From the IMG/VR virus record IMGVR_UViG_3300025168_000056, positions 1 to 64,000 of that record: 64,000 nt of DNA; one strand, 5' to 3'. The stretch comes from a virus. Numbering within the stretch: the first letter of the stretch is position 1; every line of letters starts with the position of its first letter. The notes beneath the pieces are model-generated. The model was not told where the DNA came from. It was given only the letters and a program-made list of their open reading frames with translations, and did no database searches. Below, piece after piece: positions 1 through 64,000 of the stretch. The translations under genes and the position numbers were made by a program.

Positions 1-521
1 TTATCGTCACCGGCACAGTAAGTGCCAGTGTGCTTGTTTACGAGAACATCGCAATAATTGATGCGACCGGCTCGACTTTCTTTGGTAATACTAACGACGA
101 CACTCATATGAGAACAGGTAGCCTCGTTATTACAACTGTTGGACCTACCTCTCCAACTACAATTTTAAGTGCTAGCACAAGCACGAAAGCAGTGCACATC
201 CAAGGCTTGAACGTTCTGTATGAATCTATAGCCGCTACTGTACAACTGACAGCGGTATACACAGCCAGCACTCCAAGTTATATTATCGGTGTACGCTCTA
301 CAGGTAGCGTGGAAATTGAAGTTCCATCGCCAGCGACTTATAAAGCCGGCGCCATACTCTTATTTAAAGATGAAGTCGGACATACTAACGGAACCAATAT
401 AAAACTTACAGGCGCCGCCGCAAGCTCGTATTTGATTGATGGTGGTGGAAGCTATACTTTAACTGGTTCAAATCCCGCAATTAGTTTATATTCCAATGGG
501 ACCAACTGGTTTGTCTTCTAA
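1..521 (+). CDS. Virion fibre/decoration-like protein, 5' truncated by window edge
   Basis: Frame is open from base 3. The S/T/G-rich C-terminal domain (YIIGV...P...G.ILLFKDE.G...IDG...SLYSNGTNWFVF) is shared with the next ORFs. Confidence 0.6.
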   Translation, partial: IVTGTVSASVLVYENIAIIDATGSTFFGNTNDDTHMRTGSLVITTVGPTSPTTILSASTSTKAVHIQGLNVLYESIAATVQLTAVYTASTPSYIIGVRSTGSVEIEVPSPATYKAGAILLFKDEVGHTNGTNIKLTGAAASSYLIDGGGSYTLTGSNPAISLYSNGTNWFVF

Positions 522-542
522 TTAATATAGGAGGCACTACAA

Positions 543-1292
543 ATGGCGTATAACAATTTATCTGGAACAGTAGTACTCCCGGATCGACTGGTCACTCATG
601 ATTTAACCCTTCATGAAAATTCTATTTTATCTGGTAATTTAAGCACCTCCGACGGCGCTAATATTATTAATGTTCCTCGCGTTTCTAATGCAACGAATAA
701 TGCAATTGTCACAAACGTTGGTGGAGATGCCAATAACTTAATTTGCGAGAGCAATTTAACATTTAACGGTAGTGCACTTACCGTCATTGGGCAAGTGTCT
801 GCGAGCCTAAATATATCAGCCTCATATTTTTATGGTGATGGATCGAAGCTTAGTGGAATCAGTAGTCTCGGCGGAATCTTTACGCAGTTAAACGGCACAA
901 CCGCTTTCACCACTAGCAGTGTTACTATCGGCGCCAATACTGCTCCATCACATCCTCTGCATGTCTCCGGAATCAGCCACCTCAGTGGGGGAGTGATTCA
1001 CAAAAGAGTACGTAAAACAGCCAACTATACAGTTACAACTTCAGATTATATTATTGGAGTAGACACCTCATCTGGCACCCTGCGTTTAACGCTACCATCG
1101 GCCGCTTCCGCCCTTGATGGGCAAGCTTGGATCATAAAAGACGAGGGCGGAAACGCCTCAAACAACAATGTAACGATTACGGGGTCTGCAGATTCGGATA
1201 CAATTGAAGGACAAAAAGAAGTAGTTTTAGAGTCATCTAATGCTTCTGTACACCTTTATTGCGACGGCGCAAGCAAATACTTTATCTTCTAA
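543..1292 (+). CDS. Virion fibre/decoration-like protein
   Basis: RBS GGAGG and MAYN start. Same C-terminal domain (YTVTTSDYIIGVDT...LPSA...IIKDEGG...LYCDG..YFIF). Lies upstream of head genes. Confidence 0.6.
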   Translation: MAYNNLSGTVVLPDRLVTHDLTLHENSILSGNLSTSDGANIINVPRVSNATNNAIVTNVGGDANNLICESNLTFNGSALTVIGQVSASLNISASYFYGDGSKLSGISSLGGIFTQLNGTTAFTTSSVTIGANTAPSHPLHVSGISHLSGGVIHKRVRKTANYTVTTSDYIIGVDTSSGTLRLTLPSAASALDGQAWIIKDEGGNASNNNVTITGSADSDTIEGQKEVVLESSNASVHLYCDGASKYFIF

Positions 1293-1414
1293 AAATTTAA
1301 GCTCTTCACCGCACTAATTAAAGAACGACGAGGTCTTATGTCCTCGATCAAATATGGGCAGCTGCATGCTGCTTATATCATAATAAAAAACTATAATATG
1401 GAGGGTTTTTAAAT

Positions 1415-2830
1415 ATGGCTTATAAATTTCAAGTAGGTGACGCTATTGTTAGCGGATCACTTACACGTGATGCAGGTGACATCAAAGTCCGTAACCACGC
1501 TAATACTGAGAAAGCATCAATCACTAGAGCGGGTGTTGTATCCGGTTCTGGAGAGGCGGTTTTCGGTTCAATTGATTCCGACGGTGCTATCGATGGTGGT
1601 AGCTTCGAGATTGGTGGTACATCTATTGTCACTAGTGCTCGTCAGCTTCAGAACATTGCTTCTTTGGATGCAACAACCGAAGCTACAATCGAAACAGCAA
1701 TCGACACTCTTGCCAACCTTGCAAGTGCTGGTACTAACGGCAGCGAGCTTGAGTTCTTAGGTAGTATCGATTCTGCTCAAGGTCTCAAGATCAACAACGT
1801 ATCTACCATCACATCTGGTCGTGCTATTGAGAACTGCACAACAATTTCAGGTTCTGGACTTGCTCAGTTTGGCCAAGTTCGTACGGATGGTGGGATTACT
1901 CAGCAGGGTGTTACGATTCTTTCTACCGGAAAAGCAATTCAAAATGTTGCTAGTGTGGCATTTGTCGGTGCTCTTTCTGGTGCTTTCGGTTCTTCAGCTA
2001 CTCTTGCCAATGGCAGATTTGCTGTTTCAACCGCAGGTGTCCTTTCTGGGTCCGGCGCTGGTGGCGCAGGTCAGATCGTAATCGGTCCTGGCATGTTCAT
2101 CACCGGTGGATTCGGCAGCAGCTTATCTTTGGCTGACGCCAAGTTTACTGTTTCTGCAGGCGGCGCTTTAGTTGCCGGCGGAACTGTGCAGTTGTCTGCT
2201 ATTACTGCTGATACTGCGCTTGATGTTGCTGCTGACGGTCTTTTCTTTAACGACGGTCGTGATGGTACGGTTAAAAACGTAAACATCTCTTCCTTCTGTA
2301 CTGATATTGCCGGTGGCGGTCTGGTTCAGGCTTCAAACCAGCTTGCTGTTAACGTTGGAAACAACGGTGGTCTTGCTGTTACTGGTGATGCTCTTGAGAT
2401 CACTGGTTCGAACGTCGTCGCTGGTGTTGCCGCAGTTGCAAGTGAGACATTGCTCTTCTTGAATGCTGATGGTACACTTGCTAAAGAAAGCTTTGTTGAC
2501 TACGCTGCTGCTATTGCAGGTGCTGGTCTCTCGGCTTCCGGTGGTGTTCTTTCCACAGACGCTGGTGCAGTCACCCCGGTTAGCGATGTCACTGACGTTC
2601 TTTCTGAAGGTTACAACTATCTGACTGGTAACGCTGGAGCTTCTGTGAAGCTTCCAATCGATGCCGCTATCGGTGATGTTGTCCACATCAAGAACAGTAC
2701 AGCTGGTGTTTGTAACATTGCTCGCCAAAGTAACCACACCATTGATGGCTTGAACTCTATTGTTCTTGAGTCGGCTCGCGGTGCGGTTTCGATGGTCTAC
2801 GCATTAACCTCTTCCTGGTTACTCGTGTGA
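1415..2830 (+). CDS. Gly/Ala/Ser-rich virion fibre-like protein
   Basis: RBS GGAGG and MAYK start. Beta-repeat-like composition, related C-terminal domain, followed by a terminator. Confidence 0.6.
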   Translation: MAYKFQVGDAIVSGSLTRDAGDIKVRNHANTEKASITRAGVVSGSGEAVFGSIDSDGAIDGGSFEIGGTSIVTSARQLQNIASLDATTEATIETAIDTLANLASAGTNGSELEFLGSIDSAQGLKINNVSTITSGRAIENCTTISGSGLAQFGQVRTDGGITQQGVTILSTGKAIQNVASVAFVGALSGAFGSSATLANGRFAVSTAGVLSGSGAGGAGQIVIGPGMFITGGFGSSLSLADAKFTVSAGGALVAGGTVQLSAITADTALDVAADGLFFNDGRDGTVKNVNISSFCTDIAGGGLVQASNQLAVNVGNNGGLAVTGDALEITGSNVVAGVAAVASETLLFLNADGTLAKESFVDYAAAIAGAGLSASGGVLSTDAGAVTPVSDVTDVLSEGYNYLTGNAGASVKLPIDAAIGDVVHIKNSTAGVCNIARQSNHTIDGLNSIVLESARGAVSMVYALTSSWLLV

Positions 2831-2861
2831 TACAAGTTTTTCAACTTTGTTGAATCTCTTT

Positions 2862-2894
2862 GGGTGCCCTCCTTGTGGGGGCATCCTTTTTTTT
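2862..2894 (+). terminator. Intrinsic terminator
   Basis: GGGTGCCCTC-cttgt-GGGGGCATCC stem followed by a T run. Confidence 0.8.
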
Positions 2895-2939
2895 ATACTA
2901 TTTAAATGTGAAAAACTATTTAGAGTGTTAGGAGAAGCT

Positions 2940-4067
2940 ATGGCTTATAATATACTTAAGGGTATCGTCGAGGGCTCGGTCGATCAACATGCGGATCAAG
3001 AAATCGGCGGCATTAAGATTTTCAAAAACACCATAAGTGCGAGTGTTTTTTATGATACAGACGCACAAAGTCCTTGCGCCACTATGAAAGATGTGGCGAT
3101 TACTAATATAAAAGGCGGCTCTCATAATAGTATTTTGATTTGCGATAAAGATGTAGGCTCACGCTCTCACCACAATTTTACTTTTGATGGCAAAACGTTG
3201 AGAGTCCACACTATTGAATCTACAACTCTTAAAGGAGACGCATCAAACACTATAAACATTCCTCCAGACCGGTTCGCTGGAACAATACCAGCAAACTTTA
3301 TTAAATATGGTTCTGGGCTCCAAGATATTCGCGGACAACTTCAGTTAAACTTTGGAGATGGATTAAAGTGCGATGAAAACCAGCTTGAGCTTTCTCTTGG
3401 GATCAAATCGGGACTCTGTCACGTAAGCAAAAAATTAATGATTGATCCTGCAAAAACAGAACCAATCAACACAGCAGGACAAAATCTAGCTGATAACGAC
3501 ATTTTAATTGTAAGTGACGTGTCGAAGGGAGCAACCAAGGGTACAACCTTAGCCAACCTGTATAAGAATTACATAGCACCTAGGTCACCACACGCTGCCG
3601 GCAACAAAAACCAAATCCAGTTTAAAGGAGCTTCAGAGTTTGAAGCTTCTCCAAAATTGACTTTTGACTCTGCTGCAGCCCTTCTTAATATAGAAGGAAA
3701 AATTAGAGCAGATACTGCTTACGTCGAAGGCTCGCTTGTCTGCGGGGGTTCTGTGATTCACAATATAACTAAAACAACCGATAAGGTTTATGAGGTTAAA
3801 TTAAGTGATTATACTATTTTGTGCAACACAGAAAAAAACAAGATGACGGTTAAAGTTCCGCCGGCTTGTAATAACGTCGGCCGAGTTATAATAATAAAAA
3901 AAGCAGATTCTAACAAATATAAGATAACATCTAATACTCTCACTATTCTGAGTGAAGAGGGCAGCATAGATATCAATAACAGGATGGACGTAAAGATGAA
4001 CTACTCATCAAGAACACTACAGTCGGATGGCGAAAACTGGTGGTTAATCGGCAGCAAAGGCACCTGA
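2940..4067 (+). CDS. Virion fibre-like protein (start moved from 2847 to ATG 2940)
   Basis: RBS AGGAG and MAYN start like its paralogues. C-terminal domain ends LQSDGENWWLI. Confidence 0.6.
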   Translation: MAYNILKGIVEGSVDQHADQEIGGIKIFKNTISASVFYDTDAQSPCATMKDVAITNIKGGSHNSILICDKDVGSRSHHNFTFDGKTLRVHTIESTTLKGDASNTINIPPDRFAGTIPANFIKYGSGLQDIRGQLQLNFGDGLKCDENQLELSLGIKSGLCHVSKKLMIDPAKTEPINTAGQNLADNDILIVSDVSKGATKGTTLANLYKNYIAPRSPHAAGNKNQIQFKGASEFEASPKLTFDSAAALLNIEGKIRADTAYVEGSLVCGGSVIHNITKTTDKVYEVKLSDYTILCNTEKNKMTVKVPPACNNVGRVIIIKKADSNKYKITSNTLTILSEEGSIDINNRMDVKMNYSSRTLQSDGENWWLIGSKGT

Positions 4068-4098
4068 CAGATACTTAATATAACGGAGAATTAAAGTA

Positions 4099-6006
4099 AT
4101 GGCATATAATACCAAAAAAGGTAAACAACAGAGTGGGGACATCCAATTTGAAAGCGATCCAACTGATACCCAGATTGACTTTGAAAATGATTTCGTAGCT
4201 ATCAAGACAAACGCACAACAAAGATTTATTGTTTCTGGTTCGTTTATCACTGCATCAGTTGCGGTCTCCAGTTCCGCTGGCATTTCTGCTGGATCTTTCT
4301 CCACACTTGGCGCTATAACAAGTGCTACTGTTTCTGGTTCTGGCTTGCTGCAAGGCTCTGGTCTAAGAATTGACACCAATGGCATTATTGGTACCGCCGG
4401 AGACACAAACTTATTAACATTAACTAATAATCAATTAACTGTTGCCGGCGTTGTTTCCGGATCCGGCGCTATCCAGGGCGCTGCGCTAAATGTAGGTGGC
4501 TCCCAAGTTTTGACTGTAACAAAACAACTTTCCAACATTGCTTCTCTTGATGCCACAACAGAAACTACAATTGAAGGAGCCATCGATACGTTGGCTAATC
4601 TTACTAGTTACGGCTCGAACGGTGTTGAAACTCGCGCTTTAGGTTCTCTTGATGTCGTTGGAGGCATTCAAATCAATAACGTTAACTTTGTAGATGCCAG
4701 CCGAAATATAACAGGCTCCGGGCTACTGACCAACCTTGCAGGTATTAAACTAGACACCAGCGCAGTCATAGGAACAACAGGGGACACAAATTTACTGACA
4801 TTAAATAACAACCAACTGTTAGTGGCGGGACAGTTATCCGCCTCGACTGATCTCGCTGGTCGCTCGCTAATACTTGATGTTGGAAAAGCAATCGGTATTG
4901 CCGGAGACACTGACCTTGTAACCTTGACTGCCAACACCGTAACAGTCGCAGGCGCCTTAACTGCCTCGACTGATCTCGCCGGTCGCTCTCTGTTGCTTGA
5001 CACTGGCAAAACGATTGGTATTACGGGTGATACTAACTTAATGACCTTGACGGCCAACAAAGTAAGTGTTGCGGGAGTCATGTCTTCTTCTGCCGGTATA
5101 ACAGGATCAGCGATAAGAGCCGACGGAGACCTCAAAGTAAATGGTTCTATCACAGGCTCAGGCTTTAGTGCCTTTCTTCCGGGAATTATCATTGATACAA
5201 ACGCACTGATTGGTACTGCTGGAGATCCTGATTTATTACAATTGGCGAATGGACAATTGAATGTCGCCGGCGCTATCTCTGGCTCCAAAGGCTTATTTCA
5301 TGTTACCAACGGTACACTTCAATTAGGCAATGAAGAAGTAGGCACCGGAGTTATGCTTAAAATCAGAGGACCTAGTGACAACTCTGTGCCGTTGCTTATA
5401 AAGACTCCCGGTCACGAAACTATTTTAGCGTGCACAGGCTCCGGGCAAGTAGTAGTTGGAGCGGCGTATTTCGGCGCGAAACTCAATGTCAGTGGTTCAG
5501 ATCCAAATATGCTCATTCAGGCAAAAAGCGACAACGCAAACCCAGCATTCTATGTTAGTGGCTCTGGAGATGCTTATGTGTCCGGTTCTTTGCGCGCTCG
5601 ACAATTATATATGCATACTCACAAAATGAATTTTGGAGATACCACCGCGCGCTTTGTTAGATTTGATTCAAATGGCGGTGATACCTCAGCCGGCGGGAAC
5701 AATAAAATGGTTGCCCCATACCCAGGTAAATTAGTGAAAGTAATAGTCCGATCGCTTGCCGGACCACCGGGCAGCACAGTAGTATCACTTCACTCCGCGT
5801 CAAACGGCACAACGAATGTTAGCGCCACCGCCGCAGAAGCAATTACAGTTAACTGCTCAGCAGTCGACACAAGTTTTGTCTTTACATTCACTGATGCCGC
5901 AGCATGGCCAGTTTCTGGTGATATCGTAGGTATAAAAATCAACCCAACAACTGATCCCGGTACAGTGGTCGCAACCTCTGTTTGGGAATATGACCAGAAC
6001 CAGTAG
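4099..6006 (+). CDS. Repetitive tail-fibre-like protein
   Basis: MAYN start. Five IGxxGDxxLxxL..N.L.VAG repeats, and a segment shared with ORF 1415. Confidence 0.6.
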   Translation: MAYNTKKGKQQSGDIQFESDPTDTQIDFENDFVAIKTNAQQRFIVSGSFITASVAVSSSAGISAGSFSTLGAITSATVSGSGLLQGSGLRIDTNGIIGTAGDTNLLTLTNNQLTVAGVVSGSGAIQGAALNVGGSQVLTVTKQLSNIASLDATTETTIEGAIDTLANLTSYGSNGVETRALGSLDVVGGIQINNVNFVDASRNITGSGLLTNLAGIKLDTSAVIGTTGDTNLLTLNNNQLLVAGQLSASTDLAGRSLILDVGKAIGIAGDTDLVTLTANTVTVAGALTASTDLAGRSLLLDTGKTIGITGDTNLMTLTANKVSVAGVMSSSAGITGSAIRADGDLKVNGSITGSGFSAFLPGIIIDTNALIGTAGDPDLLQLANGQLNVAGAISGSKGLFHVTNGTLQLGNEEVGTGVMLKIRGPSDNSVPLLIKTPGHETILACTGSGQVVVGAAYFGAKLNVSGSDPNMLIQAKSDNANPAFYVSGSGDAYVSGSLRARQLYMHTHKMNFGDTTARFVRFDSNGGDTSAGGNNKMVAPYPGKLVKVIVRSLAGPPGSTVVSLHSASNGTTNVSATAAEAITVNCSAVDTSFVFTFTDAAAWPVSGDIVGIKINPTTDPGTVVATSVWEYDQNQ

Positions 6007-6086
6007 CTGTTGGCGCCAAAAAAAGGCATTTTGATATGCGGAAGACTATTTATTTTGAATTATTATTTTTTTAGGAGAGACCTTAG

Positions 6087-7262
6087 ATGTCCAATTTGTT
6101 AAACGAGGCAATCATCGATGCGAAAGCATTAAAAGAAGCAGCGCTTAAGAACGCAGAAGCAGCTGTTATTAGGAAATATTCCACTGAAGTGAAACAAACG
6201 TTAGATACGCTTCTAGAACAAGAAGAAGCAGCCCCAATGGCTAGCGCTGACCTTGGCGCCCCAGCGGCGGAAGATCCAATGGCTGATCCAATGGCAGATT
6301 TAGGAATGGAAGAGCCTCCCGTTGACGCTGCAGTCCCAGGGGAAGAGCCGACTGACATAGCTCCAGACGTACCGTTAGCTGCAGCCGATGGAATAGGGGC
6401 TTCTCCCGATGAAGGCTCGACGGTAGAATTTAACGTAGATCTACAAGCTCTTCAAGAAGCTGTGCAGCAATTAGAAAATGAACTTTCCGAAGACGAAGAA
6501 ATCGAAATCAATGAAATTGATTTAGCTGCAATTCTTGAAGATGATGAAGTTGAGATTACCGAAGATGACAACGAAGATCCCCAAGGTTCTGGCGAAATGG
6601 CAGATTCCGATGGAAGCGCCGGCGAAGGCGAAGCTGCCGCAGCCCAAACTGCTGCTGCTGGCGAACAAGACGAAGAAGCAATGAAGGGCATGGAAGAAAA
6701 TGTCGATTCACTCGTCGATGCGATTATGGAAAAGCTTACAGTCGATATGGGAGCCGAATTAGCCGGTTGGGCTGGTCGAGGCGCCTACGACACAAAATAT
6801 CAAATGGAAAAAGAAATGGCACATCGTCGTAGTACTGATGTAGCCGAAGAAATGGAAGATTTAAAGAAAGCTCAAGAAGAGTTAGTTTTTGAAAATAAAC
6901 AACTCAGCGAAAAGCTCTCAAATTACGAACAAGCTGTTGGACAGTTAAAAGAAAATCTACAAGATGTCAACTTGTCCAATGCTCGTTTACTATACACGAA
7001 CCGTATTCTTAGAAATACCTCCCTGAATGAGCGACAAAAGTTAAAAATTGTCGAAGCGATTTCAAATGCTGGTTCTGTCACAGAAGCGCGTACAATTTTT
7101 GATACGCTTGAAAGCACAGTGCAGTCTACGCCAAAACGTGGGCCACAATCGCTGGGTGAAGCTATCAGCCGTCGTTCTTCTGTAATCCGTGCTTCTCGTC
7201 ATGAGAGCACAACATCTGATCCAGTTTCGGATCGGATGAAAAAACTAGCAGGTATCAAGTAA
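6087..7262 (+). CDS. Prohead scaffold/core protein
   Basis: Very acidic with a coiled-coil C-terminal half, ends RMKKLAGIK, directly upstream of the major capsid gene. Confidence 0.7.
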   Translation: MSNLLNEAIIDAKALKEAALKNAEAAVIRKYSTEVKQTLDTLLEQEEAAPMASADLGAPAAEDPMADPMADLGMEEPPVDAAVPGEEPTDIAPDVPLAAADGIGASPDEGSTVEFNVDLQALQEAVQQLENELSEDEEIEINEIDLAAILEDDEVEITEDDNEDPQGSGEMADSDGSAGEGEAAAAQTAAAGEQDEEAMKGMEENVDSLVDAIMEKLTVDMGAELAGWAGRGAYDTKYQMEKEMAHRRSTDVAEEMEDLKKAQEELVFENKQLSEKLSNYEQAVGQLKENLQDVNLSNARLLYTNRILRNTSLNERQKLKIVEAISNAGSVTEARTIFDTLESTVQSTPKRGPQSLGEAISRRSSVIRASRHESTTSDPVSDRMKKLAGIK

Positions 7263-7295
7263 GATACAAATACAATTATTAGGAGGTATTTTAAA

Positions 7296-9119
7296 ATGGC
7301 TGGTATTATAGATAGGTTAACCGAAGGTGTTGTTAACCGTGATATGCGCGCTGAAGGTCACGCTTTGTTAACAAAGTGGGAGCGCACAGGTCTTCTCGAA
7401 GGCTTGAAGACTGACACAAAAAAGAACTGCATGGCTCGACTCCTTGAGAATCAAGCTAAGGAGCTTCTTAGAGAGAGTAGCACAATGGGTGCTGGTGATG
7501 TTGAGGGCTTCGCTGCCGTCGCATTCCCAATCGTCCGTCGTGTATTCGCAGGACTGATCGCAAACGATCTCGTTTCCGTTCAGCCGATGAGTCTCCCAAG
7601 TGGACTCATCTTCTTCCTCGACTTTGTTTACTCACCAGATCTTGGTGACACAACTCAGTCTGCGGCAGATCGCTTTGGTAACGTTAAAGAGAAGTCCATT
7701 TATGGTACTGATCAGGTTGCTAAGGAAATCCAAGAGGGTGTTGACCTTATCAACGGCACAAGCAAGTTTGACCTTTCCGGTCCTCGTACTGTTGGTGCTC
7801 GCGGTTATGCGTTCGGCTCCCCATCGGGTTCGAACGAGACCACAATTGCACAGGCTGTTACTTCCGCTTCGGTCAAGGCAACATTCTTGCTTAACGGAAA
7901 CGTTAGTGCTGCTAACAAGAAGCTGATTCAATTTGATCCAGATCTTCTTGCTCTTACCGACGGCACTATTTCGGTTGGTATTGTTGACATTGAAAAGGAT
8001 GAGCATGACTCGTCAACCACAGGAGATCCCGACTATGATAACCTTGGTGCTTTCACTATCAACCTCGCAAACCTTGTTACTGCAGATTCTGCATTCACGA
8101 CTCTGACCGGTCAGGTTCGTCGTTTAACTCAGACTGTTTCGGCAGCTGAGGCAGCTACAACTGCAGCAGCTATCCGTTACGTCGTGGTTGGTACTAACGT
8201 TACCGCTGGTGCTACCGGTGCTTTCGATGGTGCTGTTGGTGCAATCGATATGTTGGTGTTCCCAGTGCGCGATCAGTATGATGCTGTTACTTCTGCCCCC
8301 GGTGCGGTTGTGGGTGACTTGTTTGGTCTTGAGGCTAACGAGCGTATCCCTGAGATCGACATCAAGGTGGACAGCATTGCTGTTACCGCTCAGACCAAGA
8401 AGCTGAAGGCGAAGTGGAGCCCAGAGTTAGGACAAGATCTTAACGCTTACCACAACCTTGACGCTGAAGTTGAGTTGACCTCGATCCTTTCGGAGCAGAT
8501 TGCTCTCGAAATCGACCGTGAGATCCTTGCCGACCTTGTTAACGGAGCTACTGCAGCTACTCGTTACTGGTCTCGTGCTCCGGGTCTGTTCGTCAACGCT
8601 GAGACTGGTGGAGAGCTTGGTGCTGCTTCTGCTGCTCCTGAGTTCACCGGTACCGTTTCTGAGTGGTACGAGACTCTCATTGAGACAATCAATGATGTTT
8701 CGGCTCAGATTCACCGTAAGACTCTGCGTGGTGGTGCAAACTTCATCGTTTGCGGACCTGAGACAGCTAACATCCTTGAATTCACCGCTGGATTCCGTGC
8801 TTCCGTCACTCACGACGATGAGACCGGTTCCGTTGGTGCAGTCAACGTTGGTTCGCTGAGCAAGAAGTTCGACGTTATCGTCGATCCCTACTTCCTGCGC
8901 AACGTGGTTCTCGTTGGTCGTCGCGGATCCTCTTTCCTTGAAAGCGGATACGTATACGCACCTTACGTCCCACTGCAGACCACACCAACTATCTTTGGAC
9001 CAGAAGACTTCGTGCCTCGCAAGGGCGTGATGACTCGTTATGCCAAGAAGATGGTTCGTCCAGATATGTACGGCGTCGTCGTCATTCGCGGACTCTTAGG
9101 TGAGGAAGGCTCCAGCTAA
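7296..9119 (+). CDS. Major capsid protein (T4 gp23-like)
   Basis: Motifs VQPMSLPSGLIF, KLKAKWSPELGQDL.AYH.LDAE.EL..ILS..I..EIDREI, YAPYVPL and GVMTRY. Confidence 0.95.
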   Translation: MAGIIDRLTEGVVNRDMRAEGHALLTKWERTGLLEGLKTDTKKNCMARLLENQAKELLRESSTMGAGDVEGFAAVAFPIVRRVFAGLIANDLVSVQPMSLPSGLIFFLDFVYSPDLGDTTQSAADRFGNVKEKSIYGTDQVAKEIQEGVDLINGTSKFDLSGPRTVGARGYAFGSPSGSNETTIAQAVTSASVKATFLLNGNVSAANKKLIQFDPDLLALTDGTISVGIVDIEKDEHDSSTTGDPDYDNLGAFTINLANLVTADSAFTTLTGQVRRLTQTVSAAEAATTAAAIRYVVVGTNVTAGATGAFDGAVGAIDMLVFPVRDQYDAVTSAPGAVVGDLFGLEANERIPEIDIKVDSIAVTAQTKKLKAKWSPELGQDLNAYHNLDAEVELTSILSEQIALEIDREILADLVNGATAATRYWSRAPGLFVNAETGGELGAASAAPEFTGTVSEWYETLIETINDVSAQIHRKTLRGGANFIVCGPETANILEFTAGFRASVTHDDETGSVGAVNVGSLSKKFDVIVDPYFLRNVVLVGRRGSSFLESGYVYAPYVPLQTTPTIFGPEDFVPRKGVMTRYAKKMVRPDMYGVVVIRGLLGEEGSS

Positions 9120-9149
9120 ATCTAGCTAAATAGTCTTTACTATACATGG

Positions 9150-9176
9150 CCCCCCTGTTAATTCAGGGGGGTTTTT
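9150..9176 (+). terminator. Intrinsic terminator after capsid gene
   Basis: CCCCCTG-ttaatt-CAGGGGG followed by GTTTTT. Confidence 0.85.
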
Positions 9177-9260
9177 GTATTTAATAAGTTTAAACTCTTA
9201 AATTTTTTCGCCGGTAAGTTTTTGAGATTTCCGTTTTTAGCTTTTTGTAGACTATTTATT

Positions 9261-9365
9261 ATAGCTTGAAATATTCTCCTTTGGGCGAGGCCACTGCCCA
9301 CAGAAAGATACTGTTCCGAGGTGGCTGGGACAGAATCATTGAATAGGACGAGTTATTGCAATAAC
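9261..9365 (+). ncRNA. Candidate structured cis-regulatory RNA leader (multi-stem junction, kissing loops)
   Basis: Four predicted stems plus loop-loop complementarity GCCAC/GTGGC. Sits between a late motif and an RBS. Confidence 0.45.
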
Positions 9366-9388
9366 ATAATAAAAGGAGAAATTAAATT

Positions 9389-9973
9389 ATGGGAAGAAGA
9401 TTAGGAAGAAAGAGATTATATGCTCTTGAAAAAGAAGGACAGTCGTTCAGCGGCTCCGTTGGAACCGGTATCTCTGGTTCGCTTGTTAGCCGTACAGTGC
9501 ATCGCGATGGGCAAAATGTAGTTACAGATATCGTTCTCGATTTGGGTACATCTGATGGACCCCTTAACTGCCCCGACATTAAGCGCAAAGTCATTGGATA
9601 TAGTGCTTCTGTCGACGGTGCTTTAACGCAGCCTGCACACCTTGGGTATGTGGGTCACATGGAAAGCGGTATCGTTACTTTGGTAGAGGCAACGTGTTTA
9701 GAGACACCTACTGGTGGACCAGCTAAAATTGAGCTTCAGTTCAACTCGTCCGCTACCGTCACTTATTCGGGATCTGCTGGCACAAGAGTCATGGAGGTAC
9801 CTGATACGATCGGTTCATCCTCGCAGATTTCTTATGATGCCGATGAGCTACAGGGCAAGTACCTGTATCTTGCATCTGGTGAACCGACTGATGCGGGCGC
9901 TGCGAAGAGAACATACACAGCGGGTAAAATCCATATTCGTCTGCACGGAACAATCATTCCGGACGATAAATAA
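9389..9973 (+). CDS. Hypothetical virion-associated protein
   Basis: RBS AGGAG, basic N-terminus, located between capsid and neck genes. Confidence 0.55.
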   Translation: MGRRLGRKRLYALEKEGQSFSGSVGTGISGSLVSRTVHRDGQNVVTDIVLDLGTSDGPLNCPDIKRKVIGYSASVDGALTQPAHLGYVGHMESGIVTLVEATCLETPTGGPAKIELQFNSSATVTYSGSAGTRVMEVPDTIGSSSQISYDADELQGKYLYLASGEPTDAGAAKRTYTAGKIHIRLHGTIIPDDK

Positions 9974-9986
9974 GGAGGAGTTATAA

Positions 9987-10154
9987 ATGGCTAAATCAGG
10001 CAAATTAAGACTTCTTATTGCTCAAAGACAAGCTGCAGCTAAGCCCACTCCAAAGGCAAAACCAGCCGCCCCTAAAAAGGCAGTTGCTTCGCCCCCGAAG
10101 AAGGCACCAGCAAAAAAGGTTGTCAAAAAAGTAGAGAAAAAAGAAGAGAAATAG
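9987..10154 (+). CDS. Small Lys/Ala/Pro-rich basic protein (55 aa, absent from ORF track)
   Basis: RBS AGGAGG. Translates MAKSGKLRLLIAQRQAAAKPTPKAKPAAPKKAVASPPKKAPAKKVVKKVEKKEEK and is followed by a terminator. Confidence 0.75.
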   Translation: MAKSGKLRLLIAQRQAAAKPTPKAKPAAPKKAVASPPKKAPAKKVVKKVEKKEEK

Positions 10155-10174
10155 TAATCTAATACTATAATTGT

Positions 10175-10204
10175 AAACCCCCTCGCTTTTGCGGGGGGGT
10201 TTTG
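10175..10204 (+). terminator. Intrinsic terminator
   Basis: AAACCCCCTCGC-tttt-GCGGGGGGGTTT stem followed by a T-rich tail. Confidence 0.8.
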
Positions 10205-10243
10205 TTTGTGAGATCACTATTTAGAGAGTAGGAGAACATATGT

Positions 10244-11518
10244 ATGCCGACCAACCTCTCGCCAAAATCAACAACAAGCGCAATTATCTTAACTTCAACG
10301 GGCTCAACAGATGACGTCACCAGTGCTCTGCCTATCGGAGCATACACCGCGTCAGCCCAGTTTATTAGCGGCGCCTCTGCACAGGTAGCTTATGTATATA
10401 AGAAGCTTGGTGGCGATGTTGTCGACATTGAGCTAACACCTTCCAACGTTTATGCTGCATATGAAGAGGCAGTATTAGAATATTCGTATTTAATTAACTT
10501 TCACCAAGCCAAAAACGTTCTCTCTAATGTCCTCGGAGAAGCTACGGGGACTTTTGATCATAGAGGAGAAAGATTAACCGGCGCCGAAGATGCAAGTCTT
10601 AAGTATCCAAGATATACATTGGGTTATTCAAGGCGTGTTGGTGATGCTGCAGCCGGCGCCGGCGGATTTGGTGGCACTACGCCGCAATATTCCGCGTCGT
10701 TTAAGCCATCGAAGAACAAGCAAGACTATGATTTACAGAAAATCATAGAAGATGCCTCTGCTTCCGGTGTTGATGATAAGGGCGGCGCTGTTGATTACAA
10801 CGGTAAAGTTGACGGAAAGAGAGTTATCATAACAAAAGTTTTTTATAAGTCTCCGCGGGCAATGTGGAGGTTCTATGGCTATTATGGCGGAGTAGGGGTT
10901 GTTGGAAATTACTCAACCTATGGACAGTTTGCAGATGACTCAACATTTGAGGTTATCCCCACTTGGCAGAATAAAATGCAGGCTATTATGTATGAAGACT
11001 CGATTTATACTAGAACATCTCACTATTCATACGAGATCATCAATAACAAGTTGCGCATGTACCCACCTCCAAGCTACTGGGGACTCAATGGCGCCGACGA
11101 TCGCGTGTGGGTTCGGTTTTATGTCGATCTTGGTGCCTTTGATGACGATGGAGACACAAAATCGGCCATCAACGGTATTAATAACGTTAATACGCTCCCT
11201 TTCAACAACCTTCCATACAAGAACATTAACTCTATGGGTAAGCAATGGATTAGAAAGTACGCACTTGCTCTTTGTAAAGAGATGTTAGGGCAAATTAGGG
11301 GCAAGTTTACCACTATGCCTATTCCGGGTGAGAGTGTTACACTAAATCACGCAGAACTTCTTTCACAAGCGAAGGATGAGCAACAACAGTTAAGAGATAA
11401 GTTGGTCGAAATGATCAAAGAGATGGAATACCCAGCACTTGCCAAGCAGGATCAGGAAGTCAGTGATGCCGCAGCAAATGTGCTTAAAATTACTCCATTG
11501 CCAATTTTTGTGGGGTAG
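10244..11518 (+). CDS. Neck/head-tail adaptor (gp13-like)
   Basis: LGG.VVDIEL and WIRKYALALCKEMLGQIRGKF...PG..V.LN motifs, in the expected position. Confidence 0.75.
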   Translation: MPTNLSPKSTTSAIILTSTGSTDDVTSALPIGAYTASAQFISGASAQVAYVYKKLGGDVVDIELTPSNVYAAYEEAVLEYSYLINFHQAKNVLSNVLGEATGTFDHRGERLTGAEDASLKYPRYTLGYSRRVGDAAAGAGGFGGTTPQYSASFKPSKNKQDYDLQKIIEDASASGVDDKGGAVDYNGKVDGKRVIITKVFYKSPRAMWRFYGYYGGVGVVGNYSTYGQFADDSTFEVIPTWQNKMQAIMYEDSIYTRTSHYSYEIINNKLRMYPPPSYWGLNGADDRVWVRFYVDLGAFDDDGDTKSAINGINNVNTLPFNNLPYKNINSMGKQWIRKYALALCKEMLGQIRGKFTTMPIPGESVTLNHAELLSQAKDEQQQLRDKLVEMIKEMEYPALAKQDQEVSDAAANVLKITPLPIFVG

Positions 11519-11525
11519 TCTATAG

Positions 11526-12014
11526 ATGTCGAATGAATGGAAAAAGCCTAAAGCACCTCCACCGCCGTTATTTTTAGGTCAGAAAGAACGGGATCTAGTA
11601 AAACAGGTCAATGATGAGCTTGTAGAGAAGGTAATCGGTCAGCAGATACTGTATTACCCCATTGATATGGACAGGACAGACTTTCATGATCTATATGGAG
11701 AGGCAATTGAAAAAACATTCCTGCCCCCAATCCGTGTATACGCATTAGTCGAATACACGGACTTCTCTACCGACTATATGGACGGCGCCGGGATTGACAA
11801 GACGTGGGAAATTAACGTACACTTTCATAACAGGCGTTTAGAAGATGACCAGAACCTTTATGTTCGAGAAGGTGACTTTGTTTTGTACGGAGAATATTAT
11901 TACGAGATAGTTAAAGTATCCGAAGAAAGAAAACTCTTTGGACAAGTAGATTACGACTTTGAATTATCTGCAAGATGCCGCAGGGCAAGAAAGGGACTTT
12001 TTGATGCTACCTGA
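11526..12014 (+). CDS. Head closure/neck protein (gp14-like)
   Basis: G..ILYYP...DLYGE...F and REGDFV...YEI..V motifs; follows the gp13-like gene. Confidence 0.65.
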   Translation: MSNEWKKPKAPPPPLFLGQKERDLVKQVNDELVEKVIGQQILYYPIDMDRTDFHDLYGEAIEKTFLPPIRVYALVEYTDFSTDYMDGAGIDKTWEINVHFHNRRLEDDQNLYVREGDFVLYGEYYYEIVKVSEERKLFGQVDYDFELSARCRRARKGLFDAT

Positions 12015-12882
12015 TAACTTTGATTTCGCTATGATCCCAGAAGATAGCAAGGGACGCCTTACTTTAAAAGAGGTAGGCATGCTTGCATCTACAATTGAGG
12101 ATATAGATTATGCTATGGTCTCTTGGTTAAAGGAAGACCTAAACTTGTCTGCTCAAACTAATGAAGGGTATGTAAATGTTCCTGTTTTGTGGCAATCCCC
12201 CGAAAGAGCATTCCAAGTAAAGAACGCTAAAGACTTGCGCGACGATGCCGGAGCATTAAAGCTGCCGTTAATCAGTATCGAAAGAACCAACATCACAAAG
12301 GATCCAGCCAAGAAAGGATCGTTCCAAGCACACCTGTATTCATCAGAAAAGAATGGACAACCCGGCAGAATAGTGATTGCAAAAAGAATTGTTGCAGATA
12401 AGACCAGAAACTTCGCCGCGGCTTCAGGAACACGAACCAACAGTGGAGGTACTAAACAAAGATATTTTCCTCGAAAGAATCATAAGATAGTCGTTCAGAC
12501 AGTGTCGATTCCTATTCCCGTATACGTAGAATTAGAATACAAGATCACGATTAAGACTGAATACCAACAACAAATCAACCAATTGACGACTCCTTTCATT
12601 ACACGCACCGGACAGATAAACGCATTTACTATGACAAGGAATGGGCATTCTTATGAGGGATTCGTACAGCAAGGCTTTTCTCAAACGAACAACGCAGCTT
12701 CATTAGGTGAAGATTCCAGGCTTTACAGCACTGAAATCAGTATTAACGTTTTAGGATATCTGATAGGGGATGGCGATAATCCAGATACGCCAATTGCGAC
12801 TATAGAAGAAAATCTTGTGGAATATCAGTTCCCCAGTGAGTCTGTAGTACCACCCGGAAATTTCAATTTGTGGGAAGATTAA
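12004..12882 (+). CDS. Tail terminator/sheath stabiliser (gp15-like)
   Basis: VPV...PE...LP.ISI and P.YV.L.Y.I.I pattern; lies between neck and sheath. Confidence 0.55.
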   Translation: MLPDNFDFAMIPEDSKGRLTLKEVGMLASTIEDIDYAMVSWLKEDLNLSAQTNEGYVNVPVLWQSPERAFQVKNAKDLRDDAGALKLPLISIERTNITKDPAKKGSFQAHLYSSEKNGQPGRIVIAKRIVADKTRNFAAASGTRTNSGGTKQRYFPRKNHKIVVQTVSIPIPVYVELEYKITIKTEYQQQINQLTTPFITRTGQINAFTMTRNGHSYEGFVQQGFSQTNNAASLGEDSRLYSTEISINVLGYLIGDGDNPDTPIATIEENLVEYQFPSESVVPPGNFNLWED

Positions 12883-13002
12883 ACACTTCAGGAACTGAAA
12901 AGCGTTTTTATTAAAAGTAGTGTATCCTTTCGACAAGCAAAATACTATTTAATTTATGATTGAGACATCAATTCAAAGATTATTCTAAAGAGGGGCAATA
13001 AT

Positions 13003-16000
13003 ATGTCAGTTAAAAGTTTTAAGTTTGTATCTCCCGGAGTGTTTATCAACGAGATTGATAATTCATTCATTCCTAAGTCAGCAAATGCAATAGGGCCAGT
13101 CGTCGTTGGGCGTTCTACCCGTGGTCTATCGATGACTCCCGTAAAGGTTGAGTCGTATTCAGAATTCGTAGAAATGTTTGGTTCTACTGTTCCAGGTAAT
13201 GGCGGTGGAGACATCTACAGAGATGGAAACTATCAGTCTCCAATGTACGGAACTTACGCAGCAAAAGCGTTCCTGAACGCAAATGTCGCACCCCTCACGT
13301 TTGTGCGTTTGCTCGGTGAGCAGCACAGTAGCTATACTGTTGGCTCCGGCGAGAACGGTTGGAAGACAACTAAGAACCTAGCAACAACCCTTAAAGAAAA
13401 CGGCGGAGCTTACGGTCTTTGGATTTTCCCGTCTTCTAGTGCACTTAGAACTGTTGGCTCGTTAGGGACTGCAAGCTTGGCGGCTGTTTTGTATGCAAAC
13501 TCTTCAAGTGCCTTCAGGCTCTCCGGAGCCCTCGGAGGTGACCCAAGCACAGCATACACAAATACTACAGCTGCTCTTGGTGCGGTTATCAAATCAGATA
13601 GCAACAACTTGTTTACTGTTGAGATCTCTAGCATAACAGGATCCTCTACTGTTGTTGAGAAGATTAAGTTTGGATTTGATGATACACAAGACAATTTCAT
13701 TAGAAAGGTGTTCAACACCAACCCACAGCTTTCAACTACACCCGGGTCATTCTACCCCGCGAATTCTTATAAGCCATATTGGTTGGGTGAGACGTTTGAG
13801 CAGGAACTTCGTGATGGAATCAGCGTCCACGCTGAAGGTAGCGTTGCTCTTAGCACAGTCGCCACTTCATCGATCGTCGGCGCGGCAGCAGAACACAAAA
13901 CAGGCTCAATTTTAACTATTATTGATCACGCTGGTCTTTCAAAAACTTACACTTTCGTGTCAGGCTCCCCCGGCGCTGCCCGTTCTGTTGGAACGGTCAC
14001 CGCTCCAGCAACAACTGCAACTGGACCAAAACTAAGTTCAACCGGCTCGGCTAATGCCCTTGCACAAGCTTTAAAAACTGCTGTTGAGGGCTCGACTGGT
14101 CACAATGGAACAATTAAAGCCATAGTAGAAGCTGGAACTTTGCGCTTGATGCAAAACAAAGGCACATCCGCCGGAAACACCACTATAACTGAAGGTGGAT
14201 CTAGCTTGGGTGTACACGATTCAGTTGGTACAGTGGTTAGCTTTACCGGTGGAACAGGAGTCCCGCTTGTCGGTGGTGGCACCAATGTAATTGGTGCAGC
14301 ATCTTATGGTGTTCTACTTCCAATTGCAAATACAGCGGCCACTGGTCCACACAACATGGAAGGTGTCTCGCCGCGCCCAGAGGCGAAAGCCGGCTGGTTT
14401 ATCGGACAGCATGAAGGCGCACCCGGAGACTACTACCCTCCAGCGTCACAGAAGCTCTTCAGATTGAAAGGTCGAGGACACGGCGAGTGGCTTCAGAGAA
14501 ACGTTAAAGTTTCTATTGAAAAGATCCGTCAGTCTAATACAAAGACGAATCCTTATGGAACGTTCTCAGTTGTCCTTCGCTCTCTGAAAGACACTGATTC
14601 TAAAGTTCAGGTGCTTGAGCGATTTGATAACCTTAATTTAAACCCATCCTCACCGGATTACATTGCTCGCAAAATCGGTGACAAATATGCTGAGTGGGAT
14701 TCAACTACTAGACGCCTTAAAACATATGGAGAATATGACAACTTGTCTAAGTTTGTCTATGTCGAGATGAACGATGCGGTTGACGGCGGAGCAAGCGGAC
14801 TTGAAGCGCTGCTTCCATTCGGTTACTTCGGACCCCCTAAGTTTAAGGACACTACGTGGACCGGTCTTCCGGCTACCAATACGTTTATTACAGGCGCAAG
14901 CGGAAAGATTAATGGTGTATATGGATTGGGCACAAAAAACCTGACTGGCTCTGGTGTTATTCCAGGCGACCTAGATGATTATACCTTCATTCAGGGTCAT
15001 TTCAAATTCCCGGTAAACAGACTGCGTCTCTCCGCATCTGATGGCGGTCTAGCAGATCAAACAAATGCGTACTTTGGATTCTCGACCACAAGAACAAGTG
15101 ATTCAACAATTCCTGACGCTAGCGTTGCTGGCTTCCATAGAATGTTGTACGCAGCCGCTTCTGACAATCCAGTTGGAGGGGCTACCGGTCTTGACGGGTT
15201 CTCTTACGTCTTCTCGCTTGACGACGTTCGACTCTCTAGCACCAGCACAATGTACTACAACTCTGGCTCACGCAAGTCTGGACTCAGTGTAACAAGTGCG
15301 TCATACACTGACCTTCTTATCAAGGGATATGATAGATTCACTGCACCATTCTGGGGCGGATTCGATGGATTTGATATTACAAAACCAGATCCAGTTTATA
15401 ACGCAGGTATGACTGCTGGAACTAGTACAGAACTTAACAGTTACATCTACAATACTTGGAAGCGCGCAATCGATACGGTTGCAGATCCTGAAGCAATAGA
15501 CATGAATATGTTGACTGCTCCGGGCTTGACTTTCGATGGTCTGACCGGTCATATGATTAATGTTTGTGAGGAAAGAGCAGATGCACTAGCACTAATCGAC
15601 CTTAAGAACGTCTACACACCAGCACACGAGTCTTACCAAAGCAGTAAGAAGGACCGAGTTGGTTCCGGCGCCCAAAGCGCAGCTAACAACTTGAAAGACA
15701 GACAACTTGATTCATCTTACGGTGCTACATTCTACCCATGGGTGCAGACAAGAGATGAACAAACTGGTCGCATGCTTTGGATTCCACCATCTGTTGCGAT
15801 GGCAGGTGTCCTTGGTAGCTCTCAGGCTAAGTCTGATGTGTGGTTCGCTCCTGCGGGATTCAACCGCGGCGGACTTTCCGATGGCGCGGCTGGCATCCCA
15901 GTTACTGGAATCACCGAGAGATTAACGTCTAAGGATCGCGATACTCTCTATGAAGCTAGAATCAACCCAATCGCCTCGTTCCCATCAAGTGGTATCGTGG

Positions 16001-16359
16001 TGTTCGGACAGAAGACCCTCCAAGAGAGAGCCTCGGCCCTCGACAGAATCAATGTCAGACGACTTGTCATCTACTTGAAGAAGCAGATTTCGGTCCTGTC
16101 AACTCAAGTTCTCTTCGAACAGAATGTTCAAGCGACTTGGAACCGATTCAAGGCACTTATCGAACCATTCCTCGCGAATGTTAAGGTTCAGTTTGGTATC
16201 ACTGATTACAAGCTGATTCTCGATGAGAGCACAACAACTCCAGACCTAATCGATCAAAACATCATGTATGCTAAGATCATGATTAAGCCTGCCCGTGCTA
16301 TTGAGTACATTGCCATCGACTTTGTGATTGCATCAACTGGTGCATCGTTCGATGACTAA
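13003..16359 (+). CDS. Contractile tail sheath protein
   Basis: FVSPGVFINEID N-terminus; WFAPAGFNRG, INPI..F, GQKTLQ...ALDRINVRRL and PARAIEYI motifs. Confidence 0.95.
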   Translation: MSVKSFKFVSPGVFINEIDNSFIPKSANAIGPVVVGRSTRGLSMTPVKVESYSEFVEMFGSTVPGNGGGDIYRDGNYQSPMYGTYAAKAFLNANVAPLTFVRLLGEQHSSYTVGSGENGWKTTKNLATTLKENGGAYGLWIFPSSSALRTVGSLGTASLAAVLYANSSSAFRLSGALGGDPSTAYTNTTAALGAVIKSDSNNLFTVEISSITGSSTVVEKIKFGFDDTQDNFIRKVFNTNPQLSTTPGSFYPANSYKPYWLGETFEQELRDGISVHAEGSVALSTVATSSIVGAAAEHKTGSILTIIDHAGLSKTYTFVSGSPGAARSVGTVTAPATTATGPKLSSTGSANALAQALKTAVEGSTGHNGTIKAIVEAGTLRLMQNKGTSAGNTTITEGGSSLGVHDSVGTVVSFTGGTGVPLVGGGTNVIGAASYGVLLPIANTAATGPHNMEGVSPRPEAKAGWFIGQHEGAPGDYYPPASQKLFRLKGRGHGEWLQRNVKVSIEKIRQSNTKTNPYGTFSVVLRSLKDTDSKVQVLERFDNLNLNPSSPDYIARKIGDKYAEWDSTTRRLKTYGEYDNLSKFVYVEMNDAVDGGASGLEALLPFGYFGPPKFKDTTWTGLPATNTFITGASGKINGVYGLGTKNLTGSGVIPGDLDDYTFIQGHFKFPVNRLRLSASDGGLADQTNAYFGFSTTRTSDSTIPDASVAGFHRMLYAAASDNPVGGATGLDGFSYVFSLDDVRLSSTSTMYYNSGSRKSGLSVTSASYTDLLIKGYDRFTAPFWGGFDGFDITKPDPVYNAGMTAGTSTELNSYIYNTWKRAIDTVADPEAIDMNMLTAPGLTFDGLTGHMINVCEERADALALIDLKNVYTPAHESYQSSKKDRVGSGAQSAANNLKDRQLDSSYGATFYPWVQTRDEQTGRMLWIPPSVAMAGVLGSSQAKSDVWFAPAGFNRGGLSDGAAGIPVTGITERLTSKDRDTLYEARINPIASFPSSGIVVFGQKTLQERASALDRINVRRLVIYLKKQISVLSTQVLFEQNVQATWNRFKALIEPFLANVKVQFGITDYKLILDESTTTPDLIDQNIMYAKIMIKPARAIEYIAIDFVIASTGASFDD

Positions 16360-16366
16360 AACTAAA

Positions 16367-16386
16367 GTGGGGGAAAACTCCCCCAC
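16367..16386 (+). terminator. GC-rich hairpin after sheath gene
   Basis: GTGGGGGA-aaac-TCCCCCAC with no strong U tract. Confidence 0.5.
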
Positions 16387-16426
16387 AACACTAATTAAAA
16401 TAGAATATCAACAGGAGTAATTAGCT

Positions 16427-17014
16427 ATGCCATTCTGGTCAACAAACTTCGGTGAGGACAAGAACCTCAACGATCCAAAGAGAAAATTTAGATTTACAGT
16501 AGAGTTTCAAGGTGTTGCCGCGTCCATTGGTGGCGCTGTGATGTGGTATGCTAAGACAGTCAGCAAACCGTCATTCGCAATTGCCGCCGCAGAGCACAAA
16601 TACCTAAATCACACATTCTATTACCCCGGTTCTGTTACTTGGAATGATGTTGCTATCACACTCGTTGATCCTGTTGATCCAGATATGACTGCAACTCTTT
16701 CTGACATTGTGGTACAATCAGGATATGCTCCCCCCGCTGATACTAACGCTCTCTCATCGATGTCTAAGGCTAAGGCTGCAGGCGCCCTCGGAACAGTCAT
16801 CATTACTCAGATTGATTCTAATGGAAAGCCCCTTGAGACTTGGACTCTTTGGAACTCGTTTATGACTGAAGTTAAGTACGGTGACCTTGAATACGGTGGC
16901 GATGATCTTACAGAATTATCTGTCACTCTTAAGTATGACTGGGCAAGAGTCGAGACTGCTGGACCTTCGGTTGCAGTGGCCGGTTCTGGTGGCAGCGAAT
17001 TCTTCAAAGTTTAA
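16427..17014 (+). CDS. Tail tube protein (gp19-like)
   Basis: PKRKFRF, YPG.VTW..V.ITL.D, W.L...F...V.YG.L.Y and LKYDWA motifs; follows the sheath. Confidence 0.85.
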   Translation: MPFWSTNFGEDKNLNDPKRKFRFTVEFQGVAASIGGAVMWYAKTVSKPSFAIAAAEHKYLNHTFYYPGSVTWNDVAITLVDPVDPDMTATLSDIVVQSGYAPPADTNALSSMSKAKAAGALGTVIITQIDSNGKPLETWTLWNSFMTEVKYGDLEYGGDDLTELSVTLKYDWARVETAGPSVAVAGSGGSEFFKV

Positions 17015-17040
17015 TAACGACAACCAAATAGAGGTGTATA

Positions 17041-17907
17041 TTGTCAAGAAATAAAGATCGGATGGGGCTGGGTGATACTACTCCTGAACCAGCACCGCTC
17101 CCTCCGCAAGCAATGACGCAAAATCAGGGCGATAATCCGTTCTCTTTTGTAGTCCCTACAGAGTTCGTAGAACTTCCGTCCAAGGGCGCGTTCTATGGAC
17201 CGAACCATCCTTTGCACGATCAGGAAACAATTGAAGTCAAGCAGATGACCGCTAAAGAGGAAGATATCCTTACTTCGAGGGCTCTCTTGAAAAAGGGAAT
17301 TGCCTTGGAGAGAGTAATCTCTAGCATCATTGTTGACAAGAATGTAGACCCAAACACTTTGTTGGTTGGAGATAGAAATGCTATTCTAATATCAGCACGC
17401 GTTTCGGGATATGGAAATGAGTACAACACAAAGATTGCTTGTCCGTCATGTTCGGAAACGCAAGAATATTCGTTCGATCTAAACGACACTTTTGTTTATA
17501 GCGGACAAGACTTAAAGAGTACTGACGCAACACGCAACGAAGATGGTACATTTACAACCATGTTACCTAAATCTAAAGTAGAAGTTGGCTTCCGTCTCTT
17601 AAACGGCGCCGACGAGCGCGCTTTACTGCAGCAGGTCGAGAACGCTAGAAAGAAACGGAGAGATGAGAACGCAGTCACAAGACAGCTTAAACAAATTGTA
17701 ACTTCGGTTAACGGTAATACCGAACAGCCTAATATAAATTATGTTGTCGACAATATGCCGTCCATGGATGCTAGACATCTTAGAATGGTCTATAAAATAG
17801 CAACCCCAAATGTCGATATGACTCAAACATTCGCGTGTGCAGAGTGTGATTATGAGCAGGACATGGAGGTGCCGCTGACTGCGGACTTTTTTTGGCCTGA
17901 CCGATGA
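17041..17907 (+). CDS. Tail assembly chaperone/baseplate hub assembly protein
   Basis: VELPSKG, MTAKEEDIL, two CxxC pairs, ends DFFWP; lies between tube and tape measure. TTG start with RBS GAGG. Confidence 0.7.
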   Translation: MSRNKDRMGLGDTTPEPAPLPPQAMTQNQGDNPFSFVVPTEFVELPSKGAFYGPNHPLHDQETIEVKQMTAKEEDILTSRALLKKGIALERVISSIIVDKNVDPNTLLVGDRNAILISARVSGYGNEYNTKIACPSCSETQEYSFDLNDTFVYSGQDLKSTDATRNEDGTFTTMLPKSKVEVGFRLLNGADERALLQQVENARKKRRDENAVTRQLKQIVTSVNGNTEQPNINYVVDNMPSMDARHLRMVYKIATPNVDMTQTFACAECDYEQDMEVPLTADFFWPDR

Positions 17908-17911
17908 GTAT

Positions 17912-18145
17912 ATGCAAAACATATATGAGCAGTTTTTCTTTCTAAAATATAACGGAGGCTGGTCGTTCACGGAAGCGTACAACCTCCCAATCGGACTACG
18001 AGAGTGGTTCGTTAAAAGATTAATTCAGCAATTAGAAACAGAAAAAGAAATAATGGAGAGGGCGAATAAGGGCGGAGGCTCAAATTCGCAAACGTTATCA
18101 AAGCATAACCAACCACCTCCTCCAAGTAGTTTAAAGACAGGCTAA
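17912..18145 (+). CDS. Tail chaperone C-terminal extension (possible frameshift product)
   Basis: GWS..E...LP...R.WF motif. Its frame stays open back through the T7 run at the end of the upstream gene. Confidence 0.6.
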   Translation: MQNIYEQFFFLKYNGGWSFTEAYNLPIGLREWFVKRLIQQLETEKEIMERANKGGGSNSQTLSKHNQPPPPSSLKTG

Positions 18146-18158
18146 CCCCTGTCTTTTT
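18133..18158 (+). terminator. Intrinsic terminator
   Basis: AAAGACAGG-ctaacc-CCTGTCTTT followed by TT. Confidence 0.7.
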
Positions 18159-18204
18159 GCTTTTATAACTAATTATTTAAGCAGAGTTATAAGAGGGAAC
18201 ACAA

Positions 18205-20871
18205 ATGGCATTAACCCCAGAAGATCAGCAGCGACTAAATGAACTAACCGTTGAACATGTTGGTATGATGAAGGAGCGCGGTGAGCTAAACGAAGAAGAA
18301 TTAGCTTACCTAGACAAAAAGTTTAAGCGAGTAACAGAAACGAATGCCGCAATGCAAGCGCGTCTTGAAATGCTCAACAAGAGCATCGACCAAGAAGAGA
18401 CTCTGTACACTTATCAAATTCGCAGCAGAGAAGCTGCAAAACTTAGATTAGATCTGGCAGCACAAGAGCTGCAGGATTTAGACAAAAAAATCAAAGCTGG
18501 TGAAAAACTCGATGTAGCTGACCAAAAAAGATATGAGGTTTTAGCAGAAGGCTTAGAGAAACAAAGAGCAGCAATGAAAGCCAACGATGCTGCAATAAGA
18601 GGCACCGGCAACTTGATGGAAGACAAGGTTGGTGGCGCGGTTCTACGCGTCGCTGATATGCTGGAACGAGATCTTGGCTCACAATTATCTGCAATGAACA
18701 ACGCTGTCAGCGGCTTAGCAGATAAAGGCTTCGGTAAACTTTTTAGTATTTTAAAATCCACCGTATTCCAAATGGACCAACTGATTGCAGATTTCGAACG
18801 CAACTATCAAATGGGTCCAGCATACACAGAGTCAATCACGAACCAGTGGAAAGAAATGAACCAATATGGTGTCAGCATGGAAGATGCTCGCGACGCCCAG
18901 GTTGCTCTTATAACCGGAATGACCGATTTCACCATGTTAGGTCAAGCGCAAAGAGATTCAATTACACAAGCTAGCGCTTTACTCGGTGAGCAAGGCATTG
19001 CACAGGCAGATTTTGCGAAAGGCATGCAGAACTCAACAAAGTTTTTTGGACAGTCTGCATCGGCTGCTATAGTCACGCAACAGGAACTTGCGTCGGCAGC
19101 ACGTGCTCTTGGTCGTGTGCCTGCTGAGTTTGCCGCTGAGTTTGCTGCGGCCGGACCACAATTAGCCAAATTTGGTGAGCAGGGTATTAAAGCTTTCAAA
19201 GATCTTGGTAGAATATCTAAGATTACTGGTATGGAGATGGACAAAGTTCTATCTCTAACAAACAGATTTGATACATTCGAAGGCGCCGCCGAACAAGCTG
19301 GTAAATTAAATGCAGCAATGGGTGGCAACATGGTTAATGCCATGGATATGATGATGGAGACAGATCCGGCAGCAAGATTCGAAACTTTAAGAGAATCTAT
19401 AATGAACACTGTCGGTAGCTTTGACGACATGTCATACTATCAGAAGCAGTTTTATACAGAGTCACTTGGTCTTGGTGATGTAAGTGACCTTGCCTTGATG
19501 ATGGCTGGAGATATGGACTCACTATCAGGCGCCCAAAACCAGAATGCCGAATCGCTTATTGAACAACGTAAGCGCGCCGAAGATGTCCAAAGCGCACAAG
19601 AGCAGCTTGCGATTGTTGGACAAGAATTAATAGAAGATTTTGTGCAACCAATGATGACCGGTATGCGAACGATAACACAACTCATGCTTGATTATAGTGG
19701 TGTGCTTAAGACTGTAATGGGAATCATGGCGGTTTATAAAGCCTTAACGATTGCTTTGGCTGTTGCCAAATCCATCGAGACCGCTGCTACCATGGCCGGA
19801 GTTGGCGCCGAAAGAGCAGCGAGTCTGGGGAAAAAAGGAGCGATCGTAACACTAATCGCAGCAGCACTCGCTATTGCGATGATCGCGCGCGCATTAATGA
19901 TATCCTCCCCATCTAAAGTTGTATTAGCTTTATTTGGAATGGGAGCAGCACTATACGCAATTGGCAAAGTTGGTGAGAAAGCCGGCGCAGGGCTAGCTGC
20001 GGTCGCCACCACGATGGTCCCTCTTGGTATTGGTACGTTTTTGGTTGGTGCCGGATTAGCACTCATGGCAGCAGGGTTTAGTTTGCTTTCTGTTGAACAA
20101 ATGCTGGCAATGTCTGTAGCCTTAATAGCCTTGGGCGGTGCTTTATACTTTGGCGCACCAGCGTTAACCGCATTCTCCTTAGCGATGGTTGGAGTTGGAA
20201 TAGCGTTGGCAAACCCGGTAGTTGCCGTTGGGCTTGGGGTCTTTGCGTTGTTTGTTGCCGCAGTTGCTGGGTCTATATTTCTCGTTGCCAGCGGCATTGG
20301 ATTAATGGGTCAAGGATTAGGGGTAATGTTTGAAGCAATGGACATTAAAAAGACGCTAGCGTTTATTGGATTAGTCGGAGCATTGGCACTCGCAGGACCG
20401 TTCTTAATGATGGCTGGTGTAGGTTTTGGCGCTGTTGGTCTTGGGATGCTTGCTTTCGGACTTGCCTTGAAGATGATTTCAACAAGAGACTTGGAAGCCA
20501 TGGCTTCGTTTGCAACTGGTATGGCAGAAATGAATGTTACCAGTATTAGCCGACTTGTAGACTTGCTGCGTAACGTAGCAGAAGCAATGGATGACATCCC
20601 AACTGCGAAAGCGATCATGCTGACCGCTACTTTAGACGCTGCAGCAATCGCTGCCAAAGCCGCTACAGCGGTCGGCGTGAGAGGTGTGGTTGATGCATCC
20701 TCTACAACAAATACAACAAAATCATCCAACAATCAGAGCAGTCGACCAATTAATGTTCATGTTACTTTGGAATTAGATGGTGATGTTTTGGATAAAAGAA
20801 TAGTTAAGACTAGCACAGATGCTAAGTCATCCGGTGGATTAATGGATGCCGTAGCTAGTATTTTAAATTAA
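18205..20871 (+). CDS. Tape measure protein
   Basis: Long helical Ala/Gln/Met-rich protein with an extended hydrophobic Gly/Ala region; follows the chaperone genes. Confidence 0.8.
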   Translation: MALTPEDQQRLNELTVEHVGMMKERGELNEEELAYLDKKFKRVTETNAAMQARLEMLNKSIDQEETLYTYQIRSREAAKLRLDLAAQELQDLDKKIKAGEKLDVADQKRYEVLAEGLEKQRAAMKANDAAIRGTGNLMEDKVGGAVLRVADMLERDLGSQLSAMNNAVSGLADKGFGKLFSILKSTVFQMDQLIADFERNYQMGPAYTESITNQWKEMNQYGVSMEDARDAQVALITGMTDFTMLGQAQRDSITQASALLGEQGIAQADFAKGMQNSTKFFGQSASAAIVTQQELASAARALGRVPAEFAAEFAAAGPQLAKFGEQGIKAFKDLGRISKITGMEMDKVLSLTNRFDTFEGAAEQAGKLNAAMGGNMVNAMDMMMETDPAARFETLRESIMNTVGSFDDMSYYQKQFYTESLGLGDVSDLALMMAGDMDSLSGAQNQNAESLIEQRKRAEDVQSAQEQLAIVGQELIEDFVQPMMTGMRTITQLMLDYSGVLKTVMGIMAVYKALTIALAVAKSIETAATMAGVGAERAASLGKKGAIVTLIAAALAIAMIARALMISSPSKVVLALFGMGAALYAIGKVGEKAGAGLAAVATTMVPLGIGTFLVGAGLALMAAGFSLLSVEQMLAMSVALIALGGALYFGAPALTAFSLAMVGVGIALANPVVAVGLGVFALFVAAVAGSIFLVASGIGLMGQGLGVMFEAMDIKKTLAFIGLVGALALAGPFLMMAGVGFGAVGLGMLAFGLALKMISTRDLEAMASFATGMAEMNVTSISRLVDLLRNVAEAMDDIPTAKAIMLTATLDAAAIAAKAATAVGVRGVVDASSTTNTTKSSNNQSSRPINVHVTLELDGDVLDKRIVKTSTDAKSSGGLMDAVASILN

Positions 20872-20895
20872 TCTACGGTAAAGGAGTACATATAA

Positions 20896-22266
20896 ATGGG
20901 TAAAAACGACTGGAAAAATCAAGAAAGACCCGTATTTGATTCACAAAAATTTGGTATTGTTGTGAACGATCCGGCAAACCCAGGCGCAAGAACAATTGCT
21001 GAGCCCCACATGGCTAACAACAATGCATCTGTAGCACGTACTGCTGCCGGCGGAATGGCATCCGGACACATGCCTCACTTTATAGATGGCTCGGACGCTA
21101 TGGCAAACAAGGGTATGACTGTATCTTTTCAGCATGTCCCTTCCGAAGAAGACGTTACCTTTAAAGCTTTCATAACCGCGTTTAATGAAACTTATAACTG
21201 CGATTGGGCATCCGAAACTGTTTACGGTCGTTCTGATCCGATTCACATGTTCAAGAATACACAGAGAGAAATTACCCTGGCATTCAAGGTGCCAGCCGCC
21301 TCTGAGGGAGAATCTTTCGAAAACCTAGCGAGAGTTCAAAGGTTGATAACCTTCCTATACCCCACATATGCTACCGATGGCACCACCAGTACCGCAGGGA
21401 ATCAAGCTGATGTCACGAATGCGCTAACAATCTCCAACTCCCCTCTTGTTAGATTAAGAATCATGAACATATTAGCAGCACGACCACAGATTGGTGATGC
21501 AGACGGCTCAATTGGCGGTGGGGACGGAGGTAGAGCCAGCGAAGCTGCAGTATATAGTACTTTGGGAACATTTGAAAGACATGTGCAAGACGGCGGCGGC
21601 GGAGAGTGGCCAAGCACTTCCGTAGGTAGCAACACCGTTGCTGGAAACTATCACGGAGGACTTCTCGGAATCATCAAAAATGTGTCGGTTAACCACAATC
21701 TAGATAACCCAGATCACGGCGTATTCGAAATCAACCAAGGCACTATTTTACCTAAAATGATTGAAGTTAACTTGACTTTTTCTGCAATCCACGAACACAC
21801 GCTTGGGTGGTTTCCCGATGGCGCCGGTTCACAGACGTTTGCCAATCAGCTATGGCCATATGGCGTCAACGATACCTCCCGATTTGGGGACGATGGGTTC
21901 GACCGTACGACTGGAGCCCCAGATCCATCAGTTCTGGCACGTCAAAACGAACTGTCATACGATCGTTTAACCGGCTCTCTGGACCAGATGGCTGAAGAAG
22001 TGGAACAACATGATCAGGATATTGCCAACGCCAACGCACGCTATGCTGGAATGTTTGGCAAAGCGCGCTTTAATAAGGATATTCGAAGAGGCAGATATGA
22101 AGACAATGATTACATCAGATCAGCGGTCCGCGGTCGCGCTACACAAGATCTTACTCGTACCACTAACGAAGCTCTAAGATCGGCTGGGCAAAGACCCGAT
22201 AATTCCACACTCAACACATATCGAGATTCGGGCATGGAAGACAACTTCGAAGATTTTATCAGTTAG
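20896..22266 (+). CDS. Baseplate/tail-tube initiator-like protein
   Basis: F.AFIT.F...Y...W....VYGR.DPI..F..T.R.I.L.F and LP..I.V.L.F..IH motifs; follows tape measure. Confidence 0.6.
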   Translation: MGKNDWKNQERPVFDSQKFGIVVNDPANPGARTIAEPHMANNNASVARTAAGGMASGHMPHFIDGSDAMANKGMTVSFQHVPSEEDVTFKAFITAFNETYNCDWASETVYGRSDPIHMFKNTQREITLAFKVPAASEGESFENLARVQRLITFLYPTYATDGTTSTAGNQADVTNALTISNSPLVRLRIMNILAARPQIGDADGSIGGGDGGRASEAAVYSTLGTFERHVQDGGGGEWPSTSVGSNTVAGNYHGGLLGIIKNVSVNHNLDNPDHGVFEINQGTILPKMIEVNLTFSAIHEHTLGWFPDGAGSQTFANQLWPYGVNDTSRFGDDGFDRTTGAPDPSVLARQNELSYDRLTGSLDQMAEEVEQHDQDIANANARYAGMFGKARFNKDIRRGRYEDNDYIRSAVRGRATQDLTRTTNEALRSAGQRPDNSTLNTYRDSGMEDNFEDFIS

Positions 22267-22275
22267 GAAAAAAAG

Positions 22276-22614
22276 ATGCCAAGATACAAATCAACAAAAA
22301 TATTAAATAACAATTCTGAATTCTATAAGTTCTTGCGAAAGAAGCGCGGTATTAAAAACCTACGCCACTACGCTACACCTATGGTTTATAACCCATCGAC
22401 CGCGGATCGAGTTTCGACACCCACAGTATCTCACGTGTGGAAGTACGGAGATCGATATTACAAGTTAGCTGCCCAATACTATGGTACAGCAAAATATTGG
22501 TGGATCATAGCATGGTGGAACGGGCGCCCAACAGAGGCTGACGTGCAAAACGGTACCGTACTGCAGATCCCAACAAATCTTCAAGAAGCTTTAACTATCC
22601 TGGGGTCGTACTAA
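22276..22614 (+). CDS. LysM-like baseplate protein (gp53/tail X-like)
   Basis: GDR...LA..YYG....WWIIA..N...G..L.IP motif. Confidence 0.75.
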   Translation: MPRYKSTKILNNNSEFYKFLRKKRGIKNLRHYATPMVYNPSTADRVSTPTVSHVWKYGDRYYKLAAQYYGTAKYWWIIAWWNGRPTEADVQNGTVLQIPTNLQEALTILGSY

Positions 22615-25600
22615 TGGCGGGAGGAGGAGGAGATGCAGCATGGGGTACCGCTACTGGCGCGCAAGGGTCCAGTGCGGCTCCCTCCACCAGTGAACCCTGC
22701 GTTGACGGAGTAAACGGTACCGGTCCCGGGAAGAAGTGTGAGTCCACAATCGACGCGGCTAAACGACAGATCAATGAAGCGGTCGCCGCATCGGTTCTGG
22801 AGCAAGCCCCGGCAGTTTTAGAGAGCGCACAATTTATTATAGATTCTTCACAATTGTGTGTAGCTACTAGAAATTCTGTCTTAGAATCACTCACTTCAAT
22901 CTTCGGAACTATAGATGTCAATCCATGGTTGGAACTTGGTAACCAACAGTATTTTGAAAAGCGCCGCGAAGATCAAAAAACAATGTACGACCACACGTAC
23001 CGAGCACCCGAATCATGGCGCGTCGGTTCACCGATTGAGGGAGATAAAACCTGGGGCAATTACGCACGGACCGCATATAAGGAAAGACTCAACACTGGAA
23101 CGTTGACGTCATCACCGGTGAGTACCCACCTTTGGATGAATGAAATGTCTGAGATGGTCCTCTCTGCCCCTAACTATGGACCGTGGGATGTACGCGACGT
23201 GCTCCCGTACAGCTTTAAAAAATGGAGTTGGGTATCAGAATTAGATGAGACGTTTTCGACTAAAGTCCCAGACTTCGGCGCATTTGATACAGCCGACCAA
23301 GCTTTATATGACAGTCGCTTTACAACGCCAAACGGAGAGGTCGACCCTTTTCACCACTGGCACATGCGCACCGACCTGAATGCGATTGAAGCGATTTCGT
23401 ACACTCAGTATGGTGATACCCGAGATCAAGATAATGCCATGGCTGATCAGAATATCACTAGCGCTGTGCTGAAGTCGTGGCCATTCGGATGGCTTACGAC
23501 CCTTGAAACAGCCATGGCAATGATCGGATATTATACGCAAGCATCAGACCAGACTCTCTTGCAGAGTTCTGATTTACGATCCGGACCTGAATACCATCGG
23601 GAATATTCATTATTTACCGAGCGCGATATTCGACACTTATCGGGTGACGGTGATGCGCAGGTTGGCTGGAACTCGATTATGGATGCCAATCATTCTAATT
23701 TAAGAAGCTGGACAAAAGCAAACAGAAGACCTTATCTGCCACCATCGTCCGCCGGCGGTGGTGCACCCGTCGAGGGCATGAATACACCAGAAAATTTTGT
23801 TGTAAGATCGTTTTCAGAAGTTAACGCAGGAGGCAAAATGTGTGAAGATGCAGAGCCATGGCAACCTAGTACGATGTATGTTGACTACTCGCGACGCTCA
23901 GCCCAGCTGTACGATATGCGACCATACACAATGTTGATGACCGGAGGTGTCTTGAATCAAGGACTCTGGAATTCGAAATGGACAGTATCTCCTGATTATA
24001 GCGACCGCACCTTCTTTAAACCGTGGACCTCTAGCGACGGCAGCTTCATAGATAGAACAAAAGCAAAATTACAGGCAGATGCTGACCGCTTTGCTGCACT
24101 TGCGACAACAATCAGATCACTTCCCGAGGACCTCTCAAACTCTGACGACACTTTTCTTATGACCCAGAACCAGGCGACAGTTGCATCAGCAATGCTGGCG
24201 ATGTTCAGCAAGCAATACGGACAGACGAGCTTGAGCAGCACCCTGAGTGAAACCACCCAAGACGAAGGTATAAGACAAATGACCTTCATAAAACAAAATG
24301 ATGTTTATGGACAGCTTTCAAATCTTTTGAACTCAGTTGCTTCCTTCTTGGGCGGTACTCTCGATGAAATAAGCACACGGCATGACAAAATTCTCGATTC
24401 GCACCGGCGAACCATCATGGCGACATGTGATGCAATTAATGAGATTGCAGGCGCATTTAACGACGATGATGATTGGTACAATATCTTCGATGATTTTGAT
24501 GATCACATGGAGGATGTAGTCCGGGGAGACATCGGCAACCCCTTCGACCAGCTAGGGGACATCCTTATCAGCACCGGTGCTACAAACGTGATGTTTAAAG
24601 AGCAGTGTTTTTTGTTAAGTTTCATCGCTGACTTTGCTGCGTCTAAAAGAGTGAATATGGATCGAGGCAACGAAGCAGCCCCTGCTACTAAAAGACTTCC
24701 GTATTATCAAAGCGTAGCGAACCGAAAAAGCCTTGACAACAATGCTACCATACTAATGGATGGGGGTTCGTATGGGTTTTTAAATAAGTTAACTCAGAAT
24801 CCAAAATTAACAAGATTCTACAACGCGTTAAATCACGAACTATCAAATTTACAACCAAAAATACGCTTATGGAAAGTGATATTTGACGAAGAAGGGAATG
24901 AGCAAGAGGTCGAAATTAAATTTGAGTCACACTTTAGTGCAGCAGATTTAGATATGTTTAAAAACTCTGTAGCCCGCGGCGTTGGAGCCGGATTAAAAAG
25001 CTTTAATTTCGTTTACGATGGTAGTAATCCATTTTCAGTTAAGAAAAGTATAAAGGCTAATTTAAAAATCTTTGCTAACACGATGTCTGAAATTTTAAGA
25101 GATCGTCCAAGTCACTACGTAGATGACCAAGGCACTCTGCAGCCGACAACCTACAGGTATAGCGATCTGGCGATGAAGACCTGGAATACGGCAGCAGAAA
25201 GTGCGGAAGATACCGAAGAGAGTGCGACACCGGCACCCTGCGGCGCGCCGACCTTTGATATTCTAAGTGAAAATACCGAAAAATCAGAATTAAATTTTAG
25301 ACTGAAGGCAGAAGTAGGCTTTTCGCAGCCTATAAACGAAATGAGTTCGATGCACGAAAAACTGAGAGAAGCGCTGTCTGAATCTTTTGTTACGTTAAAC
25401 TTGACTCCCACAGTTCACAATTTTGAAATAGATGAAATGGGTAGAGTTATATTCAACTTAAATTTTTTAGCTTACATCGAACAATTTTTTGATCAATCCA
25501 TGTTCAATGTGTTTTCTTCATCCGACATAGAATTAAATCGTATTTTTCGCAAGTTGATGATGAAGCATTATAACTCCCAAGGCTGTGACTCAGAGCGAAT

Positions 25601-27296
25601 AAGTCAGCAAAAAGAAGATTTTGCTACTGAAATTAAGGGCGAGACTGAACAGGCTATAGCGAGCTTAATCGGAGATATGATGACAGAAGATCTAATATAT
25701 TATGTTAACTTACCTTATGCTAAAATAACTTCCTTCTTATCATATGGTCCACATAGCACATACGACGACTTCATAGGAGACAATAGTCTTGTGATACGCT
25801 CAAACGCGCAACACAATGAACTTCTGAAAACCAGAGTCGCCAGCGCACTGAGTACAGCTTTCGGGGCGGATAGCCAAGCAGGAACCTCCGACGCTGAGAA
25901 AAATCAAATTCAAGCTGCCCTCTTGGGTAACGATCCTCGCGAAGCCGACTTGTCTTTCTTCTATTTAAGTGATTTAATCGACATGGTTCTTGTAAAAATA
26001 GAAACTGGGATAACCAGAACTATTGAAAATATAGATGATATCAGCCTGCGCCCCGGAGGTCATGTAATAGCATGCGAGGAAAAGAGAGCTAAGAAAAAAG
26101 ACTATCTTAACGCACAAAAGAATTTAAAAAAATTAAGAATAATGCTCGGACCAATGGAATTGTCCCACCCCAAATCAGCCGACGGGTACAGTTCTGTGCA
26201 TGTTAATTTAGGAGACTGCCCAATATCAGTAAAATACTTCGTTGAGTGGTTGACCAGTAAAATGCTTCAGAAAGATGAAGTTACCTATAATTTAACTAAA
26301 TTTGTAAACGATCTTATTAATAATTTAATAAGAAACTTCTTAAACAACGATCAATGTTTTGGATATAGCGTGAAACAAAAGACTAGATTAAATCAGTCAG
26401 CTATATCCAGTTATGGCGCTCATCCCACCTATGACCCAGTTACACTTCCCGCGGTGGCGGCAGCAGAAGCAGCCATCGGCGCCGCTAACGCCTCTATGGA
26501 AGCGACCGCAACAGAAGCCGCCGCTACAGGCGCCAGCGTCGCCGCCCAAGTCGCTGGCATCGCCGGTGCAATGGCGGGATCGCTGGCAGACGGCGGAAAT
26601 AAAGCAAACTTCCGAGCGCGCCTAAGCGATTATGAGATGCCTGTTTTAAATCCATCTGGACCCAGCAATAGTGCTAGAACAAGCATGCCGGTTTCCAATG
26701 AGTATAACTACTTTGTTTACTTCGCTGGTCGTGTCATGCCGACAGAATTGATGAAAGGTGAGAAGCAATCTGATGAAGAAAAATTTGGTATATTTCATTA
26801 TATGCTCGGCCGAGATCGAGGGTTGGTTAAAAATATAAAACTCACGAAGACACAAACAAAAGGGTTAGCTGAAGTGAGGTTCGAGCAATCTGGGTATGAT
26901 GGTTTACAACAGTTAAGAGTTACCTATGATGCCCAAGTAGATATGTTCGCCAGCGTCAACACCTTTCCGGGAACATATATCTATATTGATCCCCGTGGCT
27001 TCGCACCTGAAGGTTCAGGGGATGAAAACTTCAGACTCACATCTCTTGGTATCGGTGGGTACTATATGATTATTCGATCAGAGCATGAGTTTGCTGAGGG
27101 CAAAGCAAATACAGTACTACATACTAAATGGGTAAATCAGGTGGATGGAGAAGAAAGTGAAAGAGCTTCTCAAATGGCAGTTTCCTCTACCGGTACCGGA
27201 GACATACAATCGCGTAAGTGCTCCATCTCTTTAAGACCGAACCCAGAAGAAGAGCTTCCAGAGACAGCCGGAATTGGCAGTCTGCTTGGTTTTTAA
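22614..27296 (+). CDS. Large baseplate hub-like protein
   Basis: 1560 aa following the LysM gene. C-terminal FPG..IYI...LGIGGYY.I....H motif resembles hub proteins. Confidence 0.5.
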   Translation: MAGGGGDAAWGTATGAQGSSAAPSTSEPCVDGVNGTGPGKKCESTIDAAKRQINEAVAASVLEQAPAVLESAQFIIDSSQLCVATRNSVLESLTSIFGTIDVNPWLELGNQQYFEKRREDQKTMYDHTYRAPESWRVGSPIEGDKTWGNYARTAYKERLNTGTLTSSPVSTHLWMNEMSEMVLSAPNYGPWDVRDVLPYSFKKWSWVSELDETFSTKVPDFGAFDTADQALYDSRFTTPNGEVDPFHHWHMRTDLNAIEAISYTQYGDTRDQDNAMADQNITSAVLKSWPFGWLTTLETAMAMIGYYTQASDQTLLQSSDLRSGPEYHREYSLFTERDIRHLSGDGDAQVGWNSIMDANHSNLRSWTKANRRPYLPPSSAGGGAPVEGMNTPENFVVRSFSEVNAGGKMCEDAEPWQPSTMYVDYSRRSAQLYDMRPYTMLMTGGVLNQGLWNSKWTVSPDYSDRTFFKPWTSSDGSFIDRTKAKLQADADRFAALATTIRSLPEDLSNSDDTFLMTQNQATVASAMLAMFSKQYGQTSLSSTLSETTQDEGIRQMTFIKQNDVYGQLSNLLNSVASFLGGTLDEISTRHDKILDSHRRTIMATCDAINEIAGAFNDDDDWYNIFDDFDDHMEDVVRGDIGNPFDQLGDILISTGATNVMFKEQCFLLSFIADFAASKRVNMDRGNEAAPATKRLPYYQSVANRKSLDNNATILMDGGSYGFLNKLTQNPKLTRFYNALNHELSNLQPKIRLWKVIFDEEGNEQEVEIKFESHFSAADLDMFKNSVARGVGAGLKSFNFVYDGSNPFSVKKSIKANLKIFANTMSEILRDRPSHYVDDQGTLQPTTYRYSDLAMKTWNTAAESAEDTEESATPAPCGAPTFDILSENTEKSELNFRLKAEVGFSQPINEMSSMHEKLREALSESFVTLNLTPTVHNFEIDEMGRVIFNLNFLAYIEQFFDQSMFNVFSSSDIELNRIFRKLMMKHYNSQGCDSERISQQKEDFATEIKGETEQAIASLIGDMMTEDLIYYVNLPYAKITSFLSYGPHSTYDDFIGDNSLVIRSNAQHNELLKTRVASALSTAFGADSQAGTSDAEKNQIQAALLGNDPREADLSFFYLSDLIDMVLVKIETGITRTIENIDDISLRPGGHVIACEEKRAKKKDYLNAQKNLKKLRIMLGPMELSHPKSADGYSSVHVNLGDCPISVKYFVEWLTSKMLQKDEVTYNLTKFVNDLINNLIRNFLNNDQCFGYSVKQKTRLNQSAISSYGAHPTYDPVTLPAVAAAEAAIGAANASMEATATEAAATGASVAAQVAGIAGAMAGSLADGGNKANFRARLSDYEMPVLNPSGPSNSARTSMPVSNEYNYFVYFAGRVMPTELMKGEKQSDEEKFGIFHYMLGRDRGLVKNIKLTKTQTKGLAEVRFEQSGYDGLQQLRVTYDAQVDMFASVNTFPGTYIYIDPRGFAPEGSGDENFRLTSLGIGGYYMIIRSEHEFAEGKANTVLHTKWVNQVDGEESERASQMAVSSTGTGDIQSRKCSISLRPNPEEELPETAGIGSLLGF

Positions 27297-27323
27297 TAAA
27301 AGGCGACAATAGAGAGGAATAAG

Positions 27324-28583
27324 ATGACACAATATTACGCAAAATCAAATAATGAGAAGACCTCTGATTTATTTAACAAAAGGCTAAGGTACCGAATTCG
27401 CGCTAAAAACGCGCGCTATCAAAATAATAATCTAGTTGATTTTACAATTGGTGAAAAAAAATTGTATGGCAAAGTAGATATGTGGCACTCTCCTATTTTT
27501 GTAAAACACGAATCGAGACTGAAGCAGATTAGAAGCCAAAATCCCGAACAACCGCTGAGAGCATTTAGCTTTGTTGCTGACTTGTTTAACCAGATGGTAT
27601 CAGAGTTTGAGCGGTGTATGACAAATGGGCAAATTAGCAAAACAGATCCCTATTTATCTGAACTTAAAGCATACAAGGCATTCGAGGATCCCACTACCGG
27701 ATTCAATGAATACAAAGATATATTGTTTGATAAAATTAAGAGTCGATTTATGTTAGCTAATATAATGGTAGAAGATTTTCCTCATTTTTTAGACGAGTTT
27801 ATGAAGATAGCAAAGATCGCCATGAAAACTACACCGTTCACCCGCTCAGCATATATGAAAAGCGATCTTAATTCGATAATGAGCAGCGGACTGGCGATTG
27901 AGATCGCCGATCTGGATTACAGCGATGATGAAGGGAAAGTAGAGACTCTCCTTAAAAGCAAAAACTGGCAATTCTTTGTTAATGCTTGCAATAAGCATGG
28001 ATTTATCATTGATCGTAATATACCGTGGAGAATAATTTGCGATGTCAAAGCACCAGAAATTGAAATAGTGCGCAATCAGTATTACTTAACATCTATGGAT
28101 TTGTTTAATCAGGGATTCACGCACGCTTCAATTGATGGGTTGACTTTTTTACCCAGACAGCTGCTGCAACTCTACAACAAAGTTAAAAGAAAAAGATTTA
28201 AAAAACAAGTTATATGTGGAAAGAAGATGACTTATAAGGTCATTACTCCTCCAAGTTATTCTGTCAACGATCTCATTGGTCTGTATGGTTTAGATCATTG
28301 GGCTAAAATTTATATGAAGTTAAGGCTAATCGAAGAAAAGCCGGACATGGATCATCACCAAAAAAAATCTTTGGTCCGAGATACTCTTGAATACTTGAGG
28401 CTTAAAGGAGATTATTCGATTGTAGAAATATATTTTGAAAGATTTATTAATAAACCATTTGACAAAAGGTATTCCGCCACGTATAATAAGAATGTACTCC
28501 AACCTGCGATTGCCCAAGTGATGCAGGAACAGAGTATAGCATATTCTGCTAGCAGCATCAAACAGGCTATGACGAGTTATTAA
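27324..28583 (+). CDS. Hypothetical protein
   Basis: 419 aa ORF with RBS GAGG; no motif recognised. Confidence 0.6.
   Translation: MTQYYAKSNNEKTSDLFNKRLRYRIRAKNARYQNNNLVDFTIGEKKLYGKVDMWHSPIFVKHESRLKQIRSQNPEQPLRAFSFVADLFNQMVSEFERCMTNGQISKTDPYLSELKAYKAFEDPTTGFNEYKDILFDKIKSRFMLANIMVEDFPHFLDEFMKIAKIAMKTTPFTRSAYMKSDLNSIMSSGLAIEIADLDYSDDEGKVETLLKSKNWQFFVNACNKHGFIIDRNIPWRIICDVKAPEIEIVRNQYYLTSMDLFNQGFTHASIDGLTFLPRQLLQLYNKVKRKRFKKQVICGKKMTYKVITPPSYSVNDLIGLYGLDHWAKIYMKLRLIEEKPDMDHHQKKSLVRDTLEYLRLKGDYSIVEIYFERFINKPFDKRYSATYNKNVLQPAIAQVMQEQSIAYSASSIKQAMTSY
28459..28487 (+). promoter_or_regulatory. Consensus sigma70 promoter at the start of the replication module
   Basis: TTGACA-17 nt-TATAAT, perfect match, ~95 nt upstream of polA. 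Confidence 0.75.
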
Positions 28584-29761
28584 TGATTTTTCAAACACTG
28601 GACGATAAGTCCGAATGTATTGGAGTGTATGTTGAGGGGCAGCTGCATTTCAACAGTATTCCTGACAACCTAACAACAACATGGAAATACACAGGCTCTC
28701 TTGAAAACAGAGATGTAGAGTTTGTGGGCTTGTGGGTCAATGGTCTAGAATTGGAAGAATGCTGCCCAGAAGAGCACGCAGTCGAGTTAAAGCAGTGCCG
28801 TAATAAACTTGAGGCTTATCTAAAATCTTTCAAGATCGCAAAAGTCAATATGAGAGATCACTGTATATTCGATATGATCCCTCAAGATTTCTTGATGCGA
28901 TTTTGCGAAGTCAAAAACAAGGTCACAAAGCATGTCAAAGAAAACTGGGAAAGACCTAACAATTATAAGCACCTATCCGATGTTTCTAAGCTTCTGCATA
29001 AGATAAAATATCAAAATCTTAATTTATCTACACAAGACTGCCGCCATCTGCTGGTCTCCTCAAGAGATCGAGACAAAGCTAAGCTTCTGCTATCAAACTA
29101 TAGGCAGATTGACTACAACCTCTTTGGCACTGTTACCGGTAGGCTGACAACACGTCCGGATTCTTTCCCGATTCTGACTTTGAAGAAAGAACTACGACAA
29201 ATGGTCAAGCCACAGAATGATTTGTTTGTTTGCTTTGATTACAACGGAGCAGAGGTCAGAACACTGCTTGAGCTTTGCGGTGAAGAGCAGCCAGAGATTG
29301 ATATCCATGAGTGGAACAGTCGCCATCTTTTTGAACAAGAGATCACCAGAGAGGAATGCAAGGTGCGGTTTTTTGCATGGCTCTATGATCCTAAATCAAA
29401 AGATATCAAGAGTGAGCAGTATGATCGAAAGAAAGTTCTTGACAACTGGTACACCGACGGTTATATTAGTACACCATACGGTCGAAAGATTCGAGTAGAG
29501 GAAAGAAAAGCATTGAATTATTTGCTGCAAAGCACCACATCCGACAGGGTTCTCTCCAAGGCGGTAGAGATCGACAGGTTCCTGACAAACAATAATTGTA
29601 GTTCCTACATATCACATATCGTTCACGATGAGATCGTGATTGACTACTGCGACGAAGACCGGAAACTGATACCACAGATCAAAGAGATTTTTGAAGATGG
29701 GTATCCTTGCAATCTCACTGCCGGAAAGGATTATTACAATCTTAAAGAGTTGAAAATATGA
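28583..29761 (+). CDS. polA: Minimal family A DNA polymerase
   Basis: TGRL; motif A DYNGAEVR; motif B R...K..FF..LY; ALNYLLQST; motif C VHDEIV. Only 392 aa. Confidence 0.8.
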   Translation: MIFQTLDDKSECIGVYVEGQLHFNSIPDNLTTTWKYTGSLENRDVEFVGLWVNGLELEECCPEEHAVELKQCRNKLEAYLKSFKIAKVNMRDHCIFDMIPQDFLMRFCEVKNKVTKHVKENWERPNNYKHLSDVSKLLHKIKYQNLNLSTQDCRHLLVSSRDRDKAKLLLSNYRQIDYNLFGTVTGRLTTRPDSFPILTLKKELRQMVKPQNDLFVCFDYNGAEVRTLLELCGEEQPEIDIHEWNSRHLFEQEITREECKVRFFAWLYDPKSKDIKSEQYDRKKVLDNWYTDGYISTPYGRKIRVEERKALNYLLQSTTSDRVLSKAVEIDRFLTNNNCSSYISHIVHDEIVIDYCDEDRKLIPQIKEIFEDGYPCNLTAGKDYYNLKELKI

Positions 29762-30600
29762 TCTCCGTAATCGGCATTGGCAATGCGGCCTCTAAGGTCG
29801 CAGAGCTATTCAGCGGGACAAGCAACTACGATGTGTACAGCATGAATAGTTCGGTTAAGCGTTCCTCAAAGCGGAAATTTAAACTAAAGCGCTTTGACGA
29901 TCCAGAAGATTATGAAACCAACGTCCCAGATCTGAGCAAGTTTTTTGCCGAGGTGTCTGATGATGTTCAGGTTATTATTACTGGGTCTTCTTATAGTTCA
30001 AACTATACTTTGGGCATCTTATCACAAATTAGAGACAAAAATATTGAAGTATTCTACATAAAGCCTGATTCGGAACTCCTGACTGGCACACCGAAGCTTG
30101 TGGAAAATGCTGTGTTTGGTGTGCTTCAAGAGTACGCTCGATCAGGATTGTTCAAGTCGTTAACTATAATTTCTAATCTTGAAATAGAAAAATCACTTGA
30201 CAATATTCCAATTAAGAAGTATTATGAGTCTATCAACAATACAATTTTTTCCATGATTCATTACGTAAACTACTTCACTCACGCTGAACCAGAAATCGGC
30301 ATGGTTTCCAAGCCACTTGAGATTAATCGCATCCGAGCATACGGAGCCCTTAATCCAAAGAATCTTGAAGAAAAATGGTTTTTTAATCTTGACAGCCCTC
30401 GGGATGTATGTTATTATGTATGTATAAATCAGGAAACACTAGAGACAGATGGTACACTACACCGAAGACTTGTTGAAATTCTCAAAAGTAAGCCAAGAAA
30501 CACATTCCGACGTGTATCATATGCTGTCTATGAAACACCACACCAAACAGACTTTGGGTTCTGCGTTGCCCATACTAACGTAGTCCAAAAAAACACTTGA
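29758..30600 (+). CDS. Divergent tubulin/FtsZ-superfamily-like protein
   Basis: VIGIGNAASKVA N-terminus, YIKPD..L, IISN..I and YYESINNTI. The GGGTGS/TG loop is replaced by GSSYSS. Confidence 0.5.
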   Translation: MISVIGIGNAASKVAELFSGTSNYDVYSMNSSVKRSSKRKFKLKRFDDPEDYETNVPDLSKFFAEVSDDVQVIITGSSYSSNYTLGILSQIRDKNIEVFYIKPDSELLTGTPKLVENAVFGVLQEYARSGLFKSLTIISNLEIEKSLDNIPIKKYYESINNTIFSMIHYVNYFTHAEPEIGMVSKPLEINRIRAYGALNPKNLEEKWFFNLDSPRDVCYYVCINQETLETDGTLHRRLVEILKSKPRNTFRRVSYAVYETPHQTDFGFCVAHTNVVQKNT

Positions 30601-30625
30601 CAAGCTAACCCAAGTGTATTAAACT
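30597..30625 (+). promoter_or_regulatory. Sigma70-type promoter for the SSB gene
   Basis: TTGACA-17-TAAACT. Confidence 0.65.
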
Positions 30626-30678
30626 AGATGTTGAGGAAAGCTCAATATACTTTAACCAAATAATCAGGAGAGATTAAA

Positions 30679-31449
30679 ATGACAATTGATATGGAACTAA
30701 TGCGACGTAAGCTCGCAACACTAAGGGGTAATAACCCCGACCAGAGAACTTCGGTTTTCTTTAAGCCAGACGAGGGGGACACTGATATTCGTATCGTGCC
30801 CGGTAAGGATGGCGACCCGCTTAAGGAAGTCCACTTCCATTATAATGTGGGTGAGCACAAGGGCGGCATCATGTGTCCAAAGCGTAACTTTGGAGAGCAT
30901 TGCCCAATTTGTGAATTTGCTTCGACCTTGTGGAAGGAAGGAGTAGCAACTAACGATGAGGAAAGCAAGAAGCTTGCAAAGAGTCTCTTTGTACGCCAAC
31001 GGTATTTCTCACCAGTCGTAGTCCGCGGCCGAGAGGACGAGGGAATTAAGATGTATGGCTATGGAAAGAAAGCTTATGAGCTTCTTCTTGGTTATATCCT
31101 TGACCCGGAGTACGGCGATATTACAGATCTTCAGTCTGGAACCGATATTACGTTGACTTACACTAAGCCAAATAAGCCCGGTGCCTATCCTCAAACTAAC
31201 TTGAAGATGCGTCGCAACACATCCACACTACTGCCTGATACGGAAGCGATCCCTGCCCTCCTCGATCGTATGCCTGATGTAGATACTCTTTTTGAGCGTC
31301 TTAGTCCAGAGCAGGTTGACGCAATTCTCGATGCACAGCTTTCTGGAAATACTTCCGCTGAAAGCCGCTCATCCGAGACAGCTAAGTACGGTCCCTCCAA
31401 CGGAACAAGTGAGGTTGATCGCGCATTTAATGAACTAATGAACGGCTGA
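30679..31449 (+). CDS. Single-stranded DNA-binding protein (gp32-like)
   Basis: IRIVP, H...CP...GE.CPICE zinc motif, G.DIT...G.DITL and an acidic/aromatic tail. Confidence 0.8.
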   Translation: MTIDMELMRRKLATLRGNNPDQRTSVFFKPDEGDTDIRIVPGKDGDPLKEVHFHYNVGEHKGGIMCPKRNFGEHCPICEFASTLWKEGVATNDEESKKLAKSLFVRQRYFSPVVVRGREDEGIKMYGYGKKAYELLLGYILDPEYGDITDLQSGTDITLTYTKPNKPGAYPQTNLKMRRNTSTLLPDTEAIPALLDRMPDVDTLFERLSPEQVDAILDAQLSGNTSAESRSSETAKYGPSNGTSEVDRAFNELMNG

Positions 31450-31470
31450 TCTAAATAGTTGGTTTGAGAA

Positions 31471-31510
31471 CCGATGGCAGACCGGGTGTGTAAATAGTCT
31501 GCCACATTTT
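31471..31510 (+). repeat. Hairpin repeat copy 1 (divergent loop)
   Basis: CCGAT-GGCAGAC-cgggtgtgtaaata-GTCTGCC-acatttt. Confidence 0.75.
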
Positions 31511-31529
31511 CTAATAAAAGGAGATAATC

Positions 31530-31820
31530 ATGTTAGAATCATTGAAATCACTGTGGGCGCGATGGAGAGTACAAGTGAGTGTTGTGGGTGGCGTTTTAGT
31601 CGTCGCAACTGCTTACGGTACCTGCTCTTACGAGCCACAAGTTGTGTCGGACGCGGGAGAAACCTCTAGCGCCGTCGAAACAACGGGAGAGAGTACTTCC
31701 GTAGAAGTGTCAGAGGAAATTACTACCACTAATACTGCTGAAACAACCACCGGTGCTGATGATGAAGGTACCACCACGGAGACCACCAACAGTGGTACCG
31801 ATAACACTACAAGCGAGTAG
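31530..31820 (+). CDS. Membrane-anchored Thr/Glu-rich small protein
   Basis: RBS AGGAG; hydrophobic N-terminal segment, then a low-complexity T/E/S tail. Confidence 0.7.
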   Translation: MLESLKSLWARWRVQVSVVGGVLVVATAYGTCSYEPQVVSDAGETSSAVETTGESTSVEVSEEITTTNTAETTTGADDEGTTTETTNSGTDNTTSE

Positions 31821-31830
31821 TAAGCAAATA

Positions 31831-31869
31831 GCCGCTGGCAGACCGGTCAAAAGTCTGCCGCTTTTTAAG
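31831..31869 (+). repeat. Hairpin repeat copy 2
   Basis: GCCGCTGGCAGACCGGTCAAAAGTCTGCCGCTTTTTAAG. Confidence 0.9.
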
Positions 31870-31954
31870 TCCTTGACAATTCCTTGACAAGAACTACCTT
31901 GCAATCCTCGTTTACCTATGGTATATTATATAGGTAATCAAGAAGGAGAAACCA

Positions 31955-32605
31955 ATGAAGATTATACCAACAATATTCGCTATGCTTTTAGCAGCCCCAA
32001 CCGCCGAAGCAGCCCGAACACCCTACATGTGGGGCATCGGACCAACGGTTAGTACTATAGTTCTACCAGGAAACCACCCGTTTGAGTTTCCAGATGTAGT
32101 TAAATCTGCTGGATTTAAGACGACCGGTGGCGATGTCGGATTTGGTTTGCATGGCGTTTTGCATATGCGAAAGAACCAACGATTCGGCTCTCACATGTGG
32201 TATCACGTTGGAGATAATGGATACAGTAGCCCCAATATGACGTTAGACTACGATTTTATCGGTACGTCAGCAAACAACGTTCACATTCTCGCCGGACTTG
32301 GTGTGGGCTTTGGCTCTCAAAGCTGGCTTAAGGAGAATGGCGCCGAGTTTAGGATGAATACCTTCATCGCACGCGCCCAAGCCAGTGTTGGGTTCCGTTC
32401 CAAGAGAAACTGCTATCAGGTTGGCGCATTTATGAATTTACATGTTCCTGGCGATCAGACGATCAATCGGACCAATGGCACACAGACAGATGTTCCTTTC
32501 ACTATCTACCCAACATTTGGGTTAGAATTTACTGCCTTCTTCGGAGATTTTAAGCCACCAAAGAAGCGTAGTAATCGCCGACGCAAGAAGAACAAGAAGA
32601 ACTGA
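31955..32605 (+). CDS. Secreted protein, possible outer-membrane beta-barrel
   Basis: Signal peptide ending AEA, alternating Gly/aromatic strands, basic tail. RBS AGGAG and upstream TTGCAA-17-TATATT. Confidence 0.6.
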   Translation: MKIIPTIFAMLLAAPTAEAARTPYMWGIGPTVSTIVLPGNHPFEFPDVVKSAGFKTTGGDVGFGLHGVLHMRKNQRFGSHMWYHVGDNGYSSPNMTLDYDFIGTSANNVHILAGLGVGFGSQSWLKENGAEFRMNTFIARAQASVGFRSKRNCYQVGAFMNLHVPGDQTINRTNGTQTDVPFTIYPTFGLEFTAFFGDFKPPKKRSNRRRKKNKKN

Positions 32606-32621
32606 GACAAGACAGAAGAAA

Positions 32622-32659
32622 GCCGCTGGCAGACCGGTCAAAAGTCTGCCGCTTTTAAG
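32622..32659 (+). repeat. Hairpin repeat copy 3
   Basis: GCCGCTGGCAGACCGGTCAAAAGTCTGCCGCTTTTAAG. Confidence 0.9.
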
Positions 32660-32680
32660 ATTTTCATAAGAGGAGAAATA

Positions 32681-32794
32681 ATGAAGTTTATCTTACCAAT
32701 CCTTACCGCTAGCCTACTGATGGCATGTGGAGACAAGGACGAAGACACAGCAGCTGATTCAGCCGCACCGGCTGAAGACACAGCCGCAGAATGA
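32681..32794 (+). CDS. Small lipoprotein (37 aa, absent from ORF track)
   Basis: RBS AGGAG. Translates MKFILPILTASLLMA-CGDKDEDTAADSAAPAEDTAAE with lipobox LMAC. Confidence 0.8.
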   Translation: MKFILPILTASLLMACGDKDEDTAADSAAPAEDTAAE

Positions 32795-32854
32795 AAATCG
32801 ACGATCTGCTAAATTTTTTCCCCGGTAAAAATTCCAGATTTTCGTTTTAAGCAT

Positions 32855-32890
32855 GCCGCTGGCAGACCGGTTAAAGTCTGCCGCTTTTAA
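32855..32890 (+). repeat. Hairpin repeat copy 4
   Basis: GCCGCTGGCAGACCGGTTAAAGTCTGCCGCTTTTAA. Confidence 0.9.
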
Positions 32891-32900
32891 AAAAAAGTTG

Positions 32901-32929
32901 TTTACAAATGTTAACAACTGTTATATAAT
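32901..32929 (+). promoter_or_regulatory. Sigma70-type promoter
   Basis: TTTACA-17-TATAAT. Confidence 0.65.
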
Positions 32930-33039
32930 GAGAAATATCCAAAGTGGTGAGGATCATAAAAATCCACATTAACTTAAAAGTGTAACTGCTACGGCTAATA
33001 AGCACTTTATCACACCGGCCATTGGCCACGGAGAAACCC

Positions 33040-34149
33040 ATGTCTTTTAAAGACGAAAAAGCGCCTGCTAGCGCTGAAACTAGCATCATGAATGTCAACG
33101 ACCTTAATGTGGTTGATATTAACGCAGACGAATCCAGAATTCGTGTAGGCTTTGATAACAAAGGATATATTGATTTAGATGTTATCGAAAAACTTACGAA
33201 GATTGAATTCAATGACGCGGAGTTTTCACATATCGACTGGTTAGATTTGAACGAGGTAGACACCAACACCTCTAACTGGAAGAACATTGGAATTCGTGAC
33301 ACCAACGACGAGGCTACGAGAATTGAAAGCTTCCGAGTTTCTTTCCGCCGATATGGATATGACATGTCGGAATTTCCACCATGCGGTGACACGGATGGAG
33401 ATATTATGGAGGGAAGAACTCGTATCAAGGCTGCTAAGCTAAACGGCTATTCTTATATGCCTATTGCTATCTACACTCGCAGCGTCAAGACAGAACGCAA
33501 CAGCATTACTAACGGACTTGTTGCTAATCAAAAGAAGCCAGTCTTTATGGCTACTTTCAATGATTATGTGGCTGCGGGAGTGAGCTTGATTGATAGTGAA
33601 GAACTTGAAGCTACTACCACTGATGTTGACAACTGGCTGAACCATGAAGTCAAGATTGGTCGAGTTTATGACAACGGTATTAACGGAATGGTTACTAAGA
33701 TTCGTAATGCAATCATAAGCCGCTCAAAGACAGATGACGGACTTATCTGGTCTCTGACCAAGTCTGATGCAGAGAAGTGGATCAAGACAAATCTTGGTTT
33801 AGCTAAGGCTGACTATGTTCTTATTAACATGGCAGATAACGAGACATACGCCGAGCGAGCTTGGCGACATGTGCGAGATGCCCTGAAGAACGGTCGAGAG
33901 CCAGTGAATCTGATCTTCTACACCACCGATAATAGCCCAACAGCGGCACGCGCAGGACTCAAGAAGTCGATGGGGTATGTAGAAGATTTGTACTGTGATT
34001 CTTGGGAGGTAGTCATGAGTCAATTGCCAGACGGCGTTTCCTTGACTATTCCAACTAAGCGCCCCTTTGTTTTCAAAGGAGCCTTGCCCCAGATTGTCAA
34101 CAGTCATAACATCAATGGCAGCAATCTAGTTTCAGTCGATAAGTACTAG
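33040..34149 (+). CDS. ParB/Srx-like domain protein
   Basis: SF...GY....PP......IMEGRTRIKAA...G...MP resembles the ParB N-terminal GxxR motif. ATG 33040 with RBS GGAG. Confidence 0.5.
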   Translation: MSFKDEKAPASAETSIMNVNDLNVVDINADESRIRVGFDNKGYIDLDVIEKLTKIEFNDAEFSHIDWLDLNEVDTNTSNWKNIGIRDTNDEATRIESFRVSFRRYGYDMSEFPPCGDTDGDIMEGRTRIKAAKLNGYSYMPIAIYTRSVKTERNSITNGLVANQKKPVFMATFNDYVAAGVSLIDSEELEATTTDVDNWLNHEVKIGRVYDNGINGMVTKIRNAIISRSKTDDGLIWSLTKSDAEKWIKTNLGLAKADYVLINMADNETYAERAWRHVRDALKNGREPVNLIFYTTDNSPTAARAGLKKSMGYVEDLYCDSWEVVMSQLPDGVSLTIPTKRPFVFKGALPQIVNSHNINGSNLVSVDKY

Positions 34150-35000
34150 TGAAAACGCCCTTGCGATATCCCGGCGGCAAATCCCGTGCCGTCAAGCATA
34201 TCCTACCCCACATCCCCGAAGGTGTCGAACGAGTTTGTTCGCCATTCTTCGGGGGTGGCTCAATAGAGCTAGCTTTAGCTAATCGTGGTATCCAAGTATT
34301 TGGCTACGACAAGATGAAGCAGCTTGTATGGTTTTGGCAGGGTCTGTGTGGCGACAGCAATAAGTTGGCTGATGAAGTAGAGAAGCTCCGAGAACAATAC
34401 CTGATTAGAAACGGCGACACCGTGACAGGGTGTTCCAAGGAGGCGTTCCATCAGTACCGCGAAGACCTGAAGATAGAAACGTTTATGTTCTCCTACGAGA
34501 GAGCAGCAAAATATTACATCATCAACAGGTCCGGGTTCTCTGGAGCTACGTTTAGTGGTGGTTGGTCCGAGAGAGCATCTTACGCAAGATTCACTGAATC
34601 TTCAGTGCAAAGACTCAGAGACTTTAACGCACAAAAATTTAGAGTGGATTACGCTGACTTTGAAGACGCTATCTTTTACCATCCAAAAGCTTTCTTATAT
34701 CTTGATCCGCCGTACATGTTAAAGGGTTCTCAGAATTCTCTGTACGGCGTTGATGGAAACTTGCATGATTCGTTTGATCATGAAAGATTGCACGGTATCT
34801 TAACAAACAGAACTGGCTGGCTAATGTCCTATAATGACTGTCCAGAAATCAGAGATATGTATAAAGATTATGAAATTGTTGAGGCAGAGTGGTCTTATGG
34901 TATGACTAATGTATATTCAAAAGAAGAGAAGAAAAAGAAAGCCGAAGAAGGCTACGTTAAAAAACAAAAACAGTCATCCGAGATACTAATTAAAGGGTAA
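34149..35000 (+). CDS. DNA adenine methyltransferase (Dam/D12 class)
   Basis: PLRYPGGKS, SPFFGGGS, YLDPPY and LMSYND motifs. Confidence 0.9.
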   Translation: MKTPLRYPGGKSRAVKHILPHIPEGVERVCSPFFGGGSIELALANRGIQVFGYDKMKQLVWFWQGLCGDSNKLADEVEKLREQYLIRNGDTVTGCSKEAFHQYREDLKIETFMFSYERAAKYYIINRSGFSGATFSGGWSERASYARFTESSVQRLRDFNAQKFRVDYADFEDAIFYHPKAFLYLDPPYMLKGSQNSLYGVDGNLHDSFDHERLHGILTNRTGWLMSYNDCPEIRDMYKDYEIVEAEWSYGMTNVYSKEEKKKKAEEGYVKKQKQSSEILIKG

Positions 35001-36112
35001 TGAATATGAAACCACTGATGAAAGACTGGCGCAAGTTTCTGAAAGAAGATATAGATGTACCTCCTGAAATGGAAAAAGATCTAGACGGACCACTCCCTGC
35101 CCCCAAAGACTCTCCGGAGAACAATTTAATGCGCACCCTTCGCACTATCGAGGCAGAGGGATATGACTACAAGCTTGTTAAGAACCAAATTAGAGTTTTG
35201 GACGATCATCGTTCGGAGACAATGGAGAAATTGATTCAAATGCTTACTCCGCTGGGATTTACCCACAACCCTATCGGCGGGGGCAGCAGCATAGGTCGCC
35301 TAGAGCTTGTTGATCGCAGCGCCGGCAGTGTTTACGTATATGTTAAGCCCAAGAAACGAACTGCTGCATCTGCTGGGATGGATTTTGAAGAGAAGTTGGC
35401 AAACGAAATTACTCAGCGATATAGTCACATGGGAGTTACTGCTGAAACAGCCGGCTTCGGTCACGGATCCGATCTCTCTATTAACAAGGGCGGACAAACG
35501 GTTATGACCGTGGAACTAAAGACAGCACTCTCAGCCGATTTTGGTCAATTTAAAGCCCAATTCAATACGGCCGCCGGGACATGGGAACCCCGCCGCACAG
35601 AGGGTTATCTTAAAAACGAAGGTATTTTTAAGCCTTTGTTCGACAACTACCTGCTGGACTGGCTCAATGCCAACGCGCGGTTTCCAAACATTAACGACCC
35701 ACGCCTAAACCGAGACAAGAATGAAAAAATTGCTGGACTTAAGCGTTCGCTAAACACTGGCGAGCTAAAGAGAGAACTGCAGGGACTATGGTTTGATGGC
35801 AAAACCGACATTAAAGTCCCGTTCGATTTCTCACATATTGCTGGCTACTATAGCGACAAAGGCGATTCGTTTATTCAAATTAACGGTCGTGGATTGTACG
35901 CCTTAAAGCCAGAAGCACAGACACTTGTTGACGTGCCCATGTTTAAAGATTTGGGGCTATCCTGTGATCTAAGATTCCGTTTCAAGCCATCGTCAGGTGA
36001 AAATAGCTCTACTAGTTTTACATGCGCAGTAAAAATCAAGGGTCGTTATAATAAGTCAAACCTTAGTTTGACAAATCCAAAAGATCTAGACAAAATCATA
36101 GCAACTCTATAA
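35000..36112 (+). CDS. Putative PD-(D/E)xK endonuclease
   Basis: AGMDFE...SDL...VELKT pattern; adjacent to the MTase; late motif at 34985. Confidence 0.5.
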   Translation: MNMKPLMKDWRKFLKEDIDVPPEMEKDLDGPLPAPKDSPENNLMRTLRTIEAEGYDYKLVKNQIRVLDDHRSETMEKLIQMLTPLGFTHNPIGGGSSIGRLELVDRSAGSVYVYVKPKKRTAASAGMDFEEKLANEITQRYSHMGVTAETAGFGHGSDLSINKGGQTVMTVELKTALSADFGQFKAQFNTAAGTWEPRRTEGYLKNEGIFKPLFDNYLLDWLNANARFPNINDPRLNRDKNEKIAGLKRSLNTGELKRELQGLWFDGKTDIKVPFDFSHIAGYYSDKGDSFIQINGRGLYALKPEAQTLVDVPMFKDLGLSCDLRFRFKPSSGENSSTSFTCAVKIKGRYNKSNLSLTNPKDLDKIIATL

Positions 36113-36119
36113 ATAACAC

Positions 36120-36148
36120 TTGACACCACCGATGGATAGTGGTATCAT
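36120..36148 (+). promoter_or_regulatory. Sigma70-type promoter
   Basis: TTGACA-17-TATCAT. Confidence 0.7.
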
Positions 36149-36172
36149 AATGAATAACTAACAGGAGGGCGA

Positions 36173-37321
36173 ATGCCTAAAAAGAAGACAGCTAAAGCTG
36201 GCAGAGTATCTATGCAGGATCTCATGTCGCTTGTAAATAAGAAAGCCGGCAGAAATGTCGCACACGATCTAACTGGCGACAACCCAACGTCAGTTAAAGA
36301 GTGGATTCCAACTGGCTCACGCTGGTTGGACTCAATCATCTGCAAGGGTCGAGTTGCCGGTATCCCAGTAGGGAAGGTGACAGAGATTGCAGGACTTGAA
36401 TCAACTGGTAAGTCATATATGGCCGCACAGATTGCCGCAAACGCCCAGAAACAGGGCAAGCTTGTGGTATATTTTGATTCTGAATCAGCAATCGACCCAA
36501 GTTTTTTGGAGCGTTCTGGCTGTGATTTAGACCGCTTAATGTATGTCCAAGCATCCTCTGTCGAGTTTGTTTTGGAGACTATCGAAGAGCTTCTTGGGGC
36601 TACTGATGAAAAGTTAGTTTTAATCTGGGATTCGCTGGCATTCACACCATCGGTTTCGGATGTTGAAGGCGACTTCAATCCACAGTCCTCGATGGCAGTG
36701 AAGGCTCGTATTCTTGCCAAGGGCATGTCAAAGCTGACAATCCCGCTGGCAGATAAGCAAGCAACGTTTATTGTTCTCAACCAATTGAAGACAAATATCC
36801 CGCAGGGACCAAACGCACGCATCGTTGCAATGACAACACCATATATCACGCCCGGTGGCAAGGCTATGCACTATGCCTATTCGTTGCGGATTTGGCTGAC
36901 AGGACGAAAGGCAAAGTCTTCGTTTATTGAAGACGACAAGGGCTTCCGAATTGGGTCCGAGGTCAAGATTAAGCTTGAAAAGTCTCGCTTTGGTTCGCAG
37001 GGTCGCTCTTGTGCTTTCCGAATCCTGTGGGGTACTGAGGAAATTGGAATCCGAGACGAAGAAAGTTGGTTTGATGCAATCAAGGGAGCCGAAAGCTTAA
37101 CCTCTGCTGGCGCTTGGTACACACTATCAACACCAGACGGATATACAAAGAAGTTCCAGCCGTCGAAGTGGACTGAATTAATAAAGAGCGATAAAGAGTT
37201 TCGTTCTCGTGTTATTGAGATCATGGATGAAGAAATTGTACAGAAGTTTGATAAGCGTGAGGGTGATGCAAAGGCTTATTATGAAGATCAAGAAGATCTG
37301 ACAGTTCCAGTAAAAGAATAA
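36173..37321 (+). CDS. recA: RecA/UvsX recombinase
   Basis: IPTGS..LD, Walker A GLESTGKS, YFDSE, WDSLA, NQL and PGGKA motifs. Confidence 0.92.
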   Translation: MPKKKTAKAGRVSMQDLMSLVNKKAGRNVAHDLTGDNPTSVKEWIPTGSRWLDSIICKGRVAGIPVGKVTEIAGLESTGKSYMAAQIAANAQKQGKLVVYFDSESAIDPSFLERSGCDLDRLMYVQASSVEFVLETIEELLGATDEKLVLIWDSLAFTPSVSDVEGDFNPQSSMAVKARILAKGMSKLTIPLADKQATFIVLNQLKTNIPQGPNARIVAMTTPYITPGGKAMHYAYSLRIWLTGRKAKSSFIEDDKGFRIGSEVKIKLEKSRFGSQGRSCAFRILWGTEEIGIRDEESWFDAIKGAESLTSAGAWYTLSTPDGYTKKFQPSKWTELIKSDKEFRSRVIEIMDEEIVQKFDKREGDAKAYYEDQEDLTVPVKE

Positions 37322-37329
37322 AAAAGTAC

Positions 37330-37358
37330 TTGACTTTCTCTCCGAGATTGGCTATAAT
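37330..37358 (+). promoter_or_regulatory. Sigma70-type promoter
   Basis: TTGACT-17-TATAAT. Confidence 0.7.
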
Positions 37359-37387
37359 AAGATATAATCAATTAAGGAGGGTTATTC

Positions 37388-38323
37388 ATGCGAAACTACG
37401 GCTATGCTTGCATCAACATGGGGTTCTCAAACCGCCCCAAATCGCAGCGCATCACAACTAACAGGACTATGATCAAGCGCACGTTCCAAGAGCGTGGTAT
37501 TGACTATGCTTCGGAGCTTGCGCTCCAAAATCTACGCGACTTACGTAAGATTCTAGAGTGGAATCTGGAGAACGACATTTACTTCTATCGGCTGTCATCG
37601 GACATTGTGCCGTGGGCTAGCGAGTATGACTTGACTGACATGCCGAACTACGGTGCTATCCATGCGGCTGCATTGTCCGCAGGTAACTTTGCTCGCGAGC
37701 ACGGTATGCGCATCACCTCACATCCGGGTCCATTCAACAAGCTTGCATCTCCCAAAGAGCGTGTATTCAATCTTACCAAGACTGACTTGTCGGTGCACGG
37801 TGATTTGTTCGACCTCATCGGGCTACCGCAGACGCCCTATGCCAAGCTCAACATTCATGTTGGTGCTGCCTACGGCGATAAGCCATTCGCTCTCGACAAC
37901 TTCTGTCGCAACTTCGAACGCCTACCTGACAACGTGCGCTCTCGCCTTACAGTCGAGAACGATGACAAGGCTTCGTTGTACTCGACCAAGGAATTGTATG
38001 ACAGTGTTTACAAGCGCATCGGCATCCCGATTGTCTTTGACTATCACCACCACATGTTGCACCCCGGCGGTCAGTCCGAGCAAGAAGCACTTGAGCTTGC
38101 CCTATCTACGTGGGGTGACATCAAGCCAGTTGTGCATTACGCAGAGTCGCGCTCTATCGAGCACAACAACCCCAAGATCAAACCTCAAGCACACTCAGAT
38201 ATGATTCGTAATCCATTCAGTGATTACGGTCATGATTTTGACGTTATGATCGAAGCCAAGCACAAAGAGCTTGCATTATTAGAATATCGTGATACAATGA
38301 ACAAACAAAGGATGGCAGTATGA
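37388..38323 (+). CDS. uvsE: UV damage endonuclease
   Basis: GYACIN, FYRLSS, HPGPF, NIHVG, ENDDK, FDYHHH, AHSD and MIEAK.KE motifs. Confidence 0.93.
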   Translation: MRNYGYACINMGFSNRPKSQRITTNRTMIKRTFQERGIDYASELALQNLRDLRKILEWNLENDIYFYRLSSDIVPWASEYDLTDMPNYGAIHAAALSAGNFAREHGMRITSHPGPFNKLASPKERVFNLTKTDLSVHGDLFDLIGLPQTPYAKLNIHVGAAYGDKPFALDNFCRNFERLPDNVRSRLTVENDDKASLYSTKELYDSVYKRIGIPIVFDYHHHMLHPGGQSEQEALELALSTWGDIKPVVHYAESRSIEHNNPKIKPQAHSDMIRNPFSDYGHDFDVMIEAKHKELALLEYRDTMNKQRMAV

Positions 38324-39291
38324 AACGAGTATTAATTGTAGATGCATTGAATGCATATTTGAGGGCTTACATTGTAGACCCAAGCATCTCAACCAACGGA
38401 GACCCGATCGGCGGACTCAAGGGGTTCATTAAAATCCTCCAAAAGTTGGTCCGGACTACTAGCCCGGATAACGTTATCGTAGTCTGGGACGGACCCAACG
38501 GCTCCAAGAAGCGAAAGACCATGGATAAGAATTACAAGGCCGGTCGCAAACCCATTCGACTGAATAGAGCTTTTCATAATCTAACAGATGATGAGGAGTT
38601 ACAAAACAAGATCTGGCAACAAAGTCGGGTCATTGAGTATATGAATGAAATGCCAGTTATTCAGTTCATGCTGCCAGAAATTGAGGCTGATGATGTGATT
38701 GCTCACATTACACAGCTGTCAACTTACGATGGTTGGCAAAAGATCATTGTATCTAATGATAGAGATTTTATGCAGGTTTGTGATGAGGAAACAGTCTTGT
38801 GGCGCCCAACAAAGGACGAGTTCTTAAATACTAAGAGGATTATCGAGCAGACTGGGGTACACCCAACCAATATGGCATTAGCCCGAGCAATCATTGGCGA
38901 TGCATCGGACAACCTTCCAGGCGTAAAGGGTGCAGGCTTCAAGACCATCGCTAAGCGCTTAGGCTCTATGTTGTCTGTTGAGAAAACTGCAACCATCGAT
39001 GAGATCGTTGAGTATTGCGCTAACGCAGATAGCAACTTGAAGTTCTTTAGCAACGTTACAGAGAGCAAGAGCTTGATCGAGCACAACTACAGAATGATGC
39101 AGCTATACTCTCCGCAAATGTCATTCCAGTCTAAAACCTACGTTAAAGAATCAATCGAAAATTTTGAATGCGAATTTAATAAAACCGAGGTTATCGGTAT
39201 GATGCGCGCAGATGGATTTGGTGAGCTAAATTGGGCAGATCTTCAAGCTCACTTAAATAAGATTCAGAAGGAATGCCTTGACAACGCATGA
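38320..39291 (+). CDS. 5'-3' exonuclease/flap endonuclease (T4 RNase H/PolA N-terminal type)
   Basis: LIVD, VWDG, YKAGR, EADDVI, SNDRDF.Q and GDASDNLPGV.G.G.KT motifs. Confidence 0.9.
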   Translation: MKRVLIVDALNAYLRAYIVDPSISTNGDPIGGLKGFIKILQKLVRTTSPDNVIVVWDGPNGSKKRKTMDKNYKAGRKPIRLNRAFHNLTDDEELQNKIWQQSRVIEYMNEMPVIQFMLPEIEADDVIAHITQLSTYDGWQKIIVSNDRDFMQVCDEETVLWRPTKDEFLNTKRIIEQTGVHPTNMALARAIIGDASDNLPGVKGAGFKTIAKRLGSMLSVEKTATIDEIVEYCANADSNLKFFSNVTESKSLIEHNYRMMQLYSPQMSFQSKTYVKESIENFECEFNKTEVIGMMRADGFGELNWADLQAHLNKIQKECLDNA

Positions 39292-39310
39292 AATTAATCT
39301 TCGGATCTGC

Positions 39311-39338
39311 TTGACAAAACGGTCAGATTTGATATACT
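39311..39338 (+). promoter_or_regulatory. Sigma70-type promoter
   Basis: TTGACA-16-TATACT. Confidence 0.55.
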
Positions 39339-39357
39339 TATATAAAACGAGAGGGTA

Positions 39358-40752
39358 ATGCAAGCAGAGAAAGCAAACTTCGGAAAGTATGGAAAAACTT
39401 TTCAAGAAGGGTTAGTACAATTAATATTTGAAGATCGTCCTTTTGCGGACCAGATCACTGAAGTTCTAGATGTAAGCTTTCTAGAGCTTGAGTATTTGCG
39501 CGTATTCCTGCGCAAGACTATTGATTACCGTGCAAGATATGACCGGCACCCATCCTCTTCTACAATGGATACGATTATTCACACTGAGTTGTCTGATGAA
39601 GACGAACTGGTGGCCGAGCAAGTAAAGGAATATTTTGATAAGATAGTCGGTTATGAAGTCGGCGATCAAGAATACATTAAAGAGACCTCTCTTGATTTTT
39701 GTCGGAAACAAACACTGAAAGAAGCAATGATGAAGTCCGTGGGGCTCCTTCAAACGTGTTCCTTCGATGAAATATCTACAGAGATTAACAACGCGCTAAA
39801 ATTAGGGTCGGATAACAATTTTGGCTACGACTATCTCGCAGACTTCGAAGCGCGATTTGTGCCGAAACATCGAAAGCCGGTATCAACCGGATGGTCTGAT
39901 ATCGATAATATTGTAGGAGGAGGGCTGGGCAAAAATGAGCTTGGTGTTGTGATTGCCCCCACCGGTGCCGGAAAATCTATGGTTCTAGTACACTTGGGTG
40001 CCGAGGCATTACGAGAAGGAAAAACAGTCGTCCACTATACATTGGAGCTTCAAGAAACTGTAATCGCCAACAGATATGATAGCTGCATCACGGGCTATCC
40101 TCTCGATGAGATAATAAATTTTAAAGAAGAAGTCTATGAGGAGATCAAAGATATTGAGGGCTCACTAATTATTAAAGAATACCCGACAAAATCTGCCTCG
40201 ACTAACACGATTAAAGCACACTTATCAAGATTGATAAAGCGCGGAATCAATCCGGGCATGGTAATTATAGATTATGGAGATCTCTTGAAACCTGTTGTAG
40301 TACGAAAAGAAAAAAGAAATGAGCTGGAATCAATCTACGAAGAGATGAGAGGAATCTCAGCAGAGTTCCAGTGCCCAGTCTGGACAGCTTCGCAAACTAA
40401 CCGCTCTGGTCTAAGCGCCGAAGTGATCACGATGGAGCAAATCTCAGAGGCATTTAATAAGTGCTTTGTCGCCGACTTCATTTTTTCTGTCTCTCGTACT
40501 ATCGAGGACAAACAAAATAATCAAGGGAAGTTGTTCATTGCCAAGAACAGAAACGGACCAGATGGAATGGTGTTCCCAATTTTCATGGACACCTCCAACG
40601 TCAATATCAAGATATTACCAAACACGTCCAGTCACAATAACACCAACAGCAACCCGGCGGTGGTCACCGCACCAGTTTCTTTGGGTCCATCAGCTCAGAA
40701 GCAGCTATTACAAGCAAAATATACTAAACTAAAAAGGAAAACAAGACAATGA
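39358..40752 (+). CDS. dnaB: Replicative helicase (DnaB/gp41-like)
   Basis: APTGAGKS, YTLE, IIDYGDL, WTASQTNR and KNRNG motifs. Confidence 0.9.
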   Translation: MQAEKANFGKYGKTFQEGLVQLIFEDRPFADQITEVLDVSFLELEYLRVFLRKTIDYRARYDRHPSSSTMDTIIHTELSDEDELVAEQVKEYFDKIVGYEVGDQEYIKETSLDFCRKQTLKEAMMKSVGLLQTCSFDEISTEINNALKLGSDNNFGYDYLADFEARFVPKHRKPVSTGWSDIDNIVGGGLGKNELGVVIAPTGAGKSMVLVHLGAEALREGKTVVHYTLELQETVIANRYDSCITGYPLDEIINFKEEVYEEIKDIEGSLIIKEYPTKSASTNTIKAHLSRLIKRGINPGMVIIDYGDLLKPVVVRKEKRNELESIYEEMRGISAEFQCPVWTASQTNRSGLSAEVITMEQISEAFNKCFVADFIFSVSRTIEDKQNNQGKLFIAKNRNGPDGMVFPIFMDTSNVNIKILPNTSSHNNTNSNPAVVTAPVSLGPSAQKQLLQAKYTKLKRKTRQ

Positions 40753-42716
40753 GAACAATTGACAACATTAGGCGCTTTAGACTTTCGGATACCTTTGTGG
40801 AACCGTATAAGATGAAGGAAGTGCCTTGGGGTCCATTGGGGTATGTAACGTTCAAGAGAACGTACGCGAGGAGATTAAGCGAATTTGATCCAGAAGCTTC
40901 AGGCACCGAAGAATGGTGGCAGACATGTCGCCGCGTTGTGGAAGGTATGTTCAATATGCAAAAACAGCATGTTTTCATGTTAGGTTTGGAATGGAATGAC
41001 GCAAAGGCTCAGAGAACCGCTAAGGATGCTTATGAGCGCTTATTCACATTAAAGTGGACACCCCCTGGTCGCGGCTTATGGATGATGGGAACGAAGTTTA
41101 TCGAAGAAAGGACCGCAGCAGGATTGTTTAATTGTGCCTTTCGCTCTACTCGCGATCTAGCGACTAAGGGCGGCTATCTTTTCGCTTGGATGATGGACGC
41201 TCTTATGGTTGGTATCGGAGTTGGTTTTGATACCGAGGGAGCTAACACAATTGTTATCAATGAACCACAGTATACTAATGATACTCTTTTCATTGATGAC
41301 TCTCGCGAAGGCTGGGTCGACTCTGTGCACACACTATTAGACGGATTCTTTTTTGGTTCTAAAGTGCCCAAGTTCGATTATTCAGCTATTCGCCCGGAAG
41401 GCGCCCTTATCCACGGTTTCGGCGGCACTTCATCCGGCGCCGGTCCCCTTATTGAACTGCACAAGAGTTTAATTGAGTTGTTTTCCGGGAAGGTCGGTGA
41501 ACCAATAAGCTCAGTAGACATAGTTGACACCGAAAACCTTATCGGGCGCTGTGTTGTGTCAGGGAACGTACGTCGGTCCGCGGCTCTGGCTATGGGTCGA
41601 CATGATGACAAGAGATATCTTGAAATGAAGAACGATTCAGAGAAGCTGATGCACCACCGGTGGGGTTCCAACAATTCTTTTAACGCCGTCGTCGGAATGG
41701 ATTACACTTGGCATGCCGCACAATCCCAGAAGAATGGAGAGCCGGGATATATTTGGCTGGAGAATGCTCGCACCCGCGGTCGTTTTAAAGATGGATTGAG
41801 ATATGATGATGTGAATGTCGCCGGCTTTAACCCGTGTGTAGAACAACAGTTAGAGGATGCAGAATTATGCTGCTTGGTGGAAACTTACCCAGCAAAGCAC
41901 GAAGATATGGAAGATTATCTTCGAACCCTTAAGATCGCGTATCTTTATGGCAAGACTATCACTCTTTCTAACACACATTGGCCGGAAACCAATGCAAAGA
42001 TGCTTAAAAATCGCCGCATCGGACTCTCCCAATCTGGAGTTGTTCAGGCATTTAACAAGTTCGGCAGAAGAGAAGTGTATGAGATGTGTGACAACGCATA
42101 TGAGCATGTGAAGAGTCTTGATGAAGAGTACTCCAACTGGCTGTGTATTCCAAAGTCTGTTAGAATGACTTCAATCAAGCCATCCGGTACAGTGTCTTTA
42201 CTTAATGGATCTACTCCGGGGATTCACTTTCCTGAGAGCGAGTTCTATATTAGAAGGATTAGATTTGCGGAAAGCTCAGAGATGCTTAAACAATTAGAAG
42301 AAGCAGGCTATAAGATAGAGAAGGATTCATATTCGCCCAATACCATGGTGGTAGAATTTCCGGTGCAAGAGCCATATTTTCAGAAAGGAAAGAAGGACGT
42401 GTCCATATGGGAACAGCTTGAGATTGCGGCACAATATCAACATTACTGGGCGGACAATTCTGTTTCAATTACGGTGACGTTTAACGAGAGCGAATCGACT
42501 CAGATTAAGAGCGCTCTGGAGATGTACGAAACGCGATTGAAAGCCGTTTCGTTCTTAAAATATCAAGAAACTGGATACGTGCAGGCGCCCTATGAACCAA
42601 TCACTGAAGAAAAGTTCAACGAGATGTCAGCAAACATAAACCCGGTCCAACGCATGTCTTTTGAGGAAGGCGGCATCGGTAGCAAGTTTTGCACCAACGA
42701 TACATGTACAATTTAA
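40749..42716 (+). CDS. nrdJ: Class II (adenosylcobalamin) ribonucleotide reductase
   Basis: PPGRGLW, NCAF, GNVRRSA, NPCVEQ.L, NRRIG, TSIKPSGTVS and C-terminal CxxDxC. Confidence 0.9.
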   Translation: MRTIDNIRRFRLSDTFVEPYKMKEVPWGPLGYVTFKRTYARRLSEFDPEASGTEEWWQTCRRVVEGMFNMQKQHVFMLGLEWNDAKAQRTAKDAYERLFTLKWTPPGRGLWMMGTKFIEERTAAGLFNCAFRSTRDLATKGGYLFAWMMDALMVGIGVGFDTEGANTIVINEPQYTNDTLFIDDSREGWVDSVHTLLDGFFFGSKVPKFDYSAIRPEGALIHGFGGTSSGAGPLIELHKSLIELFSGKVGEPISSVDIVDTENLIGRCVVSGNVRRSAALAMGRHDDKRYLEMKNDSEKLMHHRWGSNNSFNAVVGMDYTWHAAQSQKNGEPGYIWLENARTRGRFKDGLRYDDVNVAGFNPCVEQQLEDAELCCLVETYPAKHEDMEDYLRTLKIAYLYGKTITLSNTHWPETNAKMLKNRRIGLSQSGVVQAFNKFGRREVYEMCDNAYEHVKSLDEEYSNWLCIPKSVRMTSIKPSGTVSLLNGSTPGIHFPESEFYIRRIRFAESSEMLKQLEEAGYKIEKDSYSPNTMVVEFPVQEPYFQKGKKDVSIWEQLEIAAQYQHYWADNSVSITVTFNESESTQIKSALEMYETRLKAVSFLKYQETGYVQAPYEPITEEKFNEMSANINPVQRMSFEEGGIGSKFCTNDTCTI

Positions 42717-42728
42717 AAAGAGGAAACA

Positions 42729-43007
42729 ATGTTCATACCATTAAACAGACATATACATATTGATTTAGGCACGCCAAATCAGAACGAGACAGCAGCAGGT
42801 ATTCTATTGCCAGAAGAGTATAAACCGACAGAGCAGAGGTACGCGACTGCCACGGTCATAGCAACGTCAGAAGACGTTAAATTCTTAGAATCTCTGCGGA
42901 AGGGCACAGAAATAGTTGTTGATAAGACCATGGTTGAGGAGATTAACTTTGGAGACAAAACCATAAATGTTATTTTAGAGAACTATATATTAGGTATAAT
43001 TTCTTAA
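42729..43007 (+). CDS. groES: GroES-like co-chaperonin
   Basis: 92 aa with PLN..I, ET..GILLP, A.V.A and I.E..ILGII. Confidence 0.7.
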   Translation: MFIPLNRHIHIDLGTPNQNETAAGILLPEEYKPTEQRYATATVIATSEDVKFLESLRKGTEIVVDKTMVEEINFGDKTINVILENYILGIIS

Positions 43008-43034
43008 ATTGCAATATAAAGGGGCAATTGCTGT

Positions 43035-43973
43035 ATGCCTATAGATAAAAACTTTTACAATGAATCTTCATCAGTTAGACTTGGCTGGGACCCCAGTTGG
43101 TTTGGGGAGAAGTATTTTGACGACAAGCTGACTCGTGCTATCAAGAAGTGGCAGAAGGGTAATGGCATAACTGCAGATGGTCTTTGTGGACCTAGCACGT
43201 TTCGCCGCTTGTGGACCGAACGCCAAGCTGAAATAGATAATCACAAGCCCCGCGAATGTAGTTACTCTAACTACATTGTATATAATAATGAATTTTTTCC
43301 GATTGATTGGGACAAAGTAGTCCTGTGGTCTGAGCAAGGTGGTATGAAAGCCAAACCAGGGACTCACTATAGCTACGCCGGGCGCCCCAGAAGAGGTGTG
43401 CGTTATTTCGTCAACCATTGGGATGTTTGCTTAAGTTCTAGATCCTGTCAATCTGTATTAGATAAGAGGGGAATCTCTGTTCATTTCCTTATTGACAACG
43501 ACGGAACAATCTATCAAACACTTGACATGCAACATGGGGCTTGGCATGCTGGTAGCGAAAGAGCGAATAGGGCATCAGTGGGTGTCGAGATTTCAAATGC
43601 TTATTATCCCAAATACCAAGGCTGGTATGTTAAAAATGGCTTTGGCGAAAGACCCATGGTGGAGAACGCATGGGTTCACCACAATAAGCTCGATCCTTTC
43701 ATGGGGTTTTACCCGAAACAGATAGAGGCACTAAAATCTCTTTGGAGAGCGATACATAAAGCTACAGGAATACCATTAGAGACACCGCTCAACCAATTTG
43801 GAAGTACATCAACTCAGTACGAGCAAGAGGTGACTTATGGGAAGTTTAGTGGTTTCGTTAGCCACTATCACGTTAGCAAAAGAAAGATTGACTGCGCCGG
43901 TTTGGACATTAAAAGCCTGTTAAACGAAGTTACTAACGAGGACATACCTGCTGGCGACTTGCGTGACGATTGA
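43035..43973 (+). CDS. Endolysin: peptidoglycan-binding domain plus N-acetylmuramoyl-L-alanine amidase
   Basis: AIKKWQ..NGITADG.CGP.T; SVHFLI..DG.IYQ, AWHAG, SVGVE and H.......DC motifs. Confidence 0.85.
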   Translation: MPIDKNFYNESSSVRLGWDPSWFGEKYFDDKLTRAIKKWQKGNGITADGLCGPSTFRRLWTERQAEIDNHKPRECSYSNYIVYNNEFFPIDWDKVVLWSEQGGMKAKPGTHYSYAGRPRRGVRYFVNHWDVCLSSRSCQSVLDKRGISVHFLIDNDGTIYQTLDMQHGAWHAGSERANRASVGVEISNAYYPKYQGWYVKNGFGERPMVENAWVHHNKLDPFMGFYPKQIEALKSLWRAIHKATGIPLETPLNQFGSTSTQYEQEVTYGKFSGFVSHYHVSKRKIDCAGLDIKSLLNEVTNEDIPAGDLRDD

Positions 43974-44863
43974 TACTTGAGTACGACAGCGTGGTGTTGG
44001 GCAGTTCCTTGAGTGCGATTCTGTTCGCAGCCCAAAATTTTTTCCCCGTAGTTTTTTCAGATTTTCGAAAACCGTTCAGGTTTGATTATTTTGAGCCTAC
44101 AGTTGATTTGTCTTTTTTGAATCTACCAAGTGGCCTCGGGCCAAAAAGTTTAACGACACACGAAGGACTAATCGACGTTGGGCTATCTAAGAGTTTGGTT
44201 TGGGATCGCCTAATGTTTCTATTATCGACTAGCGGTCGTGTGCCACTTTCAAATTTGTGCCATAGCATTAGAGCAGATGACAACTCAATAAGTTGCTATA
44301 ATGAGTACTCTAAAATAGCTGATATAAGGTTCAATCAGTGTTACTATTTTGGAGACAATAATGTCCAAGGGTTGTTCGAACAAAAAGCACTTGATAATTG
44401 TGAATATATGTGCTATGATTGGATAGCTTTTAACAAAGGTGGGAAACATGATATTGACTTCATTGAGACAAGGGATGATTTCGTTAAACGAATATGGTTT
44501 TATGCATCAGACCGCATTGATGGAAATACTCCTGTTAAAGATGCTTGTGTCCTGTCAGTATTGAGTGAAGAGCAGATCCGAGATTTTAACTACTCAGAGA
44601 CAATGGCTAAGTTCAAACTGATTTCAGAGATGGAGAACAGAGGCATGAAAGGGCAGTTCAATGGATATGGACCTAACGGCAACCCAAAATATTATAAATT
44701 TAAAACAACGCATATGCGAAGAGAGAAACATGCAACAGAGGAAATCACATCTTTTAAGACCAGCGGCTTTAAAGTTAAAGAAGTTGATGAAAACGAGTTA
44801 TACAAAAATCTACAAGCGGTTCATTTGGACTACGATAGATTTTTAAGAGGATTGAGTGAGTAG
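43970..44863 (+). CDS. Hypothetical protein with a degenerate Rossmann-like N-terminus
   Basis: YDSVVLGSSLSAILFA resembles an FAD-binding beta-alpha-beta lacking the full GxGxxG. Confidence 0.45.
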   Translation: MILEYDSVVLGSSLSAILFAAQNFFPVVFSDFRKPFRFDYFEPTVDLSFLNLPSGLGPKSLTTHEGLIDVGLSKSLVWDRLMFLLSTSGRVPLSNLCHSIRADDNSISCYNEYSKIADIRFNQCYYFGDNNVQGLFEQKALDNCEYMCYDWIAFNKGGKHDIDFIETRDDFVKRIWFYASDRIDGNTPVKDACVLSVLSEEQIRDFNYSETMAKFKLISEMENRGMKGQFNGYGPNGNPKYYKFKTTHMRREKHATEEITSFKTSGFKVKEVDENELYKNLQAVHLDYDRFLRGLSE

Positions 44864-45746
44864 TCACGTGCACACAGCCGGCATAATCCCGGTTGCCAAT
44901 TTGCAAACAGATATACAGACGCCTATCCCAGAGATTCTGCTCCCAGTGAATAATGGGTTCTCAGCAATTCAAAAATCAGTTTTTGAGTGCGCCATGGCGG
45001 GCTGTAATACTATTTGGATCGTAGCTAACCATGACTTAGCGCCGATAGTGCGAAAGGTAGTGGGTGATTGGATTTACGACCCCGTTTATTACGAAAGAAC
45101 TTTTACTAAATTTTATTCGGATCATCGGCGAGAGATACCTATTTATTATGTCCCTATCCATCCGAAAGATCGCGCTCGCCGAGATTCTTATGGGTGGTCA
45201 ATTTTACATGGGGTATACTCTTCGTGGTATGCAGCATATAAAATATCGAAATGGATAACCCCACAGAACTATTATATTAGCTTCCCGATGTCAGTTTATG
45301 ACGTCTATAGTGTAAGAGACTATAGAAAGAATATTTCCAATTCGAAAGCTAATTTTTTTCTAAAACATGATAACAAAACAGTTAAAGATGGAGAACTTCT
45401 GTCTTTTACAATGAAAGGAGATGATTTTAAAGCATGCAGGAACCTAATAAACAAAACAACAACAAGGGAGTATTTACCCCCCTTACCCGGCCAAAAGTAT
45501 CCGAGCCAGAAACGACCGGTGAACGAGAGGTGGATAGCAAAAGACTATTCGCTAGAGCAAGTGCTAAAACCTCTGAATGAAGAGGGTAGCACATGCATGG
45601 AAATAGAGTGGCACCATGACATTTCAACGTGGCAGGGATACGTTGAATACCTGGGGTCAAAAAATACTGTAGAAACTCCTAGAAAGGAGTTGACTTTACC
45701 TCACATTCATGTTAATATACCTTATGTGGATGAAGTTAAAGACTGA
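44856..45746 (+). CDS. Sugar-nucleotidyltransferase-fold protein (divergent)
   Basis: AGIIPVA...P..LLPV...AI...V.EC..AG...I.IV and W.DI.T...Y. Confidence 0.55.
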   Translation: MSSHVHTAGIIPVANLQTDIQTPIPEILLPVNNGFSAIQKSVFECAMAGCNTIWIVANHDLAPIVRKVVGDWIYDPVYYERTFTKFYSDHRREIPIYYVPIHPKDRARRDSYGWSILHGVYSSWYAAYKISKWITPQNYYISFPMSVYDVYSVRDYRKNISNSKANFFLKHDNKTVKDGELLSFTMKGDDFKACRNLINKTTTREYLPPLPGQKYPSQKRPVNERWIAKDYSLEQVLKPLNEEGSTCMEIEWHHDISTWQGYVEYLGSKNTVETPRKELTLPHIHVNIPYVDEVKD

Positions 45747-45948
45747 AGAAACTAATTTGGGTCGCGTTCCGGTCGGCTCAATTATCATATATAAAGACAA
45801 AGCGTGGAAGACACTAAACAAGATTGATGGTATGAGTCAAATGCTCATTACTAATATCGGTGATGGTGATCGAGAGAGTATTTTACTTGCTTCTTCAGCT
45901 GAAGTGTGTTATATTAGAGACGTAATCAAAATTTCCAAGGAGGCATAA
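45730..45948 (+). CDS. Hypothetical protein
   Basis: Fills the gap and overlaps both neighbours. Confidence 0.45.
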   Translation: MKLKTEETNLGRVPVGSIIIYKDKAWKTLNKIDGMSQMLITNIGDGDRESILLASSAEVCYIRDVIKISKEA

Positions 45949-48900
45949 TGGATCGTTCTGATTCTAAGATTAAGTTTGTTGGGCTACACGCCCATAGTGT
46001 GGCAGGTTCTATTTTTGATGCGATTGGGTACCCCCAAGCGCATATGGACTTTTGCTATGAGAATGGTGGAGAAGCACTGGCTCTCACAGATCATGGCAAC
46101 ATGAACGGGTTGGCATATCAGGTTCTTCATGCAAAGAATATGAAAGACTCCGGCAAGGAGTTTAAGCCTATCTTTGGGTGCGAGGCTTACTTCATCCCAT
46201 CGATCGATGAGTGGCGAGAAGAGTACACTCGTGCGATGGAAGATAAGAAGCGCGCCCGCTCTGCTAAGAAGGATGCAGCTTCAGGCGCGACTGTTGAGGA
46301 TGAGGGTGCTTCAAAGAAGACTCAAGATATCCTCCGTCGGCGCCGCCACCTAGTTCTTTTGGCGCAAAACCAGACTGGACTGAACAACCTGTTTAAACTA
46401 GTCTCAGAGAGCTACCAGTCAGAAAATTTCTATAGGTACCCTCGTATAGACTATAAGCTTTTAAAGAAGTACAACGAAGGAATCATCGCCGCTAGCGCGT
46501 GTCTTGGTGGCGTATACGCTGGAAACTACTGGGAGAACCGTGAGGAAGGAGATGAAGCCGTTTTGGATGCAATGCGAGAGACAACGCAAAGTATGGTTGA
46601 CATCTTTGGAGACCGCTGGTACGCTGAGATTCAGTGGAATAATATTAAAGAACAGCACGAACTCAACAAATATGTTATCCAGACAGCACAAGAGATGGGC
46701 GTTAGCTTGATCACTACCGCAGATAGTCACTATCCTACGCCAACCGCATGGAAGGATCGTGAGTTGTACAAGCGTCTAGGTTGGCTGGGTAAGGGTCGAC
46801 CTTCGTGGGCAGACGAAGAGTCACAGCTTCCCGAAGGTGTGGAAGAGATTGGCTATGAATTGTATCCAAAGAATGGTGATCAGATCTGGGAGAGTTACAA
46901 ACAATACTCCAAAGACCAAGGATTTGAATACGATGATGAGTTGGTGATGCAAAGTATTGAAGAAACGCACAGGATCGCATTCGATAGAATCGAATCGTTC
47001 CTCCCAGACAATACTGTTCGTCTTCCGGAGTTTGTTGTACCGGCGGGGTTTACCGCTACTCAAGCGCTTGTTAATTATGCACTTGAAGGGTTAAAAGATA
47101 GAGGGCATCACAAAAATAAGGATTATATCGAGCGGTTGAAGCACGAACTGAATGTTATTGATGACCGCGGCTTTTCTAAATACTTCTTGACAATGAAATC
47201 GATTGTCGATGTAGCAACAGAAATGATGCTCACCGGTCCCGGCCGCGGCTCTGCTGCCGGCTCGTTAGTCGCCTATGCGCTTGGTATTACGCAAGTAGAC
47301 CCAATCAAATATGACCTTCTGTTCTCTCGGTTCCTTCGCTCTGACGCTAAGGACTACCCAGATATTGATTATGATGTATCTGACAGCATGTCTCTAAAAG
47401 AGAAGTTAGTGGAGATGTGGGGCGAAGATTGTGTCGCACCAATCTCTAATTGGAATACGCTGCAGCTTAAGTCTTTGATTAAGGATATCTCTAAGTTGTA
47501 CAACATTCCATTCACCGAAGTGAACACTGTTACTTCTATCATGATTCGCGAAGCCACCCCGGAAGCCAAGCGAAAGCACGGTATCAAGGCTGGTGTGTAT
47601 GCTCCGACTTGGGAAGAAGTGATGGAGTTTTCTCCTGCGCTTAGGGCATATCTCAACAAGTATCCACAAGTCAAGACACACGTTGAGGGATTGGTCGGTC
47701 AAGTACGCTCTTGCTCCCGTCATGCTGGTGGTGTAGTGATTGCTGAGAACCTTGATGCGAACATGCCGCTGATCAATTCAGGTGGTGTGCGCCAAGCACC
47801 GTGGGCAGAGGGTCAAAACGTTCGACACCTTGAACCCATGGGCTTCATTAAGTTTGATTTGCTTGGGCTGTCTACTCTTAAGATGATGGAGGGTTGCATC
47901 GAACATATCCTGCGCCGTCATCACGGAGTAGAGAATCCAACCTTTGCACAAGTGCGAGACTACTATGAAGATAAGTTGCACCCCGACAAGATGGACATGC
48001 ACGACGCCTCTATCTATGAAAATGTATTCCACACAGGAAAGTGGGCAGGAGTGTTCCAATTCACGGAACCCGGCGCTCAACAGTTTTGCGTAAAGGCTAA
48101 GCCGAACAATATCATTGATGTTTCTGCCATTACTTCAATCTTTCGACCCGGTCCACTATCGGCGGGTGTTGATGCAGATTATGTAGAAGCAAAGGGACAC
48201 CCGCAGCGTATTAGCTACCTTTCCGATGAAGCTCGTGAGATCACCGAGGAGACATACGGGTTCCTAATCTTCCAGGAGCAGATTGCTTTGCTTGCTCACA
48301 AGCTCGGCGGACTGACTCTTGATGAGGGCAACATGCTCCGTAAGGTTCTGACAAAGAAGGGCACAGGCAAGGGGTCCGTTAAAGGTCTGCTGCATGATAA
48401 GTTTATCAAGGGCTGCGTAGTTAATAATATTGCGCGCGATGAAGCCCAATCCCTCTGGGACAAGTTTGAATTCTTCTCGGGCTATGGCTTTAACAAGTCA
48501 CACGCTGTAAGTTACTCGATCATCTCCTATCAGTGTGCGTGGTTGTGGAACTACTACCCAGCAGAGTGGATGGCAGCTTTCTTAGATAAGGAACCAGAGA
48601 CGCGTAAAGAGAAGGCTATTAATATTGCCAAGCAATATGGATTTGATATTGCACCACTTGATGTTAATAAATCAGGCACAGTGTGGGAGATTAGTGATGA
48701 CGGAAAAACACTGATTCAGCCTCTCACTTCAATTAAAGGGTTGGGAGCAGCCGCAATCGAGCAGATTCTTGCAAACCGTCCACTAAACAGCGCTGAAGAG
48801 CTTTTGTTTAATGAGAGTATTACGTACTCCAAGCTGAACAAGAAGTGTCTTGATGCTCTATGTCGCGGCGGAGCTTTGGATAATATTGTCGACAGTCGTT

Positions 48901-49379
48901 TTACTGGTCGTAAGCACTTTTGGTCCGCATGCATTGTGGATCGCCCGAAGAATCTAAAAAAGCTTGGCGAGAACATTGAGCTATACAGACCAGAAGGGGA
49001 TTTCTCTGAGTCAGAGATTATTCAGTTTAAGTCTGACCTAACTGGGGTCTTCCCGATGAACTTGGTTATCAAGCCAGAGACTGTGCAGCGCCTGCAAGAC
49101 AGGTTCGTGCCACCAATCTCAGAGTTTGATCAGGAGCTTGAAGTGTGTTGGTTTATTCCACGCAAGATTGTACCGAAGAAAACGAAGAAAGGTAAAGACT
49201 ACTGGATTGTAGAAGTTATTGATTCTAACAACGAGCTTACCCGCATCCGATGTTGGGGCGTCAAGCCCGAGAAGGATCGTATCCACTTGAACCGCCCGTA
49301 TATGGCTCGCTTAAAGTATGACGAGAACTGGGGCTTTTCAACCTACGCCGTCGGCAAAACATTTAAGTTGCTGGCATAA
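45948..49379 (+). CDS. dnaE: DNA polymerase III alpha subunit (family C)
   Basis: PHP domain (LHAHS, ALTDHG, DSHY), GPGRGSAAGSLV, PDIDYD, HAGGVV, KFDLLGL and YGFNKSHA. Confidence 0.95.
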   Translation: MDRSDSKIKFVGLHAHSVAGSIFDAIGYPQAHMDFCYENGGEALALTDHGNMNGLAYQVLHAKNMKDSGKEFKPIFGCEAYFIPSIDEWREEYTRAMEDKKRARSAKKDAASGATVEDEGASKKTQDILRRRRHLVLLAQNQTGLNNLFKLVSESYQSENFYRYPRIDYKLLKKYNEGIIAASACLGGVYAGNYWENREEGDEAVLDAMRETTQSMVDIFGDRWYAEIQWNNIKEQHELNKYVIQTAQEMGVSLITTADSHYPTPTAWKDRELYKRLGWLGKGRPSWADEESQLPEGVEEIGYELYPKNGDQIWESYKQYSKDQGFEYDDELVMQSIEETHRIAFDRIESFLPDNTVRLPEFVVPAGFTATQALVNYALEGLKDRGHHKNKDYIERLKHELNVIDDRGFSKYFLTMKSIVDVATEMMLTGPGRGSAAGSLVAYALGITQVDPIKYDLLFSRFLRSDAKDYPDIDYDVSDSMSLKEKLVEMWGEDCVAPISNWNTLQLKSLIKDISKLYNIPFTEVNTVTSIMIREATPEAKRKHGIKAGVYAPTWEEVMEFSPALRAYLNKYPQVKTHVEGLVGQVRSCSRHAGGVVIAENLDANMPLINSGGVRQAPWAEGQNVRHLEPMGFIKFDLLGLSTLKMMEGCIEHILRRHHGVENPTFAQVRDYYEDKLHPDKMDMHDASIYENVFHTGKWAGVFQFTEPGAQQFCVKAKPNNIIDVSAITSIFRPGPLSAGVDADYVEAKGHPQRISYLSDEAREITEETYGFLIFQEQIALLAHKLGGLTLDEGNMLRKVLTKKGTGKGSVKGLLHDKFIKGCVVNNIARDEAQSLWDKFEFFSGYGFNKSHAVSYSIISYQCAWLWNYYPAEWMAAFLDKEPETRKEKAINIAKQYGFDIAPLDVNKSGTVWEISDDGKTLIQPLTSIKGLGAAAIEQILANRPLNSAEELLFNESITYSKLNKKCLDALCRGGALDNIVDSRFTGRKHFWSACIVDRPKNLKKLGENIELYRPEGDFSESEIIQFKSDLTGVFPMNLVIKPETVQRLQDRFVPPISEFDQELEVCWFIPRKIVPKKTKKGKDYWIVEVIDSNNELTRIRCWGVKPEKDRIHLNRPYMARLKYDENWGFSTYAVGKTFKLLA

Positions 49380-49383
49380 GTTG

Positions 49384-49412
49384 TTGACAAAACATACAGC
49401 ATTTGATATAAT
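49384..49412 (+). promoter_or_regulatory. Consensus sigma70 promoter
   Basis: TTGACA-17-TATAAT. Confidence 0.8.
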
Positions 49413-49438
49413 AAGATATCATTCAAGGAGGGAACCGA

Positions 49439-50044
49439 ATGAACATCATTGAAACTTTTAGCCCGTTGCTCAAAGAGCCAGAACTCAGATCTAATTTGCC
49501 GACCGTTATTAGGGTACGCAAGTTTGATGAAGCTGCTGCAAAGGAATTTTCCGAACTAATGACCAAAGCTCAGAATACTGGTCAACCAATCGTGCCTATC
49601 ATCATTGATAGTTACGGCGGTCAAGTCTACAGCCTCATGTCTATGATTTCAGATATTCAACATTCGCGAGTTCCTGTGGCCACCATCGTACAGGGCAAGG
49701 CGATGTCGTGCGGAGCTATCTTGTTCAGTTTTGGTGCTGATGGTATGAGGTATATGGACCCGAATTCGACAGTTATGATTCATGATGTGAGTTCAATGTC
49801 AAGAGGAAAGGTTGAAGAAGTGAAGGCTGATGCCGGTGAAACCGAAAGACTCAATCAAATTGTTTATCGCATGATGGCTCAAAATTGTGGTCACCATGAT
49901 GAATATTTTCTTGACATTGTGCACGAGAAGGGTCACGCAGACTGGTATTTGGATGCTAATGAATGCAAGAAGCATAAAATCGCCAACCATTTGCGTGTAC
50001 CTGAATTAAAAATCGAAACAAAGGTTTCATTCGCTTTTAATTAA
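49439..50044 (+). CDS. clpP: ClpP-family protease (paralogue 1)
   Basis: IDSYGG.V, GKAMSCGA (Ser), MIHD (His), DWYL.A.E (Asp). Confidence 0.85.
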   Translation: MNIIETFSPLLKEPELRSNLPTVIRVRKFDEAAAKEFSELMTKAQNTGQPIVPIIIDSYGGQVYSLMSMISDIQHSRVPVATIVQGKAMSCGAILFSFGADGMRYMDPNSTVMIHDVSSMSRGKVEEVKADAGETERLNQIVYRMMAQNCGHHDEYFLDIVHEKGHADWYLDANECKKHKIANHLRVPELKIETKVSFAFN

Positions 50045-50057
50045 TTCTACTTAGGGT

Positions 50058-50765
50058 ATGTCTGTTGCAAAGAAGAATAAATGGAAGCGCGCCCTGAACC
50101 ATTTACGGTTTAGTTACGAAGAAATTGAAATGATAAAAGAGATATCAATAGACACAGCGCAAGATTTCCAGATGTACTATGAGAATTTTTGTAGAACGCG
50201 AGGGATCAACATCGCAGAGCTTAATGATCGCCATCGGAACAGAGTTGAAGACTTATATAATATTGAAAAAGTAATACCAGATAGCGAACACTCCGATGAG
50301 CCCGAAATACACCCCCCTGGCGATACGACGATAGCTTTGCATAATAAAAGTTCCGACAAGTTAGACGACAAGCACCAAATGACCGCTGATGAAACAGCGA
50401 TGCACGAAGCTTTCTCAAAGCTTTTTAAAAAAATTGCCCTTAAAATCCATCCCGACAGGCTGCACGATATGCCACCCGAGGAGAGGGAAGTGAAGATAAG
50501 TATGTTTCAGAGAGCCAATAAGTCACTTGAAGATAAAAAATATTTTATCTTATTAGACATTGCATCACAACTAAAGATACAGACACCTAAAAACTACGAT
50601 CAGCAAACAAGATGGATGAAGAAAGAGACTACTTTCTTGGAGCAGAAGATCAAAAAAGAAAAAAGCACTTACAACTTTTTATTTTCTGAAGCAGAAACCG
50701 ACGAAGAAAGAGATCAATTGGTTAGTGGGTTTATGTTACAAGTTTTTCAAATTCACGTAGAATAA
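50058..50765 (+). CDS. J-domain-containing protein
   Basis: LFKKIALKIHPDR...FQ.AN..L with the HPD motif. Confidence 0.65.
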   Translation: MSVAKKNKWKRALNHLRFSYEEIEMIKEISIDTAQDFQMYYENFCRTRGINIAELNDRHRNRVEDLYNIEKVIPDSEHSDEPEIHPPGDTTIALHNKSSDKLDDKHQMTADETAMHEAFSKLFKKIALKIHPDRLHDMPPEEREVKISMFQRANKSLEDKKYFILLDIASQLKIQTPKNYDQQTRWMKKETTFLEQKIKKEKSTYNFLFSEAETDEERDQLVSGFMLQVFQIHVE

Positions 50766-50768
50766 CTG

Positions 50769-50797
50769 TTGACATCGCGCTACGCATCTGTTATATT
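50769..50797 (+). promoter_or_regulatory. Sigma70-type promoter
   Basis: TTGACA-17-TATATT. Confidence 0.7.
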
Positions 50798-50826
50798 AAT
50801 AGAGTAAACACAAAAGGAGGGCCATT

Positions 50827-51087
50827 ATGGCTAACACAAATAACGAAAGAAAGCGCTACGTTAAGGAATACATCCGTTCCTTGGTAGCGATTGAAGAGGC
50901 AATGGAGCCCTATAAGGAACAAAAGCGCGATCTGCGTTCTGAATTTAAGGAGAACAATTGGCTCAGTACGGATGAGATTAGCGCAGCGGTCAAAGCATAC
51001 CGACTGTTTAAGGGCAAAGTAAACATCGACGAAGTAGTAGAAAACTTCCAAATGTTTTCAGGAGACGAAGAGGGAGGTGCGAATTGA
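50827..51087 (+). CDS. Small coiled-coil DNA-binding-like protein (GapR/T4 DsbA-like)
   Basis: YI..L..IE......E..RDL..E.K......I...VK..R pattern; RBS AGGAGG. Confidence 0.45.
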   Translation: MANTNNERKRYVKEYIRSLVAIEEAMEPYKEQKRDLRSEFKENNWLSTDEISAAVKAYRLFKGKVNIDEVVENFQMFSGDEEGGAN

Positions 51088-51545
51088 TTGTTCAATATTC
51101 AAAGACTCGCCAAAATGTCCGGACCCCGCAGCGAGCGAACCCATCTGATGCAGGGCTTGACGTATTCTATAGCCCGCCCGATAATGAAGTGGCAGGTAAG
51201 TGGCTGACTCCCGGTTCGTCCGGACTATTTTCCACAGGACTCAAGTTCGGTATTCCACATGGATATATGATAGAAGTTAAGAACCGCTCGGGCATGGCAG
51301 CACGCCGCTCCTTGGTTGTCGGCGCTTGTGTTGTCGACTCGGGTTACACGGGAGAGGTGTTTGTAAATCTTCACAATATCGGCAAGGAATCTCAATTTAT
51401 CCAGCCGGGTGAAAAGATCGCCCAGCTGGTTATGACTCCGGTTGTCCATTTTAACGCACGAGAATCTAGTTTTGAGGAACTTTATGCGGAAGCGATTACT
51501 ATCAGTGATCGAGGAACTGGAGCATTGGGGAGCACTGATGGATAA
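51084..51545 (+). CDS. dut: Trimeric dUTPase
   Basis: DAGLD, RSG, VDSGYTGE, KIAQLV and RG.G.LGST motifs. Confidence 0.92.
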   Translation: MIVQYSKTRQNVRTPQRANPSDAGLDVFYSPPDNEVAGKWLTPGSSGLFSTGLKFGIPHGYMIEVKNRSGMAARRSLVVGACVVDSGYTGEVFVNLHNIGKESQFIQPGEKIAQLVMTPVVHFNARESSFEELYAEAITISDRGTGALGSTDG

Positions 51546-52011
51546 GAACACACAAGGAGTTATGTTTAGCTCTAAAACAGGAAATTGGGCAACCCCAAAG
51601 GACTTCTTTGATAAACTTAGCTGGCGTTTTGGACCGTTTGATTTAGATCCCTGTGCTAGCACACACAACACTAAGTGTGCCAACTTCTTTACAAAGGCTG
51701 AGAATGGTCTAGAGAAGGATTGGGAAGGGTTCACGTGTTTTGTTAATCCTCCGTATGGGAGAGGTATTGACAAGTGGATTGAGAAAGGTTATAATGAAGC
51801 TATGAAGAATGAAACAAAGGTAGTGATGCTTATTCCAGCACGAACCGATACCAAGTATTGGCACAAGTATGTAATGAATGCATCAGAGATTCACTTTGTG
51901 AAAGGTCGCCTAAAGTTTGGCGACAGTAAGAATTCCGCACCATTTCCATCAGCGGTAGTAGTATTTGATGGCGGCGATGAGTTGTGGAGAGTCGAAGGCA
52001 TTAACAAATAA
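51538..52011 (+). CDS. Phage N6-adenine DNA methyltransferase
   Basis: W.TP..FF, FDLDPCA, FVNPPYG, LIPARTDT and GRLKF motifs. Confidence 0.9.
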   Translation: MDKNTQGVMFSSKTGNWATPKDFFDKLSWRFGPFDLDPCASTHNTKCANFFTKAENGLEKDWEGFTCFVNPPYGRGIDKWIEKGYNEAMKNETKVVMLIPARTDTKYWHKYVMNASEIHFVKGRLKFGDSKNSAPFPSAVVVFDGGDELWRVEGINK

Positions 52012-52021
52012 GGAGTATGAA

Positions 52022-52399
52022 ATGACCGAAGATATTTTAAATGCAGCAATTCAAAAGCTGCGAGGCTTAGCACTGGAGCAATTTGCCTTAGCTAAGGATG
52101 CGCTACACCAGCCTGCCAATGCAGACACTGTTTCCAATATCAGTACCTGCGCCATTAACATGGCTCAGCTTGAGGGTGCGATGATCACCTTGCAGCAGTA
52201 CGCAGATTCTCTGAAGACGCGTACCCCAGCGGAAATCGCAGCCACTGAGCCAGAGCCGCCGGCGCAAGAAGAGTCGAAGGAAGAAGCTGTTATCACGGAT
52301 AAGGAGTTAGCTGAGCGCTCACCGACTTTCCGGAAGTCTCAGGGTATTGAGGAGCCGGCAACAAAAAAGCGGAAAAGGAAAACCAAAAGTGAATCGTAA
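52022..52399 (+). CDS. Hypothetical protein
   Basis: RBS AGGAG before ATG 52022. Confidence 0.55.
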   Translation: MTEDILNAAIQKLRGLALEQFALAKDALHQPANADTVSNISTCAINMAQLEGAMITLQQYADSLKTRTPAEIAATEPEPPAQEESKEEAVITDKELAERSPTFRKSQGIEEPATKKRKRKTKSES

Positions 52400-52643
52400 G
52401 CAACGACGAGCCGCAGCAAAGGATACTTCACAAGCAGATGTGTCTGATAAACTGATGATGTTCGACAAGTTGCCAGACGAATGTTTAGCCTGCGTGAAGC
52501 CGTTTGACAAAAACGACAAACAGATGGCTCTCACTTGGAATGTGGTTATTAGAGATGAAGATACAGTTAGGTTGTACTGCCCTGATTGTTGGTCAATGGC
52601 ACAATCAGCAGTTGAAAAATTTAAAAAGGAGAACAAAAAATGA
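52389..52643 (+). CDS. Small zinc-finger-like protein
   Basis: GTG start (MNRKQRR), with CxxC...CxxC. Confidence 0.55.
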   Translation: MNRKQRRAAAKDTSQADVSDKLMMFDKLPDECLACVKPFDKNDKQMALTWNVVIRDEDTVRLYCPDCWSMAQSAVEKFKKENKK

Positions 52644-53029
52644 GTGTAAATAGAATATCCGAAGATGGATTGAATATGATCTTGAGTAATCGAGTACTCG
52701 CGCCTGTAACTTGCGTAGTTAAATTTTATTCAAACAGTTGTCACATGTGCCATTCTTTGCAAGAATACTTCATGGACATTTCAAATCAATATGAGCTTGA
52801 TCCCAACATAGTGTTTTATGCATATAACGTTGACGAGGATCCAGCGATTGAAAAGAAGCTTAAGTTTAATGGCGTCCCGACAATCATTGCGATTAACCCA
52901 AACCCGGAACTGCCACCACGAAAACCAGCAGAGTATAAGACAATGCCTGAGCCGGAAGATCCCCACAAGAAAACGTGGTATAAGGTAAGGGACATCCAGA
53001 AGTTTATTGAAGAAGAGAAGATAAAGTGA
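52640..53029 (+). CDS. Thioredoxin-like protein
   Basis: VVKFY...CHMC and GVPT cis-Pro motif. Confidence 0.75.
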   Translation: MSVNRISEDGLNMILSNRVLAPVTCVVKFYSNSCHMCHSLQEYFMDISNQYELDPNIVFYAYNVDEDPAIEKKLKFNGVPTIIAINPNPELPPRKPAEYKTMPEPEDPHKKTWYKVRDIQKFIEEEKIK

Positions 53030-54045
53030 GTCAAAAATTTAATTTATCATATGACGATGTATTGCTGGAACCACAGTACTCCGATATACGAAGTCGCTCT
53101 GAGATTGATATCTCGACAGATTTAAGCAAGGGTGTTAAATTAGCTCTGCCTATTTTCGCTTCACCGATGGATACTATCTCTGAATCCGCAATGGCCAACG
53201 CTCTTGGTGCATGTGGAGGAAGCGCAATTATCCACAGATATAACTCAATTGATGAGCAAGCCCGCCATGTATCGAAATCACAGGATACACACGTTGGTGC
53301 CGCAATTGGGGTTTCCGGAGATTTTTTGGAAAGAGCCAGAGAAGTAGTTGCTTGTGGTGCCGATTTTATCTGTGTAGATGTTGCCCATGGACACCATGTA
53401 ATGATGCAGGAAGCATTAGGAGAACTACGTTTGCTGCTTGGTGACGACTATCACATTATGGCTGGAAACGTGGCGACCCTTGGGGGGATCAATGATCTCT
53501 CTGACTGGGGCGCCGATAGTGTGCGCTGTAATATTGGCGGCGGGTCAATCTGTTCGACAAGAATTCAGACCGGTCATGGCATGCCCGGCTTACAGACTAT
53601 ATTTGAATGCGCGAAGACCGATCGGGATGTTAAGATTATAGCTGACGGCGGAATTAAAAACTCCGGAGACATTGTTAAAGCTTTGGCCGCAGGCGCCGAT
53701 GCGATTATGATAGGCTCACTGCTAGCTGGTACAACTGAGTCGCCTGGAAACCTAATCAAAGACGGTAACGGAGTTACGTGGAAAGAGTACAGAGGAATGG
53801 CGTCCAAAGAAGCCCAAATGAGTTGGCGGGGCAAATATTCTTCGTTTGAGGGTGTTGCTAGCAAGGTGCCTTACCGCGGCTCAGTTAAACATATTCTAAA
53901 AGATATTCAAAAGGGGATCCGTTCTGGTTTTTCATATTCAGGCGCGCGAAACTTACAACAGTTGCATGCAAAAGCAAAGTTTCTTATCCAAACGGCTTCC
54001 GGGCTGTCCGAAAGTAGAACACACATCACCACAAGGAAGTGGTGA
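53026..54045 (+). CDS. IMP dehydrogenase/GMP reductase family protein without CBS domains
   Basis: [38 protein letters not shown] and YRGMAS motifs. Confidence 0.9.
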
Positions 54046-54371
54046 TGTCATCCGGGATAGATTATGGAAAGCTGACAAAAAGGATAGTCTTCACAGAAAC
54101 CGATCACAGACATGCTCAATTAGTGTTGAAACTTAAACACGACGGAGTAAAACAATCAGAATTTTTTCGTTCAATTGTGACTGCTTATATTGCAGGGGAC
54201 GATAGAATTCAGATGTATATCGATGAGGTGAGTTCGTTGTCGAAAGAGAGAAAAATAAAGTCCAAGAAGCTTAGAACAGCAGGTAAACAAAAAATTGCTG
54301 ACTTTGGGTTTACGGATGGCGAGATAGACAACATCTTCGATCTCATTGAAGAGGAGCACCCAGAACTATGA
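54045..54371 (+). CDS. Hypothetical protein, possibly a small DNA-binding protein
   Basis: Coupled ORF with a beta-alpha-alpha-like N-terminus. Confidence 0.45.
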   Translation: MSSGIDYGKLTKRIVFTETDHRHAQLVLKLKHDGVKQSEFFRSIVTAYIAGDDRIQMYIDEVSSLSKERKIKSKKLRTAGKQKIADFGFTDGEIDNIFDLIEEEHPEL

Positions 54372-54628
54372 CTAAAGATGGTTTACGTATATGTTCCCGA
54401 AAATGTATGGAATTAAAAACGGCATGCCCTAACGAAGAATGTCGATTGTGGATAGATTTTAAAAATGAGTATAACTGTACTTTGATATCTATTTATGAGA
54501 ACGGACCGATGACCTTACGTGAAATTGCTGAACGCTCTGGCATATCATTTGCGAGAGTAAAACAGATTGAAACGAAGGCGGTTGGGAAGATAAAAAACAC
54601 GAAAATTTTGAGTTGTTTTGAATTTTAG
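54368..54628 (+). CDS. Stand-alone sigma70 region-4 HTH protein with Cys-rich N-terminus
   Basis: MTLREIAERSGISFARVKQIETKAV.KI is a canonical region 4.2. Confidence 0.75.
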   Translation: MTKDGLRICSRKCMELKTACPNEECRLWIDFKNEYNCTLISIYENGPMTLREIAERSGISFARVKQIETKAVGKIKNTKILSCFEF

Positions 54629-54691
54629 GGAACTATAAACAACTGAACACTATTTATATTTGAGTTTCGAAAACCTTAAGGAGATTTTATA

Positions 54692-55345
54692 ATGGCTCGT
54701 AAAAATTTACTAACAGAAAGCGAATTACGTCGCTTCATGAAACTCGCCGAGATGCGTCCAATTGGCGAGGAAAAGATTCAAGAGATGTACGGCGGAATGC
54801 CGGGCGCTCGTGATGACGAAGAAGAACTGGATGAAGAAGAGATGGAAATGGACATGGACATGGGTGCTGAAGAGGCTCCTGTTGATGAACTGCCCATGGA
54901 CGACGAGCCTGCAATGGACGATGAACCAGAGATGGGTGCCGCACCAGAAGGCGATATGGAGCTTTCTGATGATGAAGCTCAAGCTATTATCGATTTGGCC
55001 GATAAGCTTCGCGCTGCCATGGGTGGCGAGGAAGGTGAGGCTGAAATGGAAATGGGAGCGGAAGACGACCTCGAAGCACCGGAAGGGGGTGATTCACTAG
55101 AAATGGATGCTGAAGAGGAACCCATGATGGAAGGCGAAGATGATGATGAAGAAGAAGATCAGCGCGCCGCACGCAAGCAGCGTAAGGACCGTGAAGATCA
55201 CCAGCGCAAGATTCGCGAAGGCGATGACGAAGATATTGTTGCTGAGGTAGCACGTCGTGTAGCCGAGCGTCTTCAAGCTGAAAGCAAGAAGGAAGAAATT
55301 GTCGACCAACTTGCTGAAAGAATTATGAAGAGACTCACTAAGTAA
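54692..55345 (+). CDS. Acidic prohead core/scaffold-like protein
   Basis: E/D/M-rich; LLTESELRRFMKLA resembles the scaffold's RMKKLAG; late motif at 54649. Confidence 0.55.
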   Translation: MARKNLLTESELRRFMKLAEMRPIGEEKIQEMYGGMPGARDDEEELDEEEMEMDMDMGAEEAPVDELPMDDEPAMDDEPEMGAAPEGDMELSDDEAQAIIDLADKLRAAMGGEEGEAEMEMGAEDDLEAPEGGDSLEMDAEEEPMMEGEDDDEEEDQRAARKQRKDREDHQRKIREGDDEDIVAEVARRVAERLQAESKKEEIVDQLAERIMKRLTK

Positions 55346-55346
55346 C

Positions 55347-55405
55347 TTGACAAATCATAACGAGCCTGTTATACTATTAACCACTAGTCTTTACTAGTGG
55401 TTAAT
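55347..55405 (+). promoter_or_regulatory. Sigma70 promoter followed by a perfect 13 bp inverted repeat
   Basis: TTGACA-17-TATACT, then ATTAACCACTAGT-cttt-ACTAGTGGTTAAT. Confidence 0.65.
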
Positions 55406-55409
55406 TTAT

Positions 55410-55841
55410 TTGGAGTGTAGTTTGGGACATGTTTGGTGGTTGTACCTATTAGTTTTTATATTTGGGTACTTTACTTGTAGAACATTTTATTTTATCAGAG
55501 AGGTTAGGCTCGGGCTTGTAATGCTCAAGTTGTCTCATTACCTTTCCCTCTATACTATTGTTAGAGGCGTTGAAAGCATGGAATATGCTAAGGCAACGCG
55601 CATCAATGAGATGCGAAAAAAAGAAGAGACAGACAAAAATATTAAAGCATATCAATTAAATTTTGATACTGAGATAAAACTTTATAAAGATAAGGCGATC
55701 AGAGAGATAATTAATATGCACCCTAAGTTTTATCGTGAGTTGCTTGAATACGATGATTGGGAATCTGCAATGCGCTTCTTGAATGAAGGGGGCGCTGATT
55801 ACATAAGACATTTTAACAACAAAGAGGGGAACTTAACATGA
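55410..55841 (+). CDS. Hypothetical membrane-anchored protein
   Basis: N-terminal TM segment WWLYLLVFIFGYF; start uncertain. Confidence 0.55.
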   Translation: MECSLGHVWWLYLLVFIFGYFTCRTFYFIREVRLGLVMLKLSHYLSLYTIVRGVESMEYAKATRINEMRKKEETDKNIKAYQLNFDTEIKLYKDKAIREIINMHPKFYRELLEYDDWESAMRFLNEGGADYIRHFNNKEGNLT

Positions 55842-56503
55842 TTAAAGAGATTAAAGAGGCAATAAAAACGTTAATTCAAGATGAGGAAAGCCCGACGTCG
55901 GCTGATAATTCTGAAAAGAGAATAGTTATTTTAGATCCCTCTGTTTTGGGTGAAGAGCTTGCTGAAGAGCCTGAACCAATGAATACTATCGGGTTATTCT
56001 GTGATGTAACTGAAGAGAAGGTTGCTGAAGTTATCCATGGCTTGCTTTATTTAGATCACCTGTACGCCAATTCAAAGCCAGAAAAAAGAAAGCCAATTGA
56101 TTTTTATGTTTCGACATATGGCGGCTCTGCTGATGATATGTTTTCTTTATACGACATTATGCGAAACGTTAAAGAAAACAACGAGATACATACCATCGGA
56201 ATGGGAAAGGTGATGTCAGCAGGCGTACTAATTCTAGCAGCAGGTACACAGGGGAGTAGAAAGATTGGCAAAAACTGTCGCGTTATGATACACTCTGTCC
56301 TTGGCGCTAATCACGGCTCTCTTCACAATATGATTAATGAGATGGAAGCGATTGAGCAGTTACAAGACATGTATATCAGTTGTCTGGCATCAGAGACTAA
56401 GATGTCAAAATCTCAAATTAAAAAAATGTTAGAACGAAAGGTAAATGTTTATTTAACTGCTGAAGAAGCAGTCGAATTAGGTATTGCTGATATAATTATA
56501 TAA
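55838..56503 (+). CDS. clpP: ClpP-family protease (paralogue 2)
   Basis: YVSTYGGS, GKVMSAG (Ser), MIHS (His), NVYLTAEEAVELGIAD. Confidence 0.85.
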   Translation: MIKEIKEAIKTLIQDEESPTSADNSEKRIVILDPSVLGEELAEEPEPMNTIGLFCDVTEEKVAEVIHGLLYLDHLYANSKPEKRKPIDFYVSTYGGSADDMFSLYDIMRNVKENNEIHTIGMGKVMSAGVLILAAGTQGSRKIGKNCRVMIHSVLGANHGSLHNMINEMEAIEQLQDMYISCLASETKMSKSQIKKMLERKVNVYLTAEEAVELGIADIII

Positions 56504-56513
56504 GGAAACAACC

Positions 56514-58190
56514 ATGTCTGAATTATCTGAAATCCTCAAAGAAGAATATTTAAAGCAAGTTAACAAGCTTGACATAACCATGTTGTTAGAAATGGTCCAA
56601 GGGGCTCTTGGCTCCGTGACTAATGAGGAAGTGCAGCCCCCGCCAGACCTTCCTGATAGTGATGAAGCGGTACTGGATATGGTTTTAAAGATGATTCCTA
56701 ACATTGAGGTTTCGGAGATTGGCTGGTCTGACGTCCGAACAAACGATGAAGGCGTTGAAATCAAGGGCGCCCAAAGACAGTTATTAGAAAATTACCTGAA
56801 GAATATTCAAGGATCTGATTTTGCAGACAAGGTACGCAGCGTATCTGAGTTTTACGATAGCGGACTTTCGATGGTGACCGAAAAAGCTGGCAATAATCGT
56901 ACTGCACGCATCGTGCAAGCGATATCTTATCTCGTCTTCTATAAGACTTTGACGAAAGTTATCACAAACTTTAACGCATCGTCGGCTGGGTTTAGTTTTG
57001 AATCTTTCCTAGCAGCATTGGTAGACGGAGAACAGATACCCACAGGTAACGCAACGATCGCTGACTATCTTGACCGCGCCTCCGGTCAGACAATTCCTGT
57101 TAGTTTGAAATTGTATCGGGAGGGAGGCTTACTTGTTGGTGGAAGTTACACCGACTTGGTTAACGATATGGTTAAGCCAGCATACCCAGAGTCAATTAAC
57201 GGCGGCATGCGCTATGTTGTCTGCACTAAAACGCTGGAAGGTAAAGGGTTAGAACTAGAGGGAAAGATCGACTTCTACCAGTTTGACTTTAACCTGGCAA
57301 ATATCGCCGACATCCTTTTAAATTCTAAGCACCCATATGTGATAAGAATGCCTCAGTCTGTTATAAGCGCGCTGGCTTCTGGTCAACAATCTGGCGCTGT
57401 CGAATTACTTAATTTGCCGGCAGCAGATAAGGTGCTGTCTGCCGAAGAGCTGACTCCGCTGTTTGACAAAGCGTTGTATGGTGAAATTGAGAGTCTTGCC
57501 GATGCAAACCCGGAGAATCCGATTAATCGAATAGATGATGAGGCTTTTAAAAAGCTCACGGACGCCCTTAACTGGGAGAAGAATGATGATTTATTTAACA
57601 AGAATAAAACCAGAGGTCAGGGTGCTATGAGTGCCACCAGTGTCAAAAATTGGGTCAGTGGTAACTACAGCAAAATACCTGAAATACACGGCTTGCTCAA
57701 ACAGGCAATTGTCGGCGCCAATGCCGCAGTCGTGAAATCTCAAAAAGCCGCAGCTAAAAAGAGTGAAAGAAATCAACAGATCGAGGATATGGTCAAAAAT
57801 GAGGAGTTCCTTTCAGCAGAAGAATCCGCCCGCCAATATAAGATGCTGGGCGCTACCCAGAAGAAGCAGGCTCTCTTGAGCAGCTATGGCTATCTAAAGA
57901 GACTGCACTTTGAACTGAACCAAGCACAATCCTTAAAAAATGAGCCACCAACCAATACTGAATTTGTCGGCTCCATTATGATCGGCCGCGCTCAAGTTGG
58001 GAAGATCGTATCAGATGTTCGCGAAGTCCTAAATGACGAGGTGACAGAGATCTTCCAATCTCTCAAAATTCTTTCGGATAGTTTAAATCAATTCTTTGCC
58101 GGTGGACTTGAGAATGATTCCCTAGCCAATACATCAGTTAGTAACGCAAACAACATTAGCTCAAAAGAAATTTTACAAACTGACAAATAA
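56514..58190 (+). CDS. Hypothetical protein with a putative PD-(D/E)xK-like nuclease motif
   Basis: SAGFSFESFLA...IADY...VSLKL. Confidence 0.4.
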   Translation: MSELSEILKEEYLKQVNKLDITMLLEMVQGALGSVTNEEVQPPPDLPDSDEAVLDMVLKMIPNIEVSEIGWSDVRTNDEGVEIKGAQRQLLENYLKNIQGSDFADKVRSVSEFYDSGLSMVTEKAGNNRTARIVQAISYLVFYKTLTKVITNFNASSAGFSFESFLAALVDGEQIPTGNATIADYLDRASGQTIPVSLKLYREGGLLVGGSYTDLVNDMVKPAYPESINGGMRYVVCTKTLEGKGLELEGKIDFYQFDFNLANIADILLNSKHPYVIRMPQSVISALASGQQSGAVELLNLPAADKVLSAEELTPLFDKALYGEIESLADANPENPINRIDDEAFKKLTDALNWEKNDDLFNKNKTRGQGAMSATSVKNWVSGNYSKIPEIHGLLKQAIVGANAAVVKSQKAAAKKSERNQQIEDMVKNEEFLSAEESARQYKMLGATQKKQALLSSYGYLKRLHFELNQAQSLKNEPPTNTEFVGSIMIGRAQVGKIVSDVREVLNDEVTEIFQSLKILSDSLNQFFAGGLENDSLANTSVSNANNISSKEILQTDK

Positions 58191-58193
58191 GCC

Positions 58194-58222
58194 TTGACAA
58201 GTTTCTGGTTCAGGGTTATAAT
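58194..58222 (+). promoter_or_regulatory. Consensus sigma70 promoter
   Basis: TTGACA-17-TATAAT. Confidence 0.8.
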
Positions 58223-58245
58223 AATAATCTAACACAGAGGTATCA

Positions 58246-59826
58246 ATGTCCAGAGATTATTCTGACAATCAAGAATTACAACAGAAAATTATTAAAGGAG
58301 CCAACGTATTAGCAGATAACGTTGCTTCTACACTTGGACCGAGAGGTCGAAATGTTTTGCTACAAGAAAAGGGAAAGACACCCTTTATTACAAAAGATGG
58401 AGTGACCGTTGCACAATTTGTCGAGCTTGCGGATCCGTTTGAGAATGCCGGCGCTCAGATTATACGCCAAGCAGCTACTGAGACTAACAACGAGGCTGGC
58501 GATGGAACTACTACTTCTACCGTATTGGCTCGCGCTATTCTTAGAGAGTCGCAAAGGTTCATTACGTCGGGAGTATCTCCCACGGAACTGCAACGCGGAA
58601 TTGATTTGGCAACCAAAGAGGTGGTCAGAAATCTAGAACAAATCGCCACCCCGATTACCAGTATTACCGACATTGAACAGATTGGTACAATATCCGCCAA
58701 CAATGATTCAACAATCGGAAAACTAATAGCTACGGCGTTAGATAAGGTTGGTCAAGATGGCTCGATTACTATTGAAGAGTCTCGCTCAACAGAGACAAGT
58801 CTCGATATTACTGAGGGGTTTCGATTTGACTCAGGCTTCTGCGCGGGTGCGTTTATTACAGATGAGCGCCGTTCAACAATGTACCACGAAAGCCCGCTCA
58901 TCCTTGTCACCGACTACAAGATTTCAGCAGTCGAAGAAGTGCTACCGATACTAGAGATGGTAGCACGTGAAAGCAAACCTCTTATTATTGTAGCAGAGGA
59001 AGTAGAGGGGCAGGCGCTAGCTGCATTAATTATGAATGCAATGAGGGGCACGCTCAAAATAGCGGCGATCAAAGCTCCTTACTATGGTGAGGAACGCAGG
59101 AACACTCTGGAAGACTTAGCTTTGTCAACCGGCGCAACGTTTATTAATAGAGAGAGTGGCGTTAAACTATCTGATGTAAGACTATCACACCTGGGTTCTG
59201 CAAAAAGTATCGAGAGCAATAGATATAAGACCACGATTGTAGGTGGCGCTAGCGATTATGAGGCAGTAGAAACTAAGATCGAGTCCCTAAAGAGTGAAAT
59301 TAAGCAAACAGACTCGATGTCTGTGTGTGAGACTATACAGGGGCGAGTGGTAAGATTGTCTTCAGGCGTGGCTGTCATTCATGTTGGGGGTTCCACCGAA
59401 GTCGAGATGACCGAACGCAAACATAGAATCGAGGATGCGCTTGAGGCGGTAAGATCTGCTCAAGAAGGCGGAATTGTTCCAGGTGGTGGCGTCGCTCTTC
59501 TTAGAGCTTCACGCTCCTTGGCAGTTACTACTTTAAGCAGCGAACAAGCTCTAGGAATTACAATTATCAGAGCGGCTTGTGAAGAGCCGATTAGACAAAT
59601 GGCCAAAAACTCCGGAGAATCTCCAGACTTGGTAGTCCAAAATGTCTTATCTGATGAGGACAATAATTGTGGCTGGAATTTTTTAACCAACCAATCAGCC
59701 AATATGGTAGAAGCCGGCGTAATTGACCCCGTCAAGGTAACTAAGACTGCATTGCAGAATGCTGCTAGTTGTGCTGGCACACTGATAACAACTAATTATG
59801 GCATTATACAAACAAATGGAGAATAA
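58246..59826 (+). CDS. groEL: Chaperonin GroEL
   Basis: TLGPRGRNV, ITKDGVTVA, AGDGTTT, GIVPGGG and IDP.KV...AL.NAAS motifs. Confidence 0.95.
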   Translation: MSRDYSDNQELQQKIIKGANVLADNVASTLGPRGRNVLLQEKGKTPFITKDGVTVAQFVELADPFENAGAQIIRQAATETNNEAGDGTTTSTVLARAILRESQRFITSGVSPTELQRGIDLATKEVVRNLEQIATPITSITDIEQIGTISANNDSTIGKLIATALDKVGQDGSITIEESRSTETSLDITEGFRFDSGFCAGAFITDERRSTMYHESPLILVTDYKISAVEEVLPILEMVARESKPLIIVAEEVEGQALAALIMNAMRGTLKIAAIKAPYYGEERRNTLEDLALSTGATFINRESGVKLSDVRLSHLGSAKSIESNRYKTTIVGGASDYEAVETKIESLKSEIKQTDSMSVCETIQGRVVRLSSGVAVIHVGGSTEVEMTERKHRIEDALEAVRSAQEGGIVPGGGVALLRASRSLAVTTLSSEQALGITIIRAACEEPIRQMAKNSGESPDLVVQNVLSDEDNNCGWNFLTNQSANMVEAGVIDPVKVTKTALQNAASCAGTLITTNYGIIQTNGE

Positions 59827-59827
59827 G

Positions 59828-60037
59828 ATGGAGCAAGGAGACTTAGTACACATTCCACAAGACGTCAGCTTATGGAATCACACAGACAACGGCAGCATGA
59901 ACGTCACAAAGACAGAGAAACCCATCACAGGAATATTTCTGCGAGAGGAAGCATCTAATACTCTTCGTGTATATGCCCAAGGAAGAGAAACCACGGTTGA
60001 GAAAAGGCACGTATACCCAATGGAGGACGGATGCTAG
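59828..60037 (+). CDS. Hypothetical protein
   Basis: RBS GGAG; small beta-rich ORF. Confidence 0.5.
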   Translation: MEQGDLVHIPQDVSLWNHTDNGSMNVTKTEKPITGIFLREEASNTLRVYAQGRETTVEKRHVYPMEDGC

Positions 60038-60321
60038 TCAAGTTAACAGAAGTACATCACAACAGTACCCTGACAACGAAGAGCGAATATAGCTTGAGAG
60101 AGGTGTTTGTAAATCCCGAACACGTTGTAATGATACGGGAAGAGGCGAGAATGCAAACCCTTAACGAACAGGGCGCCCTCCCAGCAAACCTATCAATTGC
60201 ACACAAATTTACGAAGCTAACGATCAATCGAGGGCATACCGGCACAGAAATTATTGTTGTCGGTGCTCCTGATATAGTTGAGAAATCATTAAACCAAACC
60301 AAACAATTAATAAGAGGATAA
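60031..60321 (+). CDS. Hypothetical protein
   Basis: RBS GGAGG; coupled ORF. Confidence 0.55.
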   Translation: MLVKLTEVHHNSTLTTKSEYSLREVFVNPEHVVMIREEARMQTLNEQGALPANLSIAHKFTKLTINRGHTGTEIIVVGAPDIVEKSLNQTKQLIRG

Positions 60322-60322
60322 A

Positions 60323-60730
60323 ATGTCACAAAGAGTTAATATACAATATTCAGTCAAAATAGATGATCTAGAGGAAGAAGTGCAGCGCCTAGCTGGTAAG
60401 GCGTTTTCGATCCTTGGGGATTGTGTTAACAACAGCACCCACATGGGCGAAACTAAGTTATCGGTCGATTCACACCGGGACATAGATCAACTAAGACTTG
60501 ATCTATCAGATGTTGATGCGATCTTAGCGGATATCAATATGATCATCAGCTCTTTTTTGTCGTACAAATCACAGGAAATGATGCAAAGCGTCCCAAGACC
60601 GCCGAACCCATTAGAGGGTGCTGAAGGAGCACCGACAGACTTATCTGAATTACAAGAGAAGATTTCTAATTTTAAGGCTTCTCTCGCAAATGGCGAATAT
60701 GGTGGTGAAAATGACGCCGATATTAGATAA
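60323..60730 (+). CDS. Hypothetical protein
   Basis: RBS GAGG; coupled ORF. Confidence 0.55.
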   Translation: MSQRVNIQYSVKIDDLEEEVQRLAGKAFSILGDCVNNSTHMGETKLSVDSHRDIDQLRLDLSDVDAILADINMIISSFLSYKSQEMMQSVPRPPNPLEGAEGAPTDLSELQEKISNFKASLANGEYGGENDADIR

Positions 60731-61472
60731 AACAAAGAAGAATAACTGCGCTGCAGCCATAAAGAGTTTAATACCCCCGGGCTCCATAGTTAATTCTTAC
60801 GCGTTCTATGATGGCAAGATAGAGTTTTCATTAGCTAACGATCAACGCTTTGTAAATGCAAGCACCACAAGTTTGCCGGTATATACTTTTTGGGCATGCC
60901 TAATGCATGATCCTAGTAAACTGCATTCGATGGTATCTTCTGATTCGCTAAGATTTGAAGGAGAAGCCATACTATCAATATTGCAAGATATGTGGCACAC
61001 ACACAAGAGCCCGTTCATTACGGCTAGTCTTTTTTTCATAATGAACAGGTGCTCTTCAACGGGACTTATATCTTCTGGAGAATTAGACACAGATATGCTG
61101 ACGCCTACCGCAATTGCCAAATTGAAAACCTTTTCGACACCAGATAATTTTCACCTGAACCTATCTCCAGCCAAGTTAGCTAAACAAATTGAAAAATCTG
61201 ACTCGCGGAGCTATAATTTAGTCTTGGGCGGTAGGTTTAATTATAATTTGTTTGAGCAGGGCAAGAGCATCGCAATAGAACAAACTTCAATCGACCATAG
61301 AGAGTTAGCTGAGTTATGCAAGAACACAGACACCAAAATTTTAATCACATATGATTTTGATCACAAGATACCAAGAACATTTAAAAACAACAGGATTGTT
61401 ATGATTGACAAGTACGGCATCCAGACCGAACGCGAAGACAGAGCAGAGGAGATCATCGTTGCCAACTTCTAA
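60711..61472 (+). CDS. Degenerate Dam-like methyltransferase-fold protein
   Basis: Layout parallels Dam (I..LIP, F..G..EF, A..FF..NR, H.EL, LI.Y, E.I..NF) but there is no DPPY. Confidence 0.45.
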   Translation: MTPILDKTKKNNCAAAIKSLIPPGSIVNSYAFYDGKIEFSLANDQRFVNASTTSLPVYTFWACLMHDPSKLHSMVSSDSLRFEGEAILSILQDMWHTHKSPFITASLFFIMNRCSSTGLISSGELDTDMLTPTAIAKLKTFSTPDNFHLNLSPAKLAKQIEKSDSRSYNLVLGGRFNYNLFEQGKSIAIEQTSIDHRELAELCKNTDTKILITYDFDHKIPRTFKNNRIVMIDKYGIQTEREDRAEEIIVANF

Positions 61473-61809
61473 TTTATTATTCGCATGTGCTTTATTCGCT
61501 ATCGGACAGACACTTGGCTGGTTTCAGTTAAACTCACAATTCGTCTGGGACTGGTGGAAGGATAAGCCGCTATTTTCTGCGATCATCTTCTCAGTGCCCA
61601 CGGGTATTTGTTTTTGGTATGGGGTCAAGATAGCATATGCCGAGATGGGGCAGGTTTGGGGACCAAGGTTCTTAATCTTTAGTATGTCTTACTTCACCTT
61701 TCCTATCTTGACATGGTGGCTCCTTAATGAGAGCATGTTTACCACAAAGACAATCTTGTGTGTGATTCTTTCGTTCCTAATTGTAGGAATTCAGTTGTTC
61801 TGGAAGTAA
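61459..61809 (+). CDS. Small four-TM membrane protein (SMR/DMT-like)
   Basis: TTG start with RBS AGGAG; four hydrophobic segments. Confidence 0.55.
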   Translation: MPTSNLLFACALFAIGQTLGWFQLNSQFVWDWWKDKPLFSAIIFSVPTGICFWYGVKIAYAEMGQVWGPRFLIFSMSYFTFPILTWWLLNESMFTTKTILCVILSFLIVGIQLFWK

Positions 61810-61813
61810 ACCA

Positions 61814-62581
61814 ATGAATACAATATATTTGTTTGATGTAGATGGGACACTCACCCCCGCAAAAAATAACATAGACACTAAGTTCGCCGCTCAATTTTTG
61901 AAGTGGTCAAAGAGCCGACAAGTGTACATTGTGTCGGGTGGCTCGTTCATAAGAATACTGAACCAAATCAAGCGACCTATCTTTGATCGGGTGCAAGGTG
62001 TGTTCGCGTGCATGGGCAACGCATATTACACCAACCGATTCAACAAAGAAGATGGTTATAGTACGTGGACCGAGATGTACAAGAATAAGTTTGATATCAA
62101 AAAGCAGAAAGACTTTTATGCGGAACTCGACTGGATCGTCAAGGACTCCCCGTTTCATATTAAGACCGGCCGCCACTACGAAGAGCGTGTGGGTATGGTA
62201 AACTTTTCGATTGTAGGCAGGAACGCTACGATGGAACAGCGCAAAGTTTACGAAGAGTATGATGCAAAGTTTAAAGAGCGAGAGAAGATAGTTAAGAAGC
62301 TCTCGAAAAAGTATAAAGGCATTGACTTTGTGATAGGTGGTGCTGTGAGTATAGACATCTTTAACAAAGGTAACGACAAATCGCAGGTAATTCACAGAGT
62401 CTTAAAAGGTAAACTTGAAGACCACCGCATTGTGTTTGTGGGAGACAGGGTACCCTTCCCCGGCAACGATCACTCGTTAGCTTCAGTTTTGCAAGAGCAC
62501 AAGAATGGTCATGCTATAGAAGTCGAAAGCTGGCGAGACACAGCCAAGCTACTGTCCACTGACCTTTTTGCCAGCGGTTAG
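61814..62581 (+). CDS. HAD-IIB phosphomannomutase-like enzyme
   Basis: LFDVDGTLT, VSGG, R.GM.NFS..GRN, GG..SIDIF..G.DK and FVGD....GND motifs. Confidence 0.8.
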   Translation: MNTIYLFDVDGTLTPAKNNIDTKFAAQFLKWSKSRQVYIVSGGSFIRILNQIKRPIFDRVQGVFACMGNAYYTNRFNKEDGYSTWTEMYKNKFDIKKQKDFYAELDWIVKDSPFHIKTGRHYEERVGMVNFSIVGRNATMEQRKVYEEYDAKFKEREKIVKKLSKKYKGIDFVIGGAVSIDIFNKGNDKSQVIHRVLKGKLEDHRIVFVGDRVPFPGNDHSLASVLQEHKNGHAIEVESWRDTAKLLSTDLFASG

Positions 62582-62618
62582 TTGAAAACCTGACTATTTA
62601 TTGTGTTGAGGTAAAAAT

Positions 62619-64000
62619 ATGCAAAAATCTACAGACATGTGGTTCCGTTATTTAAAAGAGGACCGCACAATCACCGAAGGCTTACGAGATATTGGTCTTC
62701 CCGAATATGTAATCGACTTCATTGAAAGCGCAATGCCCGAGGCGCCTGAAAAATCCAAGATGCTTATGGGTAATCTGTGGAAGAACGACCGCGAGTATGG
62801 TAGAAATCTTACCGAACTACAGTTTAATATCGTCAACACCTTGATTAATGATTACAATGACTATGTTATTGGTGACGGTCCAAAGGATGACGAAGGCAGA
62901 CCCGGCGAGGTTGACGTGCGTACTGTTGAACCGTACGATCCGAGTGCTATAAGAACCAAGCCCCGTCAAGCATATGACGACGAAAGAATAGAACAAGGCA
63001 AGCGTGTTAAGTTTGTTATCCAGAACCTCAAGAACGGCGTAGCTAAACCTTTCGGTACCTGGCGCAAGATGATAATGAAGTCGGTCAAAGCTTTAAGTAA
63101 AGCAGGCGTTCCGTCTGAAAAGGTCGAGACAACAAAAGAAGATTTAAATAACATGCTTCAATCTAGATATCGCAATTGGTGGAACCAATATGATATCATT
63201 GCCGCGTTCTTAAATGATGACCCAACCAACTATGAGTTGGCTAAAGATGCGATTGATACTAGATCTAATACACACGATATCAACGAATTATTTACTATAG
63301 CAAAAGAATTTCTTGAGAACAAAGAAGACCCAGAGAACGTAATACATGAGTTTGATGATGGCTCGTACTGGTACAACCTAGCGACATCTAACTGCTCAGT
63401 CGAGGGCGAGCGCATGGGACACTGTGGTTCTGACTCGCGAGGCACACTGGTGTCTCTCCGCAAGAAGAAGGGCAAGCGCCGTGAGTCCTCGTCTTATGTC
63501 ACAATGACATGGGGTGACGGCGACGCCGGCGAAACTCTTTACCAAATCAAAGGCAGAGGAAACGATGCACCCCCCGAAGAAGTCTGGGATCATATTGTGT
63601 GGTTTATCGACAATATGAATATTCAAGCCGTAGAAGAAACAGGCGAGCACTCTAGCGACTACGATGGCTTTGAGATGATGAATGAATACCTCGCAAGCAA
63701 GACCACCGCCAGCTTTAGCGGCAACATCGAAGAGATTATGGAGGCTGTCCAAGAAGCCGTCGATGGCATTGACTCTAGATTCTACGACAACCGCAACGAA
63801 AATGAAGACACCAGTATTGACTGTACGGTTGAAACCGGTGAAGACATGGGCGGTGATCCCCGAAGTATTTATTTGTATATGAGGTGTGATGCAAGCTTCC
63901 AAATCAATCTTGGATGGCCGGGCTTTGAGACAAGAGACGGCATGTATAGACCAACGACCGGACCCGACTCAACAGAACCTCTAGAGCTTGAGGATATACC
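62619..64000 (+). CDS. Large protein with a PcfJ-like domain, 3' truncated (absent from ORF track)
   Basis: RBS GAGG; starts MQKSTDMWFRYLKED and is open to the window end; contains EGERMGHCG...VSLR...YQIKGRGN; late motif at 62593. Confidence 0.65.
   Translation, partial: MQKSTDMWFRYLKEDRTITEGLRDIGLPEYVIDFIESAMPEAPEKSKMLMGNLWKNDREYGRNLTELQFNIVNTLINDYNDYVIGDGPKDDEGRPGEVDVRTVEPYDPSAIRTKPRQAYDDERIEQGKRVKFVIQNLKNGVAKPFGTWRKMIMKSVKALSKAGVPSEKVETTKEDLNNMLQSRYRNWWNQYDIIAAFLNDDPTNYELAKDAIDTRSNTHDINELFTIAKEFLENKEDPENVIHEFDDGSYWYNLATSNCSVEGERMGHCGSDSRGTLVSLRKKKGKRRESSSYVTMTWGDGDAGETLYQIKGRGNDAPPEEVWDHIVWFIDNMNIQAVEETGEHSSDYDGFEMMNEYLASKTTASFSGNIEEIMEAVQEAVDGIDSRFYDNRNENEDTSIDCTVETGEDMGGDPRSIYLYMRCDASFQINLGWPGFETRDGMYRPTTGPDSTEPLELEDI

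Follow-up and report, generated by a model that had tools for sequence, protein, structure and literature searches.

The DNA between a viral capsid gene and its downstream neighbour, at positions 9263-9388, is best explained as the structured 5' leader of a separate late transcript for a capsid decoration-like protein. Covariation among related viral sequences shows that the leader RNA folds into a three-way junction. This junction is closed by two stems, P1 and P1b, and its two hairpins, P2 and P3, are joined by a kissing-loop helix of 5-7 base pairs. As for what the leader does, moderate confidence goes to a cis-acting, bistable translational leader: one fold would leave the ribosome binding site free, and the other would mask it.

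The analysis covers a window of 64,000 nucleotides, which is the whole stretch of DNA that was studied, out of the 77.8-kb IMG/VR virus record IMGVR_UViG_3300025168_000056. All positions are those of the window. The source is an uncultured marine myovirus that is T4-like and has a Gp23-type major capsid protein. All long open reading frames (ORFs) but one are on the + strand. An AGGAG-type Shine-Dalgarno (SD) sequence is found for 44 of the 54 ORFs in the window, so the host presumably initiates translation by way of the SD. The genes and signals around the leader are as follows.

7296-9119, + strand: Gp23-type major capsid gene (Pfam PF07068, E = 2.7e-73).
9148-9173, + strand: intrinsic terminator closing the Gp23-type capsid transcript (terminator scan: 10-pair stem with 7 G-C pairs, then a T run).
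9251-9258, + strand: candidate late-promoter motif ACTATTTA, of the ACTAWTTA class (putative promoter function, from enrichment and conservation).
9374-9379, + strand: Shine-Dalgarno sequence AGGAGA (direct reading).
9389-9973, + strand: ORF of 194 aa, probable capsid decoration/cement protein (ORF, AF2 model, fold matches).
9987-10154, + strand: ORF of 55 aa between the 194-aa gene and the next terminator, in the same transcription unit.
10175-10202, + strand: terminator closing the transcription unit (12-pair stem with 8 G-C pairs).

Given its own promoter motif and the terminators on both sides, the leader of ~125 nt belongs to a self-contained late transcription unit. Genomic context thus agrees with an earlier, sequence-only reading of this DNA, which had placed the element in the 5' leader of the gene downstream of the capsid gene. 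The next ACTATTTA motif after the terminator at 10175-10202 is at 10216.

ACTAWTTA occurs 17 times in the window, with 14 copies on the + strand, where 5.0 are expected; none of 100 shuffles reaches this number. Many copies on the + strand lie 28-59 nt upstream of virion ORFs. The enrichment and these positions together make it a plausible late-promoter motif. The copies span 1313-62600, and those in the replication half are at 34985, 40164, 54649, 59791 and 62593. The sequence-only reading had separately noted a late promoter of this kind, and the two agree. From the start of the motif at 9251 to the ATG at 9389 the distance is 138 nt, compared to 28-59 nt for the other late genes in the window. 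Among the 69 homologues described below, the ACTATTTA-class motif is near-invariant, and its distance to P1 downstream is fixed. The transcript probably starts with the 5' strand of P1, from 9263 onward.

RNA libraries also contain pieces of this region. Six RNA-library runs have a few sequence words in common with it, and most contigs from four of these fall on the capsid genes of relatives. An identical contig of 261 nt covers 9091-9351, and another, of 194 nt, covers 9347-9521. Such contigs reveal neither starts nor strand and may stem from DNA carry-over, so no inference on transcription is drawn from them.

Folded alone, 9261-9365 has a minimum free energy (MFE) of -32.9 kcal/mol (z = -3.37; 1 of 200 shuffles matches it), and the MFE structure is exactly the three-way junction that the sequence-only reading had drawn. 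The pieces of that drawing can be read directly from the DNA. These are an outer stem of ATAGCTTG at 9261-68 with CGAGTTAT at 9349-56, an inner stem of TATTC at 9272-76 with GAATA at 9341-45, and a hairpin of TGGGC at 9282-86 with GCCCA at 9296-9300, which has the loop GAGGCCACT. A second hairpin pairs CTGTTCCG at 9311-18 with TGGGACAG at 9326-33 and has the loop AGGTGGC. The two loops are complementary, through GCCAC at 9290-94 and GTGGC at 9321-25, and a palindrome, GTTATTGCAATAAC, is present at 9352-65.

Some of this changes on closer analysis. Six pairs of the outer stem are supported (9263-68 / 9349-54), but the two outermost pairs are only 74% and 68% paired, and may fall upstream of the transcription start. 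P3 is prolonged by GAU/AUC at 9307-09 / 9335-37. The kissing helix can be extended to 7 pairs, 9289-95 / 9320-26, which end in G-U. The 7-pair version takes up U9326, which means that the eighth P3 pair drawn earlier, G9318-U9326, competes with the kiss. The resulting elements are given here in RNA letters.

9263-9268, + strand: 5' strand of P1, AGCUUG, pairing with 9349-9354.
9272-9276, + strand: 5' strand of P1b, UAUUC, pairing with 9341-9345.
9274-9282, + strand: pyrimidine junction strand UUCUCCUUU, an anti-SD-like upstream complementary sequence (conservation; MFE pairing with 9372-9380).
9282-9300, + strand: P2 hairpin UGGGC/GCCCA with a 9-nt loop, L2, GAGGCCACU (covariation).
9289-9295, + strand: kissing-loop strand in L2, GGCCACU, pairing with 9320-9326.
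9301-9306, + strand: purine-rich junction strand J2/3, CAGAAA (conservation).
9307-9337, + strand: P3 hairpin GAU.CUGUUCC / GGGACAG.AUC with loop L3, GAGGUGGCU (covariation).
9320-9326, + strand: kissing-loop strand in L3, GGUGGCU, pairing with 9289-9295.
9341-9345, + strand: 3' strand of P1b, GAAUA (covariation and divergent members).
9349-9354, + strand: 3' strand of P1, CGAGUU (covariation analysis).
9352-9365, + strand: perfect palindrome GUUAUUGCAAUAAC, either a hairpin of 5 pairs that closes a UGCA loop or a dyad/dimerisation site.

Relatives were collected from IMG/VR in several ways. Searching with the capsid protein leads to 80 loci, and with the 194-aa protein to 2. The leader itself has 9 clear relatives by blastn, at 70-99% nucleotide identity, and the first alignment of these already held compensatory changes. 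Over this range the downstream protein drops to ~30% identity or is replaced. The leader outlasts the divergence of the protein behind it, which is counted as selection on the leader.

A covariance model, R1, was built from P1, P2 and P3 only, with the kissing helix excluded. Two DNA pattern scans of IMG/VR for relatives complement it, one with the palindrome and one without. Model R1 has at least 81 matches, in at least 69 distinct IMG/VR sequences. Together with at least 5 divergent members this makes at least 74 distinct sequences in total. Among the at least 81 matches, every one with flanking sequence sits between a Gp23-type capsid gene and a gene that starts as MGxRR. In all members the element ends ~10 nt upstream of the SD.

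The element is present in only 9 of the 80 loci found through the capsid protein, and so marks a sub-lineage. Searches of GenBank phage isolates, by blastn with 8600-10000 and by tblastn with the 194-aa protein, both came back empty, so the element is not carried by any cultured phage. The closest GenBank capsid proteins, those of Microcystis phage Mel-JY01, Flavobacterium phage immuto and Rhodothermus RM378, are only 36-47% identical. Among the 120 chance matches listed by a pattern scan across bacterial and archaeal genomes, there are 0 true members.

Pairing holds in 93.3% of cells across the 69 distinct homologues, where shuffles give 83.7%, and double-change cells number 204, against 62 after shuffling. 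The covariation score is 0.346, where shuffling gives 0.177 and 0 of 500 shuffles reach the real value. If the partners are slid by 1-3 columns, the score is 0.079 at most.

The loop-loop helix was absent from the model that built the alignment. It is 100% paired in the 69 distinct sequences. Double changes turn C-G into G-C in 11 sequences, and A-U into G-C or C-G in 15. The kiss has four fully complementary versions: GCCAC/GTGGC, GCGGC/GCCGC, GCCGC/GCGGC and GCCCC/GGGGC. Its positions are among the top mutual-information pairs.

The same can be seen in the hairpins. P3 varies at almost every position and is still 95.6% paired, with double changes in 5 of its 7 core pairs, the top mutual-information pairs, and covariation in the 2-pair extension. 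P2 is 93% paired, and 4 of its 5 pairs have changed on both sides. P1, scored as 7 pairs, is 94.5% paired; this count includes the weak outermost pair 9262-9355, unpaired in 22 of 68 cells. Its changes are mostly one-sided, from U-A to U-G, and divergent members retain it as GACUUG/CGGGUC. P1b is 84.5% paired, and has been wholly replaced with compensation in some members, by CUGGUC/GACCAG (L021, L283) or GCGCG/CGCGC (L061).

The kiss, P2, P3 and P1b all have compensatory changes, and the structure is real. It was by such changes in homologues, above all in the loop-loop pairing, that the sequence-only reading held its drawing should be judged. They are present in the 69 distinct sequences, and support the junction-plus-kissing-loop topology as a whole.

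A mutual-information screen found the known helices only, plus a possible pair between J2/3 and J3/1, 9302-9339 (A-U in 52 sequences, U-G in 11), which may reflect a lineage effect. The junction strands vary far less than the stems. The CUCC core of UUCUCCUUU is present in all but one of the 69 sequences, and lies within a near-invariant UCUCCUU that is complementary to the SD. In J2/3, AGAAAG/GAAG is conserved throughout the alignment. One could speculate that J2/3 makes a groove contact.

G-U cells are frequent, and include an invariant G-U in the kiss and U-G pairs in P1 and P3. This makes the + strand the RNA strand. A feature at the DNA level, or an RNA from the minus strand, was rejected, since the many G-U cells would become A-C mismatches on the other strand.

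The near-invariant junction strand is where the second fold comes in. When the full leader is folded, the MFE structure has a 9-bp helix between UUCUCCUUU at 9274-82 and the SD region AAAGGAGAA at 9372-80. P1 and P1b are then lost, while P2 and P3 stay intact. Among 68 homologues, the predicted CUCC:GGAG pairing probability has a median of 0.62 and a range of 0-1. In constrained folds of these 68, the masked state is the more stable one for 43 and the junction for 25, and the two differ by a median of 1.0 kcal/mol, in an energy model that leaves out pseudoknot and tertiary contacts. For a transcript that ends just before the SD, the junction closed by P1 is predicted in 67 of the 68.

The duplex of UUCUCCUUU with its own SD region is at -11.8 kcal/mol. 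The SD regions of seven other late genes give -6.7 to -9.6, and one more gives -14.0. The cognate pairing of anti-SD with SD has an advantage of 0.2 kcal/mol over non-cognate pairings, which 1.5% of shuffles reach, and this comparison is confounded by relatedness. Both strands are near-invariant, and in the CCUCU variants a U-to-C change is uncompensated in the SD flank. The clade with a GC-rich P1b (L021, L061) has predicted masking of ~0 yet keeps UCUCCUUU, which means that the strand may be conserved for a tertiary or binding role. This leaves room for such a role of both the pyrimidine strand and the AGAAAG of J2/3.

The sequence-only reading had also expected an alternative fold, with the palindrome competing against the outer stem. 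An alternative fold is predicted, but its strongest form is the helix 9274-82 / 9372-80 and not the palindrome against P1. Palindrome and stem do overlap, but the supported overlap is only 3 nt (GUU), so this competition is weaker than had been suggested.

The palindrome at 9352-65 is unique in the window. Samples obtained independently of the pattern usually have GUUAUUGCAAUAA(C/U), with an outer pair that is G-C in 41 sequences and G-U in 28. Divergent members bear other perfect palindromes: GTTATCGATAAC, GGTTAACGTTAACC and GGTTACGTAACC. The clade of L021, L061, L283 and L268 has none, and other leader types of the same gene have a hairpin just upstream of the SD with a loop that is not palindromic. 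The G-U variants favour a role at the RNA level. Every palindrome variant is perfect through its centre, where each independent variant has a probability of 1 in 16 that its tetraloop is self-complementary by chance. A hairpin does not need this central symmetry, and its retention points to a symmetric dimeric binder or an RNA-RNA duplex. The survival of symmetry through sequence change is a separate puzzle, with a dimeric binder and RNA dimerisation as the two candidate answers.

The 194-aa protein behind the leader has no Pfam or PHROG family. Its ORF combines a conserved N-terminus, MGRRLGRKRLYALEK, with a variable jelly-roll body. Homologues are ~30% identical to the window protein, or in several contigs have an unrelated body of 265-309 aa. 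All versions of the gene behind the element begin with MG(N/S/K/R)RR(L/I/M)G.(K/R)RL.

In an AF2 model (pLDDT 86.7, from a 44-sequence alignment), a beta jelly-roll comes after an N-terminal helix. VIA ranks three chains of phage capsid cement/decoration proteins highest: 8h89_J (Z 6.8, rmsd 3.9, 134 aligned), 7eel_H (Z 6.6) and 7dou_4 (Z 6.3), where a VIA Z below 8 can stem from a common fold. Foldseek against the PDB gave nothing below E = 1e-3 for this model, and BFVD gave uncharacterised phage proteins only. The model and its matches are a moderate hint that the product is probably a capsid decoration/cement protein. This fits the place of the gene beside the capsid gene, and a protein whose anchoring N-terminus is conserved while its exposed body evolves fast.

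The N-terminal module (9389-9433 in the window) is found in ~60 loci. As MGxRR(L/I)GxKRL... or MGTKRVGLAR..ALIENLKREL, it heads wholly different bodies of 150-310 aa. It has the look of a common capsid-anchoring arm onto which different exposed domains can be swapped. The YALE-KEG of the window protein has some resemblance, at the level of letters, to the LxE site of the T4 prohead protease.

Loci without the element have other leaders for the same gene. L018, L039, L045, L051, L058 and L069 have a different leader of ~120 nt, with a GNRA-capped 5' hairpin, two more GC-rich hairpins and a shared tail, ACAUGAUUAUAAAAGGAGGG. It may be a second, unrelated family of structured leaders. L006, L007, L014, L020, L023, L029 and L072 have leaders of ~65 nt ahead of a version of the gene that starts with MGTKRVGW. 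These open with a hairpin, GGAAGGAG-AAA-UCCUUUC, in which an SD-like strand pairs with an anti-SD-like one, and continue with a UUAAUU/AAUUAA hairpin and the real SD. They look like a decoy-SD arrangement that echoes the anti-SD theme.

A bistable leader would work roughly as follows. It would act in cis on translation initiation, and probably also on the stability of the mRNA. During transcription the junction should form first, as the folding predictions suggest, holding UUCUCCUUU within P1b and J1-2. The palindromic hairpin, an A/U-rich spacer and then the SD follow the junction, and in this fold the SD would be free. Once the SD has been made, UUCUCCUUU could leave P1b and pair with AAAGGAGAA, which would mask the ribosome binding site and keep P2, P3 and the kiss intact. 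The balance between the folds, or the rate of refolding, might set how much protein is made, or for how long, relative to the capsid protein. Candidate triggers are time alone, Mg2+, and a protein or small ligand that binds to the conserved kissing-loop domain.

The main rival, which is fairly unlikely, is a constitutive stabiliser and translation enhancer: the junction would block decay that depends on the 5' end, the A/U-rich spacer and the SD would be open, and output would be high with no switching. P1 begins 4-5 nt past the promoter motif, and so probably contains the 5' terminus. Leaders of relatives without the element also open with a 5' hairpin, and place another directly ahead of the SD. 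Masking predictions that vary from 0 to 1 among homologues count against a switch. Nearly all homologues, 67 of 68, are predicted to have the junction before the SD is made, and the L021 clade is essentially without predicted masking. The product resembles capsid cement proteins, which are required in many copies, and a need in bulk suits an enhancer or stabiliser no less than it would a repressor. For mere protection, however, a simple hairpin suffices, and a three-way junction that has a covarying 7-bp kiss and near-invariant junction strands goes far beyond that. The 9-bp complementarity to the SD, and the near-equal energies of the two folds in most members, would also have to be a coincidence. 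A protein could instead shift the balance between junction and masked fold. In such a translational operator, which is rather improbable, a phage or host protein would bind the kissing-loop domain or the palindromic hairpin. The product's own Arg-rich N-terminus could be the binder, as the sequence-only reading had supposed, and control would then be autogenous, on the pattern of T4 gp32 or the leaders of ribosomal proteins. The element is tied to one gene context, as autogenous operators are, and the Arg/Lys-rich N-terminus is conserved also in proteins whose remaining sequence has been swapped. A hairpin just before the SD recurs in other leaders of the gene, and the dyad symmetry of the palindrome, kept through sequence change, would suit a dimeric binder. 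But the palindrome is missing in the L021 clade, and the same type of N-terminal motif (MGxKRxG...) is found in relatives with quite different leaders. Along with the AF2 model and the likeness to cement proteins, this makes the N-terminus more simply read as a capsid-anchoring arm, and leader binding by it lacks support.

More far-reaching readings make the kissing-loop junction the sensor of a new riboswitch-like class, for a metabolite, ion or protein, or have the loops and the palindrome build an intermolecular multimer for head assembly. Taken together these are doubtful. A new class of riboswitch for a small molecule or ion, with a pocket formed by junction and loops and a ligand that stabilises P1/P1b and so frees the SD, is very unlikely. 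The element's stems vary and covary around near-invariant junction and loop bases, a riboswitch-like pattern, and of its two mutually exclusive folds, which are close in energy, one masks the SD. Against this, the at least 81 matches, where they have flanks, include no metabolic or transport neighbour and no second context, no Rfam class was matched, and why a capsid accessory gene should sense a metabolite is not obvious. If a sensor it is after all, a cellular or phage signal would time or dose the capsid decoration protein. Assembly between RNA molecules is hardly credible as an explanation: L2, L3 and the palindrome would pair between molecules into dimers or rings, with a structural or packaging role, in the manner of phi29 pRNA rings or of the ROOL and GOLLD multimers held together by kissing loops. 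Covariation is equally compatible with loop pairing within and between molecules. The 9-nt loops with 6-7 paired bases resemble the geometry of the HIV-1 dimerisation site (DIS), and all four palindrome variants are self-complementary through the centre, as a duplex dimer needs and a hairpin does not. Yet the RNA continues directly into the SD and the ORF with no terminator, and packaging motors of the T4 type are not known to use RNA. By geometric estimate, a 10-nt A-rich J2/3 could also bridge a coaxial stack of P2, kiss and P3 within one molecule. The bistable leader is the favoured reading.

The sequence-only reading had not recognised the RNA and called it undescribed. This agrees with a scan of the 64-kb window with Rfam 15 at gathering thresholds, which matched no family. 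A search of 9130-9450 at E <= 10 gave only weak matches, over the preceding terminator at 9148-9173 and to terminator-like parts of unrelated families. Twelve homologous loci had no Rfam 15 match at the gathering level either. Nor was there a match to the Rfam families of hammerhead, twister-sister and other ribozymes, of pRNA, or of the IMES, manA and wcaG marine RNAs.

Known structured cis-regulatory RNAs are very rare among the structural (late) genes of DNA phages, and none is known to govern a capsid accessory protein. The family is widespread in marine T4-like viromes, with 74 or more distinct sequences. Since covariation proves its tertiary contact, the RNA is ready for structural and biochemical study. 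If it is indeed a switch, phages regulate capsid decoration post-transcriptionally, and a natural, compact kissing-loop three-way junction is added to the known RNA folds. No description of this leader RNA family was found in the literature searched, with the proviso that it may be among more than 10,000 unnamed structured-RNA candidates from IMG/VR published in 2023, some of which adjoin capsid genes (PMC10690425).

Several known systems have something in common with this leader. The leader of T4 gene 32 is also a structured, pseudoknotted phage 5' leader, and controls translation. It is however an H-type pseudoknot bound by gp32, so both gene and fold differ. The pRNA of phi29 is likewise a phage RNA of ~100 nt with a three-way junction and two complementary, covarying loops. 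But pRNA belongs to podoviruses of the phi29 type, is free-standing, and pairs between molecules at the portal. The present element leads into an ORF of a T4-like myovirus and has no Rfam match. That it runs into an SD and ORF without a terminator argues against a free-standing, pRNA-like RNA.

The loop-loop pairing itself resembles the L2-L3 contact of the lysine riboswitch and the kissing loops of the HIV-1 DIS. In both, ~6 contiguous Watson-Crick pairs form between 9-nt loops whose 5' side carries unpaired purines. As a whole the architecture is unrelated, and no Rfam family matches. In addition, DIS loops are self-complementary and pair between molecules, while here L2 and L3 are complementary to each other.

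The purine riboswitch, to which the sequence-only reading had likened the topology, is similar in outline. Like RF00167, the element is a three-way junction in a 5' leader with interacting P2 and P3 loops, and a downstream platform competes with P1. Covariation upholds the junction and the loop contact, but membership of the class is rejected. No covariance-model match to RF00167 was found even at E = 10, and among the at least 81 matches, those with flanks have a capsid-gene context only and are never beside purine genes. The junction sequences differ too. The loop contact of the purine riboswitch consists of two G-C pairs within base quadruples, where the present one has 5-7 Watson-Crick base pairs.

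A parallel in logic is found in RNA phages. In MS2 and other Levivirus members, the leader of the maturation (A-protein) gene has a 5' upstream sequence that pairs with an SD ~100 nt downstream, closing a multi-hairpin domain (PMC4615214). The MS2 maturation gene is translated only while this leader is in an alternative, pre-equilibrium fold (PMC4615214). Here 9274-82 can similarly pair with 9372-80 around P2 and P3, and the fold that leaves the SD free is predicted to come first. The upstream complementary sequence can thus reach the SD across a hairpin domain in the MS2 manner, with 9 pairs in the MFE structure. The differences are also clear. MS2 is a replicating RNA genome, and this is a late mRNA of a DNA phage; the long-distance helix covaries in MS2, and its strands are near-invariant here. 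The open state of MS2 is a small metastable hairpin, where the present leader has a conserved, covarying three-way junction, along with kissing loops and a palindrome that MS2 lacks. There is no sequence similarity. By these comparisons the leader would belong with the structured 5' leaders that mask an SD, and its tertiary contact is unusually well proven.

Follow-up and report, generated by a model that had tools for sequence, protein, structure and literature searches.

The window analysed here, 64,000 nt of a 77,849-base viral record, carries on its + strand a gene for a 256-aa gp32-like ssDNA-binding protein (30679..31449; Pfam PF08804 gp32, E 8e-15), which has 348 relatives in IMG/VR, and further downstream on the same strand a gene for a RecA-like recombinase (36173..37321; Pfam PF00154, E 7e-36). 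The recA gene forms the conserved right border of a variable slot, homology with relatives resuming at 36155-36163, in the recA leader. The phage was assigned to a marine myovirus lineage. It is not T4-type, and its nearest cultured relative is Microcystis phage Mel-JY01 (gp32 identity 33%), in which 8 nt separate gp32 and RecA.

Three small + strand genes follow gp32, and the first-pass annotation had described them correctly as one TM-anchored Thr-rich gene, one signal-peptide, barrel-like gene and one 37-aa lipoprotein-like gene with a 60-bp spacer. The 96-aa product of orf96 (31530..31820) has an N-terminal hydrophobic anchor and a Thr/Glu-rich low-complexity tail; homologues occur in 70 related loci and there was no match in Pfam or PHROG. 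The 216-aa product of orf216 (31955..32605) has a signal peptide, a predicted 8-stranded outer-membrane beta-barrel and a basic C-terminal tail. Its AlphaFold model (pLDDT 85.3) is an 8-stranded beta-barrel for which the best Foldseek matches were OmpW (2f1v), OmpA (1bxw, OmpA-TM) and NspA (probability 1.00, TMq 0.55), and from this model we predict an OmpW/OmpA-like outer-membrane barrel. Just 9 homologues of orf216 were found among 5.8 billion proteins. Positions 32002-32488 of the gene are the only part covered by contigs from two metatranscriptome libraries of one study, which show presence in an RNA library rather than transcription or 3' ends; the lack of coverage elsewhere carries no weight. 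Ahead of orf216 lies a sigma-70-like promoter candidate (31899..31927, +; TTGCAA, 17 nt, TATATT with TG), identified by consensus match only (9/12 plus extended -10), with two TTGACA hexamers immediately upstream of it. The third gene, orf37 (32681..32794), encodes a 37-aa lipoprotein-like peptide (MKFILPILTASLLMAC...) with a lipobox-like LLMAC and an acidic tail, and its homologues in 48 related loci directly follow gp32, orf96 or orf216. Taken together, the predicted barrel, the lipoprotein-like peptide and the membrane anchor of the orf96 product bear out the earlier suggestion of envelope-type products.

The 60-bp spacer behind orf37 (32795..32854, +) has an inverted repeat of its own (GATCTG...CAGAT) and a T6 run; it is kept in relative L130 and could represent a terminator-like structure, either a degenerate one or a second one. 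A second sigma-70-like promoter candidate (TTTACA, 17 nt, TATAAT; 11/12 match) lies at 32901..32929 (+). The remainder of the slot is a variable block (33022..36112, +) which many relatives do not have and which consists of orf375, likely to start at the ATG at 33040, a D12 adenine methyltransferase gene (34149-35000) and orf370 (35000-36112). Nucleotide identity of the methyltransferase gene to L130 is 95%, versus about 84% for the flanking core genes.

The array of four repeat copies claimed in the first-pass annotation was confirmed. The pattern GGCAGAC-CGG-N(3-12)-GTCTGCC matched the window four times (31476, 31837, 32628 and 32861), always on the + strand, and gave 0 matches in 100 shuffles. 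The cores lie at 31471-31503, 31832-31859, 32623-32650 and 32856-32882, and a search of the whole 77,849-base record with both the pattern and a covariance model gave no fifth copy. Comparison of sequences indicates that the repeat is an H-type RNA pseudoknot rather than a plain hairpin, with two crossing helices which both covary. The first helix (S1) pairs (G)CCG with the first 3-4 loop bases, CGG(Y), the fourth pair being variable; a first loop (L1) of 1-2 nt leads to the second helix (S2) of 7-8 bp, (U)GGCAGAC/GUCUGCC(R), and the L3 loop is A-rich and 3-11 nt long. Among the IMG/VR sequences, G, T or A at position -5 is accompanied by C, A or T at loop base 3, and T or G at position -4 by A or C at loop base 2. 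The S1 covariation score of 150 sequences was 0.414 versus 0.161 for shuffled sequences, with 0/500 shuffles reaching the observed value, and controls in which the pairing was slid scored 0.136 or less. Pairing of S2 is 99.8%, with both-sided changes in 4/7 pairs.

The covariation of S1 thus bears out the CCG/CGG pseudoknot that the first reading had guessed at. A stem with a single bulged T had also been proposed; the sequence permits it, but the comparative data favour pairing of U(-1) with the base after the stem (U:G in 42/93 instances and U:A in 33/93). The G:U pairs and the strict co-orientation of the element with genes indicate that it is an RNA-level rather than a DNA-level element. 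Searches against Rfam 15 gave no window match at gathering score and no relevant match at E up to 10 within 31400-33000, and six unrelated loci carrying the motif returned tRNAs only. The output of a generic pseudoknot scan with a reversed-sequence control was dominated by low-complexity matches; reversal preserves pairing.

Copy 1 (31471-31510 including the tail, 31.3 bits with the covariance model) is of the long-L3 gp32 type and is composed of S1a CCG (31471-73), L1 AT, S2a GGCAGAC (31476-82), S1b CGG (31483-85), an 11-nt L3, GTGTGTAAATA (31486-96), S2b GTCTGCC (31497-503), ACA and TTTT (31507-10). It sits directly behind the gp32-like SSB gene, whose 3' end is the ancestral pseudoknot site. 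Copy 2 (31831-31866 including the tail, 69.7 bits) is of the short-L3 type and reads G-CCG (31831-34), L1 CT, S2a (31837-43), CGG (31844-46), L3 TCAAAA and S2b (31853-59), then GC and TTTTT. Copy 3 (32622-32656 including the tail, 66.2 bits) is identical to copy 2 over 35 nt, and copy 4 (32855-32888 including the tail, 53.5 bits), with L3 TTAAA followed by GC and TTTT, has a loop 1 nt shorter than these two. The 5' CCG and the loop CGG are present in 4/4 copies, as is a run of T4-T5 starting 2-3 nt past S2, so that each copy presents a GC-rich hairpin followed by a U-tract. A simple terminator scan is blind to the repeats because their loops are longer than 8 nt. Spacings between successive pseudoknots are 361, 791 and 233 nt with an ORF enclosed in each, which rules out a CRISPR-like array. 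Copies 1 and 3 are followed by a 26-30 nt AU-rich stretch containing a Shine-Dalgarno (SD) sequence and start codon: 26 nt separate S2 of copy 1 from the start codon of orf96, and 30 nt separate that of copy 3 from the next start codon, where a promoter would not fit. Copy 4 forms a terminator-plus-promoter composite with the candidate promoter behind it.

A pseudoknot-like element was present in 53/53 distinct gp32-downstream sequences from unbiased relatives. Across 847 kb of gp32-fetched loci, 93/93 model matches were on the gp32 strand and downstream of gp32, and no match was observed upstream of gp32 in the loci searched. In our record and two complete 190-kb relatives, model matches at E <0.001 were all inside the gp32-recA slot. 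T4 or longer was found within 12 nt past S2 in 85% of lineage copies. The next SD and start codon lie no more than 45 nt past S2 in 60/79 (76%) lineage copies, which leaves no room for a promoter, and of the 17 copies whose spacers are longer, 11 have a promoter with a score of 9/12 or more. The distance from stop codon to pseudoknot is variable (quartiles 11, 25 and 52 nt; for the four window copies 21, 11, 17 and 61 nt), and three codons past the gp32 stop there is a second stop in the same frame; these two observations rule out a stimulator of programmed read-through or frameshifting.

Variable gene content between conserved repeats had been anticipated, and it was observed: the gp32-recA interval of relatives ranges from 70 bp to 5.4 kb and its content is modular. 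The unit is a cassette of RBS, ORF and pseudoknot, and the breakpoints of gain and loss fall at pseudoknots. Homology with relatives ends at 31867/31872 in the case of copy 2 and at 32891/32892 in the case of copy 4 (L127, L130, L132). L127 and L133 lack orf216, the deletion spanning copy 2 to copy 3, and L057 has an insert between two pseudoknot copies. A DNA contig of run X3 joins 31508 to 31826 and hence is without orf96, and assembly contigs end at repeats; among contigs of public runs, the only material covered, no backward joints were listed. Two further breakpoints, 34150 and 35011, are gene borders without a pseudoknot. Where the slot is empty, recA is the gene after the pseudoknot. 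We have to admit that breakpoints at repeats would also be expected were cassettes simply travelling with their own 3' element. Copies sharing a genome were not significantly more alike than copies from different genomes (identical loops 0.17 within one genome versus 0.10 between genomes, p about 0.07), so they give no indication of homogenisation or of conversion still under way.

Each of the five unrelated phage records checked has 1-2 copies of this motif, and the phages carrying it span 43-73% GC. It lies downstream of ssDNA-binding genes and major capsid genes. Among 92 distinct proteins encoded upstream of the motif in unrelated phages, Pfam counts for major capsid families were 9, 7, 1, 1 and 1, where some proteins may match two families, while the ssDNA-binding proteins comprised 7 Enc34-like (PF10991, a weak match), 6 SSB (PF00436) and 1 gp32 (PF08804). 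A U-run follows only about 30% of copies outside the marine lineage. Motif matches numbered 21 in 596 Gb of prokaryote genomes, mostly on small MAG contigs, versus at least 119 in IMG/VR, which rules out a host-derived REP-like element. Comparing the region and the 43-nt repeat by blastn with 50,697 phage records yielded nothing useful, and no description of the motif was found in the literature searched; PMC10690425 reports candidate RNAs on the upstream, not the downstream, side of gp32 genes.

On balance we consider it probable that the repeat is an intercistronic punctuation RNA, an attenuator and/or 3' decay barrier, whose copies double as recombination linkers like the promoter-early stem-loops (PeSLs) of T4-type phages (Arbiol et al. 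2010, PMC2839356; Comeau et al. 2014, PMC4122927). The pseudoknot would punctuate the transcript as a partial terminator and/or as a barrier against 3'-to-5' decay, so that the upstream, very abundant message would be kept high and expression stepped down for the genes downstream. Termination cannot be efficient, because the essential recA needs read-through in several configurations and 76% of lineage copies have promoter-less spacing, and it is not the general function of the motif, because of the scarcity of U-runs outside the lineage. In the marine myovirus lineage, each small accessory gene inserted between gp32 and recA has its own pseudoknot at its 3' end, and the 35-45-bp direct repeats thus formed are the sites of cassette deletion, insertion or exchange, most likely through homologous recombination by the phage's own machinery, as proposed for PeSLs. 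A broader formulation is quite possible, although we hold it with some hesitation: the repeat may be one member of a class of phage RNA pseudoknots, undescribed so far and very widespread, that specifically mark the 3' ends of the most abundant proteins (ssDNA-binding, with matches to three Pfam families, and major capsid) as dosage punctuation acting via RNA polymerase, the ribosome, 3' exonucleases or SSB, and may have been co-opted in the marine lineage as a linker for exchange of envelope cassettes.

Four other explanations were weighed. By analogy with phage T4, the element might be an SSB-responsive translational operator at which free gp32 nucleates before spreading over the AU-rich leader and repressing the next cistron; where the slot is empty, recA/uvsX-type expression would then be tied to the level of free SSB. 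The geometry resembles that of the gene 32 pseudoknot (short L1, S2 of 7-8 bp), the motif sits directly behind ssDNA-binding genes of PF08804, PF00436 and, weakly, PF10991, copies 1 and 3 precede AU-rich sequence with an SD and start codon, and recA comes next in empty-slot relatives. However, major capsid genes precede the motif about as frequently as SSB genes do, copies lie likewise behind orf96, orf216 and orf37, the downstream genes are diverse, and the T4 operator is 5' of gene 32, not 3'; we consider this explanation unlikely. Still less likely, and already disfavoured by the comparative data, is that the copies are ordinary intrinsic terminators, alike merely through recent copying with their genes, in which the CCG/CGG complementarity has no function. 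The stem and T4-T5 run of all four copies, the identity of copies 2 and 3 and the T-runs of the lineage are what such terminators would give, but in many independent lineages changes in S1 are fully compensated as Watson-Crick pairs, the motif is retained in phages of 43-73% GC, the U-run is missing from 70% of copies outside the lineage, and 1-2 copies in each of the five unrelated records do not suggest a general terminator.

We regard it as very improbable that the element works at the DNA level, whether as a hairpin, attC-like or other, on which a site-specific recombinase or an HUH enzyme acts, or as a single-stranded structure with a part in replication or recombination. The one-orientation layout of ORF plus 3' repeat resembles integron arrays and breakpoints do fall at the repeats, but G:U pairs would be A:C mismatches on the opposite strand, the orientation of the element is always that of transcription, and in the five unrelated phage records it is a 1-2-copy intercistronic element. 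The GTTRRRY core is missing, the element is too short for attC, and a PF00589 tyrosine recombinase is absent from our record (about 40% complete) and the two complete 190-kb relatives, in a search in which the control genomes were all positive. The attC-like part of the original interpretation is not supported, while its variable content, pseudoknot, envelope proteins and RNA element are; its fallback, a conserved RNA element, comes closest to the data. We give equally little credence to a small ligand-sensing or protein-binding riboswitch-like RNA, in which the pseudoknot would tune read-through by competing with the closing of the terminator stem at its base. The compact H-type fold with its A-rich L3, the near-invariant U(-1) and GGCA/UGCC, and the two alternative pairings of G(-3), one within S1 and the other with C(+2) when the stem is extended, speak for such an RNA; its location 3' of genes rather than in 5' leaders, the free variation of L3 in length and sequence, the absence of a tie to any single metabolic gene class and the lack of an Rfam match speak against it.

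If the punctuation reading is true, the pseudoknot is a sequence-defined boundary element for integrase-free uptake and loss of single accessory genes in large lytic phages, and the PeSL idea extends beyond T4-type phages. It would add a small, abundant and strongly covarying RNA to the short list of phage cis-elements, tie an RNA structure to the genes with the highest expression in very different phages and potentially provide an expression-insulating part. The barrel, lipoprotein-like and membrane-anchored products would be candidates for phage-driven remodelling of the host surface by abundant uncultured marine phages.

Integron attC sites are imperfect inverted repeats of 57-141 bp with R''/L''-L'/R' cores (GTTRRRY) used by the integron integrase. 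The array described here shares with integrons promoterless ORFs in one orientation, a structured repeat closing each ORF and variation between relatives. It differs in that the element measures about 30-45 nt, no GTTRRRY was found at its borders, and its G:U pairs are evidence of RNA-level selection. Morons are genes with their own promoter and terminator, and the cassettes resemble them as single accessory genes with their own regulatory ends between core genes and with envelope products; no common flanking repeat defines morons, whereas here one conserved element bounds every cassette. Among intercistronic stabilisers and terminators are REP hairpins, the puf operon hairpin and the T7 3' hairpins left by RNase III. 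As with these, a stable structure stands between an abundantly expressed cistron and a less expressed one, with a U-run in the marine lineage, but here it is a pseudoknot of conserved sequence common to very different phages, for which such roles are inferred.

The T4/T2 gene 32 mRNA pseudoknot is a translational operator in the 5' leader of gene 32. The two have in common an H-type fold with a very short L1 and a second stem of roughly 7 bp, a neighbouring gp32-type SSB gene, and AU-rich sequence with a ribosome-binding site downstream; some of these details of the T4/T2 element are taken from the summary in PMC10690425. The sequences are unrelated, and the pseudoknot here is 3' of the SSB gene instead of in its 5' leader, so that it could control the next gene only; the motif is also found behind genes for bacterial-type SSB, Enc34-like SSB and capsid proteins.

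The repeat is not a PeSL in the strict sense. It is a covarying pseudoknot where the PeSL is a G-run/C-run stem-loop, and it occurs in a phage that is not T4-type. Promoter-like sites lie behind copies 2 and 4 only, most copies (76% in the lineage) being promoter-less and 25-45 nt before the next start codon, so the promoter and stem-loop composite is not general. The copies occupy one slot (gp32-recA), while PeSLs are found across many hyperplastic regions, and the same RNA motif recurs at 1-2 copies in unrelated phages. Terminator activity that has been measured, and mini-circles arising from exchange between repeats, are further marks of PeSLs. As in the PeSL system, a dedicated recombinase was not found, copies 2 and 4 with the promoter candidates behind them make terminator-plus-promoter composites, short conserved regulatory repeats flank ORFan-like accessory genes in a hyperplastic region, and the indels of close relatives start and end in the repeats.

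Searching the window with the pattern GGCAGAC-CGG-N(3-12)-GTCTGCC returned four matches (31476, 31837, 32628 and 32861), all on the + strand, against none in any of 100 shuffled windows, so the repeat array described at 31471-32890 by the first-pass annotation is real and non-random. Copies 2 and 3 run for 35 nt without a difference, the ORFs lying between the copies are as that annotation described them, and a fifth copy was not found in the remainder of the 77,849-base record.

The same annotation had guessed at a pseudoknot between the 5' CCG and the loop CGG (helix S1), next to the GGCAGAC/GTCTGCC stem (helix S2). When IMG/VR was scanned for the invariant stem with any loop allowed, CGG was kept at the loop start in about nine in ten among the matches listed, and loops not starting with CGG had compensating changes in the 5' flank. 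Two extra scans demanded a non-C base at -5 or at -4 (positions 5' of S2) with the loop unconstrained. G at -5 was accompanied by loop start CGC in 35/44, T by CGA in 13/16 and A by CGT in 6/9; T at -4 was accompanied by CAG in 13/17 and G by CCG in 4/9. A formal count was made on 150 distinct 23-mers in which both partners of a pair were never fixed by any search, and the guess was borne out by an S1 covariation score of 0.414 vs 0.161 ± 0.014 for shuffles, none of 500 reaching 0.414; with the partners slid by 1-3 columns as a control, the score was at most 0.136. The four inner S1 pairs are formed in 93%, 88%, 87% and 73% of sequences with CG, GC, UA and AU types, and S1 is lengthened to 5-8 bp in many lineages. 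Within the gp32 family S2 also covaries (GGCAGAG/CTCTGCC, GGCACCC/GGGTGCC, GGCAGAT/ATCTGCC, GGTGCCC/GGGCACC), with 99.8% pairing and two-sided changes in four of its seven pairs. Since U(-1) lies opposite G or A behind S2 in 75/93 instances, S2 may be 8 bp long and the first pseudoknot loop (L1) a single base. The G:U pairs and an orientation always along transcription point to selection at the RNA level. On this comparative evidence the repeat is shown to be an RNA-type pseudoknot; no matching family was found in Rfam 15, and it is apparently previously undescribed.

Covariance model R1 was run on 847 kb of loci fetched through the gp32 protein alone, and every one of the 93 matches followed gp32 on the same strand. 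In the window's own record and two complete relatives (~190 kb), matches at E < 0.001 were confined to the gp32-to-recA slot. A pseudoknot-like element was present right behind the gp32 stop codon in 53/53 distinct gp32-downstream sequences; CCG/CGG elements account for 37, a second type for 10, and of the remainder 3 have an 8-bp S1 and 3 a single S2 mismatch. The second type, YCC-RCAGG-GAGGCAY-(N)GGR...-RTGCCTC followed by a T-run, directly follows gp32 in loci L146, L163, L164, L168, L169, L189, L195, L196, L102, L034 and L026. Changes in the flanking 3 nt of this type are matched at loop bases 2-4 (CCC/GGG, UCC/GGA, ACC/GGU), by eye a covarying 3-bp first helix, and the type appears to be a further class of pseudoknot, its L1 being 5 nt long. 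In 85% of family copies, four or more consecutive Ts occur in the 12 nt behind S2. Read-through past the pseudoknots must be common, because the next SD and start codon lie no more than 45 nt behind the copy in 76% and a promoter-like site follows in only 11/79. In relatives with an empty slot or one cassette, recA begins 20-30 nt behind a pseudoknot.

The slot, between the gp32-like SSB gene (30679-31449) and recA (36173-37321), measured 70 bp to 5.4 kb in the 119 loci with both genes. It was empty or contained orf37 only, orf96 only, or both, with methyltransferases, orf375, orf216 and other genes added in further loci. In one subclade homology stops exactly at pseudoknots: L165 has gp32, pseudoknot and recA, L134 has in addition orf37 and a second pseudoknot, and L057 further has a 1.3-kb insert ending in a third copy. 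Two stretches of the window are missing in L127, L133 and L132, namely 31869 to 32620, with the promoter, orf216 and a single pseudoknot, and 32892-36154; relatives of the L128 type have a 214-bp insert directly behind copy 2 (31867/31872). The right junction against the window was constant, in the recA leader at 36155-36163. Contigs assembled from public DNA runs (taken at >=90% likeness, and possibly belonging to related strains) stop at repeats with differing sequences adjoining, and one contig of run X3 links 31508 to 31826, so that orf96 is missing. The cassette picture of the first-pass annotation, with variable gene content between conserved repeats, thus holds as a modular slot with breakpoints at pseudoknots. 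Breakpoints without a pseudoknot also exist: the methyltransferase module at 34150-35011 is limited by plain gene borders, and its 95% nucleotide identity to L130, against ~84% for flanking core genes, suggests recent exchange. At 34149-36112 the D12 adenine methyltransferase is immediately followed by a 370-aa ORF (weak PHROG match).

By gp32, the nearest cultured relative is Microcystis phage Mel-JY01 (PP395634.1, 190,001 bp; 33% gp32 identity). Its slot is closed, with gp32 and RecA 8 nt apart and then a PolA fragment and a helicase (53808-55723), which suggests that an open slot is characteristic of the marine lineage. The window's record, an IMG/VR virus estimated to be ~40% complete, encodes a major head protein, tail sheath, ribonucleotide reductase and DnaB-like helicase, a GroEL-type chaperonin (58246-59826), and the gp32-like SSB, D12 methyltransferase and RecA. 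A family-A DNA polymerase in two apparent pieces (27324-28583 and 28583-29761) is co-encoded with a large 1143-aa DNA polymerase (45948-49379, PHROG 405). The start of a 280-aa ORF, without a match in Pfam or PHROG, overlaps the end of the split polymerase, and these ORFs together occupy 27324-30600.

The label "envelope proteins" given earlier to the cassette products is fair. A search of 5.8 billion proteins yielded only nine homologues of orf216, and its predicted fold (pLDDT 85) is an 8-stranded barrel with structural matches to OmpW, the OmpA transmembrane domain and NspA; by sequence features orf37 is lipobox-like and orf96 membrane-anchored. Such predicted products imply a diderm host, and exclusion and receptor masking are among their candidate roles. 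Two marine metatranscriptome libraries, both belonging to a single study, contain contigs that match orf216 (32002-32488) at 95-100% identity, which is not proof of transcription; no contigs of these libraries matched gp32 or other cassettes. Both orf216 and orf375, each behind a promoter-bearing pseudoknot, have a common ribosome-binding stretch GGAGAAACC(A/C)ATG (31945-31957, 33030-33042), and orf375 therefore likely starts at the ATG at 33040, not at the TTG at 33022.

About 40 motif-fetched loci (47-73% GC) lacked a gp32, recA or orf280 homologue, and after further scans 128 distinct instances were known outside the gp32 lineage. These lie a median 25 nt behind a same-strand stop and 23 nt ahead of the next start, with an A-rich pseudoknot loop L3 (39% A) and a T-run in only ~30%. 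The 92 distinct upstream proteins matched major capsid families (9, 7, 1, 1 and 1; some of the proteins may match two of these), ssDNA-binding families (Enc34-like 7, SSB 6, gp32 1) and tail tube (2); downstream genes were diverse. Five unrelated records checked (one complete) had 1-2 copies each. In prokaryote genomes the motif was rare (21 matches in 596 Gb), several being in likely phage contigs or prophages. In L207 and L209 (Sphingomonas genomes) and L084, prophage- or phage-contig-like loci of 63-66% GC, the pseudoknot, with no U-run behind, lies between a bacterial-type SSB with C-terminus DDLDDD(I/V)PF and a protein of ~940 aa. The element therefore extends beyond the gp32 lineage and was not invented there; judged by its placement, it is a single-site mark behind genes for products the phage needs most of.

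The element is sited between cistrons, strictly co-directionally, behind abundant-protein genes, with a U-run in the gp32 lineage and cassette breakpoints at the copies. The pseudoknot could attenuate transcription and/or block 3'-to-5' decay, which would result in an expression step between SSB and the following genes. Intercistronic stabiliser hairpins are known to work by setting such a step. An SSB-responsive operator controlling the next cistron is a live rival, favoured by three Pfam ssDNA-binding families directly ahead of the motif and by the AU-rich leader behind it; that capsid genes precede the motif equally often argues against this rival.

The repeated copies may in addition serve as short homology patches for the recombination system of the phage. 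The integron analogy proposed earlier fails: the repeat has the wrong size for an attC-like site and no attC core sequence, and no tyrosine recombinase was found in the own record (~40% complete) or in two complete relatives. The promoter-early stem-loops (PeSLs) of T4-type phages have likewise been argued to be short homology patches for phage recombination (PMC2839356, PMC4122927), and the locus is best filed as PeSL-like shuffling of regulatory cassettes, built on this apparently undescribed RNA pseudoknot of phages. The analysis contributes the motif's presence beyond the gp32 lineage and its tie to genes for SSBs and capsid proteins, together with formal statistics on S1 and the argument that read-through must be frequent.
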